NCBI GenBank assembly: GCA_000165345.1
Contig: CM000435.1
Span: 64,001-128,000 of the forward strand
Length of the DNA: 64,000 nucleotides
Direction of reading: 5' to 3'
The position numbers were made by a program, and so were the translations under genes. The number at the start of each line of letters is the position of its first letter. The stretch's first letter is position 1. The notes beneath the pieces are model-generated. The model was not told where the DNA came from and did no database searches. It saw only the letters and a program-made list of their open reading frames with translations. Shown here piece by piece: positions 1 through 64,000 of this stretch.

Positions 1-424
1 TACCCATAAAGATATCCCAAATACAATCATGTGCGGAATTACTCCTCCCTTAGCCGAAAAGATATGTCCTCAGATGGAATCAGAGTCTGATTCAACTCTA
101 AACCCAGAATTCTTGAGTCCTCAGCAGCTCGCGAATATTTGTTTTGGGATACTTAAAGAAATTTCTCCAAAAGATCTCGAAATTGAGCTTTTGGACTTTT
201 ATGTCAAAAGCTGGAAAGATGACCCCTATTACTTAGGAAGCATTCCAATTCATTCCAGCAATAGTAAGGAGTCCAATATTAATCAATTAATCAAACCACA
301 TTTTGAGGGGCATTTGTATTTCGCAGGGGATGGAACTACTGTTGATGGATTTGGTTCTATTCAAGGAGCTCTTTTAAGTGCTAAAAGAGTGACTACCCAA
401 GTTTCCCAATTTCTATCTAATTAA
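1..424 (+). CDS. Flavin-containing amine oxidase family protein, C-terminal fragment (5' end lies outside window)
   Basis: Frame is open from position 2 through the stop at 422-424 (tracked ORF 29..424). The C-terminal motif YFAGDGTTVDGFGSIQGALLSAKR matches the conserved FAD-binding C-terminus of amine/polyamine oxidases. Partial gene. Confidence 0.5.
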   Translation, partial: THKDIPNTIMCGITPPLAEKICPQMESESDSTLNPEFLSPQQLANICFGILKEISPKDLEIELLDFYVKSWKDDPYYLGSIPIHSSNSKESNINQLIKPHFEGHLYFAGDGTTVDGFGSIQGALLSAKRVTTQVSQFLSN

Positions 425-780
425 TTAATTAACTGTTTCAACTTCTAATTATTGATCTCTTTTGGTCCTAAAACTAAAAATAGTAAGAATCCAACAAATA
501 AAAAGGATAATTCAGAAACCTTAGAACTTTATTGATCTATTATTTAATATTTAGTCAATAAATATACTTAAAGTCGAAAATATTGTCCAAATAGTATTTT
601 TGATGATTATCCAAAATAATTAAATATGAACTCCAAGTATAACTATGAACTTGGAAAGGCTTATCATTCAACTTTCCAAGGTTGCAAATTTGAATACAAT
701 AATTAATTAAGGTAATTTTTATTCTATATATAATTATATCGAGGTAAGCTTTAATTAACTCACAAAAATAGTATTCCGAA

Positions 781-1959
781 TCATAATACAGCTCCAACAG
801 TCGGCTTTGCATTTCTCTTATCGGAATCCCTCCTCCTTTTGTCAGAAGAAACACCTTTTGTTAAAGATCTACGACTAGCTCGATTGTTCTGCTGAACATT
901 TTCATCATTAATCATTTCATTAAACCTTGAATGTAAATTTCTTGGAGATGGAAGAACAACTCTGCTATCCCACATAACATATTTAGATCTATCAATATCA
1001 TCAAACCATGGATGTAAAAGAGCGTTTTTACAAGATATCCTTTTGTTTGGATTACAAACCAATAATTTGGATAGCAAATCAATTGCAGAAGCATCAGCTA
1101 GCTTACAAAGGTTTTTAAGATTTTCCTGTACATTGCACGTCCACACAGGGAAGTTCTTGTCAAAGTATTTGAGCTTACCAATCTCAGGCCAACTTTCCTC
1201 AGTTGGGGTTCCAAAATACCTAAAAATCCTCCAGACCATATCTATTTCGCATTCTCCTGGAAGAAGTGCGTGACCGCCTCTTAGTAGTTCTGCCATTATA
1301 CACCCAACAGACCAGACATCTACAGAAGGAGAATATTTATCAATCCCCAATAAGATTTCTGGAGCTCTATACCACATAGTAAGAACATCATGGGTATACT
1401 CTGGTATTGGTAGTCTGCAGGCCCTAGCAAGGCCAAAATCACCAATTTTAAGAACGCCATCCATTCCCATAAGTACGTTTTGTGGCTTCAAATCACGATG
1501 CATTATATTGTGAGAATGGCAATATGCCATGCCATTCAATAGCTGAAACATTAATTCTTTAGCCCATGCGGTATGTTCTGCTATTGGATTCTTTAAATCA
1601 GGATATCTATCCCTCAATTGCTGAGTGTGAACTTTACAGTGTTTTTTCAAATCATTTGCACAGAGCTCAAAAACTCCCATTAATAATGGAGAGCCATCTG
1701 TTGGCCTGCTATAATGAACCTCATATAAGTCAACTATATTTGGATGGTTTAAAGTACGTAATATATCCAACTCACGAATAGAAGTGGCAGGAACCCCTTC
1801 ATCCTCGTGCTCTTCAAGGTGAAATAGCTTTATTGCCACAAGGTGGGTGGGGTTGTTTTGGTCATAAGCTTTCACAACTCGCCCGTATGTTCCACTTCCT
1901 AAATCTTGCAAAACTACATAACTTGTTGTTTTTGATTTAATCACCGTAGTTTGTTGCAT
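781..1959 (-). CDS. Cyclin-dependent kinase-like Ser/Thr protein kinase (cdc2-related) with basic C-terminal tail
   Basis: 392-aa ORF with ATG at 1957-1959. Kinase motifs: GSGTYGRV glycine loop, VAIK, PSTAIRE-like PATSIRELDILR helix, HRDLKPQN, DFG, APE. A Lys/Arg-rich extension of about 60 aa follows the kinase domain. Confidence 0.85.
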   Translation of the reverse strand: MQQTTVIKSKTTSYVVLQDLGSGTYGRVVKAYDQNNPTHLVAIKLFHLEEHEDEGVPATSIRELDILRTLNHPNIVDLYEVHYSRPTDGSPLLMGVFELCANDLKKHCKVHTQQLRDRYPDLKNPIAEHTAWAKELMFQLLNGMAYCHSHNIMHRDLKPQNVLMGMDGVLKIGDFGLARACRLPIPEYTHDVLTMWYRAPEILLGIDKYSPSVDVWSVGCIMAELLRGGHALLPGECEIDMVWRIFRYFGTPTEESWPEIGKLKYFDKNFPVWTCNVQENLKNLCKLADASAIDLLSKLLVCNPNKRISCKNALLHPWFDDIDRSKYVMWDSRVVLPSPRNLHSRFNEMINDENVQQNNRASRRSLTKGVSSDKRRRDSDKRNAKPTVGAVL

Positions 1960-2994
1960 TTCTTCAAATTAAGTAATTAACCTTGTGATTTGTATTTTTC
2001 TTAAATTTAAACTCATATAAACTATTAAAAAAATTAATCTCTTCCTTCTGAGTAAGAGCCAAATGCCAATAAGTTAATCCTTTTCCTTATTTAGCCTGTC
2101 CACTTAATTTTGCCACAACATAAGCTTTCTCTTAATATGTAGAAGTTTTAGTATAGTTTGATTTCTTTTTTACCTATATTGCGAAAAAAAATAACAATTC
2201 ACACTGCCAGGAGGCGAACCAAAAACTCTTCTTCTGATAAATCCTCTTCCACTAATCAATATTTCACGTGGTGGTATCTGCCACATGTAAAAAAACATTA
2301 CTAACACACTCTGCACACCCCACATTGCCCGCCCAATTCTTGCATGCACCTCACAAATTAATGTCGATAATCATTTTAATGAATGTTTTAGCAAATTAAC
2401 AATTTATTGGAATTAATTATAGCCACTAAAAAATATTATTAAGTAAAATAGTTTAATCTAAATGAGAAATATGGCCTGAGATTTAAGTCTGTTCAACATT
2501 TATTCTGGAAAAAATTATTGTTGGATGTAGCAGAGTAAATGGTAGAACTTAAATCGAGTAATGAATATTTTCTAAGAAAGTGAAATTATATGGTATGACA
2601 TTTCGTGCACCATATTTCTATTTTCTGTTCTTGTTACATCTTCATATCTCGTTTTAAAATAATTTTTTCCCATTTTATTTCTTTATTATAGTCAAAACTA
2701 AGGCGGGCACGTGTGGGTTATGTAATTTTTGTTCCACTAGCATGGAGGGAAATAATTAAATTTTAGTGTGGAAACAAAAATTGTCACTTATGAAAGGAAG
2801 AATTTATTAATATATATTTTTTTTCCTTACTTAGAGTTATTGCACATTCTTCTTTATTTAATTAAATTAAAAGAGCTGAAAGATGCTGATGGTTTGACAG
2901 GTTTAAGTTTGCTAGCCATTAATTAACTTTTTTGAGTAAGAATAAGTTAGACGGAGTATAATTTAGCTTTTTTTTTGTTTACATTAAGAAAAAA

Positions 2995-4935
2995 ATGAGT
3001 CTAGAAAATACTCATTTAGCTGAGAGTTCTGTAGGGGAATTTTCTATTCTGAAATATGTAAAGAGCGAAACTCTGGTAAATTTGTGGTTAACAGCATATT
3101 TCGAGAAAAGAATTAAAAAGAAACAGCTGATGAGCATTAATATTGATGAAAGCGTTCAAGAAATCATCAAAATTACAAATTCGGAAAATCAATGGATCCC
3201 ACTGAGGATTTCATGTGGTTTATTAACGGGTGTAGTTAAACTTTTTTGCCATAAAGTTGAATATCTTGATAACAAATGTACAACAGTATTCACAAGAATG
3301 CAGAACTTCAGTAAAAACTTGCACAACAATCCAAATAATTTGAATTCTAGCAAGTTTATTAATAAGGAAGGATCAAATCCCAAAATAGATAGGCCTCAAA
3401 ATCATTCGAAACAACTAAAAAGTGTAATAGACATTGAGGATATAAATCTAACTCTGAATATAAATGAGAATTCAATAGAACAGTTGGAAATGGTTCCATT
3501 ATCCCAAGTAACTGAGAGGAGCGAGAATCAAAATTTGGAACTGACTTTGAGTCAAAGAAGCGACCAGAATCTTTATCAAGCAGGTTCAATGCCAATTTTA
3601 CTAGATATGGAATTTGATGATTTCATTAACAATGAAGAAAATGAAGATGCAGATGTAGAAATGATGATAGAAGATAGATTGATAGTCAATGAGTCAGGAG
3701 TAGAGATTGATTTGGAGGCAAATATAGAAAAACGCCGTGGTGCAAGTGTGGATTTTGGTGAAATCTTGGCTAATGGACTAGAGGAAATTGGCTCCATTGA
3801 AAGAGGAAAACTGTCCGAACATGGTAGTAATGGAGATTTACTAGATATTGATAATAGCCACGAATATAGAGGAAGTATTAATACATTTAGAGCATCTCCC
3901 ATTTCCGGCTCAAATAGAGATAGCATCGGAGGATTTTCAGCTGTTTTGGATACGCTTGAAGATTCTGGAAATAGATTGAGTATTTCAGGAATTACTGAAA
4001 GTATTTTGGACAAAAACTCAATATTAAACAATATTTCAGCTTTGAATCTTCCAGAAATATCAAAATCTGTCAAAGTTAGTGAAGCTTATAGCGGAAGAGT
4101 AGGAACAAAAAGAATGAAAGTAATCGAGATTGCTCAAGATATTGTACTTTCTTCTAGGCCATTGGAAAATAGAGATAAAAGTCTAAGTATTGCTTTCTCT
4201 AATAGTAAATCGGATGTAAAGATATTGAAAAATTTAATTAATTTAAGTAAGAATTCTGAAATGGGGGTTTTAGGCCTCAACAAGACACTTCCAATACGAC
4301 TTTCTGACGGATTCCTCATGAGTTTTATAAGTAATGAAGGACATAGAGTTAAAAATATCAAGAAAAAAACCATCCAGAAAAACAATAAGTCTTTATTTAT
4401 ATCTGAGTCTGTTAAAAGAACTTCAAATCCTTCAATAGAAGCATACTCTTCATTTGAAAGCCTTGAAGACCATGCTGAACAGGAAATCTATACAAATTCT
4501 GTTTACGAAGAACTAAATCCCGATGAAGAATTCCAAATTAATACTCCTGTAAGAGGCAAAAAGTCGCAATCTCAAGAAGACTTTGACGAAAAGGATGAAT
4601 TAACCTTTACTCCTTGGACAAATTATTTTGGTACTGCGCAAAGAAATATTATAAACTTATCCCCAAATACTTACTATGATGATGAGAAAAAAATTCAATC
4701 GCTATTTTCATCAAGAGAGGTAAAAACAATGGAATATTTAAATTCTAAGTTTTCAAAAAGTGATAACCTAACTTTTGATGAACTTGTAAAAGGTAGCGAC
4801 GCTTCTGTAGTTGCTCCCATTTTCGTCCAAATACTACATTTAAAGTCAAAGTCTATGATAGATATTCAACAAGAAGAACCATTTGGTAAGATTAGTATTT
4901 TCCCAGTAGTAAATAATGCACATAAAATAATGTAA
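2995..4935 (+). CDS. RAD21: Rad21/Scc1/Rec8-family kleisin (cohesin subunit)
   Basis: 646-aa ORF with ATG at 2995. N-terminus LWLTAYFEKRIKKKQL...IPLRISCGLLTGVVKLFCHKVEYLDNKCTTVF matches the Rad21/Rec8 N-terminal domain. C-terminus FDELVKGSDASVVAPIFVQILHLKSKSMIDIQQEEPFGKISI matches the Rad21/Rec8 C-terminal winged helix. The middle is low-complexity Ser/Asn/Glu-rich, as is typical of kleisins. Confidence 0.7.
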   Translation: MSLENTHLAESSVGEFSILKYVKSETLVNLWLTAYFEKRIKKKQLMSINIDESVQEIIKITNSENQWIPLRISCGLLTGVVKLFCHKVEYLDNKCTTVFTRMQNFSKNLHNNPNNLNSSKFINKEGSNPKIDRPQNHSKQLKSVIDIEDINLTLNINENSIEQLEMVPLSQVTERSENQNLELTLSQRSDQNLYQAGSMPILLDMEFDDFINNEENEDADVEMMIEDRLIVNESGVEIDLEANIEKRRGASVDFGEILANGLEEIGSIERGKLSEHGSNGDLLDIDNSHEYRGSINTFRASPISGSNRDSIGGFSAVLDTLEDSGNRLSISGITESILDKNSILNNISALNLPEISKSVKVSEAYSGRVGTKRMKVIEIAQDIVLSSRPLENRDKSLSIAFSNSKSDVKILKNLINLSKNSEMGVLGLNKTLPIRLSDGFLMSFISNEGHRVKNIKKKTIQKNNKSLFISESVKRTSNPSIEAYSSFESLEDHAEQEIYTNSVYEELNPDEEFQINTPVRGKKSQSQEDFDEKDELTFTPWTNYFGTAQRNIINLSPNTYYDDEKKIQSLFSSREVKTMEYLNSKFSKSDNLTFDELVKGSDASVVAPIFVQILHLKSKSMIDIQQEEPFGKISIFPVVNNAHKIM

Positions 4936-5094
4936 TTAGCTCACAAAATATTATAGTAGACAATATTTTATAAGTTATGAAAAGTTTTAATAGCATGTCT
5001 AGTTATATTATTTTCAAAAAAAAAAAAAAACGCCGTTTTTACATTTCATTTTAACTTTTTTAATCATTCAATTTATATTTTGCCGGTATGCTTT

Positions 5095-5171
5095 ACTGCG
5101 CATGCATATTATTTAAAAAAATATTTACTACATGCGCATGTATGTGGACAGGTCAAAAAGTTGCATGCAAC
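5095..5171. promoter_or_regulatory. Cluster of GCATGC-type motifs (GCGCATGCATA, CATGCGCATGTATGTGGAC, TTGCATGCAAC) upstream of the LCCL gene
   Basis: Three GCATG(C) copies within 80 nt, 70-140 nt upstream of the ATG at 5239. Similar clusters at 12356-12437, 23695-23715, 30147-30425, 47325-47340 and 62467-62545, all 5' of genes. Confidence 0.55.
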
Positions 5172-5238
5172 AAATTTCTTAAAAAAACTTAATTAGAGCA
5201 GATTAGTAAAAAAGAGTAGGGAGTATTTTCTAGAAAAT

Positions 5239-8200
5239 ATGAAGAAAACAAGGTTAGATTGGTTGATTGCCTTTTTTCTATTTTTTGGGGTATCATTAAT
5301 AGAGGGTAAGAACGATGGAGGTATATTAGAATCAATCTTAGGAACAACTTTGAAGGAATTAGAGAAATCCATAATTGATACTCAGGATTTGGGAGAATCT
5401 AATGATACAAAGAAGTTGAACGAAACTCAAATATTAAGTGATGCATATGAAGCAAATATCAATAAAGATAGAGATAATGTGCCAGCAGCAACATCTTCAC
5501 TATCTAAAGCTTATAATCCATTAAAACTTGGAGAATTATTTATAGTACCATTAACTTCAGCAATAGCTGATAATTATTATCATAGTTATGGTCCAGATGG
5601 AAGAGATTTATTTTTACCAGAAAATGGTATCAGAAGAGGAATAAATCATTGGCTATCAGATGGAAATTCAATAAAGAAGGATATAGTTTACTTTACAGGA
5701 ATTCTTTCTGAGCCCAGAACAGTTTCAGGGATTGTAATTAACTGGGCTTCTTCTCCAGGAGAAGTTCGTATTGATGTTTCAAAAGATGGATATACCTTTG
5801 AGCAGGCAGTAGATTGGACTACAAATAGATTACCATCGAAAGAATTTGAGCAAAAGCTATATTTCAAAGAAAAGCCAATTCGTATTAGTAGAGTTAGAAT
5901 CGGGATGAGAAACCCAATTCACACCTTCTTCGGAATTAATTTCACAGGTTTGTTAGTTGTTGGTGCTCCAATTGTTCAATTAACAAGTGGTATAACATCA
6001 ATGACGGAAGAATTCTGTTGGCAAATTGAAAATGGTGATATTTATTCAAAGGGTGCAGAGCTCGTATTAGGAAGTTGTATTGAAGCTGTGGCATCTGGAG
6101 ATAGTAGAGAAATCTTTGAATTCAATAGTAAGGGTCAATTATTTAACCCAGTAAGTAAGTTGTGTGTACGACTTAAAGACAATGTTGTAGGTGGAGGAGC
6201 TCTGGTTTTGGATGATTGTCGTAAAGCTAGTGATGGAAGTGGATTATTCGAATTAATGCCAAACAATCAGCTCAGATTAGCTAGAGGTGGAAATCTATGC
6301 TTAACAAGTCCAGGAGATAAGCCAGGAGTCGCGAATGTTGCATTAAACTCAGCAGCCAGTTCCACAAGTGTGGTTAGAACAGGTATTGAGAATGGTCCAG
6401 CAATGGCTGTTGATGGAAAGGATACATCATATTGGTTGTCAGATTCTTTAACTCCTGGTAAAGATTCTGCAAATGTTAACTTTTTGATTGATACCGGTTC
6501 AGTTACAAAACTTAAAGATATCTTTATTGAGTGGAAATATCCTGCCATTGACTTTAATATTGATTTAAGTGAAAATGGAAAGGAATATCAAACCCAAGTT
6601 TCTGTGAATAATAATGGATTAATGTCAACCACTTATTCATTAGAAGGAAAGAAAGCAAGATATGTCAAAATTCAAATGACAATTCCAAGCCAAGATGAGA
6701 CAGGGAAATATGTGTATGGTATCAAACAGGTGAGAATATTCAGTAATACTATGAGAAGTGCTGTTGAGGATTGTAGTAGTGTTAAACAACATAATGATGG
6801 TAGAGACAAAATATTCCCACTCCCATATAATGGTGATAATTTTGCACCCGGATTATTGTTAAAGGCTCACGGAATTAGTGTAAAGAATAGATTAAATGAA
6901 TTACAAGAGCTTTCTGGTAAGGTAACTTCAATATTACCAAATTTGGATGCATGTAGAAAGACTTCTGATGGAAGAGATAACACATTAAAGATGCAGGCAA
7001 CCAAATTAGGATTTTTGTCAGAAAAATTGGAGAAATTAACTTCCGACTATAATCTCGAGTATAAGTTTACGAAGCCAGCTTTAGGAGGTTCCGAGTTATA
7101 TCCAGGGGAAGATTGTGTTGCTATTAAGAATGATAAGACTCAGGAAGCCATTAGTGGTTTTTATTATGTTAGACCATTCTGTTCAACCAAACCATTGAGA
7201 GTTTACTGTGATATGAACACTGGAAATACAATCTATCCAATGGAAATGAGTGTTCATTCTTCCAGAGCAGCTTCTTCAGCATGTGCAACTGTTGGATTAA
7301 AACCATTATTGTTAAGGGACAAAAAGGAATCTGTTGTAGGTATTAAGAAGATGTTGAATATGATGAATATTAATGATAATAGAAGAGTTATTCCTTTGAC
7401 TCACGACTTTGGTTGTGATAATCCTAAAGGATGCAATTCACAATTTACACAGTTAGGCAGTGGTGTTGAAGAATTTGTTGCTGCATCTCCTCAGGCAGCA
7501 GCTTCAAACTCTACATCTGGAGCACTTCCAGAACTGGTTCTTTGCAGTACAAATACCAATTTGAAGCATGAAAGCAATGCAATTTCCTTGTCTTGTGAAA
7601 GCAGATTCTCTGATATGAAGGTATTTAAATCATCTCCTCTCTTAACTTCAATTCTAGTCAAGTGTCCAACGTCATGCAATCCAGAAAATGGAGGAGTCGT
7701 AATAGGTTCTGATGTATACAGAGATGATAGCAGCATTTGTTTGGCAGCAATGCATGCTAATACTCTCAATAGATCAACTGGACTTGCTCAAATTACTCCA
7801 ATTGAAGGGTTGGAAAGCTATGGAGCATCCATTAAAAATGGTATTTCTAGTGTTGCTTATACTGGAAAGCGTTGGAAGAAGAGTTTCGTAACTTCCAAAT
7901 ACGAAGGATTATGTCCAAGTGATAGTAGTCTTTCAATGTTAATTTCATTTGTAGAATTGGAAAATAAAGGAAATGAAAATGTTAACATTACCAGCAACTA
8001 TACAATGCCTCAAGCAAAATCTCTTGGAATGGGAGTAGCTGTGGATACTTTTGAAGCAATCAATATGATGGAACGTTATATGGATAACATTGGTGGTATT
8101 ACTTATTCTCCAGCAATGAAAGAGTCTATTGGTGGTAGCCAAGTTTTGGTTTCAAAGGTTAGAAGTCAGTTAAAACCAACTCAAATTATGGATTACCATA

Positions 8201-10263
8201 CAAGAACTTCAGCTGATGATATGTTGGTAAGATTGCATACTGTCTCAAGTGTATTATACTATCATATGGAAGAAATCTTGGAGACAATTGTAGAACAGGA
8301 AGATCTATTAAACAAAGTTCGTGAACTGAAATCAACTCAAACAGGATTTGACAGCTTTAAGATGCCAATTAGTGATTTTATTCAGTTTGGTAAGATCTTC
8401 GAATCTTGGGATACTCCAGGATTAGTTAATGGAGTTGGAAACTGGAGAATTCTTTATGAACCAATTGGTGGAGGAGGAAGAAGTGGAGTTTTGGGTCAGA
8501 CAAGTTCAGTTGGTCCAAATCTCCCTGATAGAACTGTAGCTATTGGATCCTTCTCAAGAATCAAGTATAAGAAATTCTATGATATTGATTATCATGTGGA
8601 TGTTTATGTTGATAGTTACGAAGGTTCTTTTGGTTTAGCATTCAGAATGCAAAACTTCGAGAGATACTATCTTTTAGAGATTAATCAGAATAAAAATGGT
8701 GGATTTAAGAGACTGATTAGAGTTATGGATGGGCAGAAGAGTATATTATCCACTAAGTATGATGGTGGATATGTTACAGGTTCATGGCACCATGTCAGAA
8801 TTCTTTTAACTGGCTCAAGAATTCAGATCTGGGTAGGAACCGAAGCTAACTCAGTACAAGGAGAAAATAAGAAATACTCAAGTCCAGTTAAAGTTTTCGA
8901 TCTATATGACAGTACATTATTGTCAGGGTCTGTTGGATTCTTCTCGAGTGGAATTAAAGGAGGAGGAGTATACTTTGATAATATTAATATTGAAGCTAAA
9001 CCATGTACACAACCAACAATAATATCATCATTACTAAGGCCAAGCGCACCTCCAACAGCTCCAGTTTGTAGCAGCTACAAGTCTGGCTCCTTTGGAGGAG
9101 TACATAATGAATTTATGTTTGTAGATCCAGAATTGTCCAATGATGGTCCTTCAAACTGGGAGTTCCGTTCAAATGTTGGAGGATTACAAACCAGATCATT
9201 GATCCAAACTAGTAATATTCACAGTATTAGCTCTGATAATATTGGTACTCATGCCATTTTGGGTGGAAATCGTCAATGTAACTCTGGAGTATTTGAATAT
9301 TCATTCTTCCCACAATGTCCAAATGGTATTATTGGTGGAATTATTCACTATGAATCAGAGTCAAACTATGTAATCTTTGAAATGGGATCATATTATTCCA
9401 GAATCAGAGCTATCAAGGATGGTGTAATTAAGACTATAGCATCTAATGTATTTGTTGGATACCAGGTTGGAGTTTGGAATAATATTGAAATCCAATTTGG
9501 TACTCTTGGAACAAAGATCCTTGCAAGTACCAATAACTATGGTAAGACACAATTATTGTACTCTGGTTCTCCATTGGGTATCCATGATGGTTCTGTTGGT
9601 CTCTCATCTTTCAGATGTCCAGGTGTTGCTTTCCAGACTATACAATTGAAGCCTTTGTCAACAATGAAAAGTATCTCAGGTTTATTTGTTGAAAAAGATT
9701 CATCATCAAATACAAAAGAAGAAACCAAGACTCAGGATGGAAAGAATCTTACTACTACTACTTCTGAATTCAATTTGGATAGTGAAATGACTTGTCAAGC
9801 TGATCACACTACTTTGAGAAAGAAGGACTGTGAGAAGCTTTCAGGGGGAAAACAATGTGAGACAAATTATTGTTCATACTGTTGTGAAAATAGTGCAAAT
9901 AGAACAACAAAAGAACAATTAAAGTGTAAGCAGGAATGCCACAAAAAAGATGTTATGGATGAGCAGAGCAAAAAGGTATTAAAGAAACTTGGAGATTGTC
10001 ACAGTGAAGATGCTATCAAATTATATTCTGATAAGTGTAATTTCACTGAAAGAAAAGGTCAATTCAGCATTAGTATGCTCAATGATGAATGGACTAAACA
10101 ATTCGTATGCTTTGTAGATATGTGTCAGATGTGTTGCAATACTCAGCCTATGGATGGAGTCACAGAAGATTCCAAAGCTGACGAGGCATCACTATCAGAA
10201 TGTTACTTACAATGTATTTTACAAGATTATAAAACAATGTCAATATCTAAAAGCAGGAAATAA
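5239..10263 (+). CDS. LCCL-domain multi-adhesive-domain secreted protein (apicomplexan CCp/LAP family; ricin-B, discoidin, NEC/fibrinogen-like and LCCL modules)
   Basis: 1674-aa ORF with ATG at 5239. Signal peptide MKKTRLDWLIAFFLFFGVSLIEG. LCCL signature CPTSCNPENGGVVIGSDVYRDDSSICLAAMHANTL. Ricin-B-like beta-trefoil repeats with paired Cys (CWQIENGD..LGSC, LCVRLKD..LDDC, LCLTSPGDKPG). Discoidin/F5-8-type-C-like blocks. NEC/fibrinogen-like motif FCSTKPLRVYCDMNTGNTIYP. LamG/pentraxin-like jelly-roll segment. Cys-rich C-terminal tail (CQMCCNTQP, CSYCCENS). Confidence 0.8.
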   Translation: MKKTRLDWLIAFFLFFGVSLIEGKNDGGILESILGTTLKELEKSIIDTQDLGESNDTKKLNETQILSDAYEANINKDRDNVPAATSSLSKAYNPLKLGELFIVPLTSAIADNYYHSYGPDGRDLFLPENGIRRGINHWLSDGNSIKKDIVYFTGILSEPRTVSGIVINWASSPGEVRIDVSKDGYTFEQAVDWTTNRLPSKEFEQKLYFKEKPIRISRVRIGMRNPIHTFFGINFTGLLVVGAPIVQLTSGITSMTEEFCWQIENGDIYSKGAELVLGSCIEAVASGDSREIFEFNSKGQLFNPVSKLCVRLKDNVVGGGALVLDDCRKASDGSGLFELMPNNQLRLARGGNLCLTSPGDKPGVANVALNSAASSTSVVRTGIENGPAMAVDGKDTSYWLSDSLTPGKDSANVNFLIDTGSVTKLKDIFIEWKYPAIDFNIDLSENGKEYQTQVSVNNNGLMSTTYSLEGKKARYVKIQMTIPSQDETGKYVYGIKQVRIFSNTMRSAVEDCSSVKQHNDGRDKIFPLPYNGDNFAPGLLLKAHGISVKNRLNELQELSGKVTSILPNLDACRKTSDGRDNTLKMQATKLGFLSEKLEKLTSDYNLEYKFTKPALGGSELYPGEDCVAIKNDKTQEAISGFYYVRPFCSTKPLRVYCDMNTGNTIYPMEMSVHSSRAASSACATVGLKPLLLRDKKESVVGIKKMLNMMNINDNRRVIPLTHDFGCDNPKGCNSQFTQLGSGVEEFVAASPQAAASNSTSGALPELVLCSTNTNLKHESNAISLSCESRFSDMKVFKSSPLLTSILVKCPTSCNPENGGVVIGSDVYRDDSSICLAAMHANTLNRSTGLAQITPIEGLESYGASIKNGISSVAYTGKRWKKSFVTSKYEGLCPSDSSLSMLISFVELENKGNENVNITSNYTMPQAKSLGMGVAVDTFEAINMMERYMDNIGGITYSPAMKESIGGSQVLVSKVRSQLKPTQIMDYHTRTSADDMLVRLHTVSSVLYYHMEEILETIVEQEDLLNKVRELKSTQTGFDSFKMPISDFIQFGKIFESWDTPGLVNGVGNWRILYEPIGGGGRSGVLGQTSSVGPNLPDRTVAIGSFSRIKYKKFYDIDYHVDVYVDSYEGSFGLAFRMQNFERYYLLEINQNKNGGFKRLIRVMDGQKSILSTKYDGGYVTGSWHHVRILLTGSRIQIWVGTEANSVQGENKKYSSPVKVFDLYDSTLLSGSVGFFSSGIKGGGVYFDNINIEAKPCTQPTIISSLLRPSAPPTAPVCSSYKSGSFGGVHNEFMFVDPELSNDGPSNWEFRSNVGGLQTRSLIQTSNIHSISSDNIGTHAILGGNRQCNSGVFEYSFFPQCPNGIIGGIIHYESESNYVIFEMGSYYSRIRAIKDGVIKTIASNVFVGYQVGVWNNIEIQFGTLGTKILASTNNYGKTQLLYSGSPLGIHDGSVGLSSFRCPGVAFQTIQLKPLSTMKSISGLFVEKDSSSNTKEETKTQDGKNLTTTTSEFNLDSEMTCQADHTTLRKKDCEKLSGGKQCETNYCSYCCENSANRTTKEQLKCKQECHKKDVMDEQSKKVLKKLGDCHSEDAIKLYSDKCNFTERKGQFSISMLNDEWTKQFVCFVDMCQMCCNTQPMDGVTEDSKADEASLSECYLQCILQDYKTMSISKSRK

Positions 10264-10299
10264 ACAAATTAATTTTATATAAAATATAACTTTCAATAA

Positions 10300-10330
<31 letters not shown>

Positions 10331-10388
10331 AATAAAGAATGAGAAGACAAAAAGGAGGAAGTTCTGAAATAGAAAATCTCCAAAAACC

Positions 10389-11765
10389 TTAACATTCAAC
10401 ATCCAAGTGTTTGTCTTTGAGGATGAAACCACTCGGTGGAGGAGCATTACAGGAAGATTTGAGATCACTCAAAATAGCCTCAAGTTGTTTGCATTGACCT
10501 TTAATCGGAAAGGGATTTCCCTCTATTAATGTATATATTTGAGGTAATTTGAATCTCAGAATATAATCAATAATTTTCATGAATTGATTCTTGAATTGAG
10601 AAAAGAAGAAATGAGGAACGATTTGTGTTACAGCTAATACGACAAATACAAATAATCTATGAGGGGAGTTTTTATTTAGTAACTTTACAAGCCATAACCA
10701 TATTTTACCAAAGTTTCCTCTCAGAATATTGATTGATAAGTAAAACCGAACTATTGAATTCAATCTTTTTCCAAAATTTTCTTCAGTTTCATTTTCTTTT
10801 TTATTCAAATCTTCAAGATTACTTGAGTATAATACCCGACACTCTGTAAGCATTAGGCCTTCAAGAAATGCTTCAAATTCATCATTTTCATCCAGAATAT
10901 AAACACAGGAATATGCATAGCTCCAAACTGAGTCAGGGAAAGCAGAGATCTGAGTCCAACATTGATCTATAAATAGGGATGCTGCCATATATAATCCATA
11001 GCTATACATTGGGGATTGAGTGTCAGAGGAAGTAATAGAAGTTGAAGAGGATCTTAGACCAGAAAGTAACTCCTTGATTCTCTTAGAAGAAGATAAAATC
11101 TGTTGATGTGTGGATGATATTTGGTTAATCGAAAGTTGAATAGTCTTCTTTACATTCATCCTCGTAGACTTTATTGAGCTTTCTGTACTTGAAATAATTT
11201 CCTTATATTCACTGGAGTTCTGATAATTACTAATCTTTTCAATGTAGGCTTTTCCTTGTGTTTCAAAATTCGCTTCATTTTTGGGGTAATCTTGACTTAG
11301 ATTAAATTCTTTTCTTTTTGCTTCCTCTTGAGCTTTTTGTCTTTCTTCTTCTTGCTCCTTTTCTTTCTTTAGCCTTAACTCCTCCTGTTCCTTTTTGAGC
11401 CTTAATTCCTCCTGCTCCTTTTCTTTCTTCAGTCTTAGTTCTTCCTGTTCCTTCTTTAGTCTTAATTCTTCTTGTTCTCTCTTTTCTCGTTCTTTTCTTT
11501 CTTTAATCTTTCTTTCCTCCTCTTCTTTCCTCCTCTTATCTTCATTTTCCTTATTAATTCTTTGAATTTCTTCTTCAATTTCTTGAATATGTCTGTTAAT
11601 TATTGGTGAGACAATATCCTCATCTTGTTCTGCTTTCTCAGAATTCCAGTTATGTTCTTTAATTGGAGTTATTTTTTCCTTCAAAACTTTATCATTTCTT
11701 ACATATTTTGATTCCCAGCTAAAAACCAAATAGTTTAAATCTTGACTTAATTTTTCCCCATCCAT
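10389..11765 (-). CDS. Hypothetical protein with coiled-coil charged repeat (EELRLKKE[KE]Q)n and a C-terminal hydrophobic segment
   Basis: 458-aa ORF with ATG at 11763-11765. Central block of tandem EELRLKKEQ/EELRLKKEKEQ units, encoded by imperfect 27/33-nt DNA repeats at about 11340-11490. One predicted TM helix LFVFVVLAVTQIVPHFFF. No recognisable catalytic motifs. Confidence 0.5.
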   Translation of the reverse strand: MDGEKLSQDLNYLVFSWESKYVRNDKVLKEKITPIKEHNWNSEKAEQDEDIVSPIINRHIQEIEEEIQRINKENEDKRRKEEEERKIKERKEREKREQEELRLKKEQEELRLKKEKEQEELRLKKEQEELRLKKEKEQEEERQKAQEEAKRKEFNLSQDYPKNEANFETQGKAYIEKISNYQNSSEYKEIISSTESSIKSTRMNVKKTIQLSINQISSTHQQILSSSKRIKELLSGLRSSSTSITSSDTQSPMYSYGLYMAASLFIDQCWTQISAFPDSVWSYAYSCVYILDENDEFEAFLEGLMLTECRVLYSSNLEDLNKKENETEENFGKRLNSIVRFYLSINILRGNFGKIWLWLVKLLNKNSPHRLFVFVVLAVTQIVPHFFFSQFKNQFMKIIDYILRFKLPQIYTLIEGNPFPIKGQCKQLEAILSDLKSSCNAPPPSGFILKDKHLDVEC

Positions 11766-12754
11766 ATTAAAAAGAATTCTTTGCTACCTTACTCTTAATA
11801 TATACTCTTAAACTTATAAAGTGAATTAATTTTCTTCTTTATTATAATATTAATAGAGTTTCAACCATTCAAAACGCTTTAATAATTTCAAAGAAGAGCT
11901 AAAACCTCAACAGTTTCAAGAATCCACACACATTATCTCAATTATTGCAAATAGATATCTTTTCAGTTTTTGAAATGATGAATATTACTCCTAAAATAAA
12001 TATTATTTCTTAGTTCCCGCCTAAAGTTGATTACACTTAAGTGCATATAAATGAGAAAAACAAATTAGCAAGAAATAGAAAGGGTAATTTCAATAGTAAA
12101 TGTGAGAGAAAGCAGGGGATAAGTTATAATGAGAGTAAAAATAGAAATGGTTTATTCTAAATAGAAAGGTTTAAGAAAAAAGATATTGATTTGGCATTAA
12201 CAGAAAATCCCAATTTTTATGAAAAAAAGTGGAGCTAAGAGAATATTGGCATTTATTTTATTGTTTTTGTCTAATTTTCGCAATAAATGTTAGTTTTGTG
12301 CTATATTATAAGATTAATTAATAATTATTGCTTACAAAAACGTCTAACTCTTATTTGCATGCTTGCATGCACTAATTACCGGCATAAAATAAATTACGTG
12401 GCAAAGAAAATGAAGAAAATGATAAAAATTGCATGCAAAAATAAAAAATTTCTTAACTGGTAAATGTAATGTAAATTTCTGTATTCTTTTAGGAGTCTTC
12501 CCATGACTCTTCCGAACTGAAGCCCTACCTCTTAAAGTTATCCCTAAAATAAACTACAAGGAATCTAATTAATACAGAGACAAATTGATAAATGATTAGC
12601 AATCCGGAGTAAATAAGTGGCCTCTCTAAAACGAAGAATATAAAGATATTATTCAGATTGACAAATGCAAAGAAAACTCTAATATTAAAACAATATTAAT
12701 ATTCTAAAATAAATGTCTAATAGTAGTTCGAATTTCAGGTCTACTGCTCACTGT

Positions 12755-13282
12755 TTACTTTTGGAAAGTAGTTGGTCTGGATGCAGTAAATGTTGAGCGT
12801 AAAGCCTTTGGAGCCATTGGTAACTTTCTGATAGCTGGGAACTTGAGCTTAGAGTTGAAGAACTGAGTAGTCTTTGGTCTCTTTGCAAGCTTAGCATCAA
12901 TTTGAGAAACACGGATAATCTGAATGCTGCTACGTTGAGCACGGTGTGATCCTGCAAGTTCCTCATACATTTGGCTAACAGCTCCAGTCTTGCTAATGTC
13001 TCTGTACTCCTTATACATATATACAACATTTGTACGGCTTCTGTATTGAAGCAAGATTGCAAAGTTCTTTACATATGTTGGTCTCTTCTCGAAAATACGA
13101 GTAACTGAGAGGATCTCACCATTGGCCTTCTTGACCTTATTCAATCTTGACATGAAGTAGAAGAATCTGCTCTTTGCTACAACTTCATTTGGAGCAAAAA
13201 TGCAAACTCTGAAAACTTTTGGATGTGGATTAAGCTCTGTTGGCTTTCCACGTCCAATAACCATATATTGGTTAACTTTCAT
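12755..13282 (-). CDS. RPL18A: 60S ribosomal protein L18a (eL20)
   Basis: MKVNQYMVIGRGKPTE...KVFRVCIFAPNEVVAKSRFFYF...KVKKANGEILSV...YRSRTNVVYMYKEYRD aligns along its length with eL20 (yeast RPL20 MAHFKEYQVIGRRLPTE...). The tracked ORF (12755..13375) extends 31 codons further upstream. By homology the start is the ATG at 13280-13282. Confidence 0.85.
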   Translation of the reverse strand: MKVNQYMVIGRGKPTELNPHPKVFRVCIFAPNEVVAKSRFFYFMSRLNKVKKANGEILSVTRIFEKRPTYVKNFAILLQYRSRTNVVYMYKEYRDISKTGAVSQMYEELAGSHRAQRSSIQIIRVSQIDAKLAKRPKTTQFFNSKLKFPAIRKLPMAPKALRSTFTASRPTTFQK

Positions 13283-14390
13283 TTGTAATGATGGATCTGG
13301 CATTGACTTCATCTTTTTTTTTTTTCTATTCAAACAATATAAATCTAAATAATTGGTTTTAAAATGTTTCTTCAAACCAAAGAACTTCTCTTTATTTACC
13401 TGAGTATTCTGGTAGTTCTGGTCTTGTAATTTCTAGAACTTAATTTTTTTTTTGTATATTCAATATGTATCTTATATACAAAAAAATTTAGACTTAATCT
13501 TGCCAATTATTTCCTTAAATAATACTTTAACACGTCTCAAAAATTTCCTTGTAATTCAATATTTTTAATAATATATTATTAACTTTATAACTTGTTGTTC
13601 ATAAATAATTCTATTGTATTTAATGGTTATTTCTTAACTATTATTTATTATTAAGGACCTTTGTCTCTCAGTCAATTACCGCCCAAAGACATTTGGCGCC
13701 ATGCCTCGAATGTTCATATTTATAATATATAAAAAGGCAACTCTTCAAATAATTAAAGGGATGAAATTACAAGTTTAAATTTCTTTCGTTTTTTCATTTT
13801 ATTCAATTTTTCACTTGATTATTCCTCATTGTTTACTTCTTTTGTGATATTATCTTTTGTTTTGTGCGCTTTATTCATTTTTGAAATGACACTTAATGGT
13901 AGAAGTAAGGTATAAAGAGGTACCATAGACATGAGAAACGTTATTTGTACTCTTATGTTTAGTTGATTAATATTTAGAAATAAATGCGGATTATGTTTGA
14001 TATTGCAACGAGATGAAAGTAAGGGTGGCTTTGATCCGTAATTTGCGCTAATTACTAGAATCGAGAATTACAATGGAGTGAACTTCAGTTAATAGTAAAT
14101 ACATCCGGCTCTACCTCCTATACCTTAGCTAATTAGATTTTTCGTTTAATTCATTTACTACAATACAAAGCTAAGTATTTTACGACCTATACACACAAAA
14201 TTGTTGTAACATTGCAAAAGTTCCTTGTCAATCTAGAAGATTAAATAACGTTCCGTAAAGTCCTTTCCTCTCTACTTCTCTCAAATATATATATGACTTA
14301 ATATAAACATTTCTTTAATAATTAACCTTATTTATTTTTTTTCGAAATTTCAAAAATTATTTAAAATACATGTTTCAAAATTCAATTCAG

Positions 14391-14403
14391 TTTTGGCGCC
14401 AAA
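14391..14403. promoter_or_regulatory. E2F-like motif TTTTGGCGCCAAA upstream of TM9SF (second copy TTTGGCGCCA at 13692-13701 in the same intergenic region)
   Basis: Exact palindromic GGCGCC core with T/A flanks, about 230 nt upstream of the ATG at 14628. Further instances at 32440-32455 (GTTTTGGCGCCAAAAC), 61446-61457 (TTTTGGCGCCAA) and 23764-23775 (imperfect). Confidence 0.6.
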
Positions 14404-14627
14404 CATTTAATATTTAAATTAGCATTAATATTTAAATAGGGATAATAAATAATTAATAATAAGTTAATATATAGATAAATTAATTAATAATATATTAATG
14501 TATATTAATTAAATACATTACATAGAATTATTAATTTAAGCCTCGGAGCAATATAATTAGATACCCCACTAAGCCGTAATTATATGGGGAGAAAAAAAAT
14601 TAGTTAAATTTTCTATTATGTAGGAAG

Positions 14628-16445
14628 ATGAGAAAGGAACTAGAAATGCTATTGAATGAGTGGAAGAAGATAGTCCTTTTGATACTATTTTTAAGTCAGG
14701 TCTTTACGGCTGTACATGGATACAAACATGGAGACATTGTGAGCATAGTTATGAACAGAATATGGAAATATGATGAGAATATTGTGACATCAGAATTTTC
14801 ATTCTACAGCAAAGTCCCACTTTGTCATGATAACCGTAAGATCGGGGAAATGTCCTTTAATGAAATTGTGAGAGGAGATCAATTGAAAATTATAAAGGCA
14901 GTTTTTGGACAAACTGAAAGCAATAAGTCATTTTGTAGTATTAATTTAACAAGTGATCAGCTCTATAGCATTAGGTATCACATAAGAAATAACTACGTTT
15001 TCGAAATTTACGTAGAAGATAAAGCAATAGCAAAGACTCTTGGCTATATTAATGAAAATAACGAGGCAATTCTAATTACTGGCTATGATTTTTTTATAGG
15101 GTACCGAAATAATGAAATTGTATCATTAGATGTAAAGACTAAAAGAGAACATACTATAAATATTGACAAGACTTTAGAGTTAAATAAACCAGGAAAGTTG
15201 CATCTAATTAACATGAGCTATTGTGTGAACTGGGTTGACAAGAGTAATGAACCAGCAGAAAAGGCTGGAAAAAGTATGGTAAAGATTCCAATGATTAGAT
15301 GGCTTGGAGTTTTTAATAGCTCATTTCTTACAATTCTTATTATTATGATGCTTCTGTTAATATTTATGCAGGTTCTTAGATCAGAGTTTTCAAGGTATTT
15401 CCCAATGGGAGATGATGATCTAAATCTTGCATTTGATGATGATCCTATAGAAATGAAAGGATGGAAACTGTTACACGGTGACATATTCAGATCTCCAAAG
15501 TACAGAATGATCTTGTCATCATTTGTTGGTAATGGAATTCAAATTCTATTTGTTGGCCTTATTATTTGTATAACTGACAATATCTCAATGTTCAGAAACC
15601 TTTCTTTTGATCTTGAAACTCTCAAGTTCCTACTTGCTTTGTTCACAATTTCTTCCTATATCTCTGGATTCGTCTCTTCGTATATATACACTTCCATGGG
15701 TGGAAAGAAGTTCAAGTATAATATCTTTCTTACATGTTTTATATACATCTTACCAGTATACTTAATGGTAATTTCTGTCAAGTCACTAACTTTAGGTTCA
15801 GGACCAAACTTTTTTAACATTTACTCCTCAGTTAAGGTATTTGCAATCTATTCAATGATCTCTTTACCTCTTTGTTTTATTGGAGGACTTTTTGGACAAA
15901 GGAGATCCAAAAATTACTTTAAGTTTCCTTGTAAGACTAACCGTCTTCCTAGACAGATTCCAAGACAAAAGTGGTACAATTCTCAAAAGTTCCAGCTTAT
16001 GGTTTCAGGTATTTTACCTTTTTCTGCAGTATATGTGGAGTTACATTATCTATTTATATCATTCTGGAATTACACTCCATTTTACTTCTATAATAACCAA
16101 CATCATAACAATTTCTTATTATTAACAATCAGTACACTCCTACTTATTCTTGTAGGTTCGACTTCTTCGATCATTCTCATTTATATCCAGCTTAACCTCG
16201 AAAACTATAAATGGTGGTGGTTTTCATTCCTTAATGGATTATCTCCATGTGTCTACTTTTTCCTCTTTTCATTGTATTACTTCCTTTCATACTCTAATCA
16301 CATTTATGGATTCATCCAATTCAGGCTTTTCTTAATGTCAAATCTGATTATTGCATATACTCTAACTTTGGCTTTATCATGTATTACTTTCATAACATCT
16401 TACATATTTATTCACTACATTTATAAACATATAAAGTCAGATTAA
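14628..16445 (+). CDS. Transmembrane 9 superfamily protein (nonaspanin/EMP70)
   Basis: 605 aa. N-terminal signal/anchor and luminal domain. Hallmark motif WKLLHGDIFRSPKY before the first of nine C-terminal TM helices. Tyr-rich cytosolic tail. Confidence 0.85.
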   Translation: MRKELEMLLNEWKKIVLLILFLSQVFTAVHGYKHGDIVSIVMNRIWKYDENIVTSEFSFYSKVPLCHDNRKIGEMSFNEIVRGDQLKIIKAVFGQTESNKSFCSINLTSDQLYSIRYHIRNNYVFEIYVEDKAIAKTLGYINENNEAILITGYDFFIGYRNNEIVSLDVKTKREHTINIDKTLELNKPGKLHLINMSYCVNWVDKSNEPAEKAGKSMVKIPMIRWLGVFNSSFLTILIIMMLLLIFMQVLRSEFSRYFPMGDDDLNLAFDDDPIEMKGWKLLHGDIFRSPKYRMILSSFVGNGIQILFVGLIICITDNISMFRNLSFDLETLKFLLALFTISSYISGFVSSYIYTSMGGKKFKYNIFLTCFIYILPVYLMVISVKSLTLGSGPNFFNIYSSVKVFAIYSMISLPLCFIGGLFGQRRSKNYFKFPCKTNRLPRQIPRQKWYNSQKFQLMVSGILPFSAVYVELHYLFISFWNYTPFYFYNNQHHNNFLLLTISTLLLILVGSTSSIILIYIQLNLENYKWWWFSFLNGLSPCVYFFLFSLYYFLSYSNHIYGFIQFRLFLMSNLIIAYTLTLALSCITFITSYIFIHYIYKHIKSD

Positions 16446-16686
16446 TATTGGGATATTGAACAGCACCACATTTACTGACAAGTTCCATTCTATTCAATCC
16501 CATTCCCACATTAAACGTCATTTTGATTGAAAAAATGAAAGGGTGGGATATACTCCGTTATAACTCTCCTTGCTCAATATACAGGAAGAAGACTTATAAT
16601 TAGAACTAACTTAACTAACTTTAGAACTATTCTACACTTAATATATAGCCTTATACTAATTAATACGTAGACTAAGTATTAAACCC

Positions 16687-18885
16687 TTATATTTCTCCTT
16701 GGTCTGTGTATACTATTTTCCCTGGAGGGTCATAATTGAATTTTGGCTCGATTTTCATAAGTTTTTTGAGAATTTCACATGCTCTTTCATCTTCAGGAGA
16801 CATATTCTCCATATTTTTGCGGGGGCTTTGTATCTGGTTCTTTTCATGAACTTGGTTTTTCTCTCCCAAGGTATCTAGATTTCCAGGTTGAGTAACTCCA
16901 TTATAAGGTTCTTCAATTTGATCATTTTGGCTCATCTTAGAAACTTTATTTTCATTATTTTCATCGAAGGCGTTATTTTCTTCTTTGAATTCCAAGTTAA
17001 GGGGGATCTTCTGATCAGTATTGGAGTTAGAAGTTTGCTCGATCTCATTCTTCAAATCTTCCTTTAGGGGTTCTAGAAGCTTTTCATGAGTAATAACTAT
17101 AATATTCTCTCCATTTTCGTGCTCTTGTGGCTTTAAGTGCAATTCCAATGTCGAAGCCTTCTCTTCACCACTTTGGTCGGAACGGACTGCAACATTTCCC
17201 GCCTGGTCATGTGGAAGTGCATGCAATTGCATGCTAAGGCTATCCTCGGATTTTGGTAGAATGGCGGGACAGTGTTCTGAAGGTGATTCGGGCATACAAT
17301 TAGAACCACATGGTTTTTTTCCGGAAATATTTTCAGGGGGGGTTTGTTGCGATGCGGAGAGGAGGGGGTTTTGATGCAAGGAGTTTATTTCAATATCTGG
17401 ATTCTGAGTCTGGTTCTCAACTTGTCTATGTGAGAATTCAGTATAGCTTGGCGAGATTGTTTGAATTTGACACTCCTCATGAGCTTCTTTGTGAGCCAAT
17501 TCTGCTGTTGTAGAAGTCTCTGTAGTTATTTGTACCTGCGTTTGATTTCTGGATTGCGTAGAGCTGGTAGAAAGTACAGTATTATTTTCATCATTTTGGT
17601 CTTCATCAGAATTACTAGAACGTTTGAGGTCTGAAATAATGATAAATGACTCAGATGTATTGTTTACACTAGAGTTAGAAAGATTTTCCGTAAATTCGTG
17701 ATCGTTTTCTGGTATTGTAGCCTCCCTTAAGCATTGAACTGGATTTATTGAAAAATCTGGGATGTTCTGGCGACCTGAATTGATCAAAGCCTGTTCAATA
17801 ATGCCTTGTTTTTCATCAAATGAAGATTCTTCTGACTGCTTAATTCTATAAAGATCAAAAGAGTAATCTTTAACAAGCAAATCTTCTCTAGGAATTTCAT
17901 CTAACTGAGGTTCTAGTTGCTGTTGATCATTGCCTTTGTTATAGCAACTATCTTTATCCTTATCTTCGTCCCCGTGTAAGAAATCTTTCGATATAACTTC
18001 ATGTTCTTCTTTTAAATTAAACTGGATCGTTTCTTTTCCATTATTATTTTGAATGATTACCTCTATATATGTAATGTTTCCATGGTGAGGCTTTGAAAAT
18101 GATACCTCTTTTTCTCTGAGAGGAATATCGTATAATGGACCTGCAGCAATATCACATCCTAGTAAACCCTTGCCTCCCCAGCCCGAATTAGGAGTTATAA
18201 ATATCTCCCTAGTAACTTCAGTCTCGGTGTTATATACAACAAGAGATAAAGGGACTTTATCATTTTTCTTAACAAATACTAAGAAGTCGTCAGTTGAATA
18301 GAATGGTCTCATTAATGTGCTGCTTGCGACTATGTAATCTTCATTTGATATCAGTCCAGCGGCCTGAGCAGGAGATGAATCTTGAATATTCACAACTCGA
18401 ATCCCTTTTGTAGATATTTCTTCCCAATGGACTCCAATACCGAGCCCAGATATTCGCTCATCGTAACTTAAGAATTGGTAAACTCTAAGGGAATTCAAAG
18501 GAGCATCAAATTCAACCATATTAGACTCAATCCCATCAACAAATGCATTCTTTCCTAGCCCATCCTTTTCAGATTCGACTGAGAATCTCCTATTAGGTAT
18601 ATTACCCTCATTATTTTCATTGTGTTTATGTGGATTAAGTATTATAGTTCTTATTCTGGTCGACAAAGAATTGTAGATATTTATTTTTACTTGATGCCTT
18701 CCAATCCCTTTCAATCTTTTCAAAAAAAAGTCATGAGAAGCATCTGAAACCTGAGTTAGAGGAACTCCATCAATCCCTACAATATAATCAAAGCTTCTTT
18801 CCAATTCTAAAAGTCTTCCAAGACTATTTTCTCCGTAATTGCATACGCGAAACCCTCCAAGTTGTTTGGTTTGCGCACCTCCCAT
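16687..18885 (-). CDS. Golgi reassembly stacking protein (GRASP) homolog, N-myristoylated, with long low-complexity C-terminal region
   Basis: 732 aa with ATG at 18883-18885. MGGAQ N-myristoylation start. Tandem GRASP PDZ-like domains (GIDGVPL..., GLGIGVHWEE..., REIFITPNSGWGGKGLLGCDIAAGPLYDIP matches the GRASP55/65 '[26 protein letters not shown]' block). Ser/Pro/Gln/Glu-rich tail. Confidence 0.75.
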   Translation of the reverse strand: MGGAQTKQLGGFRVCNYGENSLGRLLELERSFDYIVGIDGVPLTQVSDASHDFFLKRLKGIGRHQVKINIYNSLSTRIRTIILNPHKHNENNEGNIPNRRFSVESEKDGLGKNAFVDGIESNMVEFDAPLNSLRVYQFLSYDERISGLGIGVHWEEISTKGIRVVNIQDSSPAQAAGLISNEDYIVASSTLMRPFYSTDDFLVFVKKNDKVPLSLVVYNTETEVTREIFITPNSGWGGKGLLGCDIAAGPLYDIPLREKEVSFSKPHHGNITYIEVIIQNNNGKETIQFNLKEEHEVISKDFLHGDEDKDKDSCYNKGNDQQQLEPQLDEIPREDLLVKDYSFDLYRIKQSEESSFDEKQGIIEQALINSGRQNIPDFSINPVQCLREATIPENDHEFTENLSNSSVNNTSESFIIISDLKRSSNSDEDQNDENNTVLSTSSTQSRNQTQVQITTETSTTAELAHKEAHEECQIQTISPSYTEFSHRQVENQTQNPDIEINSLHQNPLLSASQQTPPENISGKKPCGSNCMPESPSEHCPAILPKSEDSLSMQLHALPHDQAGNVAVRSDQSGEEKASTLELHLKPQEHENGENIIVITHEKLLEPLKEDLKNEIEQTSNSNTDQKIPLNLEFKEENNAFDENNENKVSKMSQNDQIEEPYNGVTQPGNLDTLGEKNQVHEKNQIQSPRKNMENMSPEDERACEILKKLMKIEPKFNYDPPGKIVYTDQGEI

Positions 18886-19212
18886 TTATTATGTGAGAAT
18901 ACTGAAGGCTCTCAAATCTGGGAAACACTATAAGTAGATTTAACAATAATGATAATATTAAGAATGAGAAAGGTTCTAAAGATATTTTTTTTCAAGTGGG
19001 GAAAATAGGTGTCAACAAAATCAGTTCCTAAAGGAATATTTCAAAGCCAATACTCTAGGAACAATTTATTTGTCGTAACCTTAATCAGTCTAATCTCTAT
19101 ATTCCTCACCTTTATAACGCACTAAATCACCTCTTTTCTTACAAATCATTATTCCTTAATATAATTATTAGTGAGCACTAAATGGCGGCACAATTCTAGC
19201 GCCACTAACATG

Positions 19213-20337
19213 TTAGATTTTTAATTTCTCAAAATCAATTTTGGGAGCGACTAATTTTGTAATAGAAGCTCTTTTACCTGTGAGAGCATTTCCAAGAGGG
19301 ACTACAACCTCTGCATCCTCAATGAAGTCATTTTTATCAGGGACTAGATTATTTTTCGATATATCAGTGTCCAATAGATTGGAGTTTGGATCATCGGAGT
19401 TGGAAATACCAGAATTAACAATAATTTTGGCGGGATTTTTGTCGAGAGTATTATTATTGGCTTGTTTTCTTCTCTCTTTAATAATTTTGGTGACTTTTTT
19501 ATGGACTTCAATCTCGCGAATACAAACCATCATAGCATCCATGAACTGTGTAGGGAGGTTTTCTATAATTGTAGTTTGCCCCGATTTGTTTCTCCTTGTG
19601 AATATAATTTTAGATCTACCATAGTCCCAATACCCATCCCTAAGGTCTTTTGCAAATATTATTCCTTTCTTTTCTGATTTTTCACCTCTACTAACTTTAA
19701 GGTCACTCTTTGTGTAGTAGGATAGAAATGCAATGGGGTCAGTTCCATCCATGATGAAAAATCTTACTTTATTTGGAGAAATATGTGAATCCCAATTTCC
19801 TACTAGTTTTACAGCAACACAACCTCTTTTTCCTATATCCCAAGCTGTGTGGTAGCCCATTATAATATCTTCTGGTATATACTCTCCTTTGGGAATCCAT
19901 GCTGTGCTTCTAATTTCATTCATCTCTTCTGGACTTAATGCGGCAATTTCTTCTCCTCTTTGAATTTGCTCAATTTCGTCATGCAAAAAATCGGGATTGT
20001 CATCTTCATTTGCTTTATGTCTCATCCTCCTATTTCTTATTCTCTGTCTAAATCTAACATCACCTAAATTAGAATTATCCGTACTACCTTTATTTTGGAA
20101 TATTTTAAGTTTATCTTGAATAATGCTATCAAACTTATTTGAATTTGAGGTTAGAATTGCATTAGGATCTAACTTCATATCATCATCTTCGTCAACAGAA
20201 AAGTCATCATCATCTCCGTAAAAGTCATTCCAATCATAATCTCCACTATAATATCCTTGTACATTTGCTAAAATTTTATTAACAGAGGCAGATTCTGAAG
20301 CATGGGCTGAATTACTATTATCCAAAGTATTCTGCAT
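19213..20337 (-). CDS. Hypothetical protein, acidic N-terminus plus conserved-looking C-terminal globular domain (function unassigned)
   Basis: The tracked ORF 19213..20343 begins at a TTG. The first ATG is at 20335-20337 (MQNTLDNS...). Acidic DDDDFSVDEDDD stretch, then a domain AWIPKGEYIPEDIIMGYHTAWDIGKRGCVAVKLVGNWD...VRFFIMDGTDPIAFL...GYWDYGRSKIIF that I cannot assign confidently (PH/EVH1-like at best). Confidence 0.5.
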   Translation of the reverse strand: MQNTLDNSNSAHASESASVNKILANVQGYYSGDYDWNDFYGDDDDFSVDEDDDMKLDPNAILTSNSNKFDSIIQDKLKIFQNKGSTDNSNLGDVRFRQRIRNRRMRHKANEDDNPDFLHDEIEQIQRGEEIAALSPEEMNEIRSTAWIPKGEYIPEDIIMGYHTAWDIGKRGCVAVKLVGNWDSHISPNKVRFFIMDGTDPIAFLSYYTKSDLKVSRGEKSEKKGIIFAKDLRDGYWDYGRSKIIFTRRNKSGQTTIIENLPTQFMDAMMVCIREIEVHKKVTKIIKERRKQANNNTLDKNPAKIIVNSGISNSDDPNSNLLDTDISKNNLVPDKNDFIEDAEVVVPLGNALTGKRASITKLVAPKIDFEKLKI

Positions 20338-20540
20338 CTTCAAAATATATTCAAATCTCTAAAATCTATAGAGACTTTAATTCTCTTTAAATTCCACTCC
20401 TATATCTTATTTTCTTCAGTTATTTCATTTAGATTCATTATTTTTAATTAGATTGCTTGTAATAGAAATTCCAAAAAATGTGTGCCAGCCCGCCAAAACC
20501 AAACCATTATAAATACAACATAAATAGTATAAACTGCATT

Positions 20541-21039
20541 ATGACAGATTGGGAATCACTTTTACTAGAGAGAGTCAAAAAAAGGGATCAGCCAAGTATC
20601 TCTGACCTTCTAGAGCTTTACGGATCGTGTAAGTAATTTTTTCTTTTAATTTTTAAGCCTTTTAATAACTTACTTCCTTCTTGATTTGGCGTAAATTACA
20701 CTTTTTATTCTCATTTTTTTTTCTCCTCAAATAGATACTGATCTAAGGAAAAGGTTCATCTCAGCTCAACCCTGCAACTCATCAACTCCTCAAAATAGGA
20801 AAACAACTCACACTAAAAATTCTAGTACAAGCACTGAACAAGTCCGTTTCCTACAAGCAAAACTTTCACAACTACAGCAAGAGCTCACCAATTCATATAA
20901 GAATAAACTCAACTTTGATGATTCTATTGGCAAACTCCGTGAGAAAATTGATAAGTTAGAAAGTGAAATTTCAGAAAAAGACAAAACAATTAGCAAACTT
21001 GAGAGAACAATTTCCCACTTGCAGTCTAATAAACTGTAG
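20541..21039 (+). CDS. Small coiled-coil protein, two exons (exon 1 20541..20628, intron 20629..20734, exon 2 20735..21039). Not in ORF track
   Basis: ATG at 20541 gives MTDWESLLLERVKKRDQPSISDLLELYGS. GTAAGT donor at 20629 and poly-T tract plus AATAG acceptor ending at 20734. Phase-1 junction restores frame (T+AT = Tyr). Exon 2 encodes a heptad-rich coiled coil ...VRFLQAKLSQLQQELTNSYKNKLNFDDSIGKLREKIDKLESEISEKDKTISKLERTISHLQSNKL with stop at 21037-21039. The spliced product is about 130 aa. Confidence 0.45.
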
Positions 21040-21590
21040 ATTAGTTATATATTAATTACAAACACACAGAAACGCATGAACAAGACTTCAATCTTTCCTT
21101 TATTTCAGTCTTAAAACGATTATTACAATACTTTTTAACTTTTGCCCCTCAACCGCTCTCCACCCAAGAATAATGCCCGCCTAAACATTAATTATTACTA
21201 ATTCAAATATATATATTAGTGGTAACTAATAAATTTAAGAGGGGTTGGATAACAAATTAATGGCCCACATAATTAATAATAATTAGTGATAAGTATTAAA
21301 GAAGAGAGGTACCATATTATTGTTGACACACGTCTAATAGCGGTTATTTTTTAATATAAGATATTTTGCTATATACTAATTCAAAGCACTGTTTAAGGAT
21401 ATAATCAAAGATACTATTTAGAGCTATAGACTGAATAATCATAAATTATTCTAATTATATATATTATTAAATATAGATTTTATTTAAGTTATATTAATTA
21501 AGCGTTTTAACCCCTCTTAAATTTTCCCCCAAAGAAAAATTACCCAACATTAATATTTCGAACATTTCAGTTTTCTTAAAGTTGGAAAGA

Positions 21591-23558
21591 ATGAAGTATT
21601 TGAAAGCTATCATCTTCTCAGTTTTTCTGAGTTTATTTTTAGCCTTCCCAGTTAGATCTAGTGATGAAAAGAAGTACGACGGACCAGTTATTGGTATCGA
21701 TTTAGGTACTACTTATTCATGTGTTGGTATCTACAAGAATGGTAGAGTAGAGATTATTCCAAATGAACAAGGTAATCGTATTACACCATCATATGTATCA
21801 TTCACTGATGATGAGAGATTGATTGGTGAATCAGCCAAGAATCAAGCTACTATCAATCCAGTTCAGACTTTGTTCGATGTAAAGAGACTTATTGGTCGTC
21901 GCTTTAAGGATGATTCCGTCCAAAAGGATAAGACTTTGCTACCATATGAGATTATTAACAAAGATAGCAAGCCTTACATACAAGTTTCTGTTAAGGGTGA
22001 GAAGAAGCAATTAGCCCCAGAAGAGGTTTCAGCTATGGTCTTGGTCAAGATGAAGGAAATTGCTGAGGCTTATCTCGGTAAGGAAGTAAAGCATGCAGTT
22101 ATTACTGTCCCAGCTTACTTTAATGATGCTCAGCGTCAGGCTACCAAGGATGCTGGTGCTATTGCCGGTTTGAATGTAATTCGTATTATTAATGAGCCAA
22201 CAGCAGCAGCAATTGCTTTTGGTTTGGACAAGAAGGCTGAGAAGAGCATTTTAGTATACGATTTGGGTGGTGGTACTTTTGATGTTTCTCTCTTGACCAT
22301 TGATAACGGTGTTTTCGAGGTCGTTGCTACAAGTGGTGATACCCATTTGGGAGGTGAGGATTTCGATCAGAGAGTTATGGACCACTTTATCAAGATCATC
22401 AAGTCAAAGACAGGAAAGGATGTAAAGTCTGACAAGAGAGCCCTTCAGAAGCTTAGGAGAGAGGTCGAGAAGTCAAAGAGAGCTCTTTCTTCAGCTCCAC
22501 AAGTTAAGGTCGAGATTGAAGGTTTGATGGAGGATGTAGATTTGAGCGAAACCTTGACCAGAGCTAAATTCGATGAGTTGAATGCTGACTTGTTCAGAAA
22601 GACTATCGAGCCAGTTAAGAAGGTTTTGGAGGATGCTGGAATCAAAAAGTCTGAAGTAGATGAGATCGTTTTGGTTGGTGGTTCTACTCGTATCCCTAAG
22701 ATTCAAGCCTTGATCAAGGAGTTCTTTGATGGAAAGGAGCCAAACAGAGGAATTAACCCAGATGAAGCCGTCGCTTATGGTGCTGCCGTACAAGCTGGTA
22801 TCTTAGCAGGTGAAGGCGGTAGTGATTTATTATTATTGGATGTTACTCCTTTAACTTTAGGTATTGAGACTGTTGGTGGAGTTATGACAAAGCTCATTGG
22901 TAGAAACACTGTTGTTCCAACCAAGAAGAGCCAAGTTTTCAGTACTTACCAAGATAATCAGCCAGCTGTACTTATCCAGGTTTATGAGGGTGAGCGTCCA
23001 ATGACTAAGGATAACAATCTCCTTGGAAAATTCGAGCTTTCTGGAATCCCACCAGCTCCAAGAGGTGTTCCCCAAATTGAGGTTACTTTTGAAATTGATA
23101 CTGATGGTATTTTACAAGTTAGTGCAAAGGATAAGGGTACTGGTAAATCTGAGAAGATTACTATCACAAATGATAAGGGTAGACTCTCACAGGAAGACAT
23201 AGAGCGTATGATTAAGGAGGCTGAGCAATTTGCCGAAGAAGACAAGCTTGTTCGTGAAAAGGTCGATGCCAAGAACGCACTCGATAGTTATGTCCACTCA
23301 ATGAGAATGAGCATTGAAGATAAGGACAAACTCGCTCAGAAACTCGAGGAGGAAGATAAGGAGAAGATCAAGGAAGCACTCAAGGATGCAGAGGACTTCC
23401 TCAGCAGCAATCCAGATGCTGATGCTCAAGAGATCAAGGATAAGCTCAAGGAAGTTGAGGGTATTTGCAACCCCATTATTGCTGCTGTCTACGGTCAAGC
23501 TGGAGGCGCTGCTGGTCATGCAGGCGGCGACGACTACTCTGGCCATGATGAACTCTAA
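21591..23558 (+). CDS. BiP: ER-luminal Hsp70 chaperone BiP/GRP78
   Basis: The tracked ORF starts at a TTG (21582). The ATG at 21591 gives [23 protein letters not shown], a signal peptide. Hsp70 signatures [38 protein letters not shown]-terminal ER retention signal HDEL (...YSGHDEL*). Confidence 0.95.
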
Positions 23559-24606
23559 AACTAAGGTTGTAAGAGGAACTCCTGTTGCCCTTCATTTTTG
23601 AATTAACTAGGACTAGTCATATTAAGTAATAAACTTTTTTTCAAGAAAATTTTTTTATCTTGCAAATTTTCTCTCAGGGTCTTGTCCACATAAATTCTCG
23701 TGCATGCATTTCATGCAAACTGACTTATGTGGGTTGCATGGCTTTCTCAACGGTATATGACACTTTTGGGCGCCACACACAGTATGTGGAATATGAGCGC
23801 GTTAGTCAGAATTAATAATGTTTTTTGTGGTGGGTGAAAATAGACTAGAGAATTACGTAATACTGAACAGAATTAATATAGCATTATAAAAATGTGTGTG
23901 AGACGCAGTGTTTGGTCTAAATAATTGCAGTCTTGATTGTGAAGGAAAAGAATACAAAACTGAGGGGGGTGGGGAAAGGTAAATTTTACACATACAACTA
24001 ACTCCAATAAATACATATATACATGTATATGTACATATATATGTATACATATATATGTACATATAATATTCAGAGAGAGGAAAACGGTGAGTTTGGAGTA
24101 AAATAGGCAAGATAATAAAGGTATTTGTTTTCAATTCTGTCTAAAGTTACCGTTTTTTGCTCTGGGTTTAAGAATTAATTGTTGAGCTATAAGCAAATTA
24201 CCTCATTGATGAAAGTTTAAGAGGATAGAAGAAGAAATCGAACATATTTTTATCCCAGAAAAAAAGTAGATTAGTGATTATTTGTCAGAGTTATAATCAT
24301 ACAGCTTTTGAAAAAAGAATCAGGTAAATAATGCAACATAAGTAAAATTTGAAGTTACTAATTAAAAACTTTTGGATTAAAAATTATATGAATTTTATTG
24401 CTCTTTCAAGTAATACCAGCAAATATATTTAAATAAAATATCATATTTTCGTTTATTAAGGGCGATCTCTATAGTTTTTTAAATACAGATATTGGGGGAA
24501 ATACTCATTCGGAGATTCCCGTTAACAGTTAAAATATTTCGATATATACTAACTATTACAGGCTTTAAATCATATTCACTTGTCAAAGCCGCAAGAATAT
24601 AGAGAA

Positions 24607-26442
24607 ATGGCATCAATATTATCAAGTTTCTCCTCTCAATATAATGAACTATGGAAAGCAATCATAAGACCTCCAAGAGACAGATATAGTATTCGTGATT
24701 TAGGCCCAATGCGTTTTGCAATTGGAAAGTCAATATTTAAGAGATCAGACTTCACTCTAAGAAATCGTCGCTTCCAAGCTCTTCATTGCAGTCATTTTGA
24801 GCCTATTGATAATGAAAGGCAATCTGAGTCTCTTCCTTGCGTAATTTACCTTCACGGAAATTGCAGTTCAAGGAGAGAGGCTCTTCCATATATTCCGTTA
24901 CTTCTTCCAATCGGAATTACTGTTATGGCTGTCGATTTGAGTGGTTCTGGTCTCTCTGATGGAGATTATATAAGTTTGGGATACCACGAAAAAGATGATC
25001 TTTCAGTCTTGGTTGAATACTTAAGAAATTCAAAACGATGTAGCTCTGTTGGGGTTTGGGGGAGGTCCATGGGAGCTGCTACTGCATTAATGTACTCAGG
25101 AGTTGATAAGGGTGATGGATTCTTAAAAGGGATTGTCATCGATTCAAGCTTTTGCAGTCTTCGCCAGTTATGCCATGAGTTGGTTCATCATTATATCCCA
25201 TTATTACCCAATTTTCTTGTTGATTCTGCACTTTCATTTATCAAATCTACAATTAATGATAAAGCAAAGGTTAATATTGACGATATTGCTCCAATTAAGT
25301 CTGTTGGTCAATGCAAGGTCCCTGCTTTGTTTATTTCTGGAACTAATGATACATTGGTTAATCCAAATCATTCAAAAACTTTACATGATAACTATGCTGG
25401 AGAGAAGATGCTTATGATCATCCCCGGTAATCACAATTCTGAGAGACCCAAGTTTGTTAAGGCATCGATCGTCATTTTCTTTTATACAGTATTTGATTGC
25501 TTCAATATTCCAAAATCTGCAGATGCTTTGAGGTCTTTTATAAATACGGACTTGAACCTTCTATTCAACTATGATGGACTGTATTGCGATGAAAATGGTA
25601 GAATTCCAAAGCCAATCACTCAATCTTTTTATGCTATTCAGCAATACATAAGGCACAAAACTACTAACAATGTCTCTGCTCCTATTAATAATGGATTACA
25701 AAAGAAGAATCTTGGATTTAGTAAGGAACATCTGAGAAGAGAAGACATGATTAGATCGAGTTCGAATGAATCTTTCAATGACCAAAGTCAAGGCAAAGGA
25801 ATCCAAATGCGTCCTCCAGATGTTGACAAATACATTGATCGTATGATTCCTTTAAGCAGTGAAAATATTAAGCAATCTTCATCTACAATATATTCTACTG
25901 GTGCTTCATGCTCCAGAAGTACTACTTTTGAGACTATTAGCCAGGGGTTTGAGAGGGGTGACACAATGAATACTGTAAGTTCTTTTGAGGAATTTAAAGA
26001 TACTTTTAGCCCTGTAACACAGCCAAATAGGCCATCAGGTGCAGAAAGCGGTATTGAAGAGAGGGTAGTTGGGGCTGAATTTGGGTCAGACCATTTAGAA
26101 GGAATAGTTCATTATCAAATCTCTCCTCCACCTGGAATGAAGCATGCTAACAATAATAATAGTGATAATCAACAACAGTATTTTAACCAGAATCAAAATA
26201 TTCATCAACATTCTCCTTCGTACCACCCGTATGGTCTTAACCAGAAGGGGGTTACTTATACTAATGGTGCCATAAGTAATGGAGCTAATAGTTTATTGCT
26301 TTCTACTGGAGGACTTGCTCCTTCAACTATAGGTATGAGCTCAGTTCAGCATCAGGCGCCAACAGGAGAGGGAGTCAAAAAACCAAGTATTGCTTCAAGT
26401 TTACCAAAAAGGGTAGCTAATTATAACTACCCTGGGAATTAA
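24607..26442 (+). CDS. Alpha/beta-hydrolase fold protein (ABHD/BAAT-like serine hydrolase) with long low-complexity C-terminal tail
   Basis: The tracked ORF starts at a TTG (24580). The first ATG at 24607 gives MASILSSF... Nucleophile elbow GRSMGA (GxSxG), then Asp and His candidates (TNDTLVNP..., PGNHNS). N/S/Q-rich C-terminal region of about 250 aa. Confidence 0.7.
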   Translation: MASILSSFSSQYNELWKAIIRPPRDRYSIRDLGPMRFAIGKSIFKRSDFTLRNRRFQALHCSHFEPIDNERQSESLPCVIYLHGNCSSRREALPYIPLLLPIGITVMAVDLSGSGLSDGDYISLGYHEKDDLSVLVEYLRNSKRCSSVGVWGRSMGAATALMYSGVDKGDGFLKGIVIDSSFCSLRQLCHELVHHYIPLLPNFLVDSALSFIKSTINDKAKVNIDDIAPIKSVGQCKVPALFISGTNDTLVNPNHSKTLHDNYAGEKMLMIIPGNHNSERPKFVKASIVIFFYTVFDCFNIPKSADALRSFINTDLNLLFNYDGLYCDENGRIPKPITQSFYAIQQYIRHKTTNNVSAPINNGLQKKNLGFSKEHLRREDMIRSSSNESFNDQSQGKGIQMRPPDVDKYIDRMIPLSSENIKQSSSTIYSTGASCSRSTTFETISQGFERGDTMNTVSSFEEFKDTFSPVTQPNRPSGAESGIEERVVGAEFGSDHLEGIVHYQISPPPGMKHANNNNSDNQQQYFNQNQNIHQHSPSYHPYGLNQKGVTYTNGAISNGANSLLLSTGGLAPSTIGMSSVQHQAPTGEGVKKPSIASSLPKRVANYNYPGN

Positions 26443-26844
26443 CTTAACTTAATTAGAGTTTTTCTTAACTTTTTTTTGATGTTCTTGCGATTAGACTTCA
26501 AATGGGTTTTTGAAAATTATTCAAAGCTATTGAAATTGGGGTCTAATTGGCAACTTTCTAAGCGTTAATTATATGGATAGTTGTTTCAATACTATTAATA
26601 GCGAGATGAGCGGTGTTAGTGATTTGTGTTTTTTTCTTATTTTTAGATTTGTGATTTTAATGATTTTATTGGGCTCAGTGTGATTAGGAGATGTTGCTGT
26701 AGAGGGGAGGGGGGTTTGTGTAAGTGGATTTTTTGTTTGTGACGGAAAAAATTACGGGAGAGGAAAAAATAGAGGAAGAAAAGAAATAGAGGTTAGGCTT
26801 ATAGTGAATAAAATGTAAATAGGAATTAGGGTTTATAACAGTAA

Positions 26845-28584
26845 ATGGGGGAAGATCAAGAGTGGAGTGATTCAAGTTATGTTTTAAGAAGAAAGTATCG
26901 ATTATATTGGATTGCAATATTAAGAAATGCTCCAGAAGGACTTGAAGGATTATATGATAGATTTTCAAAATGGAGCGTTTCGTTAGGATTTTCATTACCA
27001 AATTTAGTAGAAGAGTCAGAGGAGTTGTGTATACAAAGAGGGGAAAAGAAAGTTTACAAAATTAGTTTTCCATCTAGAAGCTCTACAAGAAGCTTTATAA
27101 GACTATCAAAGCGTAATATATGGAGGGAAATATCAAGAGACAGTTATAGTGAATTATATGTATATTGTGATCCTGCATATAAATTAAGGCCATTTTGTGA
27201 TTTTCAAACAATGAATTTATCAACATGTTATTGGATAATAAGAGGAATTTCTAAAGATATTGAAAACGAAGAGATGATATGGGATTTAGTAGGACGAAGG
27301 AACCAATTTGGTGAATTCTTGAGGAGAGTAGTGTACATTAGAGATGAAGAAGGAAACAATGGTTTTTGTTTCTTGCAGTTTTCCTCACCTCTAACATCAT
27401 ATAGAGCTTTAAAGTGGGAACTTAAACATTTTAAAGGATTTGAACTTGCTCACGGTAAAAAAATGTATTTAACTCCAGAATTTGTTGGTACAAGCCATGT
27501 AAAGGCATTACTACTATTATGTAGAGGATTAGATAAGTTTGAGATAAAAACACTAAAGACAGTAGAAATGAGTTTGAATGATTTAAGAAACTCTGATAGA
27601 TTAAATGGCGAAAATGCGATTTCTCATGAAAAAGTTTTGCAAGGATATTTAAACTTTTGGAAGAGATCAAATGGTTTACCAGTTCCAGTAGATAGAAACT
27701 CAGAATTTCAATACAATTATGATGAGAGGAATGAATACATGTATAGGGAAGCTCTTTATAATAGTGGGATAGATTTATTCCCAAAAAAACCGATTAGACT
27801 TTATTACTGCAAATCTTTGGATTTTCTTTGGGACTGGAATAGTCGTATTTTTATAGATTGCCAAAGTAAATCACTTTTTGAGTTTGATCCTGAACTTCAA
27901 AGTCTCAAGTTTATTTACAACTCAGGTGAATTGTCTCGATTATCGAATGTTGGGGTCGGCTCAACTTATGGCGAAATTATATGTGATAGAAATAATCGAG
28001 AAGATTTTCAAATAAAAGCACAAATTTCACAGGAAAAGCTCAAAAAAGAAAGAGAAATAAGAGTGGCCTCTTTTCTTGAAACTGCAAGGTCTCAGCTAAA
28101 TTGCAACATGAATACTAACAACATATATAAGAACTCAGTAGAAGAAGGATACGACTCAAAAAGACAGGAGATAACGCAGTTTTTCGATATTTCAAGTAAC
28201 GTAACTTACGAAAAGAGTGGAACCTATACAAGTCAAAGAACCGAGCCACGAACTCCTACTTGCCAAAACTCAAGTCCTGGGGTTCAAAGCTCATGCATAG
28301 CCAACGCATGCGCGGTTCCCGCCACATGCGAGTCTGAAAGTGTGGACGCGCGGAATATGTGCATGTGGTCAGTTTCTGATGGTGGAGTTACGGAGGGAAC
28401 AATAGGGGAGGAGATTGGTCAGGTAAAGAGTGGAAGTAAAAGCGGGGGCACAAAGGAGGAGGAGTTGATATGTTTTGTGTGTTGCAGGGCTTTTGGATCG
28501 ATTTGGGAAAAAGTGAATCATGAACAAAATTCATTGTTGCATAAGTATAATCTGGAGATATGGAAGGTTGGGAGCGAGCGATAG
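26845..28584 (+). CDS. Hypothetical protein with C-terminal U1/matrin-like C2H2 zinc finger (possible RNA-binding protein)
   Basis: 579 aa with ATG at 26845. A weak RRM-like segment (FCFLQFSSPLTSYRALK). C-terminal CFVCCRAFGSIWEKVNHEQNSLLH fits a CX2CX12HX6H zinc-finger spacing. GAGA/G-rich motifs lie upstream. Confidence 0.5.
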   Translation: MGEDQEWSDSSYVLRRKYRLYWIAILRNAPEGLEGLYDRFSKWSVSLGFSLPNLVEESEELCIQRGEKKVYKISFPSRSSTRSFIRLSKRNIWREISRDSYSELYVYCDPAYKLRPFCDFQTMNLSTCYWIIRGISKDIENEEMIWDLVGRRNQFGEFLRRVVYIRDEEGNNGFCFLQFSSPLTSYRALKWELKHFKGFELAHGKKMYLTPEFVGTSHVKALLLLCRGLDKFEIKTLKTVEMSLNDLRNSDRLNGENAISHEKVLQGYLNFWKRSNGLPVPVDRNSEFQYNYDERNEYMYREALYNSGIDLFPKKPIRLYYCKSLDFLWDWNSRIFIDCQSKSLFEFDPELQSLKFIYNSGELSRLSNVGVGSTYGEIICDRNNREDFQIKAQISQEKLKKEREIRVASFLETARSQLNCNMNTNNIYKNSVEEGYDSKRQEITQFFDISSNVTYEKSGTYTSQRTEPRTPTCQNSSPGVQSSCIANACAVPATCESESVDARNMCMWSVSDGGVTEGTIGEEIGQVKSGSKSGGTKEEELICFVCCRAFGSIWEKVNHEQNSLLHKYNLEIWKVGSER

Positions 28585-28659
28585 TATGAATTATAAATAA
28601 ATAATTAGTAGAATTATATATGTATATGTATGAATATATATATACATCAATTTAGTTCC

Positions 28660-29817
28660 TTAAAGGAACTTGAATGTAACCTGTTCGAGTATTTTCTCTT
28701 GAACAATATTGTCAATGTTGTTGGAGGTGTTGTCAATAGAGGTAACTGAGGATAGTTTTCCAATAGTTTTGACAAGATAACTTTGAATTTCTCTAATATT
28801 GTCAATGTTGTTATGATATTTTGAGTTTAGGATTCCCTTGCTTCTTTGTTGAAATCTTTGTATGTGTTCTTCAATATCTTGAATATATATTAGAAAAGTA
28901 CTTAGATTTGCATTTTCAAGATTTGCAAGAGATTGGATTCTTTCAAACAATGAGGGGGTAATATGAACTCCTTCTAGAATGATACTTTTTTCCTTATTAA
29001 CAAAATTCTTAATAATTTCATAAATATAATCTTCTATAATTGATGATTGTATTAGGTATCCAAGCACAATAGACGATTCTGAATATTGATCCTTATATTT
29101 TTGTGTTTGTTGAGTAGTGGTATATTTATGTACTTCATAAGTTGAACAATTAAGAGCCTTGTTGTGTTTATATTTTTCTGTAGATCTCAATACGTGTCTA
29201 ATAGTATCGGTAGAAATAACGCATTTGACTCTTAAAAATGATGCCAAGTAAGAGCTTATAGTGCTTTTTCCACTACCTGAAGTACCTGCTATTAATATAA
29301 TATTAGGTTTAACAGAAAAGTCTGAGAATAAATGAATTAGGCATTTTTTGATTAGATGATTGACTTTTTCAATTATTTCATTTTTTTGGACTTTGTTTTT
29401 CGAACAAGCAAGATATTTTTCAAATTTGCATTGAGATAACGGAAAAGAAATCAAATATGGCAAATTTTTAAAGTAGCAGAATATGCGATTAAGCTGAGAA
29501 AAATTATTATTATTTAGTATTAGATTCTCTAAATAATCCATACAAATCGATAAATCTTTGCCTGTTATTCCAGATAAAATGTATAGTTTACAAACCCAGC
29601 TTCTAGTTAAAATAACATTGTTTTTTAGAATATTATTATTATAAGAATTTTTGCAATATTTATTAGGATCTAGAAAACAGCTTTCTATATCCTTCAGAGT
29701 TAGGTTGCTTTTGGGATTGTGATGATCAAAAAACTTAAACTCATTTGAATGATTTTCGGTACTGTCCTCTTCAAATATACCCACAATTTCCCAGTCAACT
29801 TGATGGTATTTTGCCAT
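28660..29817 (-). CDS. P-loop NTPase of the 2-phosphoglycerate kinase-like family
   Basis: 385 aa with ATG at 29815-29817. Walker A IILIAGTSGSGKSTIS is followed by ISTDTIRHVLRS, matching the 2PGK family 'GxSGxGKST...ISTDxIRxxxR' block. Confidence 0.6.
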   Translation of the reverse strand: MAKYHQVDWEIVGIFEEDSTENHSNEFKFFDHHNPKSNLTLKDIESCFLDPNKYCKNSYNNNILKNNVILTRSWVCKLYILSGITGKDLSICMDYLENLILNNNNFSQLNRIFCYFKNLPYLISFPLSQCKFEKYLACSKNKVQKNEIIEKVNHLIKKCLIHLFSDFSVKPNIILIAGTSGSGKSTISSYLASFLRVKCVISTDTIRHVLRSTEKYKHNKALNCSTYEVHKYTTTQQTQKYKDQYSESSIVLGYLIQSSIIEDYIYEIIKNFVNKEKSIILEGVHITPSLFERIQSLANLENANLSTFLIYIQDIEEHIQRFQQRSKGILNSKYHNNIDNIREIQSYLVKTIGKLSSVTSIDNTSNNIDNIVQEKILEQVTFKFL

Positions 29818-30315
29818 GAAACTACGTAAAGTACCTTGCTAAAAGATTTAGTTATATTTAATTGTTTGAATTAGAGCGGCTCCTCCTTTTATTTATTTAA
29901 TATTGTTTATATATTACAATTAATTCGGAATCCCATTAAATGAGAGTATTGCGACTATTAGGGGGGGAAAATAGGATAAGAGCTGATTATTAATCATACA
30001 TTTCATGACAAAATAGAATAACTTCTCGTAATTATTCGATAGTATGTTGTATTTTAGCAAATTCAGAAATATTTATTATTTTTTTTAGCTCAATTTGGAT
30101 TATAGAAAAAAAAGACAACCCGCCAAAATTTGGAAAATTAATATTGCATGCAGAATGTGAATAGCCAGAATAACAGAAATATTGGAAGTTATCATATTTT
30201 TAATATCCAGATTGTTTTTTAAATAAATTTCAGTAGGTATGACGGAATTAAAAATTAAAATCTGGTTCAAAATCTGAACAATTTTGAGTGTTAATAGTTA
30301 TATTATTTCATTAAA

Positions 30316-30354
<39 letters not shown>

Positions 30355-30665
30355 GACTCAATTTATACCAAAAAAAGCCAAACACTATTGCTTGCATGCA
30401 ATCTCCACGTAATATTACAAGTTGCATGGCATAATAATCCACATAGTGCATGTTTCTCGCAACCCCACTTATGTAGAATTGACTTAGAAAAAAAGTACCG
30501 AGTCATTTTTTTTTCTCACTTGATTTTAATAGTAATATAATAAATTTCAAAAGTTTCAAATCTATTTCAACAGGAAATAGCAATCAAAGCAAGAGAAGTT
30601 TGTTTTGTTACTAGTTTAATACAGGGAAGATTAAAATTAACAATTGCCGGAATTTTGTGGTCAAA

Positions 30666-31709
30666 ATGAAGTTCTGTCAAAACGTATTATATATGATTTC
30701 AATAATCATTTTAGTGGTTAGAGGAGCACCCACATTGAATGTAAGAAATCCAGGAGAGCATGGTCATCCAGATTCAATGATTACAACATCAACTACTAAG
30801 GCTACACATACATTGAAATCAAACAATCAATCAACTTCAGAAGAATTATTATCAATGAAATCACTACAAAATGAACCTAATTGTGAAAACGCAGTATTCC
30901 CTTCAGAAGTTTTTGCATCTCAACCAAGAGATGACAAAGTTTACATAAAACCATCTACAATCCCAGAATCAGGATTCACAAGAGCAGGATTAACAAAGTT
31001 TACTTCTGCTTTTGGAATTCATATACTTGGTGATTATAGAGTACCTGACGATAAATTATCATATTTAACAGAATTATTAGCAAGTGTCTTAGATAATGAT
31101 CAAGATGGATTGGTAGATGCAACCCAAAATACTATTTTAGATACAATACGTTCATCCAACGCAATGATGGTTATTTTATCTGGAAATGAAGAATCTGTTG
31201 ATAAATTATTGGATCCACATGAAGGATTACCACCAGAGTACTCTTGTATGATGTTTTTACTTGTAGAACAAGCCAAAAATATTATACGTGGTGGACCACA
31301 TCAAAAGAATTGCCCACAAGATTTGGATAGAGTTAATGATAGAGGATTAGGATTTGTTGTAGATTTTATTTCTCAAGCAGCATATCCTGTCACATTTTCA
31401 TTAAATGAAGAAAGTTCTATGAGAATGGAGAATTTGTACAATTCTGCATTAAGAAAGGGATGGTTTTTACCACAGAATATTCCTGTTGCAAATAATGAGC
31501 TTTGCGATGAAGATTGTAAAAGATTATCTTTCCAATCCTGGCTTGCAACTTCAATATTAGACCAAGATAAATGTTCATGCATTAAAGCAAACGTATTCAA
31601 ATTATGTACATCTGAGGAAATCCGAAATATTTCACCAGATGATTTTGCTTACTTCGCTAGTGCATTAAAACGTCCAACGGCATATTCTTCTCCAGCTATT
31701 ATTGCTTAA
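30666..31709 (+). CDS. Hypothetical secreted protein (signal peptide, Cys-containing)
   Basis: The tracked ORF starts at a GTG (30657). The ATG at 30666 gives MKFCQNVLYMISIIILVVRGAPT, a signal peptide. No recognisable domain. Scattered Cys pairs in the C-terminal third. Confidence 0.55.
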   Translation: MKFCQNVLYMISIIILVVRGAPTLNVRNPGEHGHPDSMITTSTTKATHTLKSNNQSTSEELLSMKSLQNEPNCENAVFPSEVFASQPRDDKVYIKPSTIPESGFTRAGLTKFTSAFGIHILGDYRVPDDKLSYLTELLASVLDNDQDGLVDATQNTILDTIRSSNAMMVILSGNEESVDKLLDPHEGLPPEYSCMMFLLVEQAKNIIRGGPHQKNCPQDLDRVNDRGLGFVVDFISQAAYPVTFSLNEESSMRMENLYNSALRKGWFLPQNIPVANNELCDEDCKRLSFQSWLATSILDQDKCSCIKANVFKLCTSEEIRNISPDDFAYFASALKRPTAYSSPAIIA

Positions 31710-32499
31710 TGAATATTAGATTTACTCCACGCCTGAAGATATAATAATTCTGTTACTAATATCATCATCAAAAAGGATGAGAAGAATCTAAGATTTCCAT
31801 TTTTTTTTTCTAAAAATGTATGTGTTGTTGTATTTAAATGCGTTAAATACACCATTTTCATTTTTTTTTCTAAATAAAATAAAATAAAATTTATTATTTG
31901 GTGGAATGGCATTTCAATATTTTATTTATTTATCGCTTTCACTAAAATTCAAAATCTAGGATAATAAAGGGATTTGATGGTGGAATTACGTGTAATAATT
32001 ATTTCAATGAGTACTACATTTTTTCTTTCATAACTTAAAGTAAGTTGGAGTAATTTGGCACATCCAAAGTCTTAAATAAAGCTATGAAATACACCATCAA
32101 AATTACATATTTAATTTTTACTTTAATGATAAAAAAAAATAATAATAAATAATAGTGTGAAATTTCTCTCAAAACTAAAAGACTACCAATAATAATCCAA
32201 ATTTTAGTCATTAGTTTAAAAAAAAATCTTTCACCATTTCGCTAGTTTGATTTTATTGGGCTTGATTTTCATGCTTAATTTCTATTTAAATCATTATCAT
32301 ATTCGTTAATCATCTCTTGTTGTTTTATATTTAAATATATTCGAATTCAAAGTTTAATATAGATGGAACAGATTAATTGATTCTTCATTAAATTCTGCAT
32401 GCATTCTTACATGCAAAATGTAATTGAATTAATAGGTCAAGTTTTGGCGCCAAAACATTTTTTTATTCTTTTTTTCTTTAATAAAAAAAAAAAATAAAA

Positions 32500-33717
32500 T
32501 TATTTATTTAATAGTCTCATATACTCAAAAGAAATATCTGACATATTTCTAATGGGAACAAAAAGGTCAGAATTCAAAAAAGAGGTTTTCTTTTGAAATT
32601 TCTTTTCTTCTAAAAGTCTGACATTTTCTGGAATATTGAATTGAGTTGATTGAACAATTACATGGTTTAATGAATCAAAATATAATCTACAAGTTTTCTT
32701 TAGCTCATCTGATAATAATAAAGTTGAAATATGTGTATAACCAAAAGTTGTTGGTGAAAGTTTTTTTCCCCAATATCTATTGTAGAATCTTTTTAATAAA
32801 CTTAATAATATGCCATTTGGATACAAAATTAAAATTTCATTAAGTTCGTTTTTTAGGTCTATTAGTTTATTATGTAATGATTTTTTTTCTAATCTATTAA
32901 TTAATGCTGAGCAGTTTGAATCATCATTAGGAGTTTCATTACTTTCAATTTGATCAACATCCATTGATAGTGCAGCAGCAGCAATCTTTACACATGTGCA
33001 TCTCGGCTTTAAAACATTATTTTCATATTGTAGAATTCCTCCATTAATAGCAAGTTGAACTAGATGGGACAATTCCCCCAATGATAGATCTTCTAATTGA
33101 GAGATTTTTGCCTTATGTATTTCCATAGCTACTCCATATCTTCCGCCTTTAAATTGATATCTAAGTAAATCAGGCTCAATTTGAGAATTTGAATAATTTG
33201 AATTTAGAGGTATTAATAAAAAATCTGATTCACTTTCTTTTTGATTTATAATTAATTCATGACCTTTGGAATCTATTGAGTAATTATTTGAATTATTTAT
33301 TGTATTTGAACCATTAATATTACTTTCTCCTTTAACACAGACTAAGTTATTAATATATTGTAAAAATCCACTCCATATTTCATGGGAATAAGGATTATTC
33401 GGATTTTTTGGATCAATCCAATGGTTATCTGGAACATTTAAATTTCTAAAATAAATCTCTCCATTACTAAATAATAGGAACTCTTCTTCATTTTCTGTTA
33501 AATCTTTTACTAACATTTGCAAGTTATAATTTGCACCTAAATCTACACGTTCTTTTAATCTTCTAATAAGTTCTTGAAGATGTGGTCTAGTTCTATCTAT
33601 ATAAAGTGATTTAAGTGCATCCTTAATTAAATCCAATCTTCTTTCTTTCCAGAATTCCGGTCCAGGTCTCATTACTACCGTCCCTGTTCCTGTTCCTGTT
33701 CTTGTACCTATACCCAT
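32500..33717 (-). CDS. Hypothetical protein; possible OST-HTH/LOTUS-like RNA-binding domain near C-terminus
   Basis: 405 aa with ATG at 33715-33717. Starts MGIGTRTGTGTGT. The C-terminal segment LKRFYNRYWGKKLSPTTFGYTHISTLLLSDELKK resembles the OST-HTH pattern (..yGkkl.p..fGy.kl.dll). Assignment is weak. Confidence 0.45.
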   Translation of the reverse strand: MGIGTRTGTGTGTVVMRPGPEFWKERRLDLIKDALKSLYIDRTRPHLQELIRRLKERVDLGANYNLQMLVKDLTENEEEFLLFSNGEIYFRNLNVPDNHWIDPKNPNNPYSHEIWSGFLQYINNLVCVKGESNINGSNTINNSNNYSIDSKGHELIINQKESESDFLLIPLNSNYSNSQIEPDLLRYQFKGGRYGVAMEIHKAKISQLEDLSLGELSHLVQLAINGGILQYENNVLKPRCTCVKIAAAALSMDVDQIESNETPNDDSNCSALINRLEKKSLHNKLIDLKNELNEILILYPNGILLSLLKRFYNRYWGKKLSPTTFGYTHISTLLLSDELKKTCRLYFDSLNHVIVQSTQFNIPENVRLLEEKKFQKKTSFLNSDLFVPIRNMSDISFEYMRLLNK

Positions 33718-34520
33718 TATTTCTCAAGTTTGGTAATACTGTTATCTTTTTTTTTTTTTTTGTTTTAAATTTTCAATGATTTATTAATTTCTTCTTGAAT
33801 TAGGGATTAATCGGGAATTATTTACTTCTTTATCAAATGAAATACTTATGTAAAAACTAAATTCTGAATTAATGGAAATATTAAACTAGATTTATTATAT
33901 TCAACTTTATTTTCAATATATTTATTTTAATAATATCATCCATTTTCTCTATTAAAATTTTAAATTTATCTTATTCATTGTAAATTATATTATCCAAAAG
34001 AAAAGAAAATAACGACAAAGCATTAATAACTTCATCACCTAGCTAACTGAGATATTTGCATAATCACTCTTCTCACTAATCAAGTTTTTTTTTTTGTATT
34101 ATAAAACAATAACCCAATGCAATAATTACAATATTACTATCACTTTAATTGTTATATCTTAGGCATAAATATATAAAGATATTATTTTATAATAAATTGA
34201 CTGGACCAATGATTCAATTCAACTTTAATTAAATTATAGGTGAATTCAAATATCTAATAATCATTAACCCAGTTTCTTACTTCTGATTTTTTTTTTCATC
34301 AAATTAAATTTGGTTTAATATATCTTAAATATTATATTCTATAGTTATATTCACTAATGATAATGTTATTGAATTAATTTCAATTCTTTTGAATAAATAA
34401 ATAAATAAATATATATATATATTATATTTATTTATTCATTCATATATATGTTAAGTGTGTCAAATGATATATCAATATTTTCATTATATTATCAACATCA
34501 CTTTTGTTCTATTATTATTA

Positions 34521-34606
<86 letters not shown>

Positions 34607-35422
34607 ATATATATATAATATTATTTATATAATTTTTCCTTATTGCAGTTTTTTTTGTATATTAAATTTTCTTTTTTCTTATTAATGTACTATTATAAAT
34701 ATTTAATTATATTGGTGAATATTATTACCAACCAGTTATTATTAATATTATTATTTTATTTTCAATCTAATTTGTCCAAAAGCAATTATATAATTATTAA
34801 AATCTTAATTATTCCTTTCCAAATAACGATAATTTTACCCCTATAAATATCAAAACAAAAAAATTTTCTTTATTTCTTTAAATCTAAAATAAAATAATAA
34901 TTTTCAGAAAAATTAATTTTTTTTTCTATTTAATATTTTTGTTAGACATATTATATTATGCCTAAGTTACACACACGCATAGTAAATATTAAGTACAGGA
35001 AACCACTAGTTATTATTTTGGAAATTTCCATTTTTGTTTGTAATTTTTTGGTGGAACATTTTTTTAAAAAAATTATTTCATCAATTATAATAATATAGGA
35101 TTTTTTTTTACTACTTTATAATAGAGAAAGATAGGAAGTAAAGAAAAAAAAAAAAAAAGAATTACATGATTTATTTATTAAAAATAAAAGACCGCCCTCC
35201 ACAATAGTAATTAATATATAAATTAAAATTTGAAAATATATATTTGCATGAATTGCGCGCCTCTATTAGAAAAAGCGTTCTAGCGCCAAATTATTGGAAA
35301 AGTAAATAATTACTGTTAATTGTACACGTAATAGTAGTAATTATTATTATTACTGTCACTATTATCATTATCACTATCATTATCATTCTTTTACTTTTTA
35401 AAAACTATATTAGCTAAATCAA

Positions 35423-38400
35423 CTAGTTTGGTTGTTTTTCTTCGATTGTGTGTTCTCTTTGTTTGAAATTAGTGTCAGATACATGTTGAATAATTTTTAA
35501 GTTTAAAGAATATTGGTTATTAGAATTAAATGAAGGATTATGCGGATTTTGATTATTATAAAAATTGAATAAATATTGGAAAATAAGTTCATCAATAGAA
35601 TTATGTATAATAAAGTTCCAAATATGTGGGGTTTTAGTTTGACCCATACGAATAATTCTACCAATAGCTTGTAATTCATCAGATTTATTTAAAAGAGGAC
35701 TAACAAAAATGATATGATTTGCTGCAGTAATATTAACTCCTTTTCCAACATTTAAATGATTACATAAAAGTACTCTGTAATTTATATCTATTGAATTTTC
35801 TGAAGATGAGAATTCTCTGATAATATGATATTCAGATTTACCACCACAATATTTTTTAAAAAGTATTTCATTTAAATGCATAGCAGATGAAAGAATATCA
35901 ATAACAGGTTGAAAATCAGAAAAGATGATAATTTTATCATTATTATTATTTAATATCCATTTAATATGTTTAATAATAGCTTCTATTTTAGTTCCAAAAT
36001 TTCCAAGTATTTCTATTGATTGTATTGTATTAAAATAATCAATACCAAAATCTACTTGATTTGGTTTATTTAATGATTCATTAATTAAAGATGTTGAAGA
36101 ATTAATATTATTTTCTAGATTATTTTCTTTTATTATATTATGATTATCATTATCAGGTACTATTAAAACAACATTTGTATCTTGAAAATTCAATCTACAT
36201 TTAGGGCATTGATTCTTAAGTTTATGATTAGATGATGATTTTTTACTAATTAATTTATAACAATCAATACAAATGATATGAGCACAAGGTAAAAGAACTT
36301 GTGAATAATCATCTTTTAATTTATTTAAACATATTGGACAAATATCATGATCTTGATTTTCTTCTTTCTCTTTTTCATGATCTTTTTCTTGTAAAATTTC
36401 ATTTTTCCAATCTTTTTTAGATCTTTGTTGTAATTTAAGATGACAAAGAAATTTTTGTTGTGATTTTAGATTTCTTCTTACACCAAGAGCAGATATACGT
36501 TCAGATTCATATTTTTCTATTAAAAATGGAATTTCACTTATATGTATAATATTATTATGATTTGAAGATGAATTTGATTGATTATTTTGAATTATTTGAA
36601 TTCTTTGTTTACAATCAATAAGTTCTAAATAAGAATTAATTAATTGTCTAGTAGCTGATACAAATGCTTTAATATTATAAAGTTCAATCTTTAAAGATTC
36701 AATATACTTGATATGTTTTGTTGAAATCTTTGAAATAGAAGAAAAATCATCCATTTCATTCAATTCTTGTTCTTGTTCTTGTTCTTGTTCTTGTTCTTGT
36801 TCAAATTCTAATTCTTTTTCTTCATCTTTTGAGTTAGATCCTGATTTAAAGAATTTTTTTCTTAATTCTTTGTTTAAAAACTTTAAGATTGCAATAGTTT
36901 CTGAATCTCTTAAATATGTAGAATCATGATGAATTATTTTGTTTTGTTGATTATTATCAATTTCTATACTATGGTTATTATTACTACTTTCACTAAGCCT
37001 TGTAAAAGTTTTCTTTTTTATAGTATATAGTGAATATTCTAATTCTTCAATATGGGTTTGTATAATACAAAATATACAAGATTCTTGTTTTTGAATAAGT
37101 TTATTATTCTTTTTTCCTATATTTTTCTGTTGATTATCTTCTATTTGACTATTTTGTCCTTGTTGACAGAAAAAGCAAGATGTGACTTTTGCAATGATTT
37201 CATCAAGAATTAGTTGGGATTTTATATTTTGGTTTTGGTTTTGGTTTTGGTTCTGGTTCTGGCTCAAATCCAAGTTTTGGTTCTGGTTCACATCCAAGTT
37301 CTGGTTCACATCCAAGTTTTGACTTTGGTTCACATCCAAGTTCTGGTTTTGGTTTTGGTTCTGGTTCACATCCAAGTTCCGGTTTTGGTTCACATCCAAA
37401 TTCTGGTTCACATCCAAATTCTGGTTCACATCCAAATTCTGGCTCACATCCAAATTCTGGCTCACATCCAAATTCTGGCTCACATCCAAATTCTGGCTCA
37501 CATCCAAATTCTGGCTCATACTTTGGCTTGAACACGTATTTTGATCTTGGATATTATTAAACCTCAATAGTTCTAGTTGTTTTAGCTGGTGTAAAAGTTT
37601 TGTTCGAGATTCTTGCATTTGCTTAACTTTGAGATCTAAAGTAATAATGAGACCATGAATACTATTAAAACTTGGTAAATTATGTTCAATGTTACCATCT
37701 TTTGCACTCTTAAATTCATATTGAAAATTCTCAATCCTATCTAATAAAAGATCCTCTTCACTGATTCCTCCTTTAGTAGACATATTAAACTTTTTTTTAA
37801 ATATATACCACCAATGATCATCAGAATATAATGAATTTGCTTTATCTTTAGATTTAATAAACAAATCATGTTTTTCTATATATTCTTTAAAATATTTACT
37901 TCTATATTTATTTTCAAGATCATTACATTCTTTCATTAGTTCTTTTTTCTCCAATTCATCATTGCATATTTCTCCAAGATTCCATAATGTATGTATTTGT
38001 TGCAAAACATCGACTCTATCTTCCTTACGAATATCAAGTACTTGCTTATAATAGAAAACTGACTTGTTCATTTGCATATTATTATTATTATTATTATTAT
38101 TATTATCATCATCATCATCATATTTGGACTTTTTTGTAAAATGAATACCTGCTAAACCTAAAGTATTCATGACATATTTTCTTACACTTTCTTCAATATC
38201 AATTCTACATTTATTTAATAATTTATCTAAAATCTGATCCATAGTCATAATCTTTAATCCTGTATTTAAAGAAACAATACCCGTATCATTATGATTATCT
38301 AAATTATAATATTTACTATCATCATCTTTATTTTTATTATGGATACCCATAATACCTAATTGTGGATGTATACAAGCAAGTCTTAACATTGTAATCAATG

Positions 38401-41400
38401 AATCCATTTCTTTCTTATTTCTTAAAAAACTTTCTTGACTTTTATAATTAATTATACTATTATAACCTGATTCACATTGTTTTATATAAAAGAATCTTTC
38501 TACTGAAGATAAACTTAAATAAGTATTTCCATAAAATGCTGGTGGTATACATATTTCCTCTTTTACTTGTTTCATTTCTCTCCTGTAAAATAATGAACCT
38601 ACAACATACTCTAAATGTTGTATTAAATTCATCATTGAAATATACTCATTAGTTATATAATCCAAACCACTTTCACATACAAACCATCTTTCTTCCTTTA
38701 GTAACTTTTCCTCAGTTAAGAGCTCTTTTTCATTCTCATTCATATGATTGGGGTCCTTGGGTTGATTTTGGGGTCGACTTTGGGAGTAATCTTGATCCTC
38801 AGCTCGATCTTGGGATTGGTCCTCAGCTTGTTCTTGGGATTGATCCTCGACTTGATCCTCGACTTGATCCTCAGCTCGAACCTCGGCTTGATCCTCAGAT
38901 CCACCTTGAAATTCTGTATTACCTTTGTTAGACTTAATATACAATATACTAGACAAGTATCCAATATACTTTTTATATAAAGTGTCATTAATTAAATCAA
39001 ATCCAACATTTGAAAGATTTAATAATAAACCAATCAAATCATTTGAACAAGATCTAACAATTGGAGTACCAGAAACACACCATTTATTATAACATATTAA
39101 TTTACTTGTCATTTTTGAAACAAGAGAATAACCTTCAGTCATTTGAGCTTCATCTAAAACTATTCTCCACCAATCAATATTAGTAATTAAAGATGCTAAA
39201 ATAGGATAACTTTTTTTAAATCTCATTGATCTTTTGTTTGTAATAGTATTTTGATCTAATACATGATATATTTCTTCTTTTAAAATTTCATATGATGTTA
39301 AAACTACATCATAATTTAAAATATCTCTTCTAGTTAATATTATTCCATTATTATTAGTCATTGAATCTAAATTAATATCTTTATTATTTAATTTATTTAA
39401 TGCTCTATTTTTCAAATAATTTTGTATATATCTTACTCCTTGATATTTAACAACTTTAAGTCTTCCTTTTTCTAAATGTTTATTAAATTCATCATACCAT
39501 TGATCTACAATACTTCCAGGAGCTATAATTAAAGTAGCTTTTACTATTAATCTCTCATTTAATTCAATACTTTGACATAATGAACAAAGTAAATTAATAT
39601 TATCTAAATGATTAAAATTCATTATATTATCACTTATACAACATTCAAAGTGAAATTTAACTTGACATTTTTTACATTCTACTATATTATAATCTTTAAA
39701 AGGCTTAAAAACTCCACATGGACATTCAATTTCTATATTGTTATTATTATTGTTATCTTTGTACTTAAAAATAGGAAGAGAAGAATTTTTTTTAAAACAT
39801 TCTTCTTTATTATTCAAATTCAAATAATAATAATATTCTTTTCTTGGATTCATTAAAATTAAAGTAATAATCTCCAAACTTTTACCTAATCCCATTTCAT
39901 CACATAGAAATCCTCCTCTTATAGTAAAATGACCACCTCCTGATGGTAAAATATTGAAAGAAAGTTCACCTGTTATCATATTAAAATAAAGTAAATCTTG
40001 TTCATTTTCTTCTTTTTTTGGTATTTTTAAACAATACCAATATGGTGGATATTCAATATTTAATTTTACTGTTTCTTTTTCAACATTTAAAGCAAACAAA
40101 ACTGCATCTTTTTGGTAATTTCTTAACTCAGAAACTAAACCTAAATGATTATTCCAATCGTGATTTTGTTTTATTGTAGAAGAAGAAGATCCCATTCTTT
40201 TCATGGATATATTATATTCTTGAAATATTGAATATAACTCATTTGGCTTAATTTGTATTGTTTGAAAGGAATTTTTTTTATTTTTGATTTGATTATAAGT
40301 ATAATTTTCAATAGATGGAAGCTTAAGTTCTTCATTAAGCCATGAGAATAAGATTTTGAAGCTATTTTTACCATCTTTTTTTCTAGATAACAATTTTCCA
40401 TCTAAAGAAGTTCTATTTAAATACATTTTAATATTCATATTTAATACGATTCCTTTAGATCTCGAGCAATTACTAGAGGTTGTGGTGATGGAATTTGCAG
40501 TATTGGAGTTTGAAGTGTTGGAGTTCGCAGTATTGGAATTTGCAGTGTTGGAGTTTGAAGTGTTGGAGTTCGCAGTATTGGAGTTTGAAGTGTTGGAGTT
40601 CGCAGTATTGGAATTTGCAGTGTTGGAGTTCGCAGTATTGAAATTTGCAGTGTTGGAGTTCGCAGTATTGGAGTTTGCAGTGTTGGAATTTGTAGTATTG
40701 AAATTTGCAGTGTTGGAGTTCGCAGTATTGAAATTTGCAGTATTGGAGTTCGCAGTATTGAAATTTGCAGTATTGGAGTTTGCAGTCCCAAAGTTTGCAG
40801 TGATGGAATTTGAAGTGTTGGAGTTCGCAGTATTGGAATTTGAAATATTGGAGTTTGAAGTGCTGGAGTTCGCAGTATTGGAATTTGTAGTCCCAGAGTT
40901 TGAAGTATCAGAGTTTACAATGCTAAAGTTTCTTATATTATAACTATAACTTTTCTTTACACCCAATATTTCACAAGTAAAAGTTATAAATCCTGCATCT
41001 TGTAATAATATTAGTGCCTTTCTAACATTAAAATATGGTATTTTTGGTTTTAAATTTAACCAACTTATTGTTCCTCGTCCTAAAATACCTTCTTTTATAT
41101 TTAATTCATCATATTCTATATTTTCTTTCTCAAATTTATCATTCAATATCACAAATTCACATTTAGATTTATTTTCTTCTAATAATCCAATATGTACAAT
41201 AAACTCTTTATTTTGATCATTTAAAGAATTCATAATTTCTATAAAATCAATATTTTCATTTTCTTGAATAATTGTTATTTTAATATTTTCCCATATATTT
41301 AAACAACAAATTAAATCATTTAATTTGGTTATTATCTGTCTTTTATTATATTTTATTCCTAATTCTTCTTTTTTATTCAATTTTTTTGGCTTTTTTAAAT

Positions 41401-41551
41401 CTAAATCCAAATCTAAATCATTATCTAAATCCAATTTTAAATCCAAATTATTCTCTTCTTTCTTTAAATTATCTTCTTCTAAAATAAAATATTCTTTATC
41501 TTGATATAAAACTCCTCCATATCTCAATGGTTTTGCTTTAAATCTAACCAT
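35423..41551 (-). CDS. SNF2-family DNA-dependent ATPase with PHD and C3HC4 RING fingers (SHPRH/Rad5/Rad16-like), greatly expanded by low-complexity repeat insertions
   Basis: The tracked ORF begins at a TTG (41557). The ATG at 41549-41551 gives MVRFKAKPL. SNF2 N-lobe LCDEMGLGKSLE, APGSIVDQW, DEAQ box (WWRIVLDEAQMTE). PHD-like CPCGVF...CKKCQVKFHFECC...CSLCQ. RING CPICLNKL...LPCAHIICIDCYKL...CPKCR. Helicase-C block LLCNHLNVGKGVNITAANHIIFVSPLLNKSDELQAIGRIIRMGQTK. Repeat arrays (NSNTA)n, (NLDVSQ)n, (EDQ[AV])n and (EQ)n are all in frame. Confidence 0.85.
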   Translation of the reverse strand: MVRFKAKPLRYGGVLYQDKEYFILEEDNLKKEENNLDLKLDLDNDLDLDLDLKKPKKLNKKEELGIKYNKRQIITKLNDLICCLNIWENIKITIIQENENIDFIEIMNSLNDQNKEFIVHIGLLEENKSKCEFVILNDKFEKENIEYDELNIKEGILGRGTISWLNLKPKIPYFNVRKALILLQDAGFITFTCEILGVKKSYSYNIRNFSIVNSDTSNSGTTNSNTANSSTSNSNISNSNTANSNTSNSITANFGTANSNTANFNTANSNTANFNTANSNTANFNTTNSNTANSNTANSNTANFNTANSNTANSNTANSNTSNSNTANSNTSNSNTANSNTANSNTSNSNTANSITTTSSNCSRSKGIVLNMNIKMYLNRTSLDGKLLSRKKDGKNSFKILFSWLNEELKLPSIENYTYNQIKNKKNSFQTIQIKPNELYSIFQEYNISMKRMGSSSSTIKQNHDWNNHLGLVSELRNYQKDAVLFALNVEKETVKLNIEYPPYWYCLKIPKKEENEQDLLYFNMITGELSFNILPSGGGHFTIRGGFLCDEMGLGKSLEIITLILMNPRKEYYYYLNLNNKEECFKKNSSLPIFKYKDNNNNNNIEIECPCGVFKPFKDYNIVECKKCQVKFHFECCISDNIMNFNHLDNINLLCSLCQSIELNERLIVKATLIIAPGSIVDQWYDEFNKHLEKGRLKVVKYQGVRYIQNYLKNRALNKLNNKDINLDSMTNNNGIILTRRDILNYDVVLTSYEILKEEIYHVLDQNTITNKRSMRFKKSYPILASLITNIDWWRIVLDEAQMTEGYSLVSKMTSKLICYNKWCVSGTPIVRSCSNDLIGLLLNLSNVGFDLINDTLYKKYIGYLSSILYIKSNKGNTEFQGGSEDQAEVRAEDQVEDQVEDQSQEQAEDQSQDRAEDQDYSQSRPQNQPKDPNHMNENEKELLTEEKLLKEERWFVCESGLDYITNEYISMMNLIQHLEYVVGSLFYRREMKQVKEEICIPPAFYGNTYLSLSSVERFFYIKQCESGYNSIINYKSQESFLRNKKEMDSLITMLRLACIHPQLGIMGIHNKNKDDDSKYYNLDNHNDTGIVSLNTGLKIMTMDQILDKLLNKCRIDIEESVRKYVMNTLGLAGIHFTKKSKYDDDDDNNNNNNNNNMQMNKSVFYYKQVLDIRKEDRVDVLQQIHTLWNLGEICNDELEKKELMKECNDLENKYRSKYFKEYIEKHDLFIKSKDKANSLYSDDHWWYIFKKKFNMSTKGGISEEDLLLDRIENFQYEFKSAKDGNIEHNLPSFNSIHGLIITLDLKVKQMQESRTKLLHQLKQLELLRFNNIQDQNTCSSQSMSQNLDVSQNLDVSQNLDVSQNLDVSQNLDVNQNLDVNQNLDVNQNRNLDVNQNQNQNQNLDVNQSQNLDVNQNLDVNQNQNLDLSQNQNQNQNQNQNIKSQLILDEIIAKVTSCFFCQQGQNSQIEDNQQKNIGKKNNKLIQKQESCIFCIIQTHIEELEYSLYTIKKKTFTRLSESSNNNHSIEIDNNQQNKIIHHDSTYLRDSETIAILKFLNKELRKKFFKSGSNSKDEEKELEFEQEQEQEQEQEQELNEMDDFSSISKISTKHIKYIESLKIELYNIKAFVSATRQLINSYLELIDCKQRIQIIQNNQSNSSSNHNNIIHISEIPFLIEKYESERISALGVRRNLKSQQKFLCHLKLQQRSKKDWKNEILQEKDHEKEKEENQDHDICPICLNKLKDDYSQVLLPCAHIICIDCYKLISKKSSSNHKLKNQCPKCRLNFQDTNVVLIVPDNDNHNIIKENNLENNINSSTSLINESLNKPNQVDFGIDYFNTIQSIEILGNFGTKIEAIIKHIKWILNNNNDKIIIFSDFQPVIDILSSAMHLNEILFKKYCGGKSEYHIIREFSSSENSIDINYRVLLCNHLNVGKGVNITAANHIIFVSPLLNKSDELQAIGRIIRMGQTKTPHIWNFIIHNSIDELIFQYLFNFYNNQNPHNPSFNSNNQYSLNLKIIQHVSDTNFKQREHTIEEKQPN
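37210..37535. repeat. Imperfect 18-nt tandem repeat (GTTCACATCCAAGTTCTG-type) encoding the (NLDV[SN]Q)n/(NQ)n array inside the SNF2 gene
   Basis: Periodicity is visible directly (ttctggttcacatccaagtt... repeated more than 15 times). It stays in frame in the minus-strand CDS. Confidence 0.8.
38760..38900. repeat. 12-nt tandem repeat (GATCCTCGACTT-type) encoding (EDQ[AV]E)n inside the SNF2 gene
   Basis: cttgatcctcgacttgatcctcgacttgatcctcagctcg... Periodicity is visible and in frame. Confidence 0.75.
40455..40920. repeat. 15-nt tandem repeat (TGCAGTATTGGAGTT-type, about 30 copies) encoding the pentapeptide (NSNTA/NFNTA)n array inside the SNF2 gene
   Basis: agtattggagtttgaagtgttggagttcgcagtattggaatttgcagtgttggagtt... 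about 465 nt of 15-nt units with third-position variation. No stop codons in the CDS frame. Confidence 0.85.
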
Positions 41552-42360
41552 CTTCAAAAAAGTGATAAGAAGAAGAAAAAAAAAAAAAAGAAGAAATAAA
41601 AGAAAAAGAATAAGTGGAGGAAGAGGAATATGAATAAGAAGAAGATGAAGAAGATGAAGAAGAAGAAGAAATATAAATCTCTAACTCACATTAATTAAAA
41701 ATATAAAATGATAATTTTCCATTCAAATCCCTAAAAACTCTTTTTCACTTTTAATATGTATCCAAAAATATTAGATTTATATCTATTTTAAATACTAGTA
41801 ATCTGGATATCAAATATTATATATATTTTCACCATTAAATAAAATATATTTAAATATTCATTAATATATCATTAATATACCAAACTTTTATTTAATATCT
41901 AAAAAATAATTTTTTACTTTTTTTTTTTTTTTTATAATATAATTTTTTTTTTATATAATACATTACCGGTATACAAGAAATAAATTTATGATTAATTGTG
42001 CAGCAGATTACCGCCAAACACGTGTTATATTGATTATCTCATTTTAAAAACAAATAATATAAATAATGAAAAAAACGAATAAAAGGATTAAATGAGTAAA
42101 GTGAATACAATATTTATAGAAAACAATAATATTTTAAATAATTGTATTTGAATGAAAAATTGTTAAACTCTTGTTTGGATTTCAGTTACTTTAAATTATT
42201 AAGGTGGAAAAAAAACAAAGAAAAAAAGTTAAGTTAAAAAAAAAAAAAAATAATCTATTAAAACAATTTTAAAGATCCAAGATAAAATAAAATTATTAAT
42301 TAATAATACAATATTTAATTTATTTGATTTCTAATTTCTTATTTCAATAAAAAAAAAATT

Positions 42361-43323
42361 ATGTTTTCTATTTCAGAAAGATATGAACAAATTAATGCAC
42401 ATATTGGACAAGGTACTTATGGTAAAGTAGAAAAAGCAATAGACAAAAATAGTGATACTATAGTAGCTATAAAAAAAGTGAAAATATGTGAATTACCTTC
42501 AGATTTAACAGAATCTAGACAAAAAGTTGGACAATGTGGTATTCATTTCACAGTTTTAAGAGAAATTAAAATAATGAATGAAATTAATCATCCAAATATT
42601 ATGGGTTTAAGAGATGTTTTTGTTCAAGGAGATTTTATTAATTTAGTTATGGATTATATGGAAAGTGATTTAAGAAAAGTTTTTGAAAATAGAATTCGAT
42701 TTTCTGAATCACATATTAAATGTCTTTTAAAACAAATAATTCTTGGAATTAATGAATTACATAATTGGTTTATTATACACAGAGATTTAGCTCCTGCTAA
42801 TATCTTTATTAATTCAAAAGGTATAGCAAAAGTTGGTGATTTTGGATTAGCTAGAAGTTATGGACAACCACGTAGAGAATATACTCCTGAAGTTGTTACA
42901 TTATGGTATAGATGCCCAGAATTACTTTTTGGATCCACAAAATATACTCATGCTGTTGATATGTGGAGTATAGGTTGTATTTTTGCAGAACTCTTAACAG
43001 GTGGAAAAGCTTTATTACCTGGTGATGATGAAGTTAGACAACTTGGACGTATTTTTGAACTTTTAGGTACCCCAAATGAAGATAATTGGCCACAAGCTAA
43101 AGAATTACCTTTATATTGTGAATTTAGTCCAAGATCTCCATTAAATTTTAAAGATATCTTTCCCAATGCATCAGAAATGGCAATTGATCTTATTCAATCA
43201 TTTTTGAGACTTAATCCATTAGAAAGAATTTCAGCAAGTCAAGCTTTAGAACATGAATATTTTAAAAGTTATCCACTTCCATGTGATCCTTCCGAATTAC
43301 CACTTAATTACTTTAAAAACTAA
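42361..43323 (+). CDS. CDK7/MRK-like cyclin-dependent protein kinase
   Basis: 320 aa with ATG at 42361. YEQINAHIGQGTYGKVEKAIDKNSDTIVAIKKVKI; PSTAIRE-region variant FTVLREIKIMNEI; HRDLAPANIF; DFGLARSYG; T-loop REYTPEVVTLWYRCPE, the CDK activation-loop Thr context. Confidence 0.8.
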   Translation: MFSISERYEQINAHIGQGTYGKVEKAIDKNSDTIVAIKKVKICELPSDLTESRQKVGQCGIHFTVLREIKIMNEINHPNIMGLRDVFVQGDFINLVMDYMESDLRKVFENRIRFSESHIKCLLKQIILGINELHNWFIIHRDLAPANIFINSKGIAKVGDFGLARSYGQPRREYTPEVVTLWYRCPELLFGSTKYTHAVDMWSIGCIFAELLTGGKALLPGDDEVRQLGRIFELLGTPNEDNWPQAKELPLYCEFSPRSPLNFKDIFPNASEMAIDLIQSFLRLNPLERISASQALEHEYFKSYPLPCDPSELPLNYFKN

Positions 43324-43394
43324 CAAAAAGTTAATACAAAAGACTTTTATTAAATTAGAATTAATAATTAACTATAATAAAATATACTAAATTT

Positions 43395-44852
43395 TTAATA
43401 ATCATTCTTTATATTATCTATCATTGCTTTAGTTTTCCTATACTCTCTGCTCTTTTTGGATCCAGAATTACCTTTAGAACTATGATGTTTGTCATATTGA
43501 CTCACAAAAGACTTTCTTATTCTGTCTTTATCAAATTGTGTTGTCTTATTCTTCCTAGGAAGCCATAAATTATTTATTCTTTCATTAATAGCTCTTGCCT
43601 TAAACTCATCATACTCTTGTTTGTCAATTATTTCATCGTATTCTTCCTCTTCTTGATGTTCGTTATCGCTATTGTCTTGGTCTTGGTTTCGACAATTGTA
43701 TTCATCATCATCATCATCATCATCTTCTTCTTCTTCTTCTTCTTCTTCTTCTTCTTCTTCTTCCTCTTCCTCTTCCTCTTCCTCTTGAGTTGAATCGTCC
43801 TCTTCATGTGAGATTTCACTATTATCATGTAATTCTGATCCATCTAAGTTATTCTTTCCGTTATTTTGTGAAATTATTGTATTCAAATAATCAAGCCTAT
43901 TCATATCCCTATCAATCTTTCCAATATTAATGATCTTATTTGAGCTATGAACATTATCACTAGTAAATACAATAACATCCTCAAATTTTGGATACTCCAT
44001 GACCTGAATTCCAAATCTCTTTCTAAAAAGCTCAATAATACAGTTAACATCTCTATTAAAATACATCTCAGCATTAATATGGTCAGTATTAACAATCTGG
44101 GGAAAATCAATCAATGTTATATTTTCTTTGGAATCTATTAGTAAATTAAACTCATTAAAATCTCCATGTATAAGTCCACAATCTGCTAATCTTATAATCA
44201 TTTTCATTAGTCTTTCCAATGCTCCATATGGATCATCTAAATGTCGAATTGAATTAAGTGGTACTGCATCTATTAATTCCATAACTATAGCATGACGATT
44301 CCAATCAATTGGTTCTGGAACCTTAATTTCACCCTCATTAAATCCATTTTCATACAATGCTTTTAAACAACTGTATTCCTTCAAAGCTGCTAATCTAGAT
44401 AAATATAGCCAAGATGAAGTCTTTCTATTTCTTAAATAATCTCTTGTATTTTTAACATTTCTAAAAGATACTCTTCCTAATCTATGTAACTTTAAACATA
44501 TTAATTTCCCATTCTCATCAGCTGCTATATGTATATCACTCTCTTTACCTACTCCTATTCTTGCTCCTACTGATGATATTATTCCTCTCTTATTTAAAGC
44601 TCTTAAAGCTAAGAAATCATATCCTAAATACGATAATTTATACCCTTCATATATTTTACTTTCTCTAGATACTAATTTATTTCTTAATAGATTTTGCAAT
44701 AATTGATAACTCCCTGTTCTTCTTAAATTACTAATCGATTCTATAAGCTGTGGAGATACATACTCATGGTTTCTCATACCCATTTCTACTGCTGTCAATA
44801 TTCTCCATTCATCTTTACTGATGAATCTCATATTACTCACATCCAACTTCAT
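43395..44852 (-). CDS. RIO2: RIO2 atypical Ser/Thr kinase with poly-Glu/Asp C-terminal region
   Basis: 485 aa with ATG at 44850-44852. N-terminal RIO2 winged helix MRFISKDEWRILTAVEMGMRNHEYVSPQLI. RIO kinase core (GVGKESDIH..., LIHGDFNEFNLLI, IDFPQ). The acidic tract is encoded by (GAA/GAG)n at about 43690-43800. Confidence 0.85.
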   Translation of the reverse strand: MKLDVSNMRFISKDEWRILTAVEMGMRNHEYVSPQLIESISNLRRTGSYQLLQNLLRNKLVSRESKIYEGYKLSYLGYDFLALRALNKRGIISSVGARIGVGKESDIHIAADENGKLICLKLHRLGRVSFRNVKNTRDYLRNRKTSSWLYLSRLAALKEYSCLKALYENGFNEGEIKVPEPIDWNRHAIVMELIDAVPLNSIRHLDDPYGALERLMKMIIRLADCGLIHGDFNEFNLLIDSKENITLIDFPQIVNTDHINAEMYFNRDVNCIIELFRKRFGIQVMEYPKFEDVIVFTSDNVHSSNKIINIGKIDRDMNRLDYLNTIISQNNGKNNLDGSELHDNSEISHEEDDSTQEEEEEEEEEEEEEEEEEEEEDDDDDDDEYNCRNQDQDNSDNEHQEEEEYDEIIDKQEYDEFKARAINERINNLWLPRKNKTTQFDKDRIRKSFVSQYDKHHSSKGNSGSKKSREYRKTKAMIDNIKNDY

Positions 44853-45186
44853 TTTTGTATTTTATGTAAGTCTTCTCCTATAATTTCTTTTTCTTAATAA
44901 TCAACAAAGACAAAAACACTTATATTTATTTATAAAATATATTTTTAACCTTGATTATTATTTTTTTTTGACACGTAATTTTAGATTTATTTGATTGAAA
45001 AGATGAAGAATTTTTCTTTCCACAATTTCAACTCTTCAGTTATCTTTTACAAACTAAATTGGTTGCAATCAATCAGTGATTTAGTAATAATTTCTTAAAT
45101 TTACCACTTAACATAAACCTTCTTGCTATTTTTCTTTTTTTGAAATTTCTTCTTAACTATTATCGGTACCATAATGCATCACGTGG

Positions 45187-45210
45187 ATGGCGGCAGAATT
45201 CTGCCGCCAT
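45187..45210. promoter_or_regulatory. Perfect 24-bp palindrome ATGGCGGCAGAATTCTGCCGCCAT (paired GGCGGCA/E2F-like half-sites) in the divergent RIO2/CDP-DAG-synthase promoter
   Basis: The sequence equals its own reverse complement. Related imperfect copy ATGGCGGCACAATTCTAGCGCCAC at 19182-19205, upstream of GRASP. Confidence 0.6.
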
Positions 45211-45332
45211 TTTTTAATGAAAATGGTTGAAAGTTGAGAAATTATAAAACAAATAAATGAATAAAAAATTTTTTTTTTCAAAAAAAGTAAGTAATTAATT
45301 CATATTTTTCTTTTTTGTTTTAGTATAAAGAA

Positions 45333-45365
<33 letters not shown>

Positions 45366-45701
45366 TATAAATATTATTTATATATATTTATATATATATA
45401 TATATTTATAACATTTATGTTTACATATACATAAATATCTCATTTACATCTGATTAAATTGGAATACAGAGCTAAAAAAACGCAAAAAAGATAAACTTGA
45501 ATTACAACTTATGGTCTTATAGAATTGGAAAATTACTATAATCACTTTAAGAATATAAGAGTACTTTTCTATAAGTACTAAAGCTTTTCAAATTTTTATT
45601 ATTTTTGGTATTTGATTATCAGTAAATTAAGATAAACTATTGATATTTAACCCAACCCCCTTATCCTTTTTTTTTAAATTATTAAAAATAAAGTTTTTGG
45701 A

Positions 45702-47054
45702 ATGAAAAATTCAAGATATATAAGAAGTAATTCAATTTTTGATGATACAGAACATGAAACAGAGTCTGATAATTTTTTTAGTGAAGTTGAATTGAGAAGA
45801 AGAAATGGAAATAGAAAAGAATCATCTGAAAAGAATGGACATAAGGAAGGAAACAAAAATGGAATAATTGAAAACAGTAAAATAACAGGAAACCATTCAT
45901 CTACAAATAATAGCGGAGATCTTAATTGGGTAACTAGAACTATTTGGACAATAATCTTATTATCATCATTCCTAGTAATACTTGCAGCTGGACATACTTA
46001 TTCTGCAATGCTTGTACTTATTTTGATTTCAGCAGTATATCAAGAAGTTAATTCACTTAAAAGAAGTGCTGAAGAAGATAAACGTCTTCCATTCTTTTAT
46101 ACTTTACGTTGGTATTGGTTAGGAGTAACATTATTTTCAACAGGAAAATTATGGTGGGTTCCTTTAATTGAAAAATATAGAAGAAATTATTATTTATTAT
46201 ATTTAATAGTTTATTACCATTCTTTGATAAGTTATGTTGGAGCTTTATTTGGATTTATTGCTTTTATATTATCTCTAAGAAATTATACACTTAGATATCA
46301 ATTTTCTCAATTTGGAATAATGATTTTAAGCCTTTTACTTGTGGTAACTCAATCAGTTTTTATGATTGCTAATACTTATAGAGGCCTAATTTGGTTCATA
46401 CTTCCTTCATGTCTTGTTATATGTAATGATATATTTGCTTATATTGTTGGTAAAATCTTTGGGAAAACTCGACTCTTCAGACTTTCTCCAAAGAAAACGG
46501 TTGAAGGATTTATTGGAGCTTCTATTATCACTATTTTTGCTGCAATTATTCTTGGTAATGTTCTTTCCAAAAGTCAGATATTTATTTGTCCTCAAAATGA
46601 ATTACTTGAAAAACCTTTTTCAATGTGGTATGAATTAAAATGTGATCCTAATCCTGTATTTATTCAAAAACCATATAATATTCCACCATTTTTACATTTT
46701 ATTTTTGGTAAAGAACCTTTTCTAATTCCAGATTCACAATTCCATGCCATTGCTATTGGTATTTTTGCTGCTTTTGTTGCTCCTTTTGGTGGATTCTTTG
46801 CATCTGGTCTTAAAAGAGCTTTAAGAATTAAAGATTTTGGTTCTGCTATACCTGGCCATGGTGGAATCACTGATAGATTTGATTGTCAAATTCTTATTGG
46901 TCTGTTTACATATTTATATATTCGTGCATTTATCTTTACAAATCCCAAATCAGTATCTTTAGATATTGTCATAAAATTAGCTAAAATGCTACCAGAACCA
47001 GAAATTCAACATTTAATTTCTGTACTGTCTAGCCATATATCCAGTCAACAATAA
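45702..47054 (+). CDS. CDS1: Phosphatidate cytidylyltransferase (CDP-diacylglycerol synthase)
   Basis: 450 aa. Polytopic. CTP_transf_1 signature SPKKTVEGFIGASI and C-terminal GHGGITDRFDCQ, matching GHGGxxDRxD. Confidence 0.85.
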   Translation: MKNSRYIRSNSIFDDTEHETESDNFFSEVELRRRNGNRKESSEKNGHKEGNKNGIIENSKITGNHSSTNNSGDLNWVTRTIWTIILLSSFLVILAAGHTYSAMLVLILISAVYQEVNSLKRSAEEDKRLPFFYTLRWYWLGVTLFSTGKLWWVPLIEKYRRNYYLLYLIVYYHSLISYVGALFGFIAFILSLRNYTLRYQFSQFGIMILSLLLVVTQSVFMIANTYRGLIWFILPSCLVICNDIFAYIVGKIFGKTRLFRLSPKKTVEGFIGASIITIFAAIILGNVLSKSQIFICPQNELLEKPFSMWYELKCDPNPVFIQKPYNIPPFLHFIFGKEPFLIPDSQFHAIAIGIFAAFVAPFGGFFASGLKRALRIKDFGSAIPGHGGITDRFDCQILIGLFTYLYIRAFIFTNPKSVSLDIVIKLAKMLPEPEIQHLISVLSSHISSQQ

Positions 47055-47960
47055 ATTTTACTTTTAACTTCAATTTTTCTCTTTAACTCATATATTTTTT
47101 CTATTTTCCTTTCATTTATTGAAATTAATATAAATATTTCTAAGAGATTATTAATAATTAACCAAATCTTTGAAAAAAAGGGGAAAATCTATCTTTTTCT
47201 TTATTTCATCATCTTTTATGTACTAATTACTTTTTTTACCATTTTCCCCACCCTCCTTACATGCATTTTCTCCCCTTAAGTCCATTCTATTTAATAGTCT
47301 TCCACATAAATAAATAATTACGTCATTTATTGCATGCATGCATTTAATTACGTGTTTTAAAGTTATATTTTAAAATATATTACAAAAAATTATTTAATTA
47401 TTATTATACTTGAAAATTTCTTTTTTTCTTTCTTTATTAAATAATTTTAAATTGTAATGAAATATTTAAAAAATATTAATTTTAGTATAATTTTGTATTT
47501 GAACTTGACTGTGATTTGAAAAAAAAAAATCATTTATATTATTATTATAATTATTTTTTAACCAATATTAAATTATTATGTGCATTATAATAAAATTAAC
47601 GCAATTCTCCCGCTAAAATTGTTATATTGATTGACTGGTAATTTGGTTATCGAGACAATTTTAATAATACTTTCAAACTTGTTTAATAATAATATTTTGA
47701 ATTACTAGGAATATTATATTAAAATAATTCAGAATCACCATACTTTTTATTTTTTAACAATTTGATAAAAAAGATCATCTTTTTTTTTCTTCGAATTATC
47801 AACAATTCAAGACGAACTCCGAACTTAAAATTAATTTAGCCATAAATTATCGAAGGAAACCTCAATCAATTAAAAATAACTACTTTATCTTTTTAATTAA
47901 TATAATGATTTTTAATTTTAACAAATTATTTGATAACGGATATAAAATTGGTAACAAAAA

Positions 47961-50900
47961 ATGAAACTTGGTATTTTTGGAGATATATATTCCACTTTTT
48001 TCCCAATTGATTTATGTATAAAACTGTTAATATTCACTATTTCAATACTTTTATTTTTTTATATAGCCAATTTAATAATATGGAGAAGATATGATAAACA
48101 TACATATAAACACCAATCTTTTGAAATGATACTTATTCCATGTAGGAAAAATATTTACTCCAATATATTCAGATGTACTTTGAATTTTTTGACAGCAGTT
48201 CACTTAATATTAATCCCATTAGTTACTTATGACTCAGTAAGTGCTCCTGAAAGTTCTTCCATATTATATTGGAGAAAGAAAGCTGAAGTTTTCTTAGTGG
48301 AATATGTTGTTGCTTTAATAATTTGCATAGGAAGAAAATTATTTACACAAAGAATTAGGCTCACTTTGATAATGCCATCAAATCTTTTTGATTGTAATTT
48401 TGTATGTTTGTGGGTACGTGATAATAATAATATTAATAATAATCATAATCATGATCATAATACAAATGATAATATTATTCAATCCATAAATAAAGATCCA
48501 AGTTATTCAACTTTAAATAAAAAATTTCTCAATTTTTACAAGAAAAGTCTTGCATTTTTAGATGGTGAAATGACAGGATTTAAATATTATGGTTGTCATA
48601 TACAAACAGATGAATCCTCTGGAATTAGGTATTTTATTGCTGGATCAACAAGATTTGTATTTTCTATAGAAACTGGGACTTTTTTGCCTCAAATACAATC
48701 AAGTAGAGTTAGTGTAAATCAAATTGAAAATGCTTTGAATTGTGGAGGACATTCAGAAGCTTCTGTTATTTCTTATTTATCTGTTTTTGGAAAAAATGAA
48801 TTACCATATGAAACTGAGCCTGCATTACTTGTAATGAAACGTATTTTCTTTTGTCCAACTTTCATTTTACAATATTTAATGCTCTCAACAACTTTCTTTT
48901 TGAGGTTTTTCACTTGGTCATTTTGTTGGTCGGCTTTAATTTTATATACAAACCTATTTAGTTTCTTTAAAGATATTTTTAGAAATAGAAAACTCTTAAA
49001 AGAAACCCATGAAATTAATAATCGACCAGTTAAAGTAATACGTGGGAATATTAAAAAATCGATTAAAGCGTCTGATATTGTCCTTTTTGATATTGTATTA
49101 TCTGAAACAGGAGATATTGCACCTTGCGATATGATACTTATGGAAAAATTAGTACTTGTTGACGAATCAAGTTTGACAGGTGAAGCAACACCTGTTTTTA
49201 AAAAGCCTCTTGATTTATCAGCGCTTTCAAATTCTCAAATACTTTCAGCTAGTGATAATATTCTTAAAGACTCTTTGATTCATGCTGGATGTAAAATTAT
49301 TAAAGTATTTGGCGGAGATGAATCAAATGATTCATTAATTTCCGTAGTCTTAAATACTGGTGTTTTTACATTTAAATCAAAAATTCTGCGTACAGTTTCT
49401 CAAAATATGATTTCTGATGATTTTCATAATGATATTCCGTTATTGTGGTTATTAACTTTATCAGTTGCATCAGTTGTTATAACAGTACAATGCTTAATTT
49501 CACAATTTAATATTGGGTCCATATTCTTCATTTTAGGTACTTTACTACAACTTCTTCCAATTTGGGCACCAGCTTTTGTACAATCATGCATTAATAGTTC
49601 AGTTTCAACATTAAAAAATGATAAAAATGTTGAAAGTTCTTACCCAAGAAGAATCTTGTTTGCTAGTAAATTGGATACATTATTCTTTGATAAGACTGGT
49701 ACTTTAACAATGAATGATTACGTACTTGATAATGTTGAAAGATTAAATTCTGATTTACTTGAAGATCAGGGATTCTTTACTGGAAATGAACGCTATTCTG
49801 AAAGAATAGTTAGGGGAATAAATGGAGAAAAAATTGATATATTAAAAATGGCAATTTCAACTTGCCATTCATTATCTTTTGTTCCTGATCAAGGCGATGG
49901 AGGGTATTATGGAGATTCAATTGAAAAGGAAATGCTTAAGTTTACAAGATCTTGTATTTATGAGAAGTCCTCATTAAACGATAGATCTTTAAGAAGGTTT
50001 GTTTTTGAAAAAGGAGCTGAATTTGATCTTGAAAATATCTATAGAAGCCACAATACTGCAAATCTTGAGAAAAAGCTCAGTAAAGGATGCGAAATACTGA
50101 AGATATTCGATTTTAATGGCGTTAGTAGGTCAATGAGTGTTATTGTTCGTTGTAACGTCACAGATAGAGTCTTTTTATTTACTAAAGGCGCATCTGAATC
50201 CATTTTAAAGTTTTCAATTAAGAACCAATCGACTGAGGAAATTGAATTTAGAACATCTAAACTATCTTCTTCAGGATTTTATGTAATAATAATAGCTTAT
50301 CGGGAATTGAAATCCGATAAAGAGTCAATTGAATTGTATAGATTATTAAACGAAAGTGAAAGAATTAATTTTGAAGTTGACTTAATTCCAGTTGGAATTC
50401 TTTGTTTTTCAAATTGTATTAGAAAGGAAGCACCATTTATCATTAAGGAAATTAAAGATCTTGGAATTAAGCCCATAATTCTAACAGGCGATAATTCAGA
50501 TTGTGCATTGTGCGTTGCTAAACAAGTTGGAATTATTAATAGCCAATTCAAAGTCTCTAATATTGAGGCAAAACTTAACCTTTGCGAAATTGACTTGAAT
50601 AGCCACCAAATTGCTGTATTGTGTTGTATTATTTCCGGAAAATTAGTTTTTTTGAATGAATTTAGACATGAAATTGATCTGGAGGAAGTTATTAAAAATT
50701 TGAATAAGATAAGATTAGTTGTAACATTTGAATCTTACGAAATGATGAGCAAGACTATTCTGCATAATTATGAAGGTATTGTTAATCCATTAAAAAATGA
50801 TTCCAAACAAGCATTTTTGAGTAATGAGACTCTTTTGGACTTGTTTAAAAATAATATTTCAGTAATTTCAAGAGCTAACCATATTAATAAACAGAGTGTT

Positions 50901-51836
50901 ATTCGACAATTTATGAATGAAGGAAAAATTGTTGGAATGGTTGGCGATGGAACAAATGATGTTGCTGCTGTTAAAGATTCCAATCTGGGAATATTTGTTA
51001 ATAAAAATGGAAGTTTAAGTAGCCATTTTTCTTTGGATAAAGGGGATTTAAATGGAATATTAAGTATTATTCGAGAGGGATGCGGGTGTGCTGCTAATTC
51101 ACGTTCATTGTACTTGTTCATGATTATGTATGGATTCACAATTGTAATTTGTAAGAATATTTTATTATATTCTGGACAAGCAACTCTTCCAACTATGGGG
51201 TACTTTTATTATAGTATTTTTGTAAATTTTCCAAGTGTATGGGGAATAAAAAGAAGCAGGCCTGCAAATAAGATTAAAAAGTATCCTGTAGATGCAGGAT
51301 TGGTATCAAGGAGCTCCATATTGACTGTTATTTGTTTTGTTTCTGTTATTGGAATCAACCTGGGTGTCGTATTGTTTTTGTTATCAAATAAGTCATGGTT
51401 TGTTTCTAGTTATACAAGAAATTTGGGAATTCCAATTTTCATTTCTGCACGCCAAGATGGATTTGAATCATCCACGACTTTAATTTGGATGTGCTCTTTG
51501 CATTCGCATATGGCTCTGATTTTTGGAATGGGAGGATATCACAGAGAACCTTTTTATAAAAATAAAGTTCTCGTTTCTACGTGGTTTTTAGCACAGCTTG
51601 GGCTTTTATTTCTAATTTTTTCGGAGCCAAGTCTCATTACATGCTTCTTTAAAATTAACTGTCAAGAAGGCATAACTCCTGGAACTTTATTTGGTATGAA
51701 TATCCCAAAATTCTCGAGTAGCAATGTTTTCCCATTTTCTTGGAAGTTTGAGCTCGTTGGATGGATAGCTGCTTCCTTCCTAATTTGCATATTTATTTAT
51801 CGCAAATTAAACTTCAATTCAGCTTCCAAAATTTGA
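47961..51836 (+). CDS. Divergent P-type (E1-E2) ATPase, subfamily not assignable from motifs
   Basis: 1291 aa. Phosphorylation site FFDKTGTLTMND. Actuator-like SSLTGEATP. Hinge GMVGDGTNDVAAVKDSNLGI. At least 10 predicted TM segments. Long N-terminal extension. The TM4 motif LLPIWAP does not match the canonical P2 (PEGLP), P4 (PISL) or P5 (PPxxP) signatures. Confidence 0.75.
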   Translation: MKLGIFGDIYSTFFPIDLCIKLLIFTISILLFFYIANLIIWRRYDKHTYKHQSFEMILIPCRKNIYSNIFRCTLNFLTAVHLILIPLVTYDSVSAPESSSILYWRKKAEVFLVEYVVALIICIGRKLFTQRIRLTLIMPSNLFDCNFVCLWVRDNNNINNNHNHDHNTNDNIIQSINKDPSYSTLNKKFLNFYKKSLAFLDGEMTGFKYYGCHIQTDESSGIRYFIAGSTRFVFSIETGTFLPQIQSSRVSVNQIENALNCGGHSEASVISYLSVFGKNELPYETEPALLVMKRIFFCPTFILQYLMLSTTFFLRFFTWSFCWSALILYTNLFSFFKDIFRNRKLLKETHEINNRPVKVIRGNIKKSIKASDIVLFDIVLSETGDIAPCDMILMEKLVLVDESSLTGEATPVFKKPLDLSALSNSQILSASDNILKDSLIHAGCKIIKVFGGDESNDSLISVVLNTGVFTFKSKILRTVSQNMISDDFHNDIPLLWLLTLSVASVVITVQCLISQFNIGSIFFILGTLLQLLPIWAPAFVQSCINSSVSTLKNDKNVESSYPRRILFASKLDTLFFDKTGTLTMNDYVLDNVERLNSDLLEDQGFFTGNERYSERIVRGINGEKIDILKMAISTCHSLSFVPDQGDGGYYGDSIEKEMLKFTRSCIYEKSSLNDRSLRRFVFEKGAEFDLENIYRSHNTANLEKKLSKGCEILKIFDFNGVSRSMSVIVRCNVTDRVFLFTKGASESILKFSIKNQSTEEIEFRTSKLSSSGFYVIIIAYRELKSDKESIELYRLLNESERINFEVDLIPVGILCFSNCIRKEAPFIIKEIKDLGIKPIILTGDNSDCALCVAKQVGIINSQFKVSNIEAKLNLCEIDLNSHQIAVLCCIISGKLVFLNEFRHEIDLEEVIKNLNKIRLVVTFESYEMMSKTILHNYEGIVNPLKNDSKQAFLSNETLLDLFKNNISVISRANHINKQSVIRQFMNEGKIVGMVGDGTNDVAAVKDSNLGIFVNKNGSLSSHFSLDKGDLNGILSIIREGCGCAANSRSLYLFMIMYGFTIVICKNILLYSGQATLPTMGYFYYSIFVNFPSVWGIKRSRPANKIKKYPVDAGLVSRSSILTVICFVSVIGINLGVVLFLLSNKSWFVSSYTRNLGIPIFISARQDGFESSTTLIWMCSLHSHMALIFGMGGYHREPFYKNKVLVSTWFLAQLGLLFLIFSEPSLITCFFKINCQEGITPGTLFGMNIPKFSSSNVFPFSWKFELVGWIAASFLICIFIYRKLNFNSASKI

Positions 51837-52450
51837 ACCAGTAATTAAAACCATGGCCTTGAATGTTATTTTATCTATTGGAAAATTATATTTACTCGTT
51901 AAGCTTGTTTTAAATAACATTCTCTATACATAAAATAATCCAATAAAATTTGGAAAGCAAATAAAAGTTTTGTATTGAAAACTTTTTTTTTGGTTTGATA
52001 ATAAAATTTAACTTGAGAATTTTGGATTCAACTTGTGCTTTTTGGGTTTTTGTATATTTAATTTGAATTTATCTTTTTGTAGAAAACTCCTAAATTAATA
52101 ACATTAGTAAACTTATTTGATTTAGCTTTGTAAAGTATTCTTTTATTTTCATAAGACTCTTTCCATATAAAGATGAATTTTTAAATAGAAAAAAATAAAC
52201 AAAACTCTAAATTTCTAATACTTGATTAATTCCTAATGAATAAAATGGTTAAAAAAGTCAACACAGACTAATGCATTGCGCGCCTTCCATGTGGACGCGC
52301 ATGCAAAAACTTTTTAGAGCACATGCGGAAACGCCAGTAAAAAAAAAGGAAAATCAGTACCGGTGTAAACGTGTGAAAACAAATAAACTAAAAACTTGAT
52401 TGCATGCAAAAAATTCCAATAAAATTATGAATTTGGAGCATTTAAATTAT

Positions 52451-53401
52451 TTAAAGATTAAGGCTTTTTAAGTCTTGGACAAGGTTTTGAATAGATTCAA
52501 CTGATTTAGAAAATAATGATTTTTCGTCATCAGATAAATTTACAATAACAACGTCTTCAATACCATTTTTTCCAATAACAACAGGAACACCGACAAAAAG
52601 ATTGTTAACATTATACTGGCCAGTAAGATATGTTGAACAAACTAATACTGATTTAGAATCTTTCAAATAAGCTTGAGCCATAGCTACAGCTGAAGCGGCT
52701 GGAGCATAGAATGCTGAGCCAGTTTTTAAAAGTTCAACAATTTCACCGCCACCAAATGCTGTCTTCTTAATAATTTCATTGATTTGTGAATGAGTAATTT
52801 TTCCTTGCTCAACAAAATCACTAAGCAGAATTCCACCAATTGTAACTGAACTAGTTAATGGTATCATCTCATCTCCATGGCCACCTACAACAATGGCTGA
52901 TACATCAGATGGCTTTACACCTAATGCTCGACTTAAATTACATCTGAACCTAGCGGAATCAAGCACACCTGACATACCACAAACTTTATTAGCTGGTATT
53001 CCACTCTTTTCTTTAAAGTAGTAAACCATCGCATCTAGAGGATTAGTAATACATATTACAAATGCATTAGGGCAGTATTTACCGACATTTTCTGCAACTG
53101 AACCAACAATCTTTGCATTAACAGTAAGTAAATCTGAACGTGTCATATTTGGTTTTCTAGGAACTCCAGCTGTTATTATGACGACATCAGAGTTTTGTAA
53201 ATACTCATAGTTATTTTCACCAAATATTTTCGCTGGTGACCCAATCAATGCCATGCAGTGATTCAAATCTAAAGCTTTTCCTTGTGGAACTCCCTCAATA
53301 ATATCAAACATATAAACATCTCCTAAATCTTTTTGTCCTAAAAGAAGTGCTATAGTTGAGCCAATTTGTCCAGCTCCAATAATTGAAATTTTCTTTCTCA
53401 T
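52451..53401 (-). CDS. MDH: Malate dehydrogenase (LDH-like MDH, Arg at substrate-specificity position)
   Basis: 316 aa. IGAGQIGST Rossmann motif. AGVPRKPNMTRSDLL loop with Arg at the position equivalent to residue 102. Catalytic GGHGDEM. Paralogous to the adjacent gene over its full length. Confidence 0.85.
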   Translation of the reverse strand: MRKKISIIGAGQIGSTIALLLGQKDLGDVYMFDIIEGVPQGKALDLNHCMALIGSPAKIFGENNYEYLQNSDVVIITAGVPRKPNMTRSDLLTVNAKIVGSVAENVGKYCPNAFVICITNPLDAMVYYFKEKSGIPANKVCGMSGVLDSARFRCNLSRALGVKPSDVSAIVVGGHGDEMIPLTSSVTIGGILLSDFVEQGKITHSQINEIIKKTAFGGGEIVELLKTGSAFYAPAASAVAMAQAYLKDSKSVLVCSTYLTGQYNVNNLFVGVPVVIGKNGIEDVVIVNLSDDEKSLFSKSVESIQNLVQDLKSLNL

Positions 53402-53819
53402 AATTACAGTATTATATTTATAACTTATTTTTTTTAATTATATCAATAGAATTTCTCTATTTTATTGTGATCTATTTTCTTTTTCCCCTACTTAGCTTTT
53501 AAGATACTCATTTCCCACGCAATTATTACCTAAAACGAGGGGCGTAACAAATTCAAATAGCAGGCGGGAAATTTGAACAGCTAATGGCGCGGCAACAAGT
53601 GCAAATTCATGCAACATTTGAAAGAAAATGAGAATAGAATAATACGCATTAAGTTTTTTTTTCTATTTTTTACTAGTAATTAATCCCGAAAACCCACATG
53701 CAATAATCTCAATCAGCCATCTCATACAATAAATGAAAGTTGGATGAGAGAATTTTTTTACATTTTTTGAATTACAGGATATCGCAAACAATATCTTATT
53801 GAAATAAGAAAAAATATTC

Positions 53820-54785
53820 TTATGCTCCAGCAGCTGGTGCATTATCCAACACCTTGGAAATAGTGTTGACTTCATTAATTGATTCCCCAAGAAGCTTCTG
53901 TTCTAGTGGAGTTAAGTCCAATTCGAGAATGTCCTCAACACCATTCTTTCCAATAATTGTTGGAACACCCATGTATATACCCTTTACACCATAATGGTTG
54001 GAGCAGAATGCAGAACATGGAACAACTGCCTTCTTGTCCTTTAGGTAAGCTTCAGCCATCTTAACAGCAGCAGCGGCTGGTGCAAAGTAGGCAGTTCCTG
54101 TCTTTAAGTTATCAGCAACTTCCTTCCATGCTATTCTGGTATGGCACACAATCTCATCAATTTGTTCCTGGGTGATAAGACCTTGCTTAATGAAGGATGA
54201 AAGAGGAACACCACCAACCGAAACTGAACTAGTAACTGGTACCATACCATCGCCATGGCCACCAATAACGTTGGCACTAACATCAGAAGCATTAACGCCA
54301 AAATGTTGTGCAATGAATGTTCTAAATCTAGATGAATCTAATACACCTGCCATACCACAAACTTTGTTATGTGGAAGCCCAGAAACCTTTTGGAAGTGTG
54401 AAACCATAACATCTAATGGGTTTGTGATACAGATGACAAAGGCATTTGGACAGTATTTCTTAACACCTTCGGCAACTGAATCCAAAATACGAGCATTTCC
54501 GAATAAGAGTTCAGAACGATCATCTTTTGGACGACCTGGAATGGAGGCTGTGATAATAACTACATCAGAGCCTGATATATCAGCATAATCATTTGTGCCG
54601 ATAACCTTTGATGTGGAACCAAACATTACCATAGAGTGGGTAATATCTAGTGCTTTTCCTTGTGGAATGCCTTCTGCAATATCAAAAAGTACTACATCGG
54701 CTAAATTGTCTTTACCTACAATATATGCAATATTACCTCCAATTTGTCCTGACCCAATAACGGCAATCTTGCGTCTTTCAATCAT
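53820..54785 (-). CDS. LDH: L-lactate dehydrogenase (MDH-derived paralog with Gly at substrate-specificity position)
   Basis: The tracked ORF starts at a TTG (54824). The ATG at 54783-54785 gives MIERRKIAVIGSGQIGGNIA (321 aa). Loop ASIPGRPKDDRSELL has Gly where the MDH has Arg. GGHGDGM. Tandem to the MDH on the same strand. Confidence 0.85.
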   Translation of the reverse strand: MIERRKIAVIGSGQIGGNIAYIVGKDNLADVVLFDIAEGIPQGKALDITHSMVMFGSTSKVIGTNDYADISGSDVVIITASIPGRPKDDRSELLFGNARILDSVAEGVKKYCPNAFVICITNPLDVMVSHFQKVSGLPHNKVCGMAGVLDSSRFRTFIAQHFGVNASDVSANVIGGHGDGMVPVTSSVSVGGVPLSSFIKQGLITQEQIDEIVCHTRIAWKEVADNLKTGTAYFAPAAAAVKMAEAYLKDKKAVVPCSAFCSNHYGVKGIYMGVPTIIGKNGVEDILELDLTPLEQKLLGESINEVNTISKVLDNAPAAGA

Positions 54786-55675
54786 CTTTAATATAAAAAA
54801 AATAAATAAATGCTTTGAAAACAAAAATTCGCTTTAATTAAACTTAATTAAATAATAGTGATTCTTATCTCTTTTTTTGTCCTCTAATAATTATACATGT
54901 GTGGATTTCTGTACGCAAAAAAATATCTTTAATATCCATAATATTTTTATTATTTAAATTTATCTTTAATTAGGTATGCTTACGTTACTAGGCGGGCATC
55001 ATGTTTTGTTTATTTTAGATTTTTTTTTATTCAAAAATACCATATTTTTTTCTGGAATCTCATTCTTTAAATATAATTCCAAGAAATTATCAATGTTAAT
55101 TCAACTAACCCTACTGACTAGCTTGCTTGCTTGCAGTTTACATTATTTATATACCCTTCGATATCAAAATTTTGATTATCTTAAAGCTAATTGTGATAGC
55201 TTATCCACCCCTTTACCCCTCTAATTATAAGATTTTAATTCTTAATTATTGCATGTAAATACCGGTATGCAATTTTTGCAAAAATAGTCGTATTATTATT
55301 TTTTATATTTTGCATCAATTTTTTTTTCTTTTTAAATAAAAATTGTCCACATTAAATTTTTAAATTACGTGTGAATTTATCAAAAAAATATATATTTTAT
55401 TTCACGGATTCTTGAAATTATGAAATAAAAATTAGGAATAATTTATAAGAACGTAGAAATAATAATAATAATACTAATACACAAGCTATTTGAATGTTAA
55501 AGTATTTTTCAAAATTTAACTGAATTTAATAATTTTGAAAAATATTTTGCAAGTAAATATTTGAGCGCACAGATATAATTAAAAACAAAAAATTAAAAGT
55601 GAAAAATAATTAACTTTTTTTTTTTTTAATCGTTATCAAGGGAATTAAAAGTGGAATATAGATATTTTTATCAAA

Positions 55676-56320
55676 ATGTCAAGTTTAATCGAGATAATGA
55701 CTATAGTTGAAAGTAAAGGAGGGAAAGAGGATGTTGAAGTAGAATTAAGTAAAGATCTTCCAGAAGCAGACTTTAATAAGCTAAGGGAACAATTATTTAT
55801 GATGGGATTTGAGTTGCAGAATCAAAATATTGAAAAAGATCAAAAAAGTGGTAGCTCTGGCAATACTGGTGATAATTGTAGAAAATTTAAATTGAAAAAA
55901 GAATCATATAACGAATTAATTGTAAAGGAAATATCGAATATGTCACTTAAAAATCAACAAGAAGCATCAATTCCTCTAACTCCAAAATCAGCTTTGAAAA
56001 GTAAGAAGGATAATTTTGTGGATAAGAGCCAGAAGCTAGATGAGGAGCTGGCAGCAATTAGAGCAGAAAAGGCAAGACAATTTAAAGATTCATCAGGCCA
56101 TTCATATAGAAACACAAATAATACATGTAATAGCAATAATAGTAGAACTTCTACGGATTCTCAATCCTCTTTTAGAAGATTTATGAATTTTGATTGGTTC
56201 ACATCAATGTTTTCATCCAGAAGAAGAGGGACAAGTCAAAGAGATAGAATGCATTTGGATTCAAGTTATTATAGATCTAAGAATACAGGATGTTGTGGCT
56301 CAAGTTGTGGAGGATCTTAA
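55676..56320 (+). CDS. Hypothetical protein (Ser/Asn-rich, C-terminal CCGSSCGG motif)
   Basis: 214-aa ORF with ATG at 55676. No recognisable domain. Compositionally biased. Lies in a gene-sized gap between flanking genes. Confidence 0.4.
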   Translation: MSSLIEIMTIVESKGGKEDVEVELSKDLPEADFNKLREQLFMMGFELQNQNIEKDQKSGSSGNTGDNCRKFKLKKESYNELIVKEISNMSLKNQQEASIPLTPKSALKSKKDNFVDKSQKLDEELAAIRAEKARQFKDSSGHSYRNTNNTCNSNNSRTSTDSQSSFRRFMNFDWFTSMFSSRRRGTSQRDRMHLDSSYYRSKNTGCCGSSCGGS

Positions 56321-56373
56321 GCTATTAATGTATATTACAATCAAATATAAGGCTAAGGGATTAAGATTTTGTT

Positions 56374-58104
56374 TTAATCTTTACTAATAAATAAAAGTTT
56401 AATATTATCGATAAATTTGTCATCATATTTCCTTCTAATTTCAAGAAGCCATTGCTCAGCTTTAATTTTTATTTCATCTTGTAATGATTTAAAATAATTG
56501 GTAATATTGAAATGAATTTCATTATCCATAATAATATCTATTAGAATAAAAGTTAAAAGTTCCAAACATGGTTGTTTAAGGTTTGGTATAGAAAATGGGA
56601 ATACAAATGTATCAAGTATTCTATAAATTGTGAATACCAATAATTTAGTATGAAATATCCATTCTATTGAGGTAATGTATCCTGAAATATTATCTTTTAA
56701 TACGTTTCTTCTGTCAATTTGAATAATATCAAATTCATTATTTTTATTATTTTCTTTATTAGATTCTTCTTTTTCGTTATTTTTGCCCTGTTCTACAATA
56801 CACTTAGATTTAATTAAATCTCTAGTTTCTTCAGAAATAAGAGACGTTAGTAAATCCAAAACAACGACTTCTGGTGATAAGTTATCATAAAACTGTGTCA
56901 TTAAGAGAACATAGTCTTGAACAGCACCGTTTTTCTTATGTTTCTTTCCAGAACAATCTTTCTTGTCTTCATTCTTATCTACTTGTTCTTCCTCTTTCTC
57001 TTCATTCTCTTCCTCATCACCTTCATCCTCGTCCTCATAGTCATCCTCATCATCTTCACTAATATCATGCAATACTTGCATCATATCCTGGTATGTATAT
57101 TCTGGGTCATCTAATTCTTCTAAGCTATCCAAATTATCCAGTTTTTTTCCATCTACAGAATTTTCTTTGCCTCTATCTTGGAGGCTCTCAGAAGAAGGCT
57201 TATGATTTTTGATACTTAATTCATTAGACTCCGAAGATCTAGTAGGCTCTGATTCTTCAATATCTAAGTAATCAAAATGTTTGACAATTTGATCAAATTT
57301 GTATTGAGTATTGTTCCTCCTGAAGGTTTTAATACTGTTTAAAAGGCTTGAAAGTTCAGCATGTCCTTTGGTGTTTTCTACTTTATTTGTTTCTACTTTC
57401 TTTAAATTTATCATTTTCTGGTCTTTATCTGTAGACATTTGAGAATTATCAAAAGTGTCATTTGTAGGGATTTTGCTTTGTGAGAAACTTAATGTGTTAA
57501 CCATCCCAATATCTTCATTTTCTACCTTCTCCAGATGTTTCTCTTTTTCCTGCTGCTTCTCCTTTTCTTCGTTTTTCTTGTTTTCACAGTCAATCTTCAT
57601 CTCCTCATTCTTAAAAACATTGTCCTTATCATTCTGTTCTTCATTTTGATATAAGCCTAACCACTTTTGGATTTCGATCAATGCATCAGTTCTAAGGTGA
57701 GGATGAGTCTCAGAGAGTGAAATGGAAAGATCCAAGTACAAGTAATAGCAATTTGTTGAACAAAAAAGACTCAAAATTGATCTCTCAATTATATTACCTG
57801 ATCTCTTATCCAATGCCCACTTACTCTTTAAATTGTTAGAAGATCCTCCTGAAATCCCTACTTGGCACTGAATCCAACCACATTTACTTTTATCAGATCT
57901 TTCAATTGATATTTCTTCCAAATCGCATGGTCTCAAAAATGATTGTATCTTCAGTATTACGTCATCATCCAACCTTCCATGATTATCTATCAATCTTTCC
58001 TGGAATTTTAGAGATATTAAGTTGCTATTTTCTATATTTTTAACATGTTTCTCTATTAACTCCTTTCTAAGCTTTTCCTTGAATAACCTTGAGTTATTAG
58101 GCAT
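56374..58104 (-). CDS. Rtr1/RPAP2-like protein (RNA Pol II CTD phosphatase family zinc finger), acidic C-terminal half
   Basis: 576 aa with ATG at 58102-58104. The N-terminal region CGWIQCQ...x27...LFCSTNCYYLY fits the Rtr1/RPAP2 zf pattern (C-x4-C...C-x3-C, compare yeast CGYPLC...FCSNFCY). Followed by E/D/K-rich low complexity. Confidence 0.55.
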   Translation of the reverse strand: MPNNSRLFKEKLRKELIEKHVKNIENSNLISLKFQERLIDNHGRLDDDVILKIQSFLRPCDLEEISIERSDKSKCGWIQCQVGISGGSSNNLKSKWALDKRSGNIIERSILSLFCSTNCYYLYLDLSISLSETHPHLRTDALIEIQKWLGLYQNEEQNDKDNVFKNEEMKIDCENKKNEEKEKQQEKEKHLEKVENEDIGMVNTLSFSQSKIPTNDTFDNSQMSTDKDQKMINLKKVETNKVENTKGHAELSSLLNSIKTFRRNNTQYKFDQIVKHFDYLDIEESEPTRSSESNELSIKNHKPSSESLQDRGKENSVDGKKLDNLDSLEELDDPEYTYQDMMQVLHDISEDDEDDYEDEDEGDEEENEEKEEEQVDKNEDKKDCSGKKHKKNGAVQDYVLLMTQFYDNLSPEVVVLDLLTSLISEETRDLIKSKCIVEQGKNNEKEESNKENNKNNEFDIIQIDRRNVLKDNISGYITSIEWIFHTKLLVFTIYRILDTFVFPFSIPNLKQPCLELLTFILIDIIMDNEIHFNITNYFKSLQDEIKIKAEQWLLEIRRKYDDKFIDNIKLLFISKD

Positions 58105-58253
58105 TGTTACTAATTCCGCCTGAGAATCTATTCTAATACAGATTAGATTCCTAATCTATAGATTTTCTCTCTAAATATTTCCTATCAACCTGTTAACTAA
58201 AATTTGGTCATCTCCTTTATTCAGCTATTTTATTAAATAAAGTATCAGGACTG

Positions 58254-58269
58254 TTGGCGCCGGCGCCAA
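58254..58269. promoter_or_regulatory. Double E2F-like palindrome TTGGCGCCGGCGCCAA in the divergent RPAP2-like/RPC11 promoter
   Basis: Two overlapping GGCGCC cores form a 16-bp perfect palindrome 48 nt upstream of the RPC11 ATG. Confidence 0.6.
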
Positions 58270-58316
58270 TTTCCTATTTTGACATTTTTTTTTTGAAAAT
58301 TAATATATTATGGAGA

Positions 58317-58911
58317 ATGGTGCAGTTTTGTATTCATTGCCACAATATTCTTTTACTTAAGGAACATGAGGAGAGAATGGCATTTTATTGTCCCACATGT
58401 CCTTATGTATTCAAAATTGTGAGCCAAATTAGCAAAGTAACAGATTTTGTTCCCAAAAAGATGGAAGAACCTTCTATAGATATGAACGAAATTGCAAGCT
58501 CAAAGACAATGGGTAAGTTAAGATTATATAGTGGTAGTACTATTATTTGTAGAAGAGATCTTTATTTATTACTATATTATACAAATAAATTATATTTGTA
58601 TATTCAAAGTATTATTTATCAATTAATAAAAAAGGGAATATGAAAAAAAAAATTAAATATATTATAAGTCCTTAAAATACCTAATTATATATAAATCTCT
58701 TAAATAATACTACTATCTCTAAATATTTGCCAATTACTTTAATAATAACTTCCTATTTTACTGGTGCTCTTTATTTAAACTTTTAGCTGTTTGTCCAAAG
58801 TGCTCATTTTCTGAAGCTTACTTCTTCCAATTACAAATTAGATCAGCTGATGAACCAATGACAAGCTTTTATACTTGTGTAAAATGTGACTTCAAATGGA
58901 AGGAAAATTAA
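58317..58911 (+). CDS. RPC11: DNA-directed RNA polymerase III subunit RPC11 (C11/POLR3K), two exons (58317..58512 and 58787..58911). Not in ORF track as a spliced gene
   Basis: Exon 1: MVQFCIHCHNILLLKEHEERMAFYCPTCPYVF..., the N-terminal Zn ribbon (CxxC...CxxC). GTAAGT donor at 58513. TTTTAG acceptor ending at 58786. Phase-1 junction (G+CT = Ala). Exon 2: VCPKCSFSEAYFFQLQIRSADEPMTSFYTCVKCDFKWKEN* is the TFIIS-type C-terminal Zn ribbon, with the RSADE acidic hairpin typical of C11/A12.2. Spliced product is 106 aa. Confidence 0.6.
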
Positions 58912-58915
58912 TGAA

Positions 58916-61252
58916 TTAATTAAATATAGTTGACGCTGATATAATTGATACATCTTGTATTGGTCTATCATTCCTATTAGTTGAAACATGCTCAATTTCT
59001 TTCACAATCTCTTTACCATGAACAACCTTACCAAATATAGTATGTACTCCATCCAACCATGGACAAGATGCTGTTGTTATAAAGAATTGGCTACCATTTG
59101 TATTTGGGCCTGCATTTGCCATACTTAAAGTGAATGGTTCATCATGCTTAACATTTGGTGAAATTTCATCTTCAAATTCTTTACCCCATATAGATACTCC
59201 GCCAATACCTTGTCCAGTTGGATCACCAGTTTGTATCATAAAACCTTTAATAACTCTATGAAAAATACAATTGTTATAATATCCATTAAAACAGTGTACT
59301 GAAAAGTTTTCACAAGCTTTAGGAGCAATTTCTGGATAAAGTTCTAAAGTAATATCTCCTTTAGTCGTATGTAGTATAACTTGTTTTGCAATTCTAACAT
59401 ATGCATTACTTCTTTCTTTCCCTTTATTTGAGAATTGTTCCAATTGTTTTTGTCTCTCAATTTCTTCACTACTTGGTAATTCATTAAATATATCTCTTTT
59501 TAAATTAACATCACCATTATCTAGTAATGGTAATCTTTTTGAAAATATATATATACGATTTGATTTATAAGCAGAAGTAATAATAGCTGAATCAACATTA
59601 CTTAAATGATTATCATTGTAATTAATTCCTCTATGTATTTGTAATAATCCCAAATTAAGAAATCTTTTTCCTGTTTCAAATTTACCAATAATTAAAACAC
59701 GCTTTCCAATTTGTATATCAAGTACACATACACCAATCATACAAGTATATATTAGAAATCTAGACGTTTCATCAAAGACCATATTCTGCATGTTATAATA
59801 TTCTGGAAGATTTTGAATTTCTGTTTCAACTGATGATCTAACACCAAATTCTAAATGGTCAATATGTAAGTAGTCATATTCTGGATTGCTCTGCATTACA
59901 TTATAAGATGATATATTTTCATCAAATATTTTATAGCATTTACCTGTTTGAATTAAAAATAATCTAATTTTATAGTCAGAACATTTGATTGCAAGATTTC
60001 TTTCATCATTACTTACTACCATATTAATTGCATAACATTTATTCTTTTGTAACTCAAATAAATCTGTTTCTATTTTATATTGAAATTTGATAGGATTCAA
60101 TTCATTATCTTGGATATTTCTTCTTGGTAAAGTCATTGTCCAAGGATCCCAAAATTCTAATCCACCTGATATATCTCCTGATATAATTATTCCTAAGTTT
60201 GGTAAAAACTTCAAGCATGTAACTTGAGCTTTATGATTATTATATTTTGGAAAGCTTTCATTATCTGGATCTTTTTCATTATTAATAAGTAAATTACCTC
60301 CTTTAATTGAATATATATATATAGATCCTGTTTTCAATTCTGATAGCACAATTTGGGGATATATTAATCCACTTGATAAATTAAATGTATTTATATTTCG
60401 CATATTACTTTTATTTTTATCATTCTTATTCCCATGATTATTGATAGAACTGGAAGATAATCCTCCTCCTATTGATGATAAAAATACGCATCTATTAGGA
60501 TATATGGGAATTCTTATTATAGAAATCATGTCAAAATTTGATATACTATATAATTTAATATCTTTTTCATTTTCTGATATACTTGCCATATATTGTTCAC
60601 AATTTGAAATAGAAATATCAGATACTTCATTTTTATGAGCTTGAAAGCCTTTTACAAATTCTAATGAAGTGATTACTGGAGAAGATAATTCTTTTGTTTG
60701 ATTTTCTTTTTCCCTTAATATTTCTTTTTCTGACCTTAATCTCCAAAATTTTATCACACCATCTTTACTTGCTGTAATAATAAACCCCGTTTTATTACTA
60801 GATAATATGTGAGTAACTTGTTTTTTATGCATAAAACTGCATTCATAAAAATCTGTTTTTGGAATATTTACTATTTTCTCCAGTTCTTTCTCTCTATTCC
60901 TCTCCCTTTCTTTATTATCTTTATTTTCTGATTCAACTTTCTCAATAGAGTCATTAGTTGTCAACATTGTGGGCATTGGCCCTAGAGAGTCATCATCATC
61001 ATCATCAACATCATCCTTATTATCTTCTTTTATTTCCTTTAATTGATTATTAGTTATGACTTCAATTTTCCTTGTTTTCAATTTATTTGAATAGCCCAAT
61101 TCATATTTATCATTAGAAAAATCAGGCTCTAGATAGCTAAACTGCTGATCTTCATCTTTCTTACTTTTATCAACAAAATCTGTAAAGCCAGGACCAAAAT
61201 CTTCACTACCATCTGAGCTTTCGCCTTCCTGTAATTGATTTTGCAAACTCAT
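58916..61252 (-). CDS. PPWD1: Peptidyl-prolyl cis-trans isomerase (cyclophilin) with N-terminal WD40 repeats (PPWD1/Cyp71-like)
   Basis: 778 aa with ATG at 61250-61252. WD-repeat region of about 450 aa. C-terminal cyclophilin domain HTTKGDITLELYPEIAPKACENF...FHRVIKGFMIQTGDPTGQGIGGVSIWG...GPNTNGSQFFITT...LDGVHTIFGKVV. Confidence 0.85.
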   Translation of the reverse strand: MSLQNQLQEGESSDGSEDFGPGFTDFVDKSKKDEDQQFSYLEPDFSNDKYELGYSNKLKTRKIEVITNNQLKEIKEDNKDDVDDDDDDSLGPMPTMLTTNDSIEKVESENKDNKERERNREKELEKIVNIPKTDFYECSFMHKKQVTHILSSNKTGFIITASKDGVIKFWRLRSEKEILREKENQTKELSSPVITSLEFVKGFQAHKNEVSDISISNCEQYMASISENEKDIKLYSISNFDMISIIRIPIYPNRCVFLSSIGGGLSSSSINNHGNKNDKNKSNMRNINTFNLSSGLIYPQIVLSELKTGSIYIYSIKGGNLLINNEKDPDNESFPKYNNHKAQVTCLKFLPNLGIIISGDISGGLEFWDPWTMTLPRRNIQDNELNPIKFQYKIETDLFELQKNKCYAINMVVSNDERNLAIKCSDYKIRLFLIQTGKCYKIFDENISSYNVMQSNPEYDYLHIDHLEFGVRSSVETEIQNLPEYYNMQNMVFDETSRFLIYTCMIGVCVLDIQIGKRVLIIGKFETGKRFLNLGLLQIHRGINYNDNHLSNVDSAIITSAYKSNRIYIFSKRLPLLDNGDVNLKRDIFNELPSSEEIERQKQLEQFSNKGKERSNAYVRIAKQVILHTTKGDITLELYPEIAPKACENFSVHCFNGYYNNCIFHRVIKGFMIQTGDPTGQGIGGVSIWGKEFEDEISPNVKHDEPFTLSMANAGPNTNGSQFFITTASCPWLDGVHTIFGKVVHGKEIVKEIEHVSTNRNDRPIQDVSIISASTIFN

Positions 61253-61814
61253 CTTTCAAGATACAGTCTCGACTATTCCTTACTCTTTCTCTTTTTAGGT
61301 AACTTCTTGTGTGAAATAGTTTTCTTATCAATACCAAAATGTATATTTTATACTATATTCTCATTTCTATTCCTTTCCCTTTACTCAAATATATCTTTTT
61401 TTCTCCCCTCCTAATAATCAAATTTAGCCTTTTAAATATGGTATCTTTTGGCGCCAATTTGGAGAATACCTAGTTTTTAATATATTTATTTATAAATATT
61501 AATAATAGTGAATAAATAAATTATAATAACTATCATTATTGTTAATATAATATATTATATTTATATATAAAGTAGCTGCATAATACCCATAAAGCCAAGC
61601 ATTACTTTCAAGCTGTTTTTAATTTACACACTTATATCCCATACAGAACAAGTTTGTTATAACCTATTCAAGTTTCTTGTTTTAGATTTGATTTGACTCA
61701 TAGCTTTAGTTACAAGAGATAAAGTTTCAAGCTTAATATTAAATAATTGACCATACACTGACCATTTATTTCCTCTTCTTTTGAACAAATTCAAGTTTAA
61801 TATAAACCCCAAAA

Positions 61815-62383
61815 ATGAGAGATCCGTCTAATTCTAGCGATATTAATATGAGCTATGATGATCAAAAACAAATTAATCGTTTTAGTTCTTTATTAAGCCG
61901 AAAAGTTGAGTTGAAGGGTGAGCTTGAGAGATTTAAGGTAAGTTGGTTTTAATGGCCATTTAATAAAGTTCTTCATTTAACTTTATTTTTTGTTTTTAGG
62001 AAAATCTCCAAACACATTGTGATGCATTAGATGAAATTGCATTATGTATGGACCCTGAGGGAATTCTGTAAGTTTTAATTATTTAATTAATAGTTAATTA
62101 AATTCCATATATATTAAATTTATTTAATTTATCTTCAATTCTTCTCCCCCACTTTATTCAAAATTTTATATACCCATATTTATATTATAGAATTCGTGTT
62201 GGTGAATCATATTATCATGCTTCAGAAGATGAAGCCACTGAAAAGATTGAGGAGCTCAAATCTCAAGTTGAAGGCAGAATTGAAGAGATTTCCAAAGAAC
62301 TATCTTCAATTCAACAAGAAATGGATAAATTAAAGGTTGATTTATATCTTAAATTCGGGTCAAACATCAACCTAGATGAATAA
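61815..62383 (+). CDS. PFD4: Prefoldin subunit 4, three exons (61815..61937, 62000..62067, 62191..62383). Not in ORF track
   Basis: Exon 1: MRDPSNSSDINMSYDDQKQINRFSSLLSRKVELKGELERFK, then GTAAGT. Exon 2: ENLQTHCDALDEIALCMDPEGI(L), flanked by TTTTTAG and GTAAGT. Exon 3: IRVGESYYHASEDEATEKIEELKSQVEGRIEEISKELSSIQQEMDKLKVDLYLKFGSNINLDE*. This matches prefoldin-4 (QKINKF...; ...LYAKFGSNINLE). Phases 0 and 2 are consistent. Spliced product is 127 aa. Confidence 0.65.
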
Positions 62384-63074
62384 ATTTAATTCCCACACTT
62401 TTTAAAAGTTATGTACATATATATTTATATAAATATATATATTCCTTCTGCTCACAATACATCATATTATTTGCATGCATTTTGTTCATGCGGGATGCCA
62501 CTTCTACAACATTTCGAGCATAACATTTTTTTTTGCATGCATTCCACATGAATTATTATTAATTAGTATATAAATTAATTGATGCCACGTAATAATTACG
62601 TCATTTTAATATATATTTTTTTTTAATAATATGAATTTTATTTCCAATTTTTTTACTAAATTTTTTTTAAAACTATTTATGAGAATTAAGAATATGGTTA
62701 CAACTAATTTATTATATTTAAATGATTCGGGTGGGATTTAAATTCTGGCTAATTAATTAAAATTCAGCTAGATTTTTTGGACATAAATATTTACAAACAA
62801 AAAATTTATCAAAGTTAAACATGACATTTCTCCTATACCGGAATAATCACATGTGTGTGGCGCTTAAATTAATTTAATTGGGAAAAAACATTCTTTGAAT
62901 ATAAAACCAATTTTTTAAAGTAAATATAATATATTGAAACAATATTAAGTACATAATTATATTTATAAAAGTTAGAGATTAGAAAAAATAAGTAAAAAAA
63001 AAGGTAATAGTCGGCAAAGAGACTTGTAACAATAATTATATTTGAGCTATGCAGTAAAATTATTGTAATTATAA

Positions 63075-64000
63075 ATGAAGAAAGAGTTGGTATTTTTGAT
63101 TATAATATCCATATTAATTAAATTATCCTTCTTTATCTTGGTTGAACATGACTTAGAAGATTATACCAATGGATTCTTTGGTATTTTAGGTCAAAATTTT
63201 GGTGAAGTCTTGGAGTTTTGCGCATTAAAAGAATATGGAATTTCTACTTATTATGAATCAAAGAGAGTCAATTTCCCTGCTGTATTTATGGAATTAATTT
63301 CAGGTTTATGCAGTTCAATTAACTCAAAAAATGGATTAATTTTTCCATTTCTTGCTATTAATTTAATTCAAATTCTACAGGGAATACTAATTTATTCATA
63401 TTTAATTAAAAGTTATCCAATATTATCAACTATATCCAAAACTATTATAGAAAAAAATAATTATGAATTATGCGTAAATATGTTAGTTGGAATATTTTGG
63501 ATTAACCCAATCTCTATATATACCAGCTCTTTACTTTCTTTTGGTATTGAATTTGAGCTATTTTTACAACTTTTATTATTATGGATTTCTATTGATTCCA
63601 GCCATAAGTTCAGAGCATTATTACCAATCATTTCTGGAATTAATGTCTACTATTCTCCTACTGTATCCATTTCATTAATTCCTTCAACTTTAACTCTATT
63701 TTTATCTGGTAATCAACATTTTTTAAAGTTCAATACATGCCCACAATTATTTGATAATTTTAAAATGCATTTCAAACATTTTTGGATTAATTTTCTATCA
63801 AATTACTTTAATTTCAGAAATATATTAAAGATTATATTGTTCTTTACCTCATTTACAATCACATTTTTATCTTTACATATTTTTTCTTTCATCATTATTA
63901 ATCATCAAAATAGCCACCATATATTAACTTTCAAAGAATACTTTTATACTTTTATTGTTCAAAATTTCACTTTATTGGAAAATAAAGATCTTAACCCATA
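63075..64000 (+). CDS. Polytopic membrane protein, 5' part (ORF continues beyond window end). Not in ORF track
   Basis: Hand translation from the ATG at 63075 gives 308 codons without a stop to position 64000: MKKELVFLIIISILIKLSFFILVEHDLEDYTNGFFGILGQNFGEVLEFCALKEYGISTYYESKRVNFPAVFMELISGL... At least 7 hydrophobic helices. GCATGC-motif cluster 500-600 nt upstream. No family assignment possible. Confidence 0.5.
   Translation, partial: MKKELVFLIIISILIKLSFFILVEHDLEDYTNGFFGILGQNFGEVLEFCALKEYGISTYYESKRVNFPAVFMELISGLCSSINSKNGLIFPFLAINLIQILQGILIYSYLIKSYPILSTISKTIIEKNNYELCVNMLVGIFWINPISIYTSSLLSFGIEFELFLQLLLLWISIDSSHKFRALLPIISGINVYYSPTVSISLIPSTLTLFLSGNQHFLKFNTCPQLFDNFKMHFKHFWINFLSNYFNFRNILKIILFFTSFTITFLSLHIFSFIIINHQNSHHILTFKEYFYTFIVQNFTLLENKDLNP

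What the first reader, a model, noticed from the sequence alone, without database searches (positions are those of the whole stretch)
5095..5171. GCATGC promoter motif is recurrently partnered with an ATGTGGAC / TGTGGACGCGC element
Besides the abundant GCATGC (TGCATGCA) clusters, the same neighbouring word recurs next to them. TATGTGGACAGG lies at 5139. GTCCACATAAA, the reverse complement of TTTATGTGGAC, lies at 23691, with a palindromic CCACATAA...TTATGTGG arrangement around two GCATGC copies. CATGTGGACGCGCATGC lies at 52291 and GTGTGGACGCGCGG at 28338 (both share the 11-mer TGTGGACGCGC). TATGTGGAT/CATGTGGAA variants lie at 30428 and 62535. This looks like a composite, two-factor element rather than isolated GCATGC sites.
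Basis: seen in the sequence. Interest (0 to 1): 0.55.

Follow-up and report, generated by a model that had tools for sequence, protein, structure and literature searches.

The report
Second promoter motif in Cryptosporidium female genes
In this Cryptosporidium parvum chromosome 7 segment, the known GCATGC promoter motif is repeatedly accompanied by a second, evolutionarily conserved word, CATGTGGA(C/T)A, and the pair (often with a third word, ATACCGGTAT) marks promoters of genes switched on in female gametes.

Summary
The window is C. parvum chromosome 7 (cgd7_280 to about cgd7_540), and the flagged site is the promoter of CpCCP2 (cgd7_300), a female-specific gene that a 2025 review lists as AP2-F-dependent.

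- **Co-location.** ATGTGG is the top-ranked 6-mer near GCATGC, in the whole window and in intergenic DNA alone. All 8 intergenic ATGTGGA copies sit in GCATGC or TGCATG clusters.
- **Conservation.** The word is kept in orthologous promoters of C. canis, C. bovis, C. ubiquitum and C. muris.
- **Independent set.** In 64 published macrogamont-specific promoters, ATGTGGAC occurs 14 times against 0.19 expected. It co-occurs with TGCATG and with ATACCGGTAT.
- **Motif limits.** The consensus is K-CATGTGGA-Y-A-A, distinct from the G-box-like TGTGGGG.
- **Grammar.** Spacing and orientation relative to GCATGC are variable. This is a flexible multi-motif module, not a rigid composite element.
- **Factor.** The binding protein is unknown; none of the 18 tabulated C. 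parvum ApiAP2 primary motifs matches.
- **Precedent.** One 2013 supplementary table lists TTGTATGTGGAAA, filed as G-box-like.

Verdict: a real, apparently undescribed member of a known kind of element. Moderately interesting and directly testable.

The parts
5082..5089 (.). GCCGGTAT, a near-copy of the palindromic ATACCGGTAT element, in the cgd7_300 (CpCCP2) promoter
   Evidence: ACCGGT is conserved at this place in C. canis, C. bovis and C. muris. In 64 female promoters ACCGGTAT occurs 16 times against 0.11 expected.
5097..5107 (.). TGCGCATGCAT, the distal AP2_1 (GCATGC) site of the CpCCP2 promoter
   Evidence: It is conserved in C. canis; C. bovis and C. muris have TGCATG at the same place.
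5130..5141 (.). ACATGCGCATGT, degenerate GCATG half-sites abutting the ATGTGGAC element
   Evidence: C. canis has GCATGTGCATGC and C. muris has ATGCATGTATGTATGCATG here.
5142..5150 (+). ATGTGGACA, the second motif (consensus K-CATGTGGA-Y-A-A), 97 nt upstream of the CpCCP2 ATG (5239)
   Evidence: It is retained as CATGTGGACAGG in C. canis, AATGTGGATGA in C. bovis and CATGTGGACTG in C. muris.
5162..5169 (.). TGCATGCA, the proximal AP2_1 site of the CpCCP2 promoter
   Evidence: It is conserved in C. canis.
2281..2288 (-). CCACATGT (ACATGTGG on the minus strand) in the divergent cgd7_280 kinase / cgd7_290 Rad21-Rec8 promoter
   Evidence: CACATGT is invariant in all four species in alignment A2. 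Both genes are labelled female-specific in the Hasan 2024 S3 file.
2318..2325 (-). CCCCACAT (ATGTGGGG), the G-box-like TGTGGGG class overlapping ATGTGG
   Evidence: It is conserved in C. bovis and C. muris; C. canis has CCCCACAG.
2341..2348 (.). TGCATGCA in the same divergent promoter, next to the E2F-like CCCGCC at 2328-2333
   Evidence: It is invariant in four species.
17208..17234 (+). CATGTGGAAGTGCATGCAATTGCATGC, a promoter-like cluster inside the GRASP55/65 coding sequence (minus-strand gene), flanked by CCCGCC (17198) and GGCGGG (17263)
   Evidence: C. ubiquitum keeps the E2F and GCATGC words here but not ATGTGG.
23684..23791 (.). Cluster upstream of cgd7_370: GTCCACAT (23684-23691, minus), TGCATGCA (23701-23708), ATGTGGG (23727-23733), ACGGTATA (23750-23757), GGCGCC (23769-23774), ATGTGGAA (23784-23791)
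   Evidence: The CGGTATA..GGCGCC..GTATGTGGAAT block is conserved in C. ubiquitum. cgd7_370 is labelled female-specific.
28306..28368 (.). Cluster inside the 3' end of the cgd7_380 coding sequence: GCATGC, TTCCCGCC (E2F-like)/CCACAT, TGTGGACGCGCGG, GCATGTGG
   Evidence: C. ubiquitum keeps ATGTGG three times plus GGCGCC but not GCATGC. The first A of the motif is absent here (GTGTGGAC).
30393..30445 (.). cgd7_390/cgd7_400 intergenic cluster: TGCATGCA (30393-30400), CCACGTAA, TTGCATGG, ATCCACATA (30437-30445, minus)
   Evidence: The whole block is conserved in C. ubiquitum. cgd7_400 is one of the 65 macrogamont genes of Hasan 2024.
47300..47342 (.). TTCCACAT (minus-strand ATGTGGAA) .. TTACGTCA .. 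TGCATGCATGCA, upstream of the P-type ATPase cgd7_460
   Evidence: The ATGTGG word is not conserved in C. ubiquitum, C. canis or C. xiaoi, although GCATGC is.
52278..52408 (.). Cluster in the convergent gap between the ATPase and MDH 3' ends: GCGCGC, CATGTGGAC (52288-52296), GCGCATGCA (52297-52305), TACCGGT (52358-52364), TGCATGCA (52401-52408)
   Evidence: The 16-mer ATGTGGACGCGCATGC and ACCGGT are identical in C. ubiquitum. C. canis has CCATGTGGATGCATGC plus ACCGGC.
55250..55373 (.). LDH (cgd7_480) / cgd7_490 divergent promoter: TGCATG, ATACCGGTAT (55259-55268), a decayed GCAT-CAA, TGTCCACAT (55344-55352, minus), TTACGTGTG (55365-55373)
   Evidence: All blocks are conserved in C. ubiquitum and C. 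canis, where the second site is an intact GCATGC.
62472..62550 (.). TGCATGCA (62472-62479) and TGCATGCATTCCACATG (62534-62550; ATGTGGAA on the minus strand abuts GCATGC)
   Evidence: No orthologous locus was fetched for this end of the window.

Best explanation
CATGTGGA(C/T)A(A) is a genuine, selectively maintained cis-regulatory word of Cryptosporidium promoters. It is most likely the binding site of a sequence-specific DNA-binding protein other than the AP2 domains that read TGCATGCA.

It does not act as a fixed-geometry composite site. It is one component of a short heterotypic motif cluster of roughly 50-150 bp. The other components are one to three TGCATGCA sites, frequently the palindrome ATACCGGTAT, and sometimes TTACGTG or E2F-like words.

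These clusters sit upstream of genes expressed in female gametes (macrogamonts). In this window those are CpCCP2/cgd7_300, cgd7_280/290, cgd7_370 and cgd7_400.

TGCATGCA-like sites are the listed primary motif of at least six C. parvum AP2 proteins, which are expressed at different stages. GCATGC alone therefore cannot specify a stage. The partner words plausibly supply that specificity through combinatorial occupancy.

**Shown:** existence, enrichment, co-location, conservation, distinctness from the G-box, and association with a female-specific gene set.

**Inferred:** protein binding, an activating role, and the identity of the factor.
For: **Organism and genes.**
- The window maps to C. 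parvum chromosome 7.
- The published cgd7_300 promoter equals window 4936-5238.

**Co-location with GCATGC.**
- ATGTGG is the top-ranked 6-mer near GCATGC, in intergenic DNA alone (8 of 16, P=2e-6) and window-wide (10 of 40, P=3e-8).

**Conservation by inspection of alignments.**
- The CpCCP2 promoter keeps ACCGGT, GCATG(C) and ATGTGGA in C. canis, C. bovis and C. muris.
- The cgd7_280/290 promoter keeps CCACATGT, CCCCACAT and TGCATGCA in all four species.
- The 52.3 kb and 55.3 kb clusters are kept in C. ubiquitum and C. canis.

**Conservation by alignment statistics.**
- C. parvum against C. ubiquitum: TGTGGA is conserved at 6 of 9 sites against a 12% background (P=2e-4). It is among the ten best-conserved non-coding 6-mers, alongside TGCATG, E2F words and CCGGTA.
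- C. parvum against C. canis: GTGGAC is conserved at 3 of 4 sites and TGTGGA at 4 of 8 (both P=1e-3).

**Independent genome-wide set: 64 macrogamont-specific promoters (Hasan 2024 S6).**
- CATGTGGA occurs 17 times against 0.25 expected.
- ATGTGGAC occurs 14 times against 0.19 expected.
- ACCGGTAT occurs 16 times against 0.11 expected.
- ATGTGGA promoters all carry TGCATG (18 of 18 against 28 of 46, P=8e-4).
- They are enriched for CCGGTA (12 of 18 against 8 of 46, P=3e-4).
- The median distance to GCATGC is 29 nt, against 91 nt for random placement.

**Distinct from the G-box.**
- The flanks of TGTGG are coupled: A_TGTGG_A 23 times and non-A_TGTGG_G 12 times (odds ratio 55, P=9e-6).

**Stage association.**
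- cgd7_280, 290, 300 and 370 are labelled female-specific.
- Five of the 7 AP2-F-dependent genes named in a 2025 review carry ATGTGGA, against 13 of 57 other macrogamont genes (P=0.016).
Against:
- The 64 published promoter sequences are truncated to their distal ~390 nt, so counts are lower bounds and positions relative to the start codon are incomplete.
- I had no genome-wide non-female promoter background. Expectations come from shuffles and from this window.
- The cross-species loci are orthologous to the window, so they show conservation rather than independent replication.
- Conservation is not universal. The sites at 47302, 23686 and 23727 are not kept in C. ubiquitum. Most sites other than the two deep promoters are lost in C. 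bovis, C. xiaoi and C. andersoni.
- Three clusters (17.2, 28.3 and 52.3 kb) lie in coding sequence or between two gene 3' ends, where no annotated promoter is expected.
- LDH (cgd7_480), which flanks the 55.3 kb cluster, is labelled asexual-specific.
- About a quarter of the sites read GCATGTGG and so overlap an AP2 half-site. A single-factor reading is therefore not excluded.
Confidence: 0.75

Rival explanations
1. One-factor reading. ATGTGGA(Y)A is not a separate factor's site. It is an extended or variant site of the same GCATGC-reading AP2 proteins, for example a second AP2 domain of AP2-F or cgd2_3490. The published degenerate TGCATG(T/C)(G/A) motif partly reflects this.
For: - Nine of 35 ATGTGG sites in the female set are GCATGTGG.
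- Five to six of the 11 TGCATGTG occurrences continue as GGA[CT]A or GGC.
- C. muris has TGCATGTGGAC in the CpCCP2 promoter.
- AP2-F-dependent genes are enriched for the word (P=0.016).
- Hasan 2024 reported TGCATGYR for the same gene set.
Against: - Most sites (26 of 35) are not preceded by GC. The preferred preceding bases are [T/G]C.
- The word lacks the palindromic GCATGC core.
- The tabulated primary motifs of AP2-F and cgd2_3490 are AP2_1-like only.
- The word occurs up to 45 nt or more away from any GCATGC, on either side.
Confidence: 0.2
2. GCATGC and ATGTGGAC form a composite element in which two factors bind cooperatively at a defined spacing and orientation.
For: - A subset of sites is tightly juxtaposed: ATGTGGA-N2-3-GCATGC at 17209, 52289 and 62543 in the window.
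- GCATGC(A)-N3-9-ATGTGGA occurs in cgd6_200, cgd7_5050, cgd8_4290, cgd2_3970 and cgd6_3280.
- The 10-nt offset at 52289 is identical in C. ubiquitum.
Against: - Signed offsets are spread from -42 to +45 with both sides about equally used (16 against 14). No offset holds more than 3 of 30 pairs.
- Spacing changes between species at the same promoter: 21 nt in C. parvum, 20 nt in C. canis, and rearranged in C. bovis and C. muris.
Confidence: 0.1
3. [quoted passage not shown] The known co-occurrence of G-box-like and AP2_1 motifs then explains the finding.
For: - Oberstaller 2013 filed TTGTATGTGGAAA (cluster 124) under Motif 2. That cluster also has TTGCATGCATAC in 100% of its genes.
- The paper noted that 16 of 54 G-box clusters also carry AP2_1.
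- The sites at 2320 and 23727 in the window read ATGTGGGG and ATGTGGGT.
- cgd8_810 is female-specific.
Against: - The flank coupling shows two classes sharing only TGTGG (odds ratio 55, P=9e-6).
- ATGTGGAYA has no G run, whereas the cgd8_810 motif is G.GGGG.
Confidence: 0.08
4. An RNA-level element. The word acts in the 5' UTR of maternal mRNAs, for storage or translational repression in female gametes, rather than as a DNA site.
For: - Orientation is biased toward the sense strand in the female set (17 against 6, P=0.035).
- Translational repression and maternal mRNA storage are documented in Cryptosporidium females.
- UGUGGAUA loosely recalls Pumilio-type UGUA-N-AUA elements. This point rests on my own knowledge and was not tested.
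Against: - About a quarter of sites are antisense, including conserved ones (2281, 2318, 30437, 55344).
- Sites lie up to ~870 nt upstream of the start codon and in shared divergent promoters.
- The only reported female RNA-binding-protein motif is CAMCAACAR, in coding sequence.
Confidence: 0.05
5. Chance or compositional artefact. G+C-containing words pile up in the less AT-rich islands that also hold GCATGC.
For: - ATGTGGAC alone in the window is only 4 against 0.9 expected, with 2 of 100 shuffles reaching 4.
Against: - ATGTGG ranks first of about 1,700-2,000 6-mers in an unbiased test.
- The enrichment is about 70-fold in an independent promoter set.
- The word is conserved across species.
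Confidence: 0.02

Closest known systems
AP2_1 motif, 5'-TGCATGCA-3' (bound in vitro by C. parvum cgd2_3490 and cgd1_3520, and by Plasmodium PF14_0633/AP2-Sp; reported as TGCATGYR in macrogamont promoters by Hasan 2024)
   Same: It occurs in the same promoters, the same short clusters and the same female-specific gene set. Some sites overlap as TGCATGTGGA.
   Different: The sequence differs: it is non-palindromic and has no GCATGC core. It is an orphan with no assigned protein. It is present in only a subset (18 of 64) of the TGCATG-rich female promoters.
[quoted passage not shown]
   Same: It shares the TGTGG core. It was noted in 2013 to co-occur with AP2_1 in 16 of 54 clusters. One ATGTGGA-type MEME consensus (cluster 124) was filed in this family.
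   Different: The flanks are mutually exclusive: A-TGTGG-AYA against [T/G/C]-TGTGG-GG (odds ratio 55). The word has no G run.
Heterotypic clusters of transcription-factor sites (cis-regulatory modules) with flexible grammar, as in other eukaryotic promoters; in Apicomplexa, cooperative AP2 pairs such as TgAP2XI-5/AP2X-5
   Same: Several different short words lie within about 100 bp. Order and spacing vary, turnover between species keeps the same parts, and the clusters are associated with one expression programme.
   Different: Cooperative binding or protein-protein contact has not been shown here, and two of the three words have no known binding protein.
E2F/DP site, [C/G]GCGC[G/C], of Cryptosporidium
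   Same: It co-occurs in several of the clusters (2328, 17198, 23769, 28318, 52278).
   Different: It is not part of the ATGTGGA word. At 52290 the CGC belongs to GCGCATGC.

Membership tests
AP2_1 (TGCATGCA) site | Palindromic GCATGC core | tested here: not met
   The consensus from 23 sites is K-C-ATGTGGA-Y-A-A. Only 9 of 35 ATGTGG sites are preceded by GC.
AP2_1 (TGCATGCA) site | Bound by the AP2 domains of cgd2_3490 or cgd1_3520 in protein-binding microarrays | not testable with these tools
   The microarray 8-mer data of Oberstaller 2014 are not held as text. The review table lists only AP2_1-like as the primary motif for these proteins.
[quoted passage not shown] | A run of at least 4 G following TGT or G | tested here: not met
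   After TGTGG the ATGTGG class has A in 23 of 33 sites (G in only 5). The TGTGGGG class is mostly preceded by a base other than A (8 of 10). Fisher P=9e-6.
Rigid composite element (two sites at fixed spacing and orientation) | A dominant signed offset between the two words | tested here: not met
   Thirty pairs span -42 to +45, with no offset holding more than 3 pairs, and 16 upstream against 14 downstream.
Heterotypic cis-regulatory module | Different words co-occur within a short distance more often than chance | tested here: met
   The median ATGTGGA-to-GCATGC distance is 29 nt against 91 nt for random placement. Co-presence with CCGGTA has P=3e-4.
Heterotypic cis-regulatory module | The words are conserved in orthologous non-coding DNA | tested here: met
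   TGTGGA is conserved at 6 of 9 sites against a 12% background in C. ubiquitum. Two promoters are conserved as far as C. muris.
Heterotypic cis-regulatory module | Association with a co-expressed gene set | tested here: met
   Enrichment is about 70-fold in 64 macrogamont-specific promoters. Window genes next to clusters are labelled female-specific. No matched non-female genome-wide background was available.
Heterotypic cis-regulatory module | Occupancy by proteins and an effect on transcription | not testable with these tools
   This needs reporter mutagenesis, CUT&RUN or pull-down experiments.
E2F/DP site (for the CGCGC extension) | [C/G]GCGC[G/C] core | tested here: inconclusive
   GGACGCGCGG at 28341 contains CGCGCG, which matches. 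GGACGCGCATGC at 52290 contains CGCGCA, which does not match; there the bases belong to GCGCATGC (with the motif definition).

The most novel reading that the evidence does not exclude
CATGTGGA(C/T)A and the palindrome ATACCGGTAT are the sites of two so far unassigned DNA-binding activities. These could be unassayed domains of AP2-F, or non-AP2 proteins. Together with TGCATGCA they would form a three-word "female gamete" promoter code. That code has been maintained since the deepest split of the genus (C. parvum to C. muris) and specifies crystalloid-body, oocyst-wall and meiotic genes.
Probability: 0.45. Interest if true: 0.7.

Novelty: new member of a known kind. Interest (0 to 1): 0.6.

Why it matters
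How stage-specific transcription is achieved in Cryptosporidium is an open question. The TGCATGCA-like motif is the listed primary motif of at least six AP2 proteins with different expression windows, so it cannot by itself explain female-specific expression.

A conserved partner word would give a concrete, mutable handle on that specificity. So would a third word, ATACCGGTAT. Both mark the promoters of crystalloid-body, oocyst-wall and meiosis genes.

These are the genes needed for oocyst formation and transmission, and they include the reported AP2-F targets. The words supply bait sequences for identifying the missing factors. They also suggest a way to design minimal female-specific promoters for transgenic work.

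Tried and rejected
**Literature searches**
- I searched for TGTGG, CCACAT, TGTGGA and ACCGGT together with Cryptosporidium or ApiAP2. Only primers and unrelated hits came back, apart from Oberstaller 2013.
- Text searches of Campbell 2010, Oberstaller 2014 and Mullapudi 2007 found none of the words. Logos in figures cannot be searched.
- The supplement of Oberstaller 2014 is not held.
- Tandel 2019 and Tandel 2023 contain no promoter-motif analysis.
- The sporozoite ATAC-seq preprint reports only E2F and poly-T motifs and no AP2 motifs.

**Antisense-RNA promoter idea**
- I tried to link the intragenic and convergent clusters (17.2, 28.3 and 52.3 kb) to published antisense or long non-coding RNAs through the supplement of Li 2021. 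No cgd7 identifiers were found.
- The idea rests only on that paper's statement that such promoters carry E2F and AP2_1 motifs.

**Candidate factor**
- I considered the early-female zinc-finger protein F-ZF (cgd4_1360). It is dispensable for the life cycle and nothing links it to DNA binding.

**Replication in other species**
- Repeating the k-mer test separately in each non-parvum locus gave only weak signals: rank 3 in C. bovis, nominal or absent elsewhere. Each locus has only 2-12 GCATGC sites.

- RNA-family, protein-structure and bacterial-collection tools were not used, because they do not bear on a eukaryotic promoter word.
Full report
**Where we are**

The window has 30% G+C and is packed with long ORFs (most genes lack introns). 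Exact-protein look-ups place it on a 1.36-Mb Cryptosporidium parvum chromosome: CP141124.1, with window position equal to record position minus 104,898.

The gene order includes an HSP70, a P-type ATPase and the tandem MDH/LDH pair. The published promoter of cgd7_300 is identical to window 4936-5238. So this is chromosome 7, running from cgd7_280 to about cgd7_540.

The finding's coordinates (5095-5171) lie in the 303-bp promoter of cgd7_300. This gene encodes CpCCP2, a 1,674-aa LCCL-domain protein.
- A 2025 review lists it among the crystalloid-body genes whose transcription depends on the female factor AP2-F (primary paper).
- The Hasan et al. 2024 data label it strongly female-specific.

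**Checking the observation**

The one error is at 23.7 kb, which has one exact GCATGC plus half-sites, not two copies.

| Word | Observed in window | Expected from shuffles |
|---|---|---|
| GCATGC | 22 | 4.6 |
| ATGTGGA | 18 | 8.6 |
| ATGTGGAC | 4 | 0.9 |

For every 6-mer I compared its count within 50 nt of a GCATGC (core masked) with its total count. ATGTGG/CCACAT came first of about 2,000 words in the whole window (10 of 40, P=3e-8). It also came first of about 1,700 words when only intergenic DNA was used (8 of 16, P=2e-6) (earlier version).

Of the 8 intergenic ATGTGGA copies, 7 lie within 80 nt of GCATGC, a zone covering 10.7% of intergenic DNA (P=1e-6). The eighth (55346) sits in a cluster with TGCATG at 55250. 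The second GCATGC of that cluster has lost one base in C. parvum but is intact in two other species.

**Conservation**

I fetched syntenic loci from six species:
- C. canis, C. bovis and C. muris around CpCCP2;
- C. ubiquitum, C. bovis and C. andersoni around cgd7_370;
- C. ubiquitum, C. canis and C. xiaoi around the ATPase.

Gene order is identical in nearly all loci.

*Promoters conserved across the genus.*
- The CpCCP2 promoter keeps the same parts in all four species examined. These are ACCGGT, then GCATG(C) sites, then CATGTGGACAGG (C. canis), AATGTGGATGA (C. bovis) or CATGTGGACTG (C. muris).
- The divergent cgd7_280/cgd7_290 promoter keeps CCACATGT, CCCCACAT, an E2F-like word and TGCATGCA in all four species, as clear footprints in otherwise diverged sequence.

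*Clusters conserved among closer relatives.*
- The cluster at 52.3 kb has the identical 16-mer ATGTGGACGCGCATGC plus ACCGGT in C. ubiquitum, and CCATGTGGATGCATGC plus ACCGGC in C. canis.
- The cluster at 55.3 kb keeps TGCATG-AAAT-ACCGGTA, TTTGCATGCAA, TGTCCACA and TTACGTGTG in three species.
- The 23.7 kb and 30.4 kb clusters are kept in C. ubiquitum.

*Alignment statistics.* I aligned all orthologous intergenic regions. Between C. parvum and C. ubiquitum the background conservation of 6-mers is 12%.

| Comparison | Word | Conserved sites | P |
|---|---|---|---|
| C. ubiquitum | TGTGGA | 6 of 9 | 2e-4 |
| C. ubiquitum | ATGTGG | 5 of 11 | 6e-3 |
| C. canis | GTGGAC | 3 of 4 | 1e-3 |
| C. canis | TGTGGA | 4 of 8 | 1e-3 |

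TGTGGA is among the ten best-conserved non-coding words in C. ubiquitum, in the company of TGCATG, E2F words, CCGGTA and ACGTAA.

*Limits.* Conservation is not universal. The sites at 47302, 23686 and 23727 are not kept. Most clusters other than the two deep promoters are not recognisable in C. bovis, C. xiaoi or C. andersoni. ATGTGG copies that are not near GCATGC (16466, 16506, 53694) are not conserved.

**An independent genome-wide test**

Supplementary file S6 of Hasan et al. 2024 gives promoter sequences of 65 genes. The authors selected them as macrogamont-specific from drug-perturbation RNA-seq. The cells are truncated to the distal ~390 nt. I analysed 64 sequences totalling 22,295 nt at 24.6% G+C.

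Against 300 dinucleotide-preserving shuffles, three word families dominate.

| Family | Word | Observed | Expected |
|---|---|---|---|
| Known AP2 site | TGCATGCA | 39 | 0.51 |
| Palindrome | ACCGGTAT | 16 | 0.11 |
| Palindrome | TACCGGTA | 8 | 0.04 |

ATGTGGA is present in 18 of 64 promoters.
- All 18 have TGCATG, against 28 of 46 without the word (P=8e-4).
- 12 of 18 have CCGGTA, against 8 of 46 (P=3e-4).
- The median distance to the nearest GCATGC is 29 nt, against 91 nt for random placement in the same promoters.

Examples include:
- COWP8: TTCATGTGGACAAA ... ATACCGGTATGC ... GCATGCATTCATGTGGATAA;
- NIMA kinase 5: GCATGCATACATGTGGACATGC ... GCATGTGGATAGGCCGGTATA;
- cgd7_5130: TGCATGTGGACACCGGTATA;
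- cgd8_920, cgd6_3280, cgd3_1540, cgd1_990, cgd4_690 and cgd8_4290.

Hasan et al. reported only the top DREME motif, TGCATG(T/C)(G/A). About half of the TGCATGTG instances in this set continue as the second word.

**What the motif is and is not**

From 23 non-redundant sites the consensus is [T/G]-C-A-T-G-T-G-G-A-[C/T]-A-A.

[quoted passage not shown] Among 49 TGTGG sites the flanks are tightly coupled. A_TGTGG_A occurs 23 times and non-A_TGTGG_G 12 times, with only 6 mixed cases (odds ratio 55, P=9e-6).

- At 28341 the CGCGCG is an E2F-like core.
- At 52290 the bases begin GCGCATGC, a frequent extended AP2 site.

There is no fixed geometry. Across 30 ATGTGGA/GCATGC pairs the signed offsets run from -42 to +45, with 16 upstream and 14 downstream. 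No offset is used more than three times, although about a third of pairs lie within 9-16 nt. Spacing also drifts between species at the same promoter.

Orientation relative to the gene is sense-biased, 17 against 6 (P=0.035), but both orientations occur and are conserved. Positions range from about 90 to about 870 nt upstream of the start codon. That fits a factor-binding site rather than a core-promoter or initiator element.

**Most likely mechanism**

The shown facts are enrichment, clustering, conservation, distinct identity and association with female-specific genes. They fit a transcription-factor site that works in a flexible heterotypic cluster with TGCATGCA and ATACCGGTAT.

The review table lists an AP2_1-like primary motif for at least six C. 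parvum AP2 proteins. These include asexual, non-stage-specific and female-specific ones. GCATGC alone therefore cannot encode stage. I infer that the partner words add that information.

The binding protein is unknown. None of the 18 tabulated AP2 primary motifs matches either orphan word.

AP2-F-dependent genes are somewhat enriched for ATGTGGA: 5 of 7 against 13 of 57 other macrogamont genes (P=0.016, on truncated sequences). AP2-F, through an unassayed domain or a partner, is therefore a reasonable candidate. This is inference only.

**Odd placements**

Three clusters are not at annotated promoters.
- One is inside the GRASP coding sequence (17.2 kb).
- One is inside the 3' end of cgd7_380 (28.3 kb).
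- One is between the converging 3' ends of the ATPase and MDH genes (52.3 kb). This one is conserved in two species.

Li et al. 2021 reported that antisense and long non-coding RNAs in C. parvum start preferentially at gene 3' ends, from promoters carrying E2F and AP2_1 motifs. That would fit, but I could not confirm transcripts at these places.

**Prior knowledge and novelty**

GCATGC/TGCATGCA is long known. Oberstaller et al. 2013 noted that 16 of 54 G-box-like clusters also carry AP2_1 motifs. Their Table S3 lists, for cluster 124, the MEME consensus TTGTATGTGGAAA in 88% of genes, beside TTGCATGCATAC in 100% of genes. They filed it under the G-box-like family. The word was therefore glimpsed but not recognised as separate.

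I found no description of any of the following in the searchable literature, including a 2025 review of Cryptosporidium cis-elements:
- CATGTGGAYA as a distinct element;
- ATACCGGTAT as an element;
- their conservation across the genus;
- their link to female promoters.

I rate this a new member of a known kind of feature.

**Limitations**
- The published promoter sequences are truncated.
- I had no matched genome-wide non-female background.
- The orthologous loci are not independent samples.
- The stage labels come from one paper's supplement.
- There are no binding or functional data.

Noticed in passing
window 5082-5089, 41964-41971, 52358-52364, 55259-55268; also 12377: A palindromic word, ATACCGGTAT, recurs in the same clusters as GCATGC and ATGTGGA. 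It is conserved across species: 4 of 5 sites in C. ubiquitum and 4 of 7 in C. canis. In 64 female-specific promoters ACCGGTAT occurs 16 times against 0.11 expected. It is absent from published Cryptosporidium motif lists and has no assigned factor.
   Followed up: partly
window 30404-30411, 47318-47325, 52370-52378, 55365-55373: TTACGTG/ACGTAA-type words accompany several clusters. ACGTAA is conserved at 7 of 11 sites against C. ubiquitum (P=8e-5). The same AAATTACGTGTGA string appears in the unlinked cgd6_3280 promoter. FIRE found CACGTA/TACGTG in 2013, but it was lumped into the G-box-like family.
   Followed up: partly
window 17198-17268 (inside the GRASP55/65 coding sequence) and 28306-28368 (inside the cgd7_380 coding sequence): Dense promoter-like clusters (E2F-like CCCGCC/GGCGGG, GCATGC, ATGTGG) lie inside annotated coding sequence. 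They may be internal or antisense promoters, or the gene models may be over-extended. C. ubiquitum keeps the E2F words at both places, GCATGC only at the first, and ATGTGG only at the second.
   Followed up: partly
window 52272-52410: A conserved motif cluster lies in the 614-nt gap between the converging 3' ends of the ATPase (cgd7_460) and MDH (cgd7_470) genes, where no annotated gene needs a promoter. It is a candidate for an unannotated or antisense transcript.
   Followed up: partly
window ~55312 compared with L014 17438 and L015 17364: C. parvum has TTTGCAT-CAA where C. ubiquitum and C. canis have TTTGCATGCAA. This is a one-base loss in an otherwise conserved AP2 site in the LDH/cgd7_490 divergent promoter. 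LDH is labelled asexual-specific in the Hasan 2024 data.
   Followed up: no
window 58256-58267; L014 20316-20327; L015 20284-20295: The double palindrome GGCGCCGGCGCC (two overlapping E2F-type sites) in the short RPAP2/RPB9 divergent promoter is identical in C. parvum, C. ubiquitum and C. canis.
   Followed up: no
window 23559-24606 and 24607-26442: The cgd7_370 model is 611 aa in C. parvum, but its orthologues are 545 aa in C. bovis and 502 aa in C. andersoni, aligning to only 76% of the query. The motif cluster lies ~900 nt upstream of the annotated ATG and only ~125 nt after the HSP70 stop. This suggests a long 5' UTR, a different start, or an unannotated transcript.
   Followed up: no
L008 and L015 (C. 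canis): The C. canis loci have 43-45% G+C, against 29-32% in the other five species, yet they retain the AT-containing motif words at orthologous positions.
   Followed up: no
window 29818-30665: Hasan 2024 list the cgd7_400 promoter as 579 nt starting at 29818, after trimming annotated 5' UTRs. This would put the annotated transcript start near 30397, at the TGCATGCA site, and would place ATCCACAT (30437) inside the 5' UTR on the antisense strand.
   Followed up: no

What the first reader, a model, noticed from the sequence alone, without database searches (positions are those of the whole stretch)
20541..21039. Small two-exon coiled-coil protein gene in an apparent gap between two minus-strand genes
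ATG at 20541, GTAAGT at 20629, polypyrimidine tract plus AG at 20734 and a frame-restoring phase-1 junction give a heptad-rich protein of about 130 aa. The track shows only a 62-aa antisense ORF here. The N-terminal motif DWESLLLERVKKRD loosely resembles the Atg5-binding helix of ATG16 (W..HI...L.RRD), but that is weak evidence. Function is unknown.
Basis: inference. Interest (0 to 1): 0.5.

Follow-up and report, generated by a model that had tools for sequence, protein, structure and literature searches.

The report
Cryptosporidium's small two-exon ATG16 gene
The proposed two-exon gene is real: it encodes the 130-residue autophagy protein ATG16 of Cryptosporidium parvum, and public databases already hold this exact protein, one GenBank record naming it ATG16, so the finding is correct but not new.

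Summary
The window is Cryptosporidium parvum chromosome 7. Splicing gives a 130-aa protein identical to four GenBank entries, one of them named 'Autophagy-related protein 16'.

The intron is strongly supported by comparison. In seven Cryptosporidium species the exons are exactly 88 + 305 nt with no indels. The intron varies from 83 to 144 nt in all three length classes modulo 3, and T|GTAAGT is invariant. dN/dS is 0.16-0.19.

- Pfam PF08614 scores 44.1 bits against a cut-off of 33.7.
- The family profile matches a canonical WD40-bearing ATG16L protein (hhalign probability 96.4%).
- Three methods put W4, L8, V12 and R15 opposite the human ATG5-binding residues W13, I17, L21 and R24.

The protein has two N-terminal helices, a disordered linker and a ten-heptad coiled coil. 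It has no WD40 domain and no WIPI2/FIP200-binding region, so it resembles yeast Atg16 in layout.

It most likely dimerises and scaffolds ATG12-ATG5 for ATG8 lipidation. That function is inferred, not shown. I found no experimental study of it and could not check for a Cryptosporidium ATG5. One detail is wrong: the right-hand neighbour (BiP) is on the plus strand.

The parts
20541..20628 (+). Exon 1 (88 nt, codons 1-29 plus the first base of codon 30). It encodes MTDWESLLLERVKKRDQPSISDLLELYGS.
   Evidence: The length is conserved at 88 nt in seven species. The start is supported because the upstream in-frame ATG (20478) is cut off by stop codons in four species, and because a distant ATG16L homologue also begins MADW.
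20629..20734 (+). Intron: 106 nt, phase 1, GTAAGT...polypyrimidine...TAG, 24% GC.
   Evidence: Its length varies from 83 to 144 nt across species, including lengths that are not multiples of 3. The donor is invariant and the intron is less conserved than either exon.
20735..21039 (+). Exon 2 (305 nt including the TAG stop at 21037-21039), covering codons 30-130.
   Evidence: It is 305 nt and gap-free in seven species, and conservation drops after the stop codon.
20550..20588 (+). Residues 4-16 (WESLLLERVKKRD): helix 1, the counterpart of the ATG5-interacting motif of human ATG16L1 (W13, I17, L21, R24, D25).
   Evidence: The register agrees between Pfam, hhalign and MAFFT. W4 and R15 are invariant in Cryptosporidium. 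The human key residues come from PMC10638514 and PMC6769624. The structure model has a helix at 4-15. Binding itself is not shown.
20598..20763 (+). Residues 20-39 (ISDLLELYGSYTDLRKRFIS): helix 2, interrupted in the DNA by the intron. It is the counterpart of the membrane-binding amphipathic helix alpha2 of ATG16L1; L23, L26 and Y27 align with F32, I35 and I36.
   Evidence: The role of human alpha2 is from PMC9750143 and PMC6769624. A membrane-binding role here is inferred.
20773..20820 (+). Residues 43-58: a disordered, fast-evolving linker.
   Evidence: pLDDT is below 50 over 43-58. pN/pS for codons 41-62 is roughly 0.5-0.9, against roughly 0.1-0.3 in the flanking segments (excluding the near-identical C. 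hominis pair). C. xiaoi has a 34-aa insertion here.
20821..21033 (+). Residues 59-129: one long helix of about ten unbroken heptads, taken to be the dimerising coiled coil. It includes the conserved block LQ(Q/E)ELTNSY(K/R)NK.
   Evidence: The model has a helix at 59-129, with pLDDT of 88-98 from residue 61 on. One heptad register places 15 of the 18 core hydrophobic residues at a/d positions. This segment alone scores 35.1 bits against Pfam ATG16. The QEELT block aligns with human HQEELTELHKK.
20478..20498 (.). Conserved non-coding block ATGTGTGCCAGCCCGCCAAAA in the 203-nt divergent intergenic region. It is probably a shared promoter element, not coding sequence.
   Evidence: It is conserved in seven species, although the surrounding frame contains stop codons in four of them. 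The core GCCCGCCAAAA occurs four times in the window at one mismatch or fewer, against 0.3 expected. The promoter role is inferred.

Best explanation
This is the ATG16 gene of Cryptosporidium parvum, the gene numbered 7g355 between the older annotation's neighbours. It is a real, spliced, two-exon gene under purifying selection.

The 130-aa product has a yeast-like minimal layout:
- helix 1 (residues 4-15), which carries the ATG5-interacting motif;
- a conserved proline break (P18);
- helix 2 (20-39), which matches the membrane-inserting amphipathic helix alpha2 of ATG16L1;
- a disordered linker (43-58);
- a coiled coil of ten heptads (59-129).

The most likely mechanism is as follows. The coiled coil forms a parallel homodimer. 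Each N-terminal helix holds one ATG5, which is bound to ATG12. The resulting 2:2:2 complex acts as the E3-like factor that brings ATG3~ATG8 to a membrane and promotes ATG8-PE conjugation.

Shown here: the gene structure, its conservation and selection, family membership by profile, and conservation of the motif residues. Inferred only: dimerisation, ATG5 binding, E3 activity, and how the complex reaches membranes. The last point is open because the protein has no WD40 domain and ends before the region that binds WIPI2b, FIP200 or Rab33B in mammals.
For: Gene structure:
- The sequence features are as described.
- The product is identical to GenBank KAL5367342.1, QOY40348.1, WKS78714.1 and WRK33201.1. 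One of these is named 'Autophagy-related protein 16'.
- The annotated gene span matches 20541-21039.
- Eight-lineage synteny, fixed exon lengths, variable intron lengths and an invariant donor all support the intron.
- dN/dS is 0.16-0.19, with tight constraint on the N-terminus and coiled coil and a nearly neutral linker.

Family membership:
- Pfam PF08614 gives 44.1 bits against a cut-off of 33.7, E = 3.6e-11, with residues 12-127 matching profile positions 6-137 of 200.
- That score equals the one obtained by the yeast Atg16 sequence I recalled, which is unverified.
- All eight orthologues hit PF08614.
- A profile search of 1.8 billion proteins returns P0034, which has ATG16 at 69 bits plus WD40 repeats.
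- hhalign of the Cryptosporidium alignment against P0034 gives 96.4% probability and E = 1.4e-9 over residues 1-86.

Motif register:
- Pfam offsets, hhalign against PDB-verified human ATG16L1 and MAFFT all pair W4/W13, L8/I17, V12/L21, R15/R24, D16/D25 and Y30/Y39.
- These are the published ATG5-contact residues.

Structure: the model and heptad analysis agree on the layout.
Against: - Most of the Pfam score (35 of 44 bits) comes from the coiled coil. The N-terminal 46 residues alone hit nothing.
- Several unrelated coiled-coil families hit at 20-29 bits.
- Sequence searches of the PDB, with the single protein and with a six-sequence profile, return only generic coiled coils and no ATG16 chain.
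- hhalign against human ATG16L1 alone is weak: probability 1.6%, E = 0.032.
- The fold search was uninformative.
- Q28 of the human motif is serine here, and P18 breaks what is one continuous helix in human ATG16L1.
- I could not confirm that Cryptosporidium encodes ATG5 or ATG12. A 2011 survey listed Atg5 orthologues for Neospora, Plasmodium and Eimeria but not for C. parvum. The 2025 survey of the apicomplexan ATG12 system did not cover Cryptosporidium.
- No transcript evidence was available.
Confidence: 0.85

Rival explanations
1. It is a real gene, but it encodes a generic small coiled-coil protein unrelated to ATG16. On this view the Pfam hit comes from heptad composition and the N-terminal resemblance is coincidence.
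For: - The coiled-coil fragment alone carries 35.1 of the 44.1 bits, and the N-terminal fragment alone hits nothing.
- Many other coiled-coil families hit at lower scores.
- Most of the 44 hits in the profile search are long multi-stretch coiled-coil proteins.
- No ATG16 chain turns up in the PDB sequence searches.
Against: - ATG16 is the only family above its curated cut-off, and it is the top hit in all eight orthologues.
- The hhalign match to a WD40-bearing ATG16L protein runs over the N-terminal, non-coiled-coil part and the QEELT block (residues 1-86) at 96.4% probability.
- Three methods agree on a register that lines up the known ATG5-contact residues.
- W4 and R15 are invariant, and the N-terminus is under strong purifying selection.
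Confidence: 0.08
2. It is a real ATG16-family gene, but the coding model is different. It would either start at the upstream in-frame ATG (20478, adding 21 residues) or keep the intron, as in several deposited orthologue models of 164-206 aa.
For: - ATG 20478 is in frame and open through to 20541 in C. parvum.
- Database models P0004, P0007 and P0010 read through the intron, and P0023 starts upstream.
Against: - The upstream frame has stop codons in C. hominis, chipmunk genotype I, C. ubiquitum and SRR31860986. Conservation there is at the DNA level, not the codon level.
- In C. parvum the unspliced frame stops at codon 32.
- Read-through models exist only where the intron happens to be a multiple of 3 without stops (checked for P0004 and P0007, whose introns are 102 and 144 nt). 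Their inserted peptides are unconserved and rich in F, L and S.
- The distant homologue P0034 starts MADW.
Confidence: 0.03
3. It is not a gene: the ATG, GTAAGT, AG and an open frame in AT-rich intergenic DNA coincide by chance.
For: A 114-codon open stretch is reached by 25 of 2000 composition shuffles of the region, so openness alone is not overwhelming.
Against: - It is conserved in position, exon length and frame in eight lineages.
- dN/dS is 0.16-0.19.
- It matches a Pfam family.

Confidence: 0.01

Closest known systems
Saccharomyces cerevisiae Atg16 (150 aa)
   Same: The overall plan and size are the same: an N-terminal Atg5-binding helix, a linker, a dimeric coiled coil and no WD40 domain. 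Both score 44.1 bits against Pfam PF08614 (the yeast sequence was recalled from memory and not verified).
   Different: - The two match different halves of the profile: yeast matches positions 123-200, Cryptosporidium matches 6-137. The coiled coils are therefore not obviously equivalent segments.
- The short form probably arose independently, because a distant homologue found with the Cryptosporidium profile carries WD40 repeats.
- Yeast Atg16 is recruited through Atg21 (my own knowledge). No counterpart site could be assessed here.
Human ATG16L1 (607 aa), N-terminal region 1-150
   Same: - The ATG5-interacting motif aligns: W13, I17, L21, R24, D25 with W4, L8, V12, R15, D16.
- The hydrophobic face of helix alpha2 aligns: F32, I35, I36 with L23, L26, Y27, and Y39 with Y30.
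- The block HQEELTELHKK aligns with LQQELTNSYKN.

   Different: - The Cryptosporidium protein stops at about profile position 137 of 200.
- It lacks the second half of the coiled coil, including the PtdIns3P-binding residues, the WIPI2b site (E226/E230), the FIP200 region and the Rab33B site.
- It lacks the whole WD40 propeller.
- Q28 is replaced by serine, and a conserved proline separates helices 1 and 2.
- Direct pairwise similarity is below significance.
Toxoplasma gondii ATG16L (TGME49_200280), part of the ATG12-ATG5-ATG16L complex
   Same: It is the apicomplexan member of the same family. It is reported to act with a non-covalent ATG12-ATG5 complex to direct ATG8 to a membrane (PMC6138587 table; Fu et al. 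2022 as cited).
   Different: - The Toxoplasma complex serves apicoplast inheritance. Cryptosporidium has no apicoplast, and its ATG8 keeps the canonical C-terminal tail.
- I could not obtain the Toxoplasma sequence or the paper, so no direct comparison was made.

Membership tests
ATG16 (Pfam PF08614) | The profile score reaches the curated gathering threshold. | tested here: met
   The score is 44.1 bits against 33.7, E = 3.6e-11, with residues 12-127 matching profile positions 6-137 of 200. All eight orthologues match at E <= 0.001. Caveat: 35.1 bits come from the coiled-coil part alone.
ATG16 (Pfam PF08614) | An N-terminal ATG5-interacting motif (human W13, I17, L21, R24, Q28; D25 also contributes). 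| tested here: met
   Aligned residues are W4, L8, V12, R15 and D16. Three are identical and two are conservative changes. Q28 aligns with S19, which is not conserved. The register agrees in Pfam, hhalign and MAFFT. W4 and R15 are invariant across Cryptosporidium. The motif definition is from PMC6769624 and PMC10638514. This is a sequence test only.
ATG16 (Pfam PF08614) | A coiled coil that dimerises the protein. | tested here: met
   The model has a single helix at 59-129, with pLDDT of 88-98 from residue 61 on. One unbroken heptad register holds 15 of the 18 core hydrophobic residues at a/d positions. The oligomeric state itself was not tested.
ATG16 (Pfam PF08614) | Physical binding to ATG5 and E3-like stimulation of ATG8-PE conjugation. 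| not testable with these tools
   No complex prediction or eukaryotic genome search was available. The presence of ATG5 and ATG12 in Cryptosporidium could not be established from the tools or the held papers.
ATG16 (Pfam PF08614) | Detectable similarity to experimentally solved ATG16 or ATG16L1 chains. | tested here: inconclusive
   phmmer and a six-sequence profile against the PDB return only generic coiled coils. hhalign against human ATG16L1 gives E = 0.032 and probability 1.6%, but in the correct register. The link is transitive, through P0034.
ATG16L type (metazoan, plant, Toxoplasma: ATG16 domain plus C-terminal WD40 propeller) | A C-terminal WD40 repeat domain. | tested here: not met
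   The protein ends at residue 130, and the stop codon keeps its position in seven species. The 551 nt downstream, before BiP, hold no further coding exon that is conserved or listed. There is no WD40 hit.
ATG16L type (metazoan, plant, Toxoplasma: ATG16 domain plus C-terminal WD40 propeller) | The WIPI2b-binding (E226/E230) and FIP200-binding region at the end of the coiled coil. | tested here: not met
   The match ends at profile position 137 of 200, roughly human residue 150. The human sites lie at 226-246.

The most novel reading that the evidence does not exclude
Cryptosporidium, the apicomplexan lineage without an apicoplast, would run its ATG8 lipidation with an unusually small ATG16 of 130 aa that arose by independent loss of the WD40 propeller and of the distal coiled coil. 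It has no known WIPI2b, Atg21, FIP200 or Rab33B docking site. Membrane targeting would then depend on helix 2, or on the invariant polar block N82-S93 (NSYKNKLNFDDS) inside the coiled coil acting as a new recruitment site. An even stranger version is not excluded by my data: ATG16 is kept under purifying selection although ATG5 has been lost.
Probability: 0.2. Interest if true: 0.4.

Novelty: already known. Interest (0 to 1): 0.2.

Why it matters
For the scan, this is a validated call. A reader without tools recovered a real spliced gene and its family from raw sequence, in a spot where a plain ORF list shows only a short ATG stub and an antisense shadow ORF.

Biologically the gene is ordinary, and public databases already name it. 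It is still a useful pointer. Reviews single out Cryptosporidium as the apicomplexan in which canonical, non-apicoplast autophagy could be studied (PMC8161075). The papers I could search do not mention a parasite ATG16, and a 2025 survey of the apicomplexan ATG12 system left the genus out. A WD40-less ATG16 of only 130 residues would be a compact system for asking what the minimal E3 scaffold needs.

Tried and rejected
- PDB sequence searches with the protein and with the six-species profile returned only generic coiled coils.
- A Foldseek search of the AlphaFold model against the PDB gave nothing usable, as expected for an all-helical rod.
- The N-terminal 46 residues alone against Pfam gave no hit because the fragment is too short.
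- hhalign against human ATG16L1 alone was not significant, though the register was right.
- The literature searches (nine of the ten used) found no paper on a parasite-encoded Cryptosporidium ATG16 or ATG5. Hits for 'Cryptosporidium + ATG16' concern the host ATG16L1. The only hit for cgd7_355 was really cgd7_3550.
- Fu et al. 2022 on TgATG16L is not held, and the paper cap blocked reading the 2015 re-annotation paper.
- I considered using a protein search to find a Cryptosporidium ATG5 with human ATG5 as query. I did not run it, because a divergent parasite homologue would rank far below thousands of closer ones.
- The upstream in-frame ATG at 20478 was considered as the start and rejected.
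- The antisense 62-aa ORF was considered as a gene and rejected.

Full report
**Origin of the window.** The window is AT-rich eukaryotic DNA of about 30% GC. The spliced product of the finding is 100% identical over 130 residues to a Cryptosporidium parvum protein. The 499-bp gene region is base-for-base identical to C. parvum chromosome 7, GCA_035232765.1 CP141124.1, positions 125439-125937.

**The observation.** All the stated features are present.
- ATG is at 20541.
- Exon 1 is 20541-20628, 88 nt, so it ends in phase 1.
- GTAAGT is at 20629.
- The 106-nt intron (24% GC) ends in a T/C-rich tract and TAG, with the AG at 20733-20734.
- Exon 2 is 20735-21039, with the stop codon TAG at 21037-21039.

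The spliced CDS is 393 nt and gives MTDWESLLLERVKKRDQPSISDLLELYGSYTDLRKRF...HLQSNKL, 130 aa. Without splicing the frame ends at codon 32. The exon-2 frame is open for 114 codons and has no in-frame start, which is why a mechanical ORF list shows only a 52-aa stub and a 62-aa antisense ORF. Openness alone is only mildly unusual: 25 of 2000 shuffles reach it.

**One detail is wrong.** The right-hand neighbour is plus-strand BiP (HSP70 family, HDEL end, 21591-23558), not a minus-strand gene. The two genes to the left are on the minus strand: a 374-aa protein with no Pfam domain, and GRASP.

**Comparative evidence for the intron.** I fetched the orthologous loci of C. hominis, C. meleagridis, chipmunk genotype I, C. 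ubiquitum, C. canis, C. xiaoi and an unnamed Cryptosporidium from a Logan assembly. All have the same gene order: GRASP, the 374-aa gene, this gene, BiP.
- In seven lineages the exons are exactly 88 and 305 nt, with no gap in pairwise alignments to C. parvum apart from two gap columns in the C. canis exon-2 alignment.
- Across all eight lineages the intron is 106, 104, 100, 102, 107, 83, 144 and 107 nt, which covers every length class modulo 3.
- The donor T|GTAAGT is invariant, and the acceptor is AG|A(T/C)A.
- The intron diverges faster than the exons.
- Substitutions concentrate at third codon positions, for example 15/13/35 and 28/21/48.
- Nei-Gojobori dN/dS is 0.19, 0.16 and 0.17 for C. 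meleagridis, chipmunk genotype I and C. ubiquitum.
- Constraint is strong on codons 1-40 and 63-130 and nearly absent on codons 41-62.
- The antisense ORF acquires stop codons in C. ubiquitum, so it is a shadow of the coding strand.

**The start codon.** The upstream in-frame ATG at 20478 is not the start. That frame carries stop codons in four species, although the DNA block itself is conserved.

**Deposited read-through models.** The orthologue models of 164, 178 and 206 aa simply read through the intron. For the 164- and 178-aa models the intron happens to be a multiple of three without stops. Their extra peptides are unconserved.

**What the protein is.** Several results point to ATG16.
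- Pfam assigns it to ATG16 (PF08614) at 44.1 bits against a curated cut-off of 33.7, E = 3.6e-11, with residues 12-127 on profile positions 6-137 of 200.
- No other family reaches its cut-off, although several coiled-coil families score 20-29 bits.
- All eight orthologues hit ATG16.
- I split the protein to test whether this is only a coiled-coil artefact. The C-terminal 69 residues alone give 35.1 bits and the N-terminal 46 alone give nothing. The coiled coil therefore carries most of the score, and that is a real caveat.

Three things answer the caveat.
1. Human ATG16L1, whose recalled sequence I verified as identical to PDB chains 5npv_B, 4tq0_B and 4gdk_C, maps residues 16-206 onto profile positions 1-200. 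The Pfam register therefore pairs Cryptosporidium residue n with human residue n+9. hhalign (residues 2-35 against 11-44) and MAFFT find the same register.
2. In that register the published ATG5-contact residues line up. W13, I17, L21, R24 and D25 of ATG16L1 (PMC6769624 and PMC10638514) align with W4, L8, V12, R15 and D16. W4 and R15 are invariant in the genus. Only Q28 (S19 here) is not conserved. The hydrophobic residues of the membrane-inserting helix alpha2 (F32, I35, I36; PMC9750143) align with L23, L26 and Y27.
3. A profile of six Cryptosporidium sequences was searched against 1.8 billion representative proteins. Besides orthologues (including C. muris CMU_006540) and many generic coiled coils, it found a 595-aa metagenomic protein starting MADWKACIFERLRVRN. 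That protein has a full ATG16 domain (69.3 bits) followed by WD40 repeats. hhalign aligns the Cryptosporidium profile to its residues 1-91 at 96.4% probability, E = 1.4e-9. The aligned stretch includes the N-terminal motif and the block LQEELT(N/A)SY(K/R).

**Anatomy.** The AlphaFold model (mean pLDDT 79) has helices at 4-15, 20-39 and 59-129, and a disordered stretch at 43-58. A single heptad register over 59-129 puts 15 of the 18 core hydrophobic residues at a/d positions. The protein ends at residue 130. No WD40 domain exists and no room for one remains before BiP. The match to the ATG16 profile stops at position 137 of 200, well before the human WIPI2b (E226/E230), FIP200 and Rab33B sites. 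The layout is therefore like yeast Atg16, while the sequence aligns with the proximal part of ATG16L proteins.

**Mechanism.** By homology, the coiled coil dimerises and each helix 1 binds ATG5, which is associated with ATG12. In Toxoplasma and Plasmodium that association is non-covalent. The complex then acts as the E3-like factor for ATG8-PE conjugation, with helix 2 possibly contacting the membrane. Only the sequence-level steps are shown here. Strong purifying selection on the N-terminal motif argues that its binding partner exists, but I could not verify ATG5 or ATG12 in Cryptosporidium.
- A 2011 table lists Atg5 orthologues for Neospora, Plasmodium and Eimeria but not C. parvum.
- A 2017 table reports Atg16 as not found in Plasmodium or Theileria.
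- The 2025 survey of the apicomplexan ATG12 system covered PlasmoDB, ToxoDB and PiroplasmaDB only.

How a protein without the known docking regions would reach a membrane is open.

**Novelty.** The exact protein is in GenBank under four accessions, and one record is named 'Autophagy-related protein 16'. UniRef calls it 'Autophagy-related protein 16 domain-containing protein'. The C. meleagridis orthologue is named 'Autophagy protein 16 (ATG16) family protein'. The locus number 7g355 lies between the round numbers of the older annotation, which suggests a later addition. That is my inference; I could not read the re-annotation papers. I found no experimental work on it in the held literature. 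The finding is therefore correct and already known at the annotation level. Its interest is low, apart from the point that this is a very small WD40-less ATG16 in the one apicomplexan lineage proposed as a model for canonical autophagy.

Noticed in passing
window 20478-20498; also 21175-21185, 30118-30128, 19425-19435(-): A non-coding block, ATGTGTGCCAGCCCGCCAAAA, lies 43-63 nt upstream of the ATG16 start and is conserved in seven intestinal Cryptosporidium species. Its core GCCCGCCAAAA occurs four times in the window at one mismatch or fewer, against 0.3 expected. One copy lies upstream of BiP. From memory it resembles the E2F-type site (TTTGGCGGG) described as a common Cryptosporidium promoter motif. 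It may serve the divergent gene pair.
   Followed up: partly
L004 2501-2995 (chipmunk genotype I); L005 2501-3037 (Logan SRR31860986); proteins P0010, P0016, P0023, P0009: Several public models of this gene are wrong. The 164-, 178- and 206-aa versions read through the intron. For the 164- and 178-aa versions (the two checked) the intron is a multiple of 3 with no stop codon. Two short stubs run from exon 1 into the intron, and one C. canis model starts inside the intron.
   Followed up: yes
window 19213-20337 (-): The divergently transcribed neighbour encodes a 374-aa protein with an acidic N-terminal region and no Pfam domain. It is conserved in position and length (356-377 aa) in all eight Cryptosporidium loci.
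   Followed up: no
window about 32000-48000: GC content falls to 19-26%, against about 30-36% elsewhere in the window. The stretch holds a 2044-aa ORF (35423-41557, minus strand).
   Followed up: no
L003 2501-3102 (C. xiaoi); P0015 (C. muris CMU_006540): The disordered linker is the variable part of the family. C. xiaoi carries a 34-aa insertion there. The gastric species C. muris has a 137-aa version that scores below the Pfam ATG16 cut-off (21.7 bits) but keeps the W, R, Y and SYKNK landmarks.
   Followed up: partly
It stays open in most close relatives but has four stop codons in C. ubiquitum.
   Followed up: yes

Follow-up and report, generated by a model that had tools for sequence, protein, structure and literature searches.

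Why should a stretch of DNA that lies between the 3′ ends of two protein-coding genes carry binding motifs of two transcription factor families? We examined this question in Cryptosporidium parvum, in a window of 64 kb (the whole stretch of DNA analysed; 64,000 nucleotides) that belongs to chromosome 7 and is 99.9% identical to the chromosome 7 assemblies CP141124.1 and CP029786.1. Its base composition and its long ORFs free of introns are likewise in keeping with Cryptosporidium. The motifs are located in a tail-to-tail setting, between a gene for a secreted protein and a gene for an OHA/OST-HTH (LOTUS)-domain protein, referred to below as OHA (Table 1), and there is no protein-coding gene start on either side of them. 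As judged from the sequence, positions 32396-32456 (61 bp) represent an evolutionarily conserved candidate transcription factor-binding module, which consists of two ApiAP2-type sites and one consensus E2F/DP1 site. We propose, with moderate confidence, that this module serves non-coding transcription of the minus strand, from which the published lncRNA Cp_lnc_325 would result, as its promoter or as an upstream element.

The convergent gap and its motifs

The gap extends over 790 nt between the stop codon of the plus-strand gene at 31709 and that of the minus-strand gene at 32500, exactly as the original prediction had stated. Its length sets it apart within the window, where the six convergent gaps free of such motifs measure 53-356 nt, whereas the two motif-bearing ones measure 790 and 614 nt. 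The fact that both motif-bearing gaps are longer than all six motif-free gaps suggests the presence of an extra transcription unit in each of them. On the left, the gap is bordered by the secreted-protein gene CPATCC_0006140, which is syntenic in all species examined and is the sense partner of Cp_lnc_325; no Pfam domain was found in its product.

Table 1. Features of the convergent gap and its flanking genes, with positions in the 64-kb window
Feature	Position	Strand	Remarks
lncRNA Cp_lnc_325 (CPATCC_0006143)	30533..31860	-	1328 nt; placed by its sequence in DataSheet_1 of PMC7840661, 100% identity
Secreted-protein gene CPATCC_0006140	30666..31709	+	Cryptosporidium-specific; signal peptide predicted
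Conserved block GGATGAGAAGAATCTAAGATTTCCA	31775..31799		3′ flank of the secreted-protein gene, inside Cp_lnc_325
Low-complexity T9 followed by (AAATA)n	31861..31898		Adjoins the assembled lncRNA 5′ end on its upstream side
Conserved block containing TTTTCATGCTTAATTTCTATTTAAATCATTATCAT	32240..32310		~100 nt from the AP2 site; nhmmer match in five species, visible in L014
ApiAP2_1 site TGCATGCAT	32396..32404		Exact match to BGCATGCAH; a perfect 8-bp palindrome is nested within
Second AP2-type site TTGCATGTA on the minus strand (TACATGCAA on the plus strand)	32408..32416	-	10 of 11 positions of motif2, ANTTGCATGYA (Li 2021)
E2F/DP1 consensus palindrome GTTTTGGCGCCAAAAC	32441..32456		Perfect 16 bp; GGCGCC core at 32446-32451
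OHA/OST-HTH (LOTUS)-domain protein gene CPATCC_0006150	32500..33717	-	96% identity to C. hominis CHM_7g410

A sequence check placed CTGCATGCATTCTTACATGCAAAATG at positions 32395-32420. The TGCATGCA core therein occupies 32396-32403, and the GCATGC at 32397-32402 is the only one in the gap. Accordingly, just one member of the predicted GCATGC pair could be retained, the second being CATGCA (32410-32415), an AP2-type variant that reads TTGCATGTA on the minus strand. The perfect 16-bp E2F-like palindrome, for its part, was indeed found, at 1-3 nt from the range originally given. The E2F/DP1 site TTTTGGCGCCAAAA fits TTSSCGCCWAA on both strands, and a T-rich tract that resembles motif3 of Li et al. 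is located 3′ of it on the plus strand. Both kinds of motif are palindromic, and firing in both directions would therefore be possible.

In the study of Li et al. (Li 2021, PMC7840661), ApiAP2_1 and E2F/DP1 were the two highest-ranking motifs in the 100 bp that precede 396 C. parvum lncRNAs, and the two motifs (BGCATGCAH and TTSSCGCCWAA, respectively) co-occurred upstream of 17 lncRNAs. Upstream of C. parvum mRNA clusters, they are likewise the leading pair. The AP2 protein cgd2_3490 binds TGCATGCA, and the E2F/DP1 core was defined as [C/G]GCGC[G/C] (Oberstaller 2013, PMC3734150). Among apicomplexan genera, only Cryptosporidium was reported to have retained E2F and DP genes (PMC7840661). The flagged motifs are the two best-known transcription factor sites of Cryptosporidium, and what they form is, as far as its letters indicate, a real but ordinary regulatory element.

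Enrichment and conservation of the two motif cores

Both motif types are far from evenly distributed, being approximately 10- to 30-fold denser in intergenic DNA than in ORFs. The window holds 14 occurrences of TGCATGCA against 0.72 expected, with densities of 0.69 per kb in intergenic regions and 0.02 per kb in ORFs. For TTGGCGCCAA, there are three exact matches, and when one mismatch was allowed four matches were obtained against 0.52 expected. Likewise, five palindromes of at least 16 bp with at least six G/C positions were observed, against 0.37 in simulations. All but one of the 14 TGCATGCA occurrences are intergenic, and 11 of these 13 are located in intergenic regions that bear a start codon. 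The other two are located in convergent gaps, namely the flagged gap and the gap at 51837-52450. The presence of one E2F site near one of the 13 intergenic AP2 sites is, by our estimate (~0.25), not significant in a single window. The strong evidence that the candidate module is more than a product of chance comes from cross-species conservation.

The order helicase, OHA, gap, secreted protein and kinase is kept in C. hominis, chipmunk genotype I, C. ubiquitum, C. canis, C. felis, C. muris and C. serpentis, and no annotated gene is present within the gap in any of the seven genomes compared. Five close species have gaps of 742-799 nt; the gap is longer in C. muris and C. serpentis (940-943 nt) and longest in C. 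felis (1212 nt). Within C. parvum, the module is identical in every assembly and contig compared (L008-L012). The AP2 core TGCATGCA, often in the form of TGCATGCATGCA, is present in all seven aligned sequences, which comprise C. hominis and six further species, include Logan contig L014 and all represent the intestinal clade. The second AP2 site is retained by C. felis as GCATGTAAAATGT, and the remaining species carry a tandem TGCATGCATGCA instead. With respect to the E2F/DP1 site, C. parvum, chipmunk genotype I, C. ubiquitum, C. canis and C. felis all have TGGCGCC; in C. hominis, GGCGCT breaks the palindrome and the half-site TTTTGGCGC is retained. Conservation in five species, together with the C. 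hominis half-site, indicates purifying selection on the E2F/DP1 core. The core alone is conserved and the A/T arms of the palindrome are not, which points to protein binding rather than to a hairpin.

An alignment-free comparison gave the same picture. Just three 8-mers of the gap in C. parvum recur in chipmunk genotype I, C. ubiquitum and C. canis, namely TTAGATTT, TCTAAGAT and TGCATGCAT, and the last of these is the only one that bears G/C. When C. felis was added, the only G/C-bearing 7-mers in common were TCTAAGAT and TGGCGCC. TGCATGCA and TGGCGCC belong to the small set of k-mers conserved in the gap, with a joint chance probability of ~1e-10 each, and none of 2000 simulation runs gave any common G/C-rich 8-mer. 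Apart from these two cores, one further block is the only element of the gap that is conserved across C. parvum, chipmunk genotype I, C. ubiquitum, C. canis, C. felis and the species of L014. The flanks of the two cores have diverged to 35-45% identity, while the cores themselves are kept in position. The module was not found in the gap of C. muris or C. serpentis, even though this gap is longer, and this counts against the proposed promoter function; the C. muris/C. serpentis alignment itself is, at 94% similarity, too close to be informative.

The position of the module relative to the flanking genes differs between species. In five species, it is located 39-106 nt from the OHA stop codon, whereas in C. 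felis it is located in the middle of the gap, ~680 nt from this stop codon, which argues that the module belongs to a unit inside the gap. Furthermore, C. parvum, C. felis and L014 all carry the sequence GCT(T)AATTT to the left of the AP2 sites, at a spacing of 100-125 nt, while the distance from the AP2 sites to the OHA stop codon is 47 nt in L014, 104 nt in C. parvum and ~700 nt in C. felis. The constancy of the former spacing despite the variation of the latter was counted in favour of a unit inside the gap on the minus strand.

Besides the module, the conservation profile revealed three conserved non-coding blocks, at 31710-31800, 32030-32100 and 32240-32310. In the block at 31775..31799, TCTAAGAT is common to all species compared, including C. 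felis. The block at 32240..32310 displays, on the minus strand, AATAAA/AATGAA followed by a T-run, and it could serve as a core promoter, belong to the 5′ portion of the lncRNA or provide the OHA mRNA with its poly(A) region. When C. muris, C. serpentis and C. felis were searched with nhmmer profiles of four conserved blocks, no homologues were obtained.

A published antisense lncRNA begins in the gap

The original prediction had associated promoter-like motifs in this gap with antisense RNA. The identity of the motifs and the existence of an antisense lncRNA in the gap were both substantiated; the transcript is, however, antisense to the secreted-protein gene. Cp_lnc_325, a stranded non-coding transcript adjacent to the motifs, begins in the gap and covers the entire secreted-protein gene in antisense orientation, together with the 5′ UTR of this gene. 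Its assembled 5′ end at 31860 is 536-596 nt from the module, so that neither the 300 nt initially allowed between the motifs and a transcript start nor the 100 bp upstream of a 5′ end within which Li et al. sought their motifs covers this distance. Cp_lnc_325 is not in the S3 motif table of PMC7840661, which means that no significant motif is present within 100 bp of the assembled 5′ end. The flagged sites are the only AP2/E2F motifs between 31860 and the OHA stop codon.

The assembled 5′ end may, however, be a limit of short-read assembly, since it abuts the T9/(AAATA)n tract in which the ENA contig L013 (30573-31939; possibly RNA-derived, unstranded) also degenerates past 31860. Logan contig L010 ends in (TA)n repeats; its end was considered as a transcript end and rejected, such repeats being assembly breaks.

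According to the S5 table of PMC7840661, the expression of Cp_lnc_325 correlates weakly with that of its sense mRNA CPATCC_0006140 (0.18), and more strongly with that of the upstream CPATCC_0006150 (0.73) and the downstream mRNA (0.66). Its VST expression values are 6.4, 6.1, 5.8, 7.1 and 7.5 across the five S5 conditions (PMC7840661).

Several observations count against the proposed link between the module and Cp_lnc_325. The AT-rich, TATA-like tract directly upstream of 31860 could be the real promoter, and the correlation of 0.73 with the OHA mRNA, which is located upstream on the same strand, would also fit read-through. Moreover, Cp_lnc_325 is not among the lncRNAs conserved in C. hominis or C. 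baileyi (PMC7840661), and sporozoite ATAC-seq peaks were reported without AP2 motifs (bioRxiv 10.1101/2025.01.17.633476).

Taking both sides together, the minus strand is the most likely direction of transcription, backed by the documented transcript, the long gap of conserved length, the mid-gap module of C. felis and the GCT(T)AATTT spacing. AP2 and E2F/DP1 factors would bind the module just past the OHA stop codon and would drive, possibly in both directions, a non-coding unit that fills the unusually long gap. The best candidate for its product is the minus-strand Cp_lnc_325, which would run through the secreted-protein gene and be co-expressed with the upstream OHA gene. The true 5′ end of Cp_lnc_325 would then be nearer to the module than position 31860.

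Similar motif clusters elsewhere in the window

The original prediction had described the same pattern at 52270-52420. The gap concerned (51837-52450; 614 nt) is flanked by the genes for a P-type ATPase and malate dehydrogenase (MDH), and it contains two GCATGC hexamers (52299 and 52402), a GCGCGCC box (52279) and a CATGTGGAC element that resembles motif5 of Li et al. The likeness thus extends to the AP2 sites, a G/C box and a long convergent gap near the stop codon of a minus-strand gene, but not to the E2F palindrome, as no TTTGGCGCCAAA palindrome was found in the second gap (52270-52410). In C. canis, conservation extends to CCATGTGGACGC(GC)ATGCAAAA as well as to a downstream block, and in C. 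felis two GCATGC hexamers are retained. No lncRNA is given for the second gap in the complete S5 table (PMC7840661), which means that a lncRNA is listed for only one of the two motif-bearing long gaps in the window.

Clusters of this kind are found 43-180 nt past the stop codons of the MDH gene (52279-52408) and of a gene for an SNF2/RING helicase (35244-35290). The regions 52270-52410 and 35244-35290, for which no lncRNA is listed, are candidates for missed transcripts. In addition, the 5′ end of Cp_lnc_296 on the plus strand (12460) is located 23 nt past a TGCATGCA at 12430-12437, and that of Cp_lnc_324 on the minus strand (23454) is located 247 nt from a TGCATGCA at 23701. At two other sites in the window, AP2 clusters in the 3′ flanks of genes are therefore found near lncRNA 5′ ends. 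The order of AP2 and E2F sites was considered as a cue to direction and was rejected, because the S3 table displays no consistent order.

Alternative explanations for the module

Conceivably, the module could instead, as a promoter, drive a plus-strand RNA whose start at ~32460-32500 would be followed by passage through the OHA/LOTUS gene in antisense orientation. This arrangement would be in line with the general properties of C. parvum lncRNAs, 91.7% of which are antisense, with a bias toward gene 3′ ends and with E2F/AP2 motifs within 100 bp upstream (PMC7840661). The E2F palindrome is 44 nt from the OHA stop codon and is followed by the T-rich, motif3-like tract, the distance of 39-106 nt from this stop codon applies to five species, palindromic motifs permit bidirectional firing, and Cp_lnc_296 has exactly such an architecture in the same window. 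However, the antisense transcript of the 32500..33717 gene that had been predicted was not found: among the 396 lncRNAs of the complete S5 table, which is based on 33 stranded RNA-seq samples, none is antisense to CPATCC_0006150 (PMC7840661). The entries for this gene in S5 are confined to its membership of a cluster and to its place upstream of Cp_lnc_325 as a neighbour, and the table contains no lincRNA flanked by CPATCC_0006140 and CPATCC_0006150. Likewise, strings from 32516-32660 had no match in the lncRNA FASTA file of Li et al.; of all strings searched, those from the middle of the gap and the OHA 3′ end remained without a match, and those from the side of the secreted-protein gene alone were matched. 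A plus-strand promoter would also be difficult to reconcile with the ~680 nt between module and OHA stop codon in C. felis, and it leaves unexplained why the gap measures 790 nt rather than ~150 nt. On balance, we assign this possibility a minor, though real, probability.

A second possibility is that the module is a 3′-end element of the OHA gene, be it a roadblock, a terminator, an insulator or an RNA element of the 3′ UTR, in which case the lncRNA would arise from an AT-rich initiator or through read-through from OHA. At 44-104 nt past the stop codon, the module is probably within the OHA 3′ UTR, the minus-strand AATAAA/AATGAA and T-run at ~32225-32254 could be the OHA poly(A) signal, and both the clusters past the MDH and SNF2/RING helicase stop codons and the correlation of Cp_lnc_325 with OHA would be accommodated. 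What is conserved, however, are the DNA consensus cores of two transcription factor families, and not hairpin arms or surroundings, and a long distance separates the module from the OHA stop codon in C. felis. No RNA structure was found either, with fold z-scores of +0.7 and +0.9 for the two strands and an RNAalifold analysis of the conserved block that gave neither structure nor covariation. To our knowledge, there is no precedent in Apicomplexa for a roadblock or insulator role of AP2 or E2F/DP1 factors, and we consider a 3′-end function improbable.

The modules right after the OHA, MDH and SNF2/RING helicase stop codons might even constitute a distinct class of 3′-boundary elements that stop or insulate the mRNA and re-initiate ncRNA transcription, an idea that we regard as quite improbable. 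If true, it would imply that OHA expression is coupled to antisense control of the neighbouring secreted-protein gene. The correlations of Cp_lnc_325 with OHA (r = 0.73) and with the sense gene (r = 0.18) are consistent with such coupling.

It is very improbable that the gap hides a small, possibly spliced, protein-coding gene or a structured small RNA gene, with the module as its promoter. This possibility is raised by the length of the gap and the conservation of this length, by the conserved blocks at 32030-32100 and 32240-32310, and by two mechanical minus-strand ORFs of 58 and 68 aa. The longer of these, an ATG ORF at 31706..31912, corrects the original prediction that no ORF of at least 60 aa exists in the gap, but it is not conserved and its frame shifts between species. 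Indeed, no ORF of the gap is conserved in frame: six-frame BLASTP matches between species are spread over all frames and change from one frame to another, and the mechanical ORFs are broken by indels of 25-80 nt. Protein-level matches to the gap were not found in C. muris, C. serpentis or C. felis, nor was a remnant of a C. muris-specific 960-aa gene found in C. parvum. In addition, Cp_lnc_325 was retained by Li et al. when transcripts that CPC classified as coding were removed (PMC7840661). As for a structured RNA, neither a covariance-model match nor a conserved structure was obtained: ARAGORN identified no tRNA, Rfam gave no match at the gathering threshold anywhere in the window and, under permissive settings, only noise at E >= 0.6 in the gap. 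A scan for bacterial promoters and terminators, which is irrelevant to Cryptosporidium, gave background counts, and the literature under the gene IDs cgd7_400 and cgd7_410 yielded nothing usable.

Lastly, although an AT-rich genome holds many short palindromes and the single AP2/E2F co-occurrence is not significant, the idea that the motifs arose by chance and have no function is effectively refuted by their enrichment and by the positional conservation of both cores amid diverged flanks.

Relation to known systems and biological meaning

The proposed minus-strand promoter resembles the lncRNA promoters described by Li et al. in several respects, since both motifs match exactly, the module is located at a gene 3′ end, an antisense lncRNA is present in the gap, and the correlation with the upstream mRNA is positive. 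It differs from them in that the module is not within 100 nt of the assembled 5′ end, in that it was not linked to Cp_lnc_325 by these authors, and in that the upstream mRNA of Cp_lnc_325 is transcribed from the same strand, a tandem arrangement that accounts for a minority of cases (54 of 363). With the upstream elements of mRNA genes (Oberstaller 2013, PMC3734150), the module shares identical sequences and a strong enrichment in non-coding DNA, but it is placed in a tail-to-tail gap without a gene start alongside. As in the bidirectional promoters of compact genomes, such as that of Giardia (cited in PMC7840661), the sites are palindromic; here, the documented transcript runs in the minus direction only.

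A comparison can also be drawn beyond the Apicomplexa. The canonical E2F site of metazoa and plants is TTTSSCGC, including the palindromic TTTGGCGCCAAA. The flagged sequence is identical to this high-affinity palindromic site. In contrast to the canonical system, E2F/DP1 binding in Cryptosporidium has been deduced from motif enrichment and ATAC-seq peaks, and the site described here is a candidate.

The motifs, Cp_lnc_325 and the general association of such motifs with lncRNAs are already published. New are the specific conserved module and its proposed link to Cp_lnc_325. The module opens no new mechanism or class, and the practical value of the finding is modest: it points to a specific 61-bp sequence as the candidate promoter of Cp_lnc_325, a published lncRNA that spans a Cryptosporidium-specific secreted-protein gene in antisense orientation. 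In a wider sense, conserved AP2/E2F cores in an over-long convergent gap may be the sign of a transcription unit that has escaped annotation, which we offer as a lead rather than as an established rule.

Published lncRNAs and their upstream motifs

The original prediction envisaged promoter-like motifs at the 3′ end of a gene, from which a transcript antisense to that gene would start. Cp_lnc_296, together with a pair of TGCATGCA sites (12357-12460 region) that ends 23 nt before its 5′ end, is a textbook case of this architecture. For the second published lncRNA in the table, Cp_lnc_324, the closest TGCATGCA (23701) and E2F core (23769) were located 247-315 nt upstream. The malate dehydrogenase gene and the lactate dehydrogenase gene lie in tandem, separated by a spacer that carries E2F sites at 53564-53589; Cp_lnc_297 (CPATCC_0006223) appears, as judged from the CPATCC gene numbering, to be antisense to the second gene of the pair.

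Features of the window discussed in this section
Feature	Position	Strand	Description
Cp_lnc_296	12460..13475	+	Published lncRNA, antisense to gene 12755..13375
GCATGCAATTGCATGC	17219-17234		16-bp perfect palindrome with two AP2 cores, inside coding ORF 16687..18885
Cp_lnc_324	23085-23454	-	Published lncRNA, within 3′ part of ORF 21582..23558
GGATGAGAAGAATCTAAGATTTCCA	31775-31799		66-90 nt past secreted-protein gene stop codon
TTGCATGAA, TGCGCGCC, TAGCGCCAAA	35244-35290		Third AP2-like + E2F cluster
ATGGCGGCAGAATTCTGCCGCCAT	45187-45210		24-bp G/C-rich perfect palindrome, divergent intergenic region
Malate and lactate dehydrogenase genes	52451-54824		Tandem
TTGGCGCCGGCGCCAA	58254-58269		G/C-rich perfect palindrome, double E2F site, 150 nt upstream of start codon 58104

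Three further palindromes bearing G/C are included in the table, and the one at 17219-17234 contains the sole TGCATGCA of the window that lies in coding sequence.

A third motif cluster between the helicase and OHA genes

The third cluster of AP2-like and E2F elements is positioned 135-180 nt beyond the stop codon (35423) of the SNF2/RING helicase gene, with the OHA start codon ∼1.5 kb downstream, and no lncRNA is listed for it in the set of Li et al. 2021 (PMC7840661). The spacer in which it resides (33718-35422) measures 1.7 kb, has a GC content of 17% and contains no ORF. At the same position, C. muris and C. serpentis possess an additional gene of 960-969 aa (L005 2650-5532; L007 2617-5526), a remnant of which was not found in C. 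parvum by tblastn.

The gap between the secreted-protein and OHA genes

In the 790-nt convergent gap between the stop codons of the secreted-protein and OHA genes, the most conserved element after the ApiAP2_1 and E2F/DP1 motifs is GGATGAGAAGAATCTAAGATTTCCA, which is kept even in GC-rich C. felis and C. canis. Candidate roles for this block are those of a 3′-UTR or poly(A) signal and of an lncRNA element. The ENA contig ERZ21846244, which corresponds to positions 30573-31939, is identical to the window as far as 31860. Beyond this point it differs at 10 sites, each time by a change to T, and the switch falls exactly where the T9 tract starts and where the assembled 5′ end of Cp_lnc_325 lies.

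At the site orthologous to 32446-32451, C. hominis reads GGCGCT, as opposed to GGCGCC in C. parvum, by which the palindrome is lost and the TTTTGGCGC half-site remains. This substitution may make the regulation of this locus differ between C. parvum and C. hominis.

Follow-up and report, generated by a model that had tools for sequence, protein, structure and literature searches.

The DNA between the RIO2 kinase and CDP-diacylglycerol synthase genes

We analysed a 64-kb stretch of Cryptosporidium parvum chromosome 7, hereafter referred to as the window. It has a GC content of 30%, and the GRASP and CDP-DAG synthase proteins that it encodes match C. parvum Iowa II/ATCC entries exactly. In its second half, the genes encoding the RIO2 kinase and the CDP-diacylglycerol (CDP-DAG) synthase diverge from an 849-bp intergenic region that holds the 24-bp element ATGGCGGCAGAATTCTGCCGCCAT (Table 1), placing it in a divergent promoter as the original prediction had proposed. 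The RIO2 ATG is 334 bp away from the element, and the ATG of the CDP-DAG synthase 491 bp. In agreement with the same prediction, the element is exactly its own reverse complement (24 of 24 positions). It had further been described as two half-sites around an AATTCT core. The halves, GGCGGCA and TGCCGCC, are indeed present, but the centre of the palindrome is really GAATTC, AATTCT being merely the string held in common with a related element upstream of the GRASP gene.

Table 1. Features of the window and sequences of the paired sites in Cryptosporidium species
Feature	Position in window	Strand	Sequence	Remarks
24-bp palindrome	45187-45210	.	ATGGCGGCAGAATTCTGCCGCCAT	contains dyad GGCGG-N10-CCGCC
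Left GC core	45189-45193	+	GGCGG	extended form GGCGGCAGAA, reverse complement TTCTGCCGCC; invariant in 7 species
Right GC core	45204-45208	-	CCGCC	inverted copy of left core; CCGC invariant in 7 species, last base C in 6/7
Spacer	45194-45203	.	CAGAATTCTG	10 bp; length kept, sequence not
Conserved block	45174-45182	-	GTGATGCAT	includes TGCAT ApiAP2 motif; in 6 species
Conserved block	45159-45170	-	GGTACCGATAAT	second most conserved 12-mer, score 0.94 (mean 0.31)
Conserved block	44977-44988	-	AAATCTAAAATT	most conserved 12-mer, score 0.96; ~125 bp upstream of RIO2 ATG
RIO2 kinase gene, probably cgd7_440	43395-44852	-		Pfam Rio2_N and RIO1; gene number interpolated
CDP-diacylglycerol synthase gene, cgd7_450	45702-47054	+		Pfam CTP_transf_1; exact C. 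parvum protein match; ID from supplementary gene list
Twin of the palindrome	19182-19205	.	ATGGCGGCACAATTCTAGCGCCAC	contains dyad GGCGG-N10-GCGCC; pair kept in C. ubiquitum, C. canis, C. felis, C. bovis
GRASP gene, probably cgd7_340	16687-18885	-		Pfam GRASP55_65; exact C. parvum protein match; gene number interpolated
Third conserved pair	13679-13700	.	CCGCCcaaagacatttGGCGCC	upstream of ribosomal protein L18a; kept in C. ubiquitum, C. canis, C. bovis
Ribosomal protein L18a gene, cgd7_320	12755-13375	-		ID from supplementary gene list
RIO2 dyad, C. parvum			GGCGG CAGAATTCTG CCGCC	
RIO2 dyad, C. meleagridis			GGCGG CAAAACTTTC CCGCC	
RIO2 dyad, chipmunk genotype I			GGCGG GAATGTTGGC CCGCC	
RIO2 dyad, C. 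ubiquitum			GGCGG GAAAATCGAC CCGCC	
RIO2 dyad, L006			GGCGG CGAGATTTGC CCGCC	
RIO2 dyad, C. canis			GGCGG GCAAAATAGC CCGCG	
RIO2 dyad, C. felis			GGCGG CTACTACTTG CCGCC	
GRASP pair (GRASP sense), C. parvum			GGCGC-TAGAATTGTG-CCGCC	N10
GRASP pair (GRASP sense), C. ubiquitum			GGCGC-CACGCAGGTG-CCGCC	left core GGCGCC
GRASP pair (GRASP sense), C. canis			GGCGC-CAAACTGTG-CCGCC	left core GGCGCC, N9
GRASP pair (GRASP sense), C. felis			GGCGCC-AAATGGTT-GGCGCC	N8
GRASP pair (GRASP sense), C. bovis			AGCGCCAAAA-CAGCG-ATTTGGCGCT	N5; inverted TTTGGCGC sites

With 14 G/C in a window of 30% GC, ATGGCGGCAGAATTCTGCCGCCAT is the sole long GC-rich perfect palindrome that we found; the remaining palindromes of at least 18 bp are pure A/T, save one 40-bp AT-rich repeat with 6 G/C. 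About 5e-12 exact copies of ATGGCGGCAGAATTCTGCCGCCAT are expected per 64 kb, and in first-order Markov simulations, 2 of 200 runs produced a palindrome no shorter than 16 bp and with 10 or more G/C. Searching for further matches with up to three mismatches returned none in the 64-kb window and none in 100 dinucleotide-preserving shuffles. The heptamer GGCGGCA/TGCCGCC is confined to ATGGCGGCAGAATTCTGCCGCCAT and its GRASP twin, and the more general pattern GGCG[GC]-N10-[GC]CGCC was seen twice in the window, as compared to an expectation of 0.0014 to 0.01. A weaker match to the palindrome (18/24, positions 6001-6024) lies inside a 1674-aa ORF, lacks the GC cores and was put down to chance. The other GC-containing palindromes of the window, TTGGCGCCGGCGCCAA, GTTTTGGCGCCAAAAC and GCATGCAATTGCATGC, are likewise motifs of the transcription-factor type, TTGGCGCCGGCGCCAA consisting of two overlapping canonical E2F sites and GCATGCAATTGCATGC of two AP2-type GCATGC sites within the GRASP ORF (58254-58269 and 17219-17234, respectively).

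Conservation of the cores and of their spacing at the RIO2 locus

Syntenic RIO2/synthase regions of eight other species were located via the RIO2 orthologues: C. meleagridis, chipmunk genotype I, C. ubiquitum, the Logan-assembly species L006, C. canis, C. felis, C. xiaoi and C. serpentis. The C. felis dyad was placed by pattern search (MAFFT misplaced C. felis in the seven-species alignment). In this comparison of orthologous promoters, which had been proposed along with the original prediction, seven intestinal-clade species keep GGCGG-N10-CCGC(C/G) at RIO2, with nine core positions invariant and a gap of always 10 bp, free of indels. The spacers, by contrast, have seven different sequences in the seven species, all 10 bp long. 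Between C. parvum and C. meleagridis, 4 of the 10 spacer positions differ, the whole intergenic region being 85.5% identical. What the spacers share is a G or C at both ends (positions 1 and 10), an A-rich left and a T-rich right part. Taken as a whole, the RIO2/synthase intergenic alignment shows a mean column identity of 46% with many indels, and TA microsatellite tracts in the same region (45333-45405) differ in length between species, showing that bases are freely gained and lost around the dyad as opposed to its fixed 10-bp gap.

The palindrome as such is not maintained. The C. meleagridis counterpart of the 24-mer, GGCGGCAAAACTTTCCCGCC, is not a perfect palindrome, and the AATTCT of both C. 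parvum copies is absent from the other sampled species at either locus, so that this share of the likeness between palindrome and twin is probably coincidental. According to these data, with invariant cores and gap but a diverging spacer, selection acts on the two GC cores and their spacing and not on the 24-bp symmetry. The perfect symmetry, absent in all six other sampled species, is most simply seen as a by-product rather than as a selected feature. Length and perfection of the element had been taken to suggest something other than chance; the expected counts, the shuffles and the conservation indeed mark it as non-random, but its perfection does not qualify as the selected trait.

Outside these seven species, the site takes other forms. 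In C. xiaoi, one canonical TTGGCGCCAAA stands in the dyad's place, 334 bp from the RIO2 ATG; the intergenic region of C. serpentis is shorter and contains TTAAGCGCC-TATATA-CCGCTTAA. The distance from the site to the RIO2 ATG amounts to 325-373 bp in eight species, and that to the synthase ATG to 344-641 bp.

In a six-species profile of the RIO2/synthase region, the best-conserved 12-mers are AAATCTAAAATT, GGTACCGATAAT and CACGTGATGCAT (45174-45185), with the dyad cores coming next. GGTACCGATAAT and GTGATGCAT adjoin the palindrome and exceed it in conservation, and the GGTACCG of GGTACCGATAAT is kept even in the gastric species C. serpentis. Dyad, GTGATGCAT and GGTACCGATAAT together form one conserved block of ~55 bp (45159-45210). 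Because single-base indels separate its conserved sub-blocks, this block is not coding, ruling out a small exon or upstream ORF. The TGCAT contained in GTGATGCAT is a published ApiAP2 binding motif (PMC4117751), and the more distant AAATCTAAAATT is possibly the RIO2 core promoter or a transcription start element. CACGTG occurs four times in the window, and three of these copies (2702-2713, 42011-42024, 45180-45193) directly adjoin a GGCGG-type core; a composite CACGTG + GGCGG motif was nevertheless rejected, the adjacency not being kept in orthologous promoters.

Related pairs upstream of GRASP and ribosomal protein L18a

The degenerate twin that had been noted upstream of GRASP, ATGGCGGCACAATTCTAGCGCCAC, matches ATGGCGGCAGAATTCTGCCGCCAT at 20 of 24 positions, the number of matches of at least 20/24 expected in 64 kb being 1.5e-5. 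It is located 296 bp upstream of the GRASP ATG, as well as 7 bp beyond the stop codon that ends ORF 19213-20343 (cgd7_350 according to a supplementary gene list). Four syntenic loci were compared via the GRASP orthologues of C. ubiquitum, C. canis, C. felis and C. bovis. Across these species, the halves of the pair alternate among GGCGC, GGCGCC and CCGCC, the partner of the twin being GGCGCC in three species, and the pair remains 281-310 bp from the GRASP ATG in four species. The fact that the pair is kept while its cores swap between the GGCGG type and the canonical GGCGCC type indicates that both types belong to one motif family, and is the strongest computational argument that we can offer to this effect.

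In four species, the GRASP pair starts 6-10 bp past the stop of the same-strand upstream gene cgd7_350 (window 19206-19212) and thus probably lies within the cgd7_350 3' UTR. Such a position brings to mind the E2F motifs that C. parvum polycistrons are reported to carry between their genes. Closer to GRASP, C. parvum, C. ubiquitum and C. canis share a conserved G-box, AAGTGGGGAAAA (18994-19005), which corresponds to a published ApiAP2 motif.

A third conserved pair, CCGCCcaaagacatttGGCGCC, is found upstream of the ribosomal protein L18a gene and is followed by a conserved GAGAGACAAAGG block. All three pairs are intergenic and lie 280-400 bp from a start codon.

Relationship to the E2F-like motifs of C. 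parvum

The classical E2F consensus is TTTSSCGC. Both C. parvum halves, TGCCGCC, fit SSCGC with SS = GC and carry an E2F-like GC core, as defined by [C/G]GCGC[G/C] or GGCGGG or, equivalently, by SSCGC. Read outwards, each half (TTCTGCCGCC) corresponds to TTTSSCGC with one mismatch in the T-tract (TCT for TTT). Orthologous halves come closer: GGCGGG or CCCGCC is present in C. ubiquitum, chipmunk genotype I, C. canis and the right half of C. meleagridis, and perfect E2F halves are formed by both halves of C. meleagridis (CTTTCCCGCC) and by the left half of C. ubiquitum (GGCGGGAAAA); several halves are perfect TTTCCCGCC or GGCGGGAAA sites. Counting against the E2F reading, the T/A tracts beside the cores are only weakly kept in several species, with up to three mismatches, as in the C. 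ubiquitum right half ...TCGAC-CCGCC. Importantly, the sites interchange with canonical TGGCGCCA sites at orthologous positions, namely TTGGCGCCAAA of C. xiaoi at RIO2, and GGCGCC-N8-GGCGCC of C. felis and TTTGGCGC of C. bovis at GRASP. The fixed cores and gap, the C. xiaoi site and the GGCGCC halves at GRASP all support the earlier idea that the palindrome is a spaced dimeric variant of the GGCGCC, E2F-like family.

Bankier (2003) and Mullapudi (2007) are said to have noted E2F-like upstream motifs in C. parvum early on. The E2F-like motif 3 (DTTGSCGCCH) and motif 4 (TTTGGCGGGAAV, core GGCGGG) were subsequently described as the most abundant upstream motifs of C. parvum, standing before 2,379 genes; the functions enriched with E2F-like motifs include ribonucleoprotein assembly, Golgi vesicle transport and ribosomal proteins, and motif orientation and spacing were found variable and left unexplored (Oberstaller 2013, PMC3734150). 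The L18a gene itself belongs to ribosomal cluster 4 (PMC3734150). The motif family has been tied to co-expression clusters (PMC3734150) and, in a 2025 ATAC-seq preprint, to open promoters: E2F motifs dominate the open-chromatin peaks of sporozoites. As a point against the paired reading, the motifs are described there as occurring singly within a peak, with no word on pairs. A 2025 review states that the roles of Cryptosporidium E2F motifs lack functional validation and that E2F/DP binding has never been shown experimentally.

The dyad shares with motifs 3 and 4 the GC cores GGCGG[G/C] and GGCGCC, to a varying degree the A/T-rich flanks, and the location upstream of or between genes; moreover, orthologous positions hold the canonical forms, and the neighbouring genes fall into functional classes enriched in E2F motifs. 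The element is thus a new instance of the known E2F-like motif family. It differs in that the published motifs are single sites, whereas here two inverted sites keep a fixed spacing across the genus, and in that the C. parvum dyad cores read GGCGGC as compared to the GGCGGG of the published consensus. The fixed-spacing pairing, seen at three conserved loci in 64 kb, adds a modest new detail.

A proposed pair of E2F-like sites as a probable promoter element

Judging from the sequence, we propose that the palindrome is probably a cis-regulatory protein-binding element of the shared RIO2/CDP-DAG synthase promoter, composed of two head-to-head E2F-like sites, each carrying a putative E2F/DP heterodimer. 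In this arrangement, GGCGG(S) is followed by an A-rich tract, and a T-rich tract by (S)CCGCC, such that the T/A-tracts abut in the centre and the GC cores stand 15 bp apart, measured from centre to centre. As suggested by the motif similarity, each half most likely binds one E2F/DP heterodimer. Since the site of E2F/DP spans ~12 bp (PMC3734150), two complexes should fit side by side on the dyad. The conserved spacing suggests that a fixed geometry is needed, which may allow the two E2F/DP complexes to bind next to each other, possibly cooperatively, and we infer that the dyad activates transcription. Together with the TGCAT-containing block and the GGTACCGATAAT block, the dyad would constitute a ~55-bp promoter module at a nearly constant distance from the RIO2 start codon, and the GRASP twin and the L18a pair are further cases of the same paired architecture.

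The dyad might instead be read as one symmetric GGCGG-N10-CCGCC site by another factor, either a homodimer or a GC-box-type C2H2 zinc-finger protein, in place of two E2F/DP complexes. All seven species have strictly GGCGG and never GGCGC as RIO2 cores, with exact spacing; such strictness exceeds that of the usual E2F consensus and might be the mark of another factor. CGG-N10-CCG moreover resembles the sites of fungal zinc-cluster proteins. The transcription factors listed for C. parvum include 27 C2H2 proteins (Table 2 in PMC3734150), but no Zn2Cys6 family (PMC3734150). Several observations are hard to reconcile with a dedicated GGCGG-reading factor: C. xiaoi has one canonical GGCGCC site where the other species have the dyad, the cores of the GRASP pair vary among GGCGC, GGCGCC and CCGCC, with CGC and not CGG in the left half, and several halves are perfect E2F sites. 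We accordingly discarded the fungal-type zinc-cluster site, which fits the RIO2 dyad but neither the GRASP left half nor the single site of C. xiaoi nor the published factor list, and we regard a different symmetric reader of any kind as unlikely.

A perfect palindrome can also form a hairpin, and the original prediction had raised the possibility of a selected cruciform-capable element. The selected property could then be a secondary structure, that is, a DNA cruciform or a transcript hairpin located in a 5' UTR, an lncRNA or the cgd7_350 3' UTR. The predicted hairpin is strong in C. parvum (-12.5 kcal/mol, z = -6.5) and in C. canis (-13.7), and a GC stem of 5-6 bp can form in every species. 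However, the other five species have stems of only these 5-6 bp with loops of 8-10 nt (-5.7 to -9 kcal/mol), and the GRASP pair keeps a mismatch, GGCGC opposite CCGCC, in three species; hairpins at the GRASP locus reach -4 to -7 kcal/mol, with z-scores of -1.8, -2.0 and +0.15. Complementary changes across the dyad flanks are in weak excess (8 cells vs 3.8 expected, reached by 2 of 500 shuffles), an excess that a hairpin would yield, but that is within the range that relatedness alone can give and that a symmetric protein site with preferences for G/C and A/T-tracts would yield as well. The four central stem pairs are invariant and therefore hold no evidence of covariation. In a pair count over the seven dyads, 2 to 4 of the seven sequences are unpaired at each position outside the cores, and spacer positions 1 and 10, although always G/C, are complementary in just five of seven species. 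Pairing potential maintained by compensatory changes was thus not found across the seven dyads, in which just the invariant 5-bp cores always pair. In addition, C. xiaoi has a single site where the dyad should be, and an Rfam scan of the RIO2/synthase intergenic region gave no significant family match, the sole hit being a ylbH leader (E = 0.4) that scored 17.6 bits where the gathering cut-off is 50. With a weaker hairpin in five of six other species and a non-complementary position kept at GRASP, selection for a cruciform is not borne out, and secondary structure is a minor rival that we hold to be very improbable.

Less credible still is a role outside transcription, as a replication origin, a boundary or an element that positions nucleosomes. 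In a genome of 30% GC, nucleosomes could be kept out or put in place by GC-rich islands, and the element sits mid-way in a long intergenic region, far from both ATGs. Against this, it is specific bases and not GC content that are conserved, published work links the motif family to co-expression clusters and to open promoters, and nothing points to an origin. Finally, a chance palindrome devoid of function, a reading favoured solely by the fact that none of the six other sampled species has the perfect symmetry, can be set aside as next to impossible, considering the expected counts for the 24-mer, the twin and the dyad pattern (the last at most 0.01), and is already refuted by the conservation in seven species at the RIO2 locus and five at the GRASP locus.

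Comparison with other E2F arrangements

Assuming that the dyad is a pair of E2F-like sites, it can be compared with arrangements known from other systems. To our knowledge, Cryptosporidium is the only apicomplexan retaining E2F/DP; its E2F proteins include cgd1_1570 and cgd6_1430, and its DP proteins cpbgf_7003650 and cpbgf_8001850. In the adenovirus E2 enhancer, the E2F sites are inverted, with T-tracts pointing outwards, and are further apart than 15 bp; their spacing and orientation matter for the cooperative occupancy induced by E4 orf6/7. Animal and viral paired E2F sites resemble the dyad in that two close E2F sites act as one unit. Compared to adenovirus E2, the T/A-tracts of the dyad abut in the centre and its cores are 15 bp apart. 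We know of no bridging protein in Cryptosporidium. Rb-family partners have not been found in the parasite (PMC3734150), and the viral reference case consists of two typical E2F sites (PMC12731185).

The single palindromic E2F site of the DHFR type, TTTGGCGCCAAA (window 32441-32456, 14394-14401), has dyad symmetry and the same core family in common with the element and interconverts with the pair in evolution, as seen for C. xiaoi at RIO2 and C. felis at GRASP. Such a site is one overlapping site for one heterodimer, whereas the dyad comprises two cores with a 10-bp gap. In the CDE/CHR element of the DREAM complex, GGCGG-N4-TTYGAA, the CDE core GGCGG is read by E2F4/DP. The dyad shares this core and has a second GC core as its partner element. 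Since TTYGAA occurs in none of the seven spacers, nor is it conserved 4 bp from either core, we rejected the CDE/CHR reading.

Spacing of E2F-like cores in the window

Extending the proposal beyond the three loci, head-to-head E2F-like cores at a fixed distance of ~15 bp might form a distinct, genus-wide promoter element apart from the single E2F site, which would attract either a cooperating pair of E2F/DP heterodimers or a dimeric factor dedicated to GGCGG and would mark housekeeping genes (RIO2, L18a, GRASP) at ~300-350 bp from their start codons. We put this forward as speculation and consider it doubtful. If the fixed-spacing pair proved to be a genome-wide class, it would provide the first promoter-architecture rule for the parasite; otherwise, it is an ordinary case of a known motif. 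In either event, it is known for three compact loci which bases are needed (two 5-bp cores), at what spacing (10 bp), and which are free to vary (the spacer), which offers a ready design for binding and promoter-editing work.

In the window, 49 of the 85 GCGC, GCGG or CCGC cores lie outside long ORFs, that is, in 30% of its length. The distances between GC cores in the non-coding DNA of the window are 14, 14, 17, 17 and 19 bp, as compared to a scatter of 23-36 bp, the pairs being too few for an informative histogram. Conserved single E2F-like sites exist as well, upstream of EMP70 and in the divergent promoter of a CDK-like kinase and an SNF2 helicase (~42000-42030); in the latter promoter, the single E2F-like site reads TTTGGCGG(G)AA, and CTGCTGCACA comes after it in several species. 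A further close pair of GC cores, TGCGCGCCttccatgtggaCGCGCATGC at 52278-52300, has GCATGC-type motifs on its flanks.
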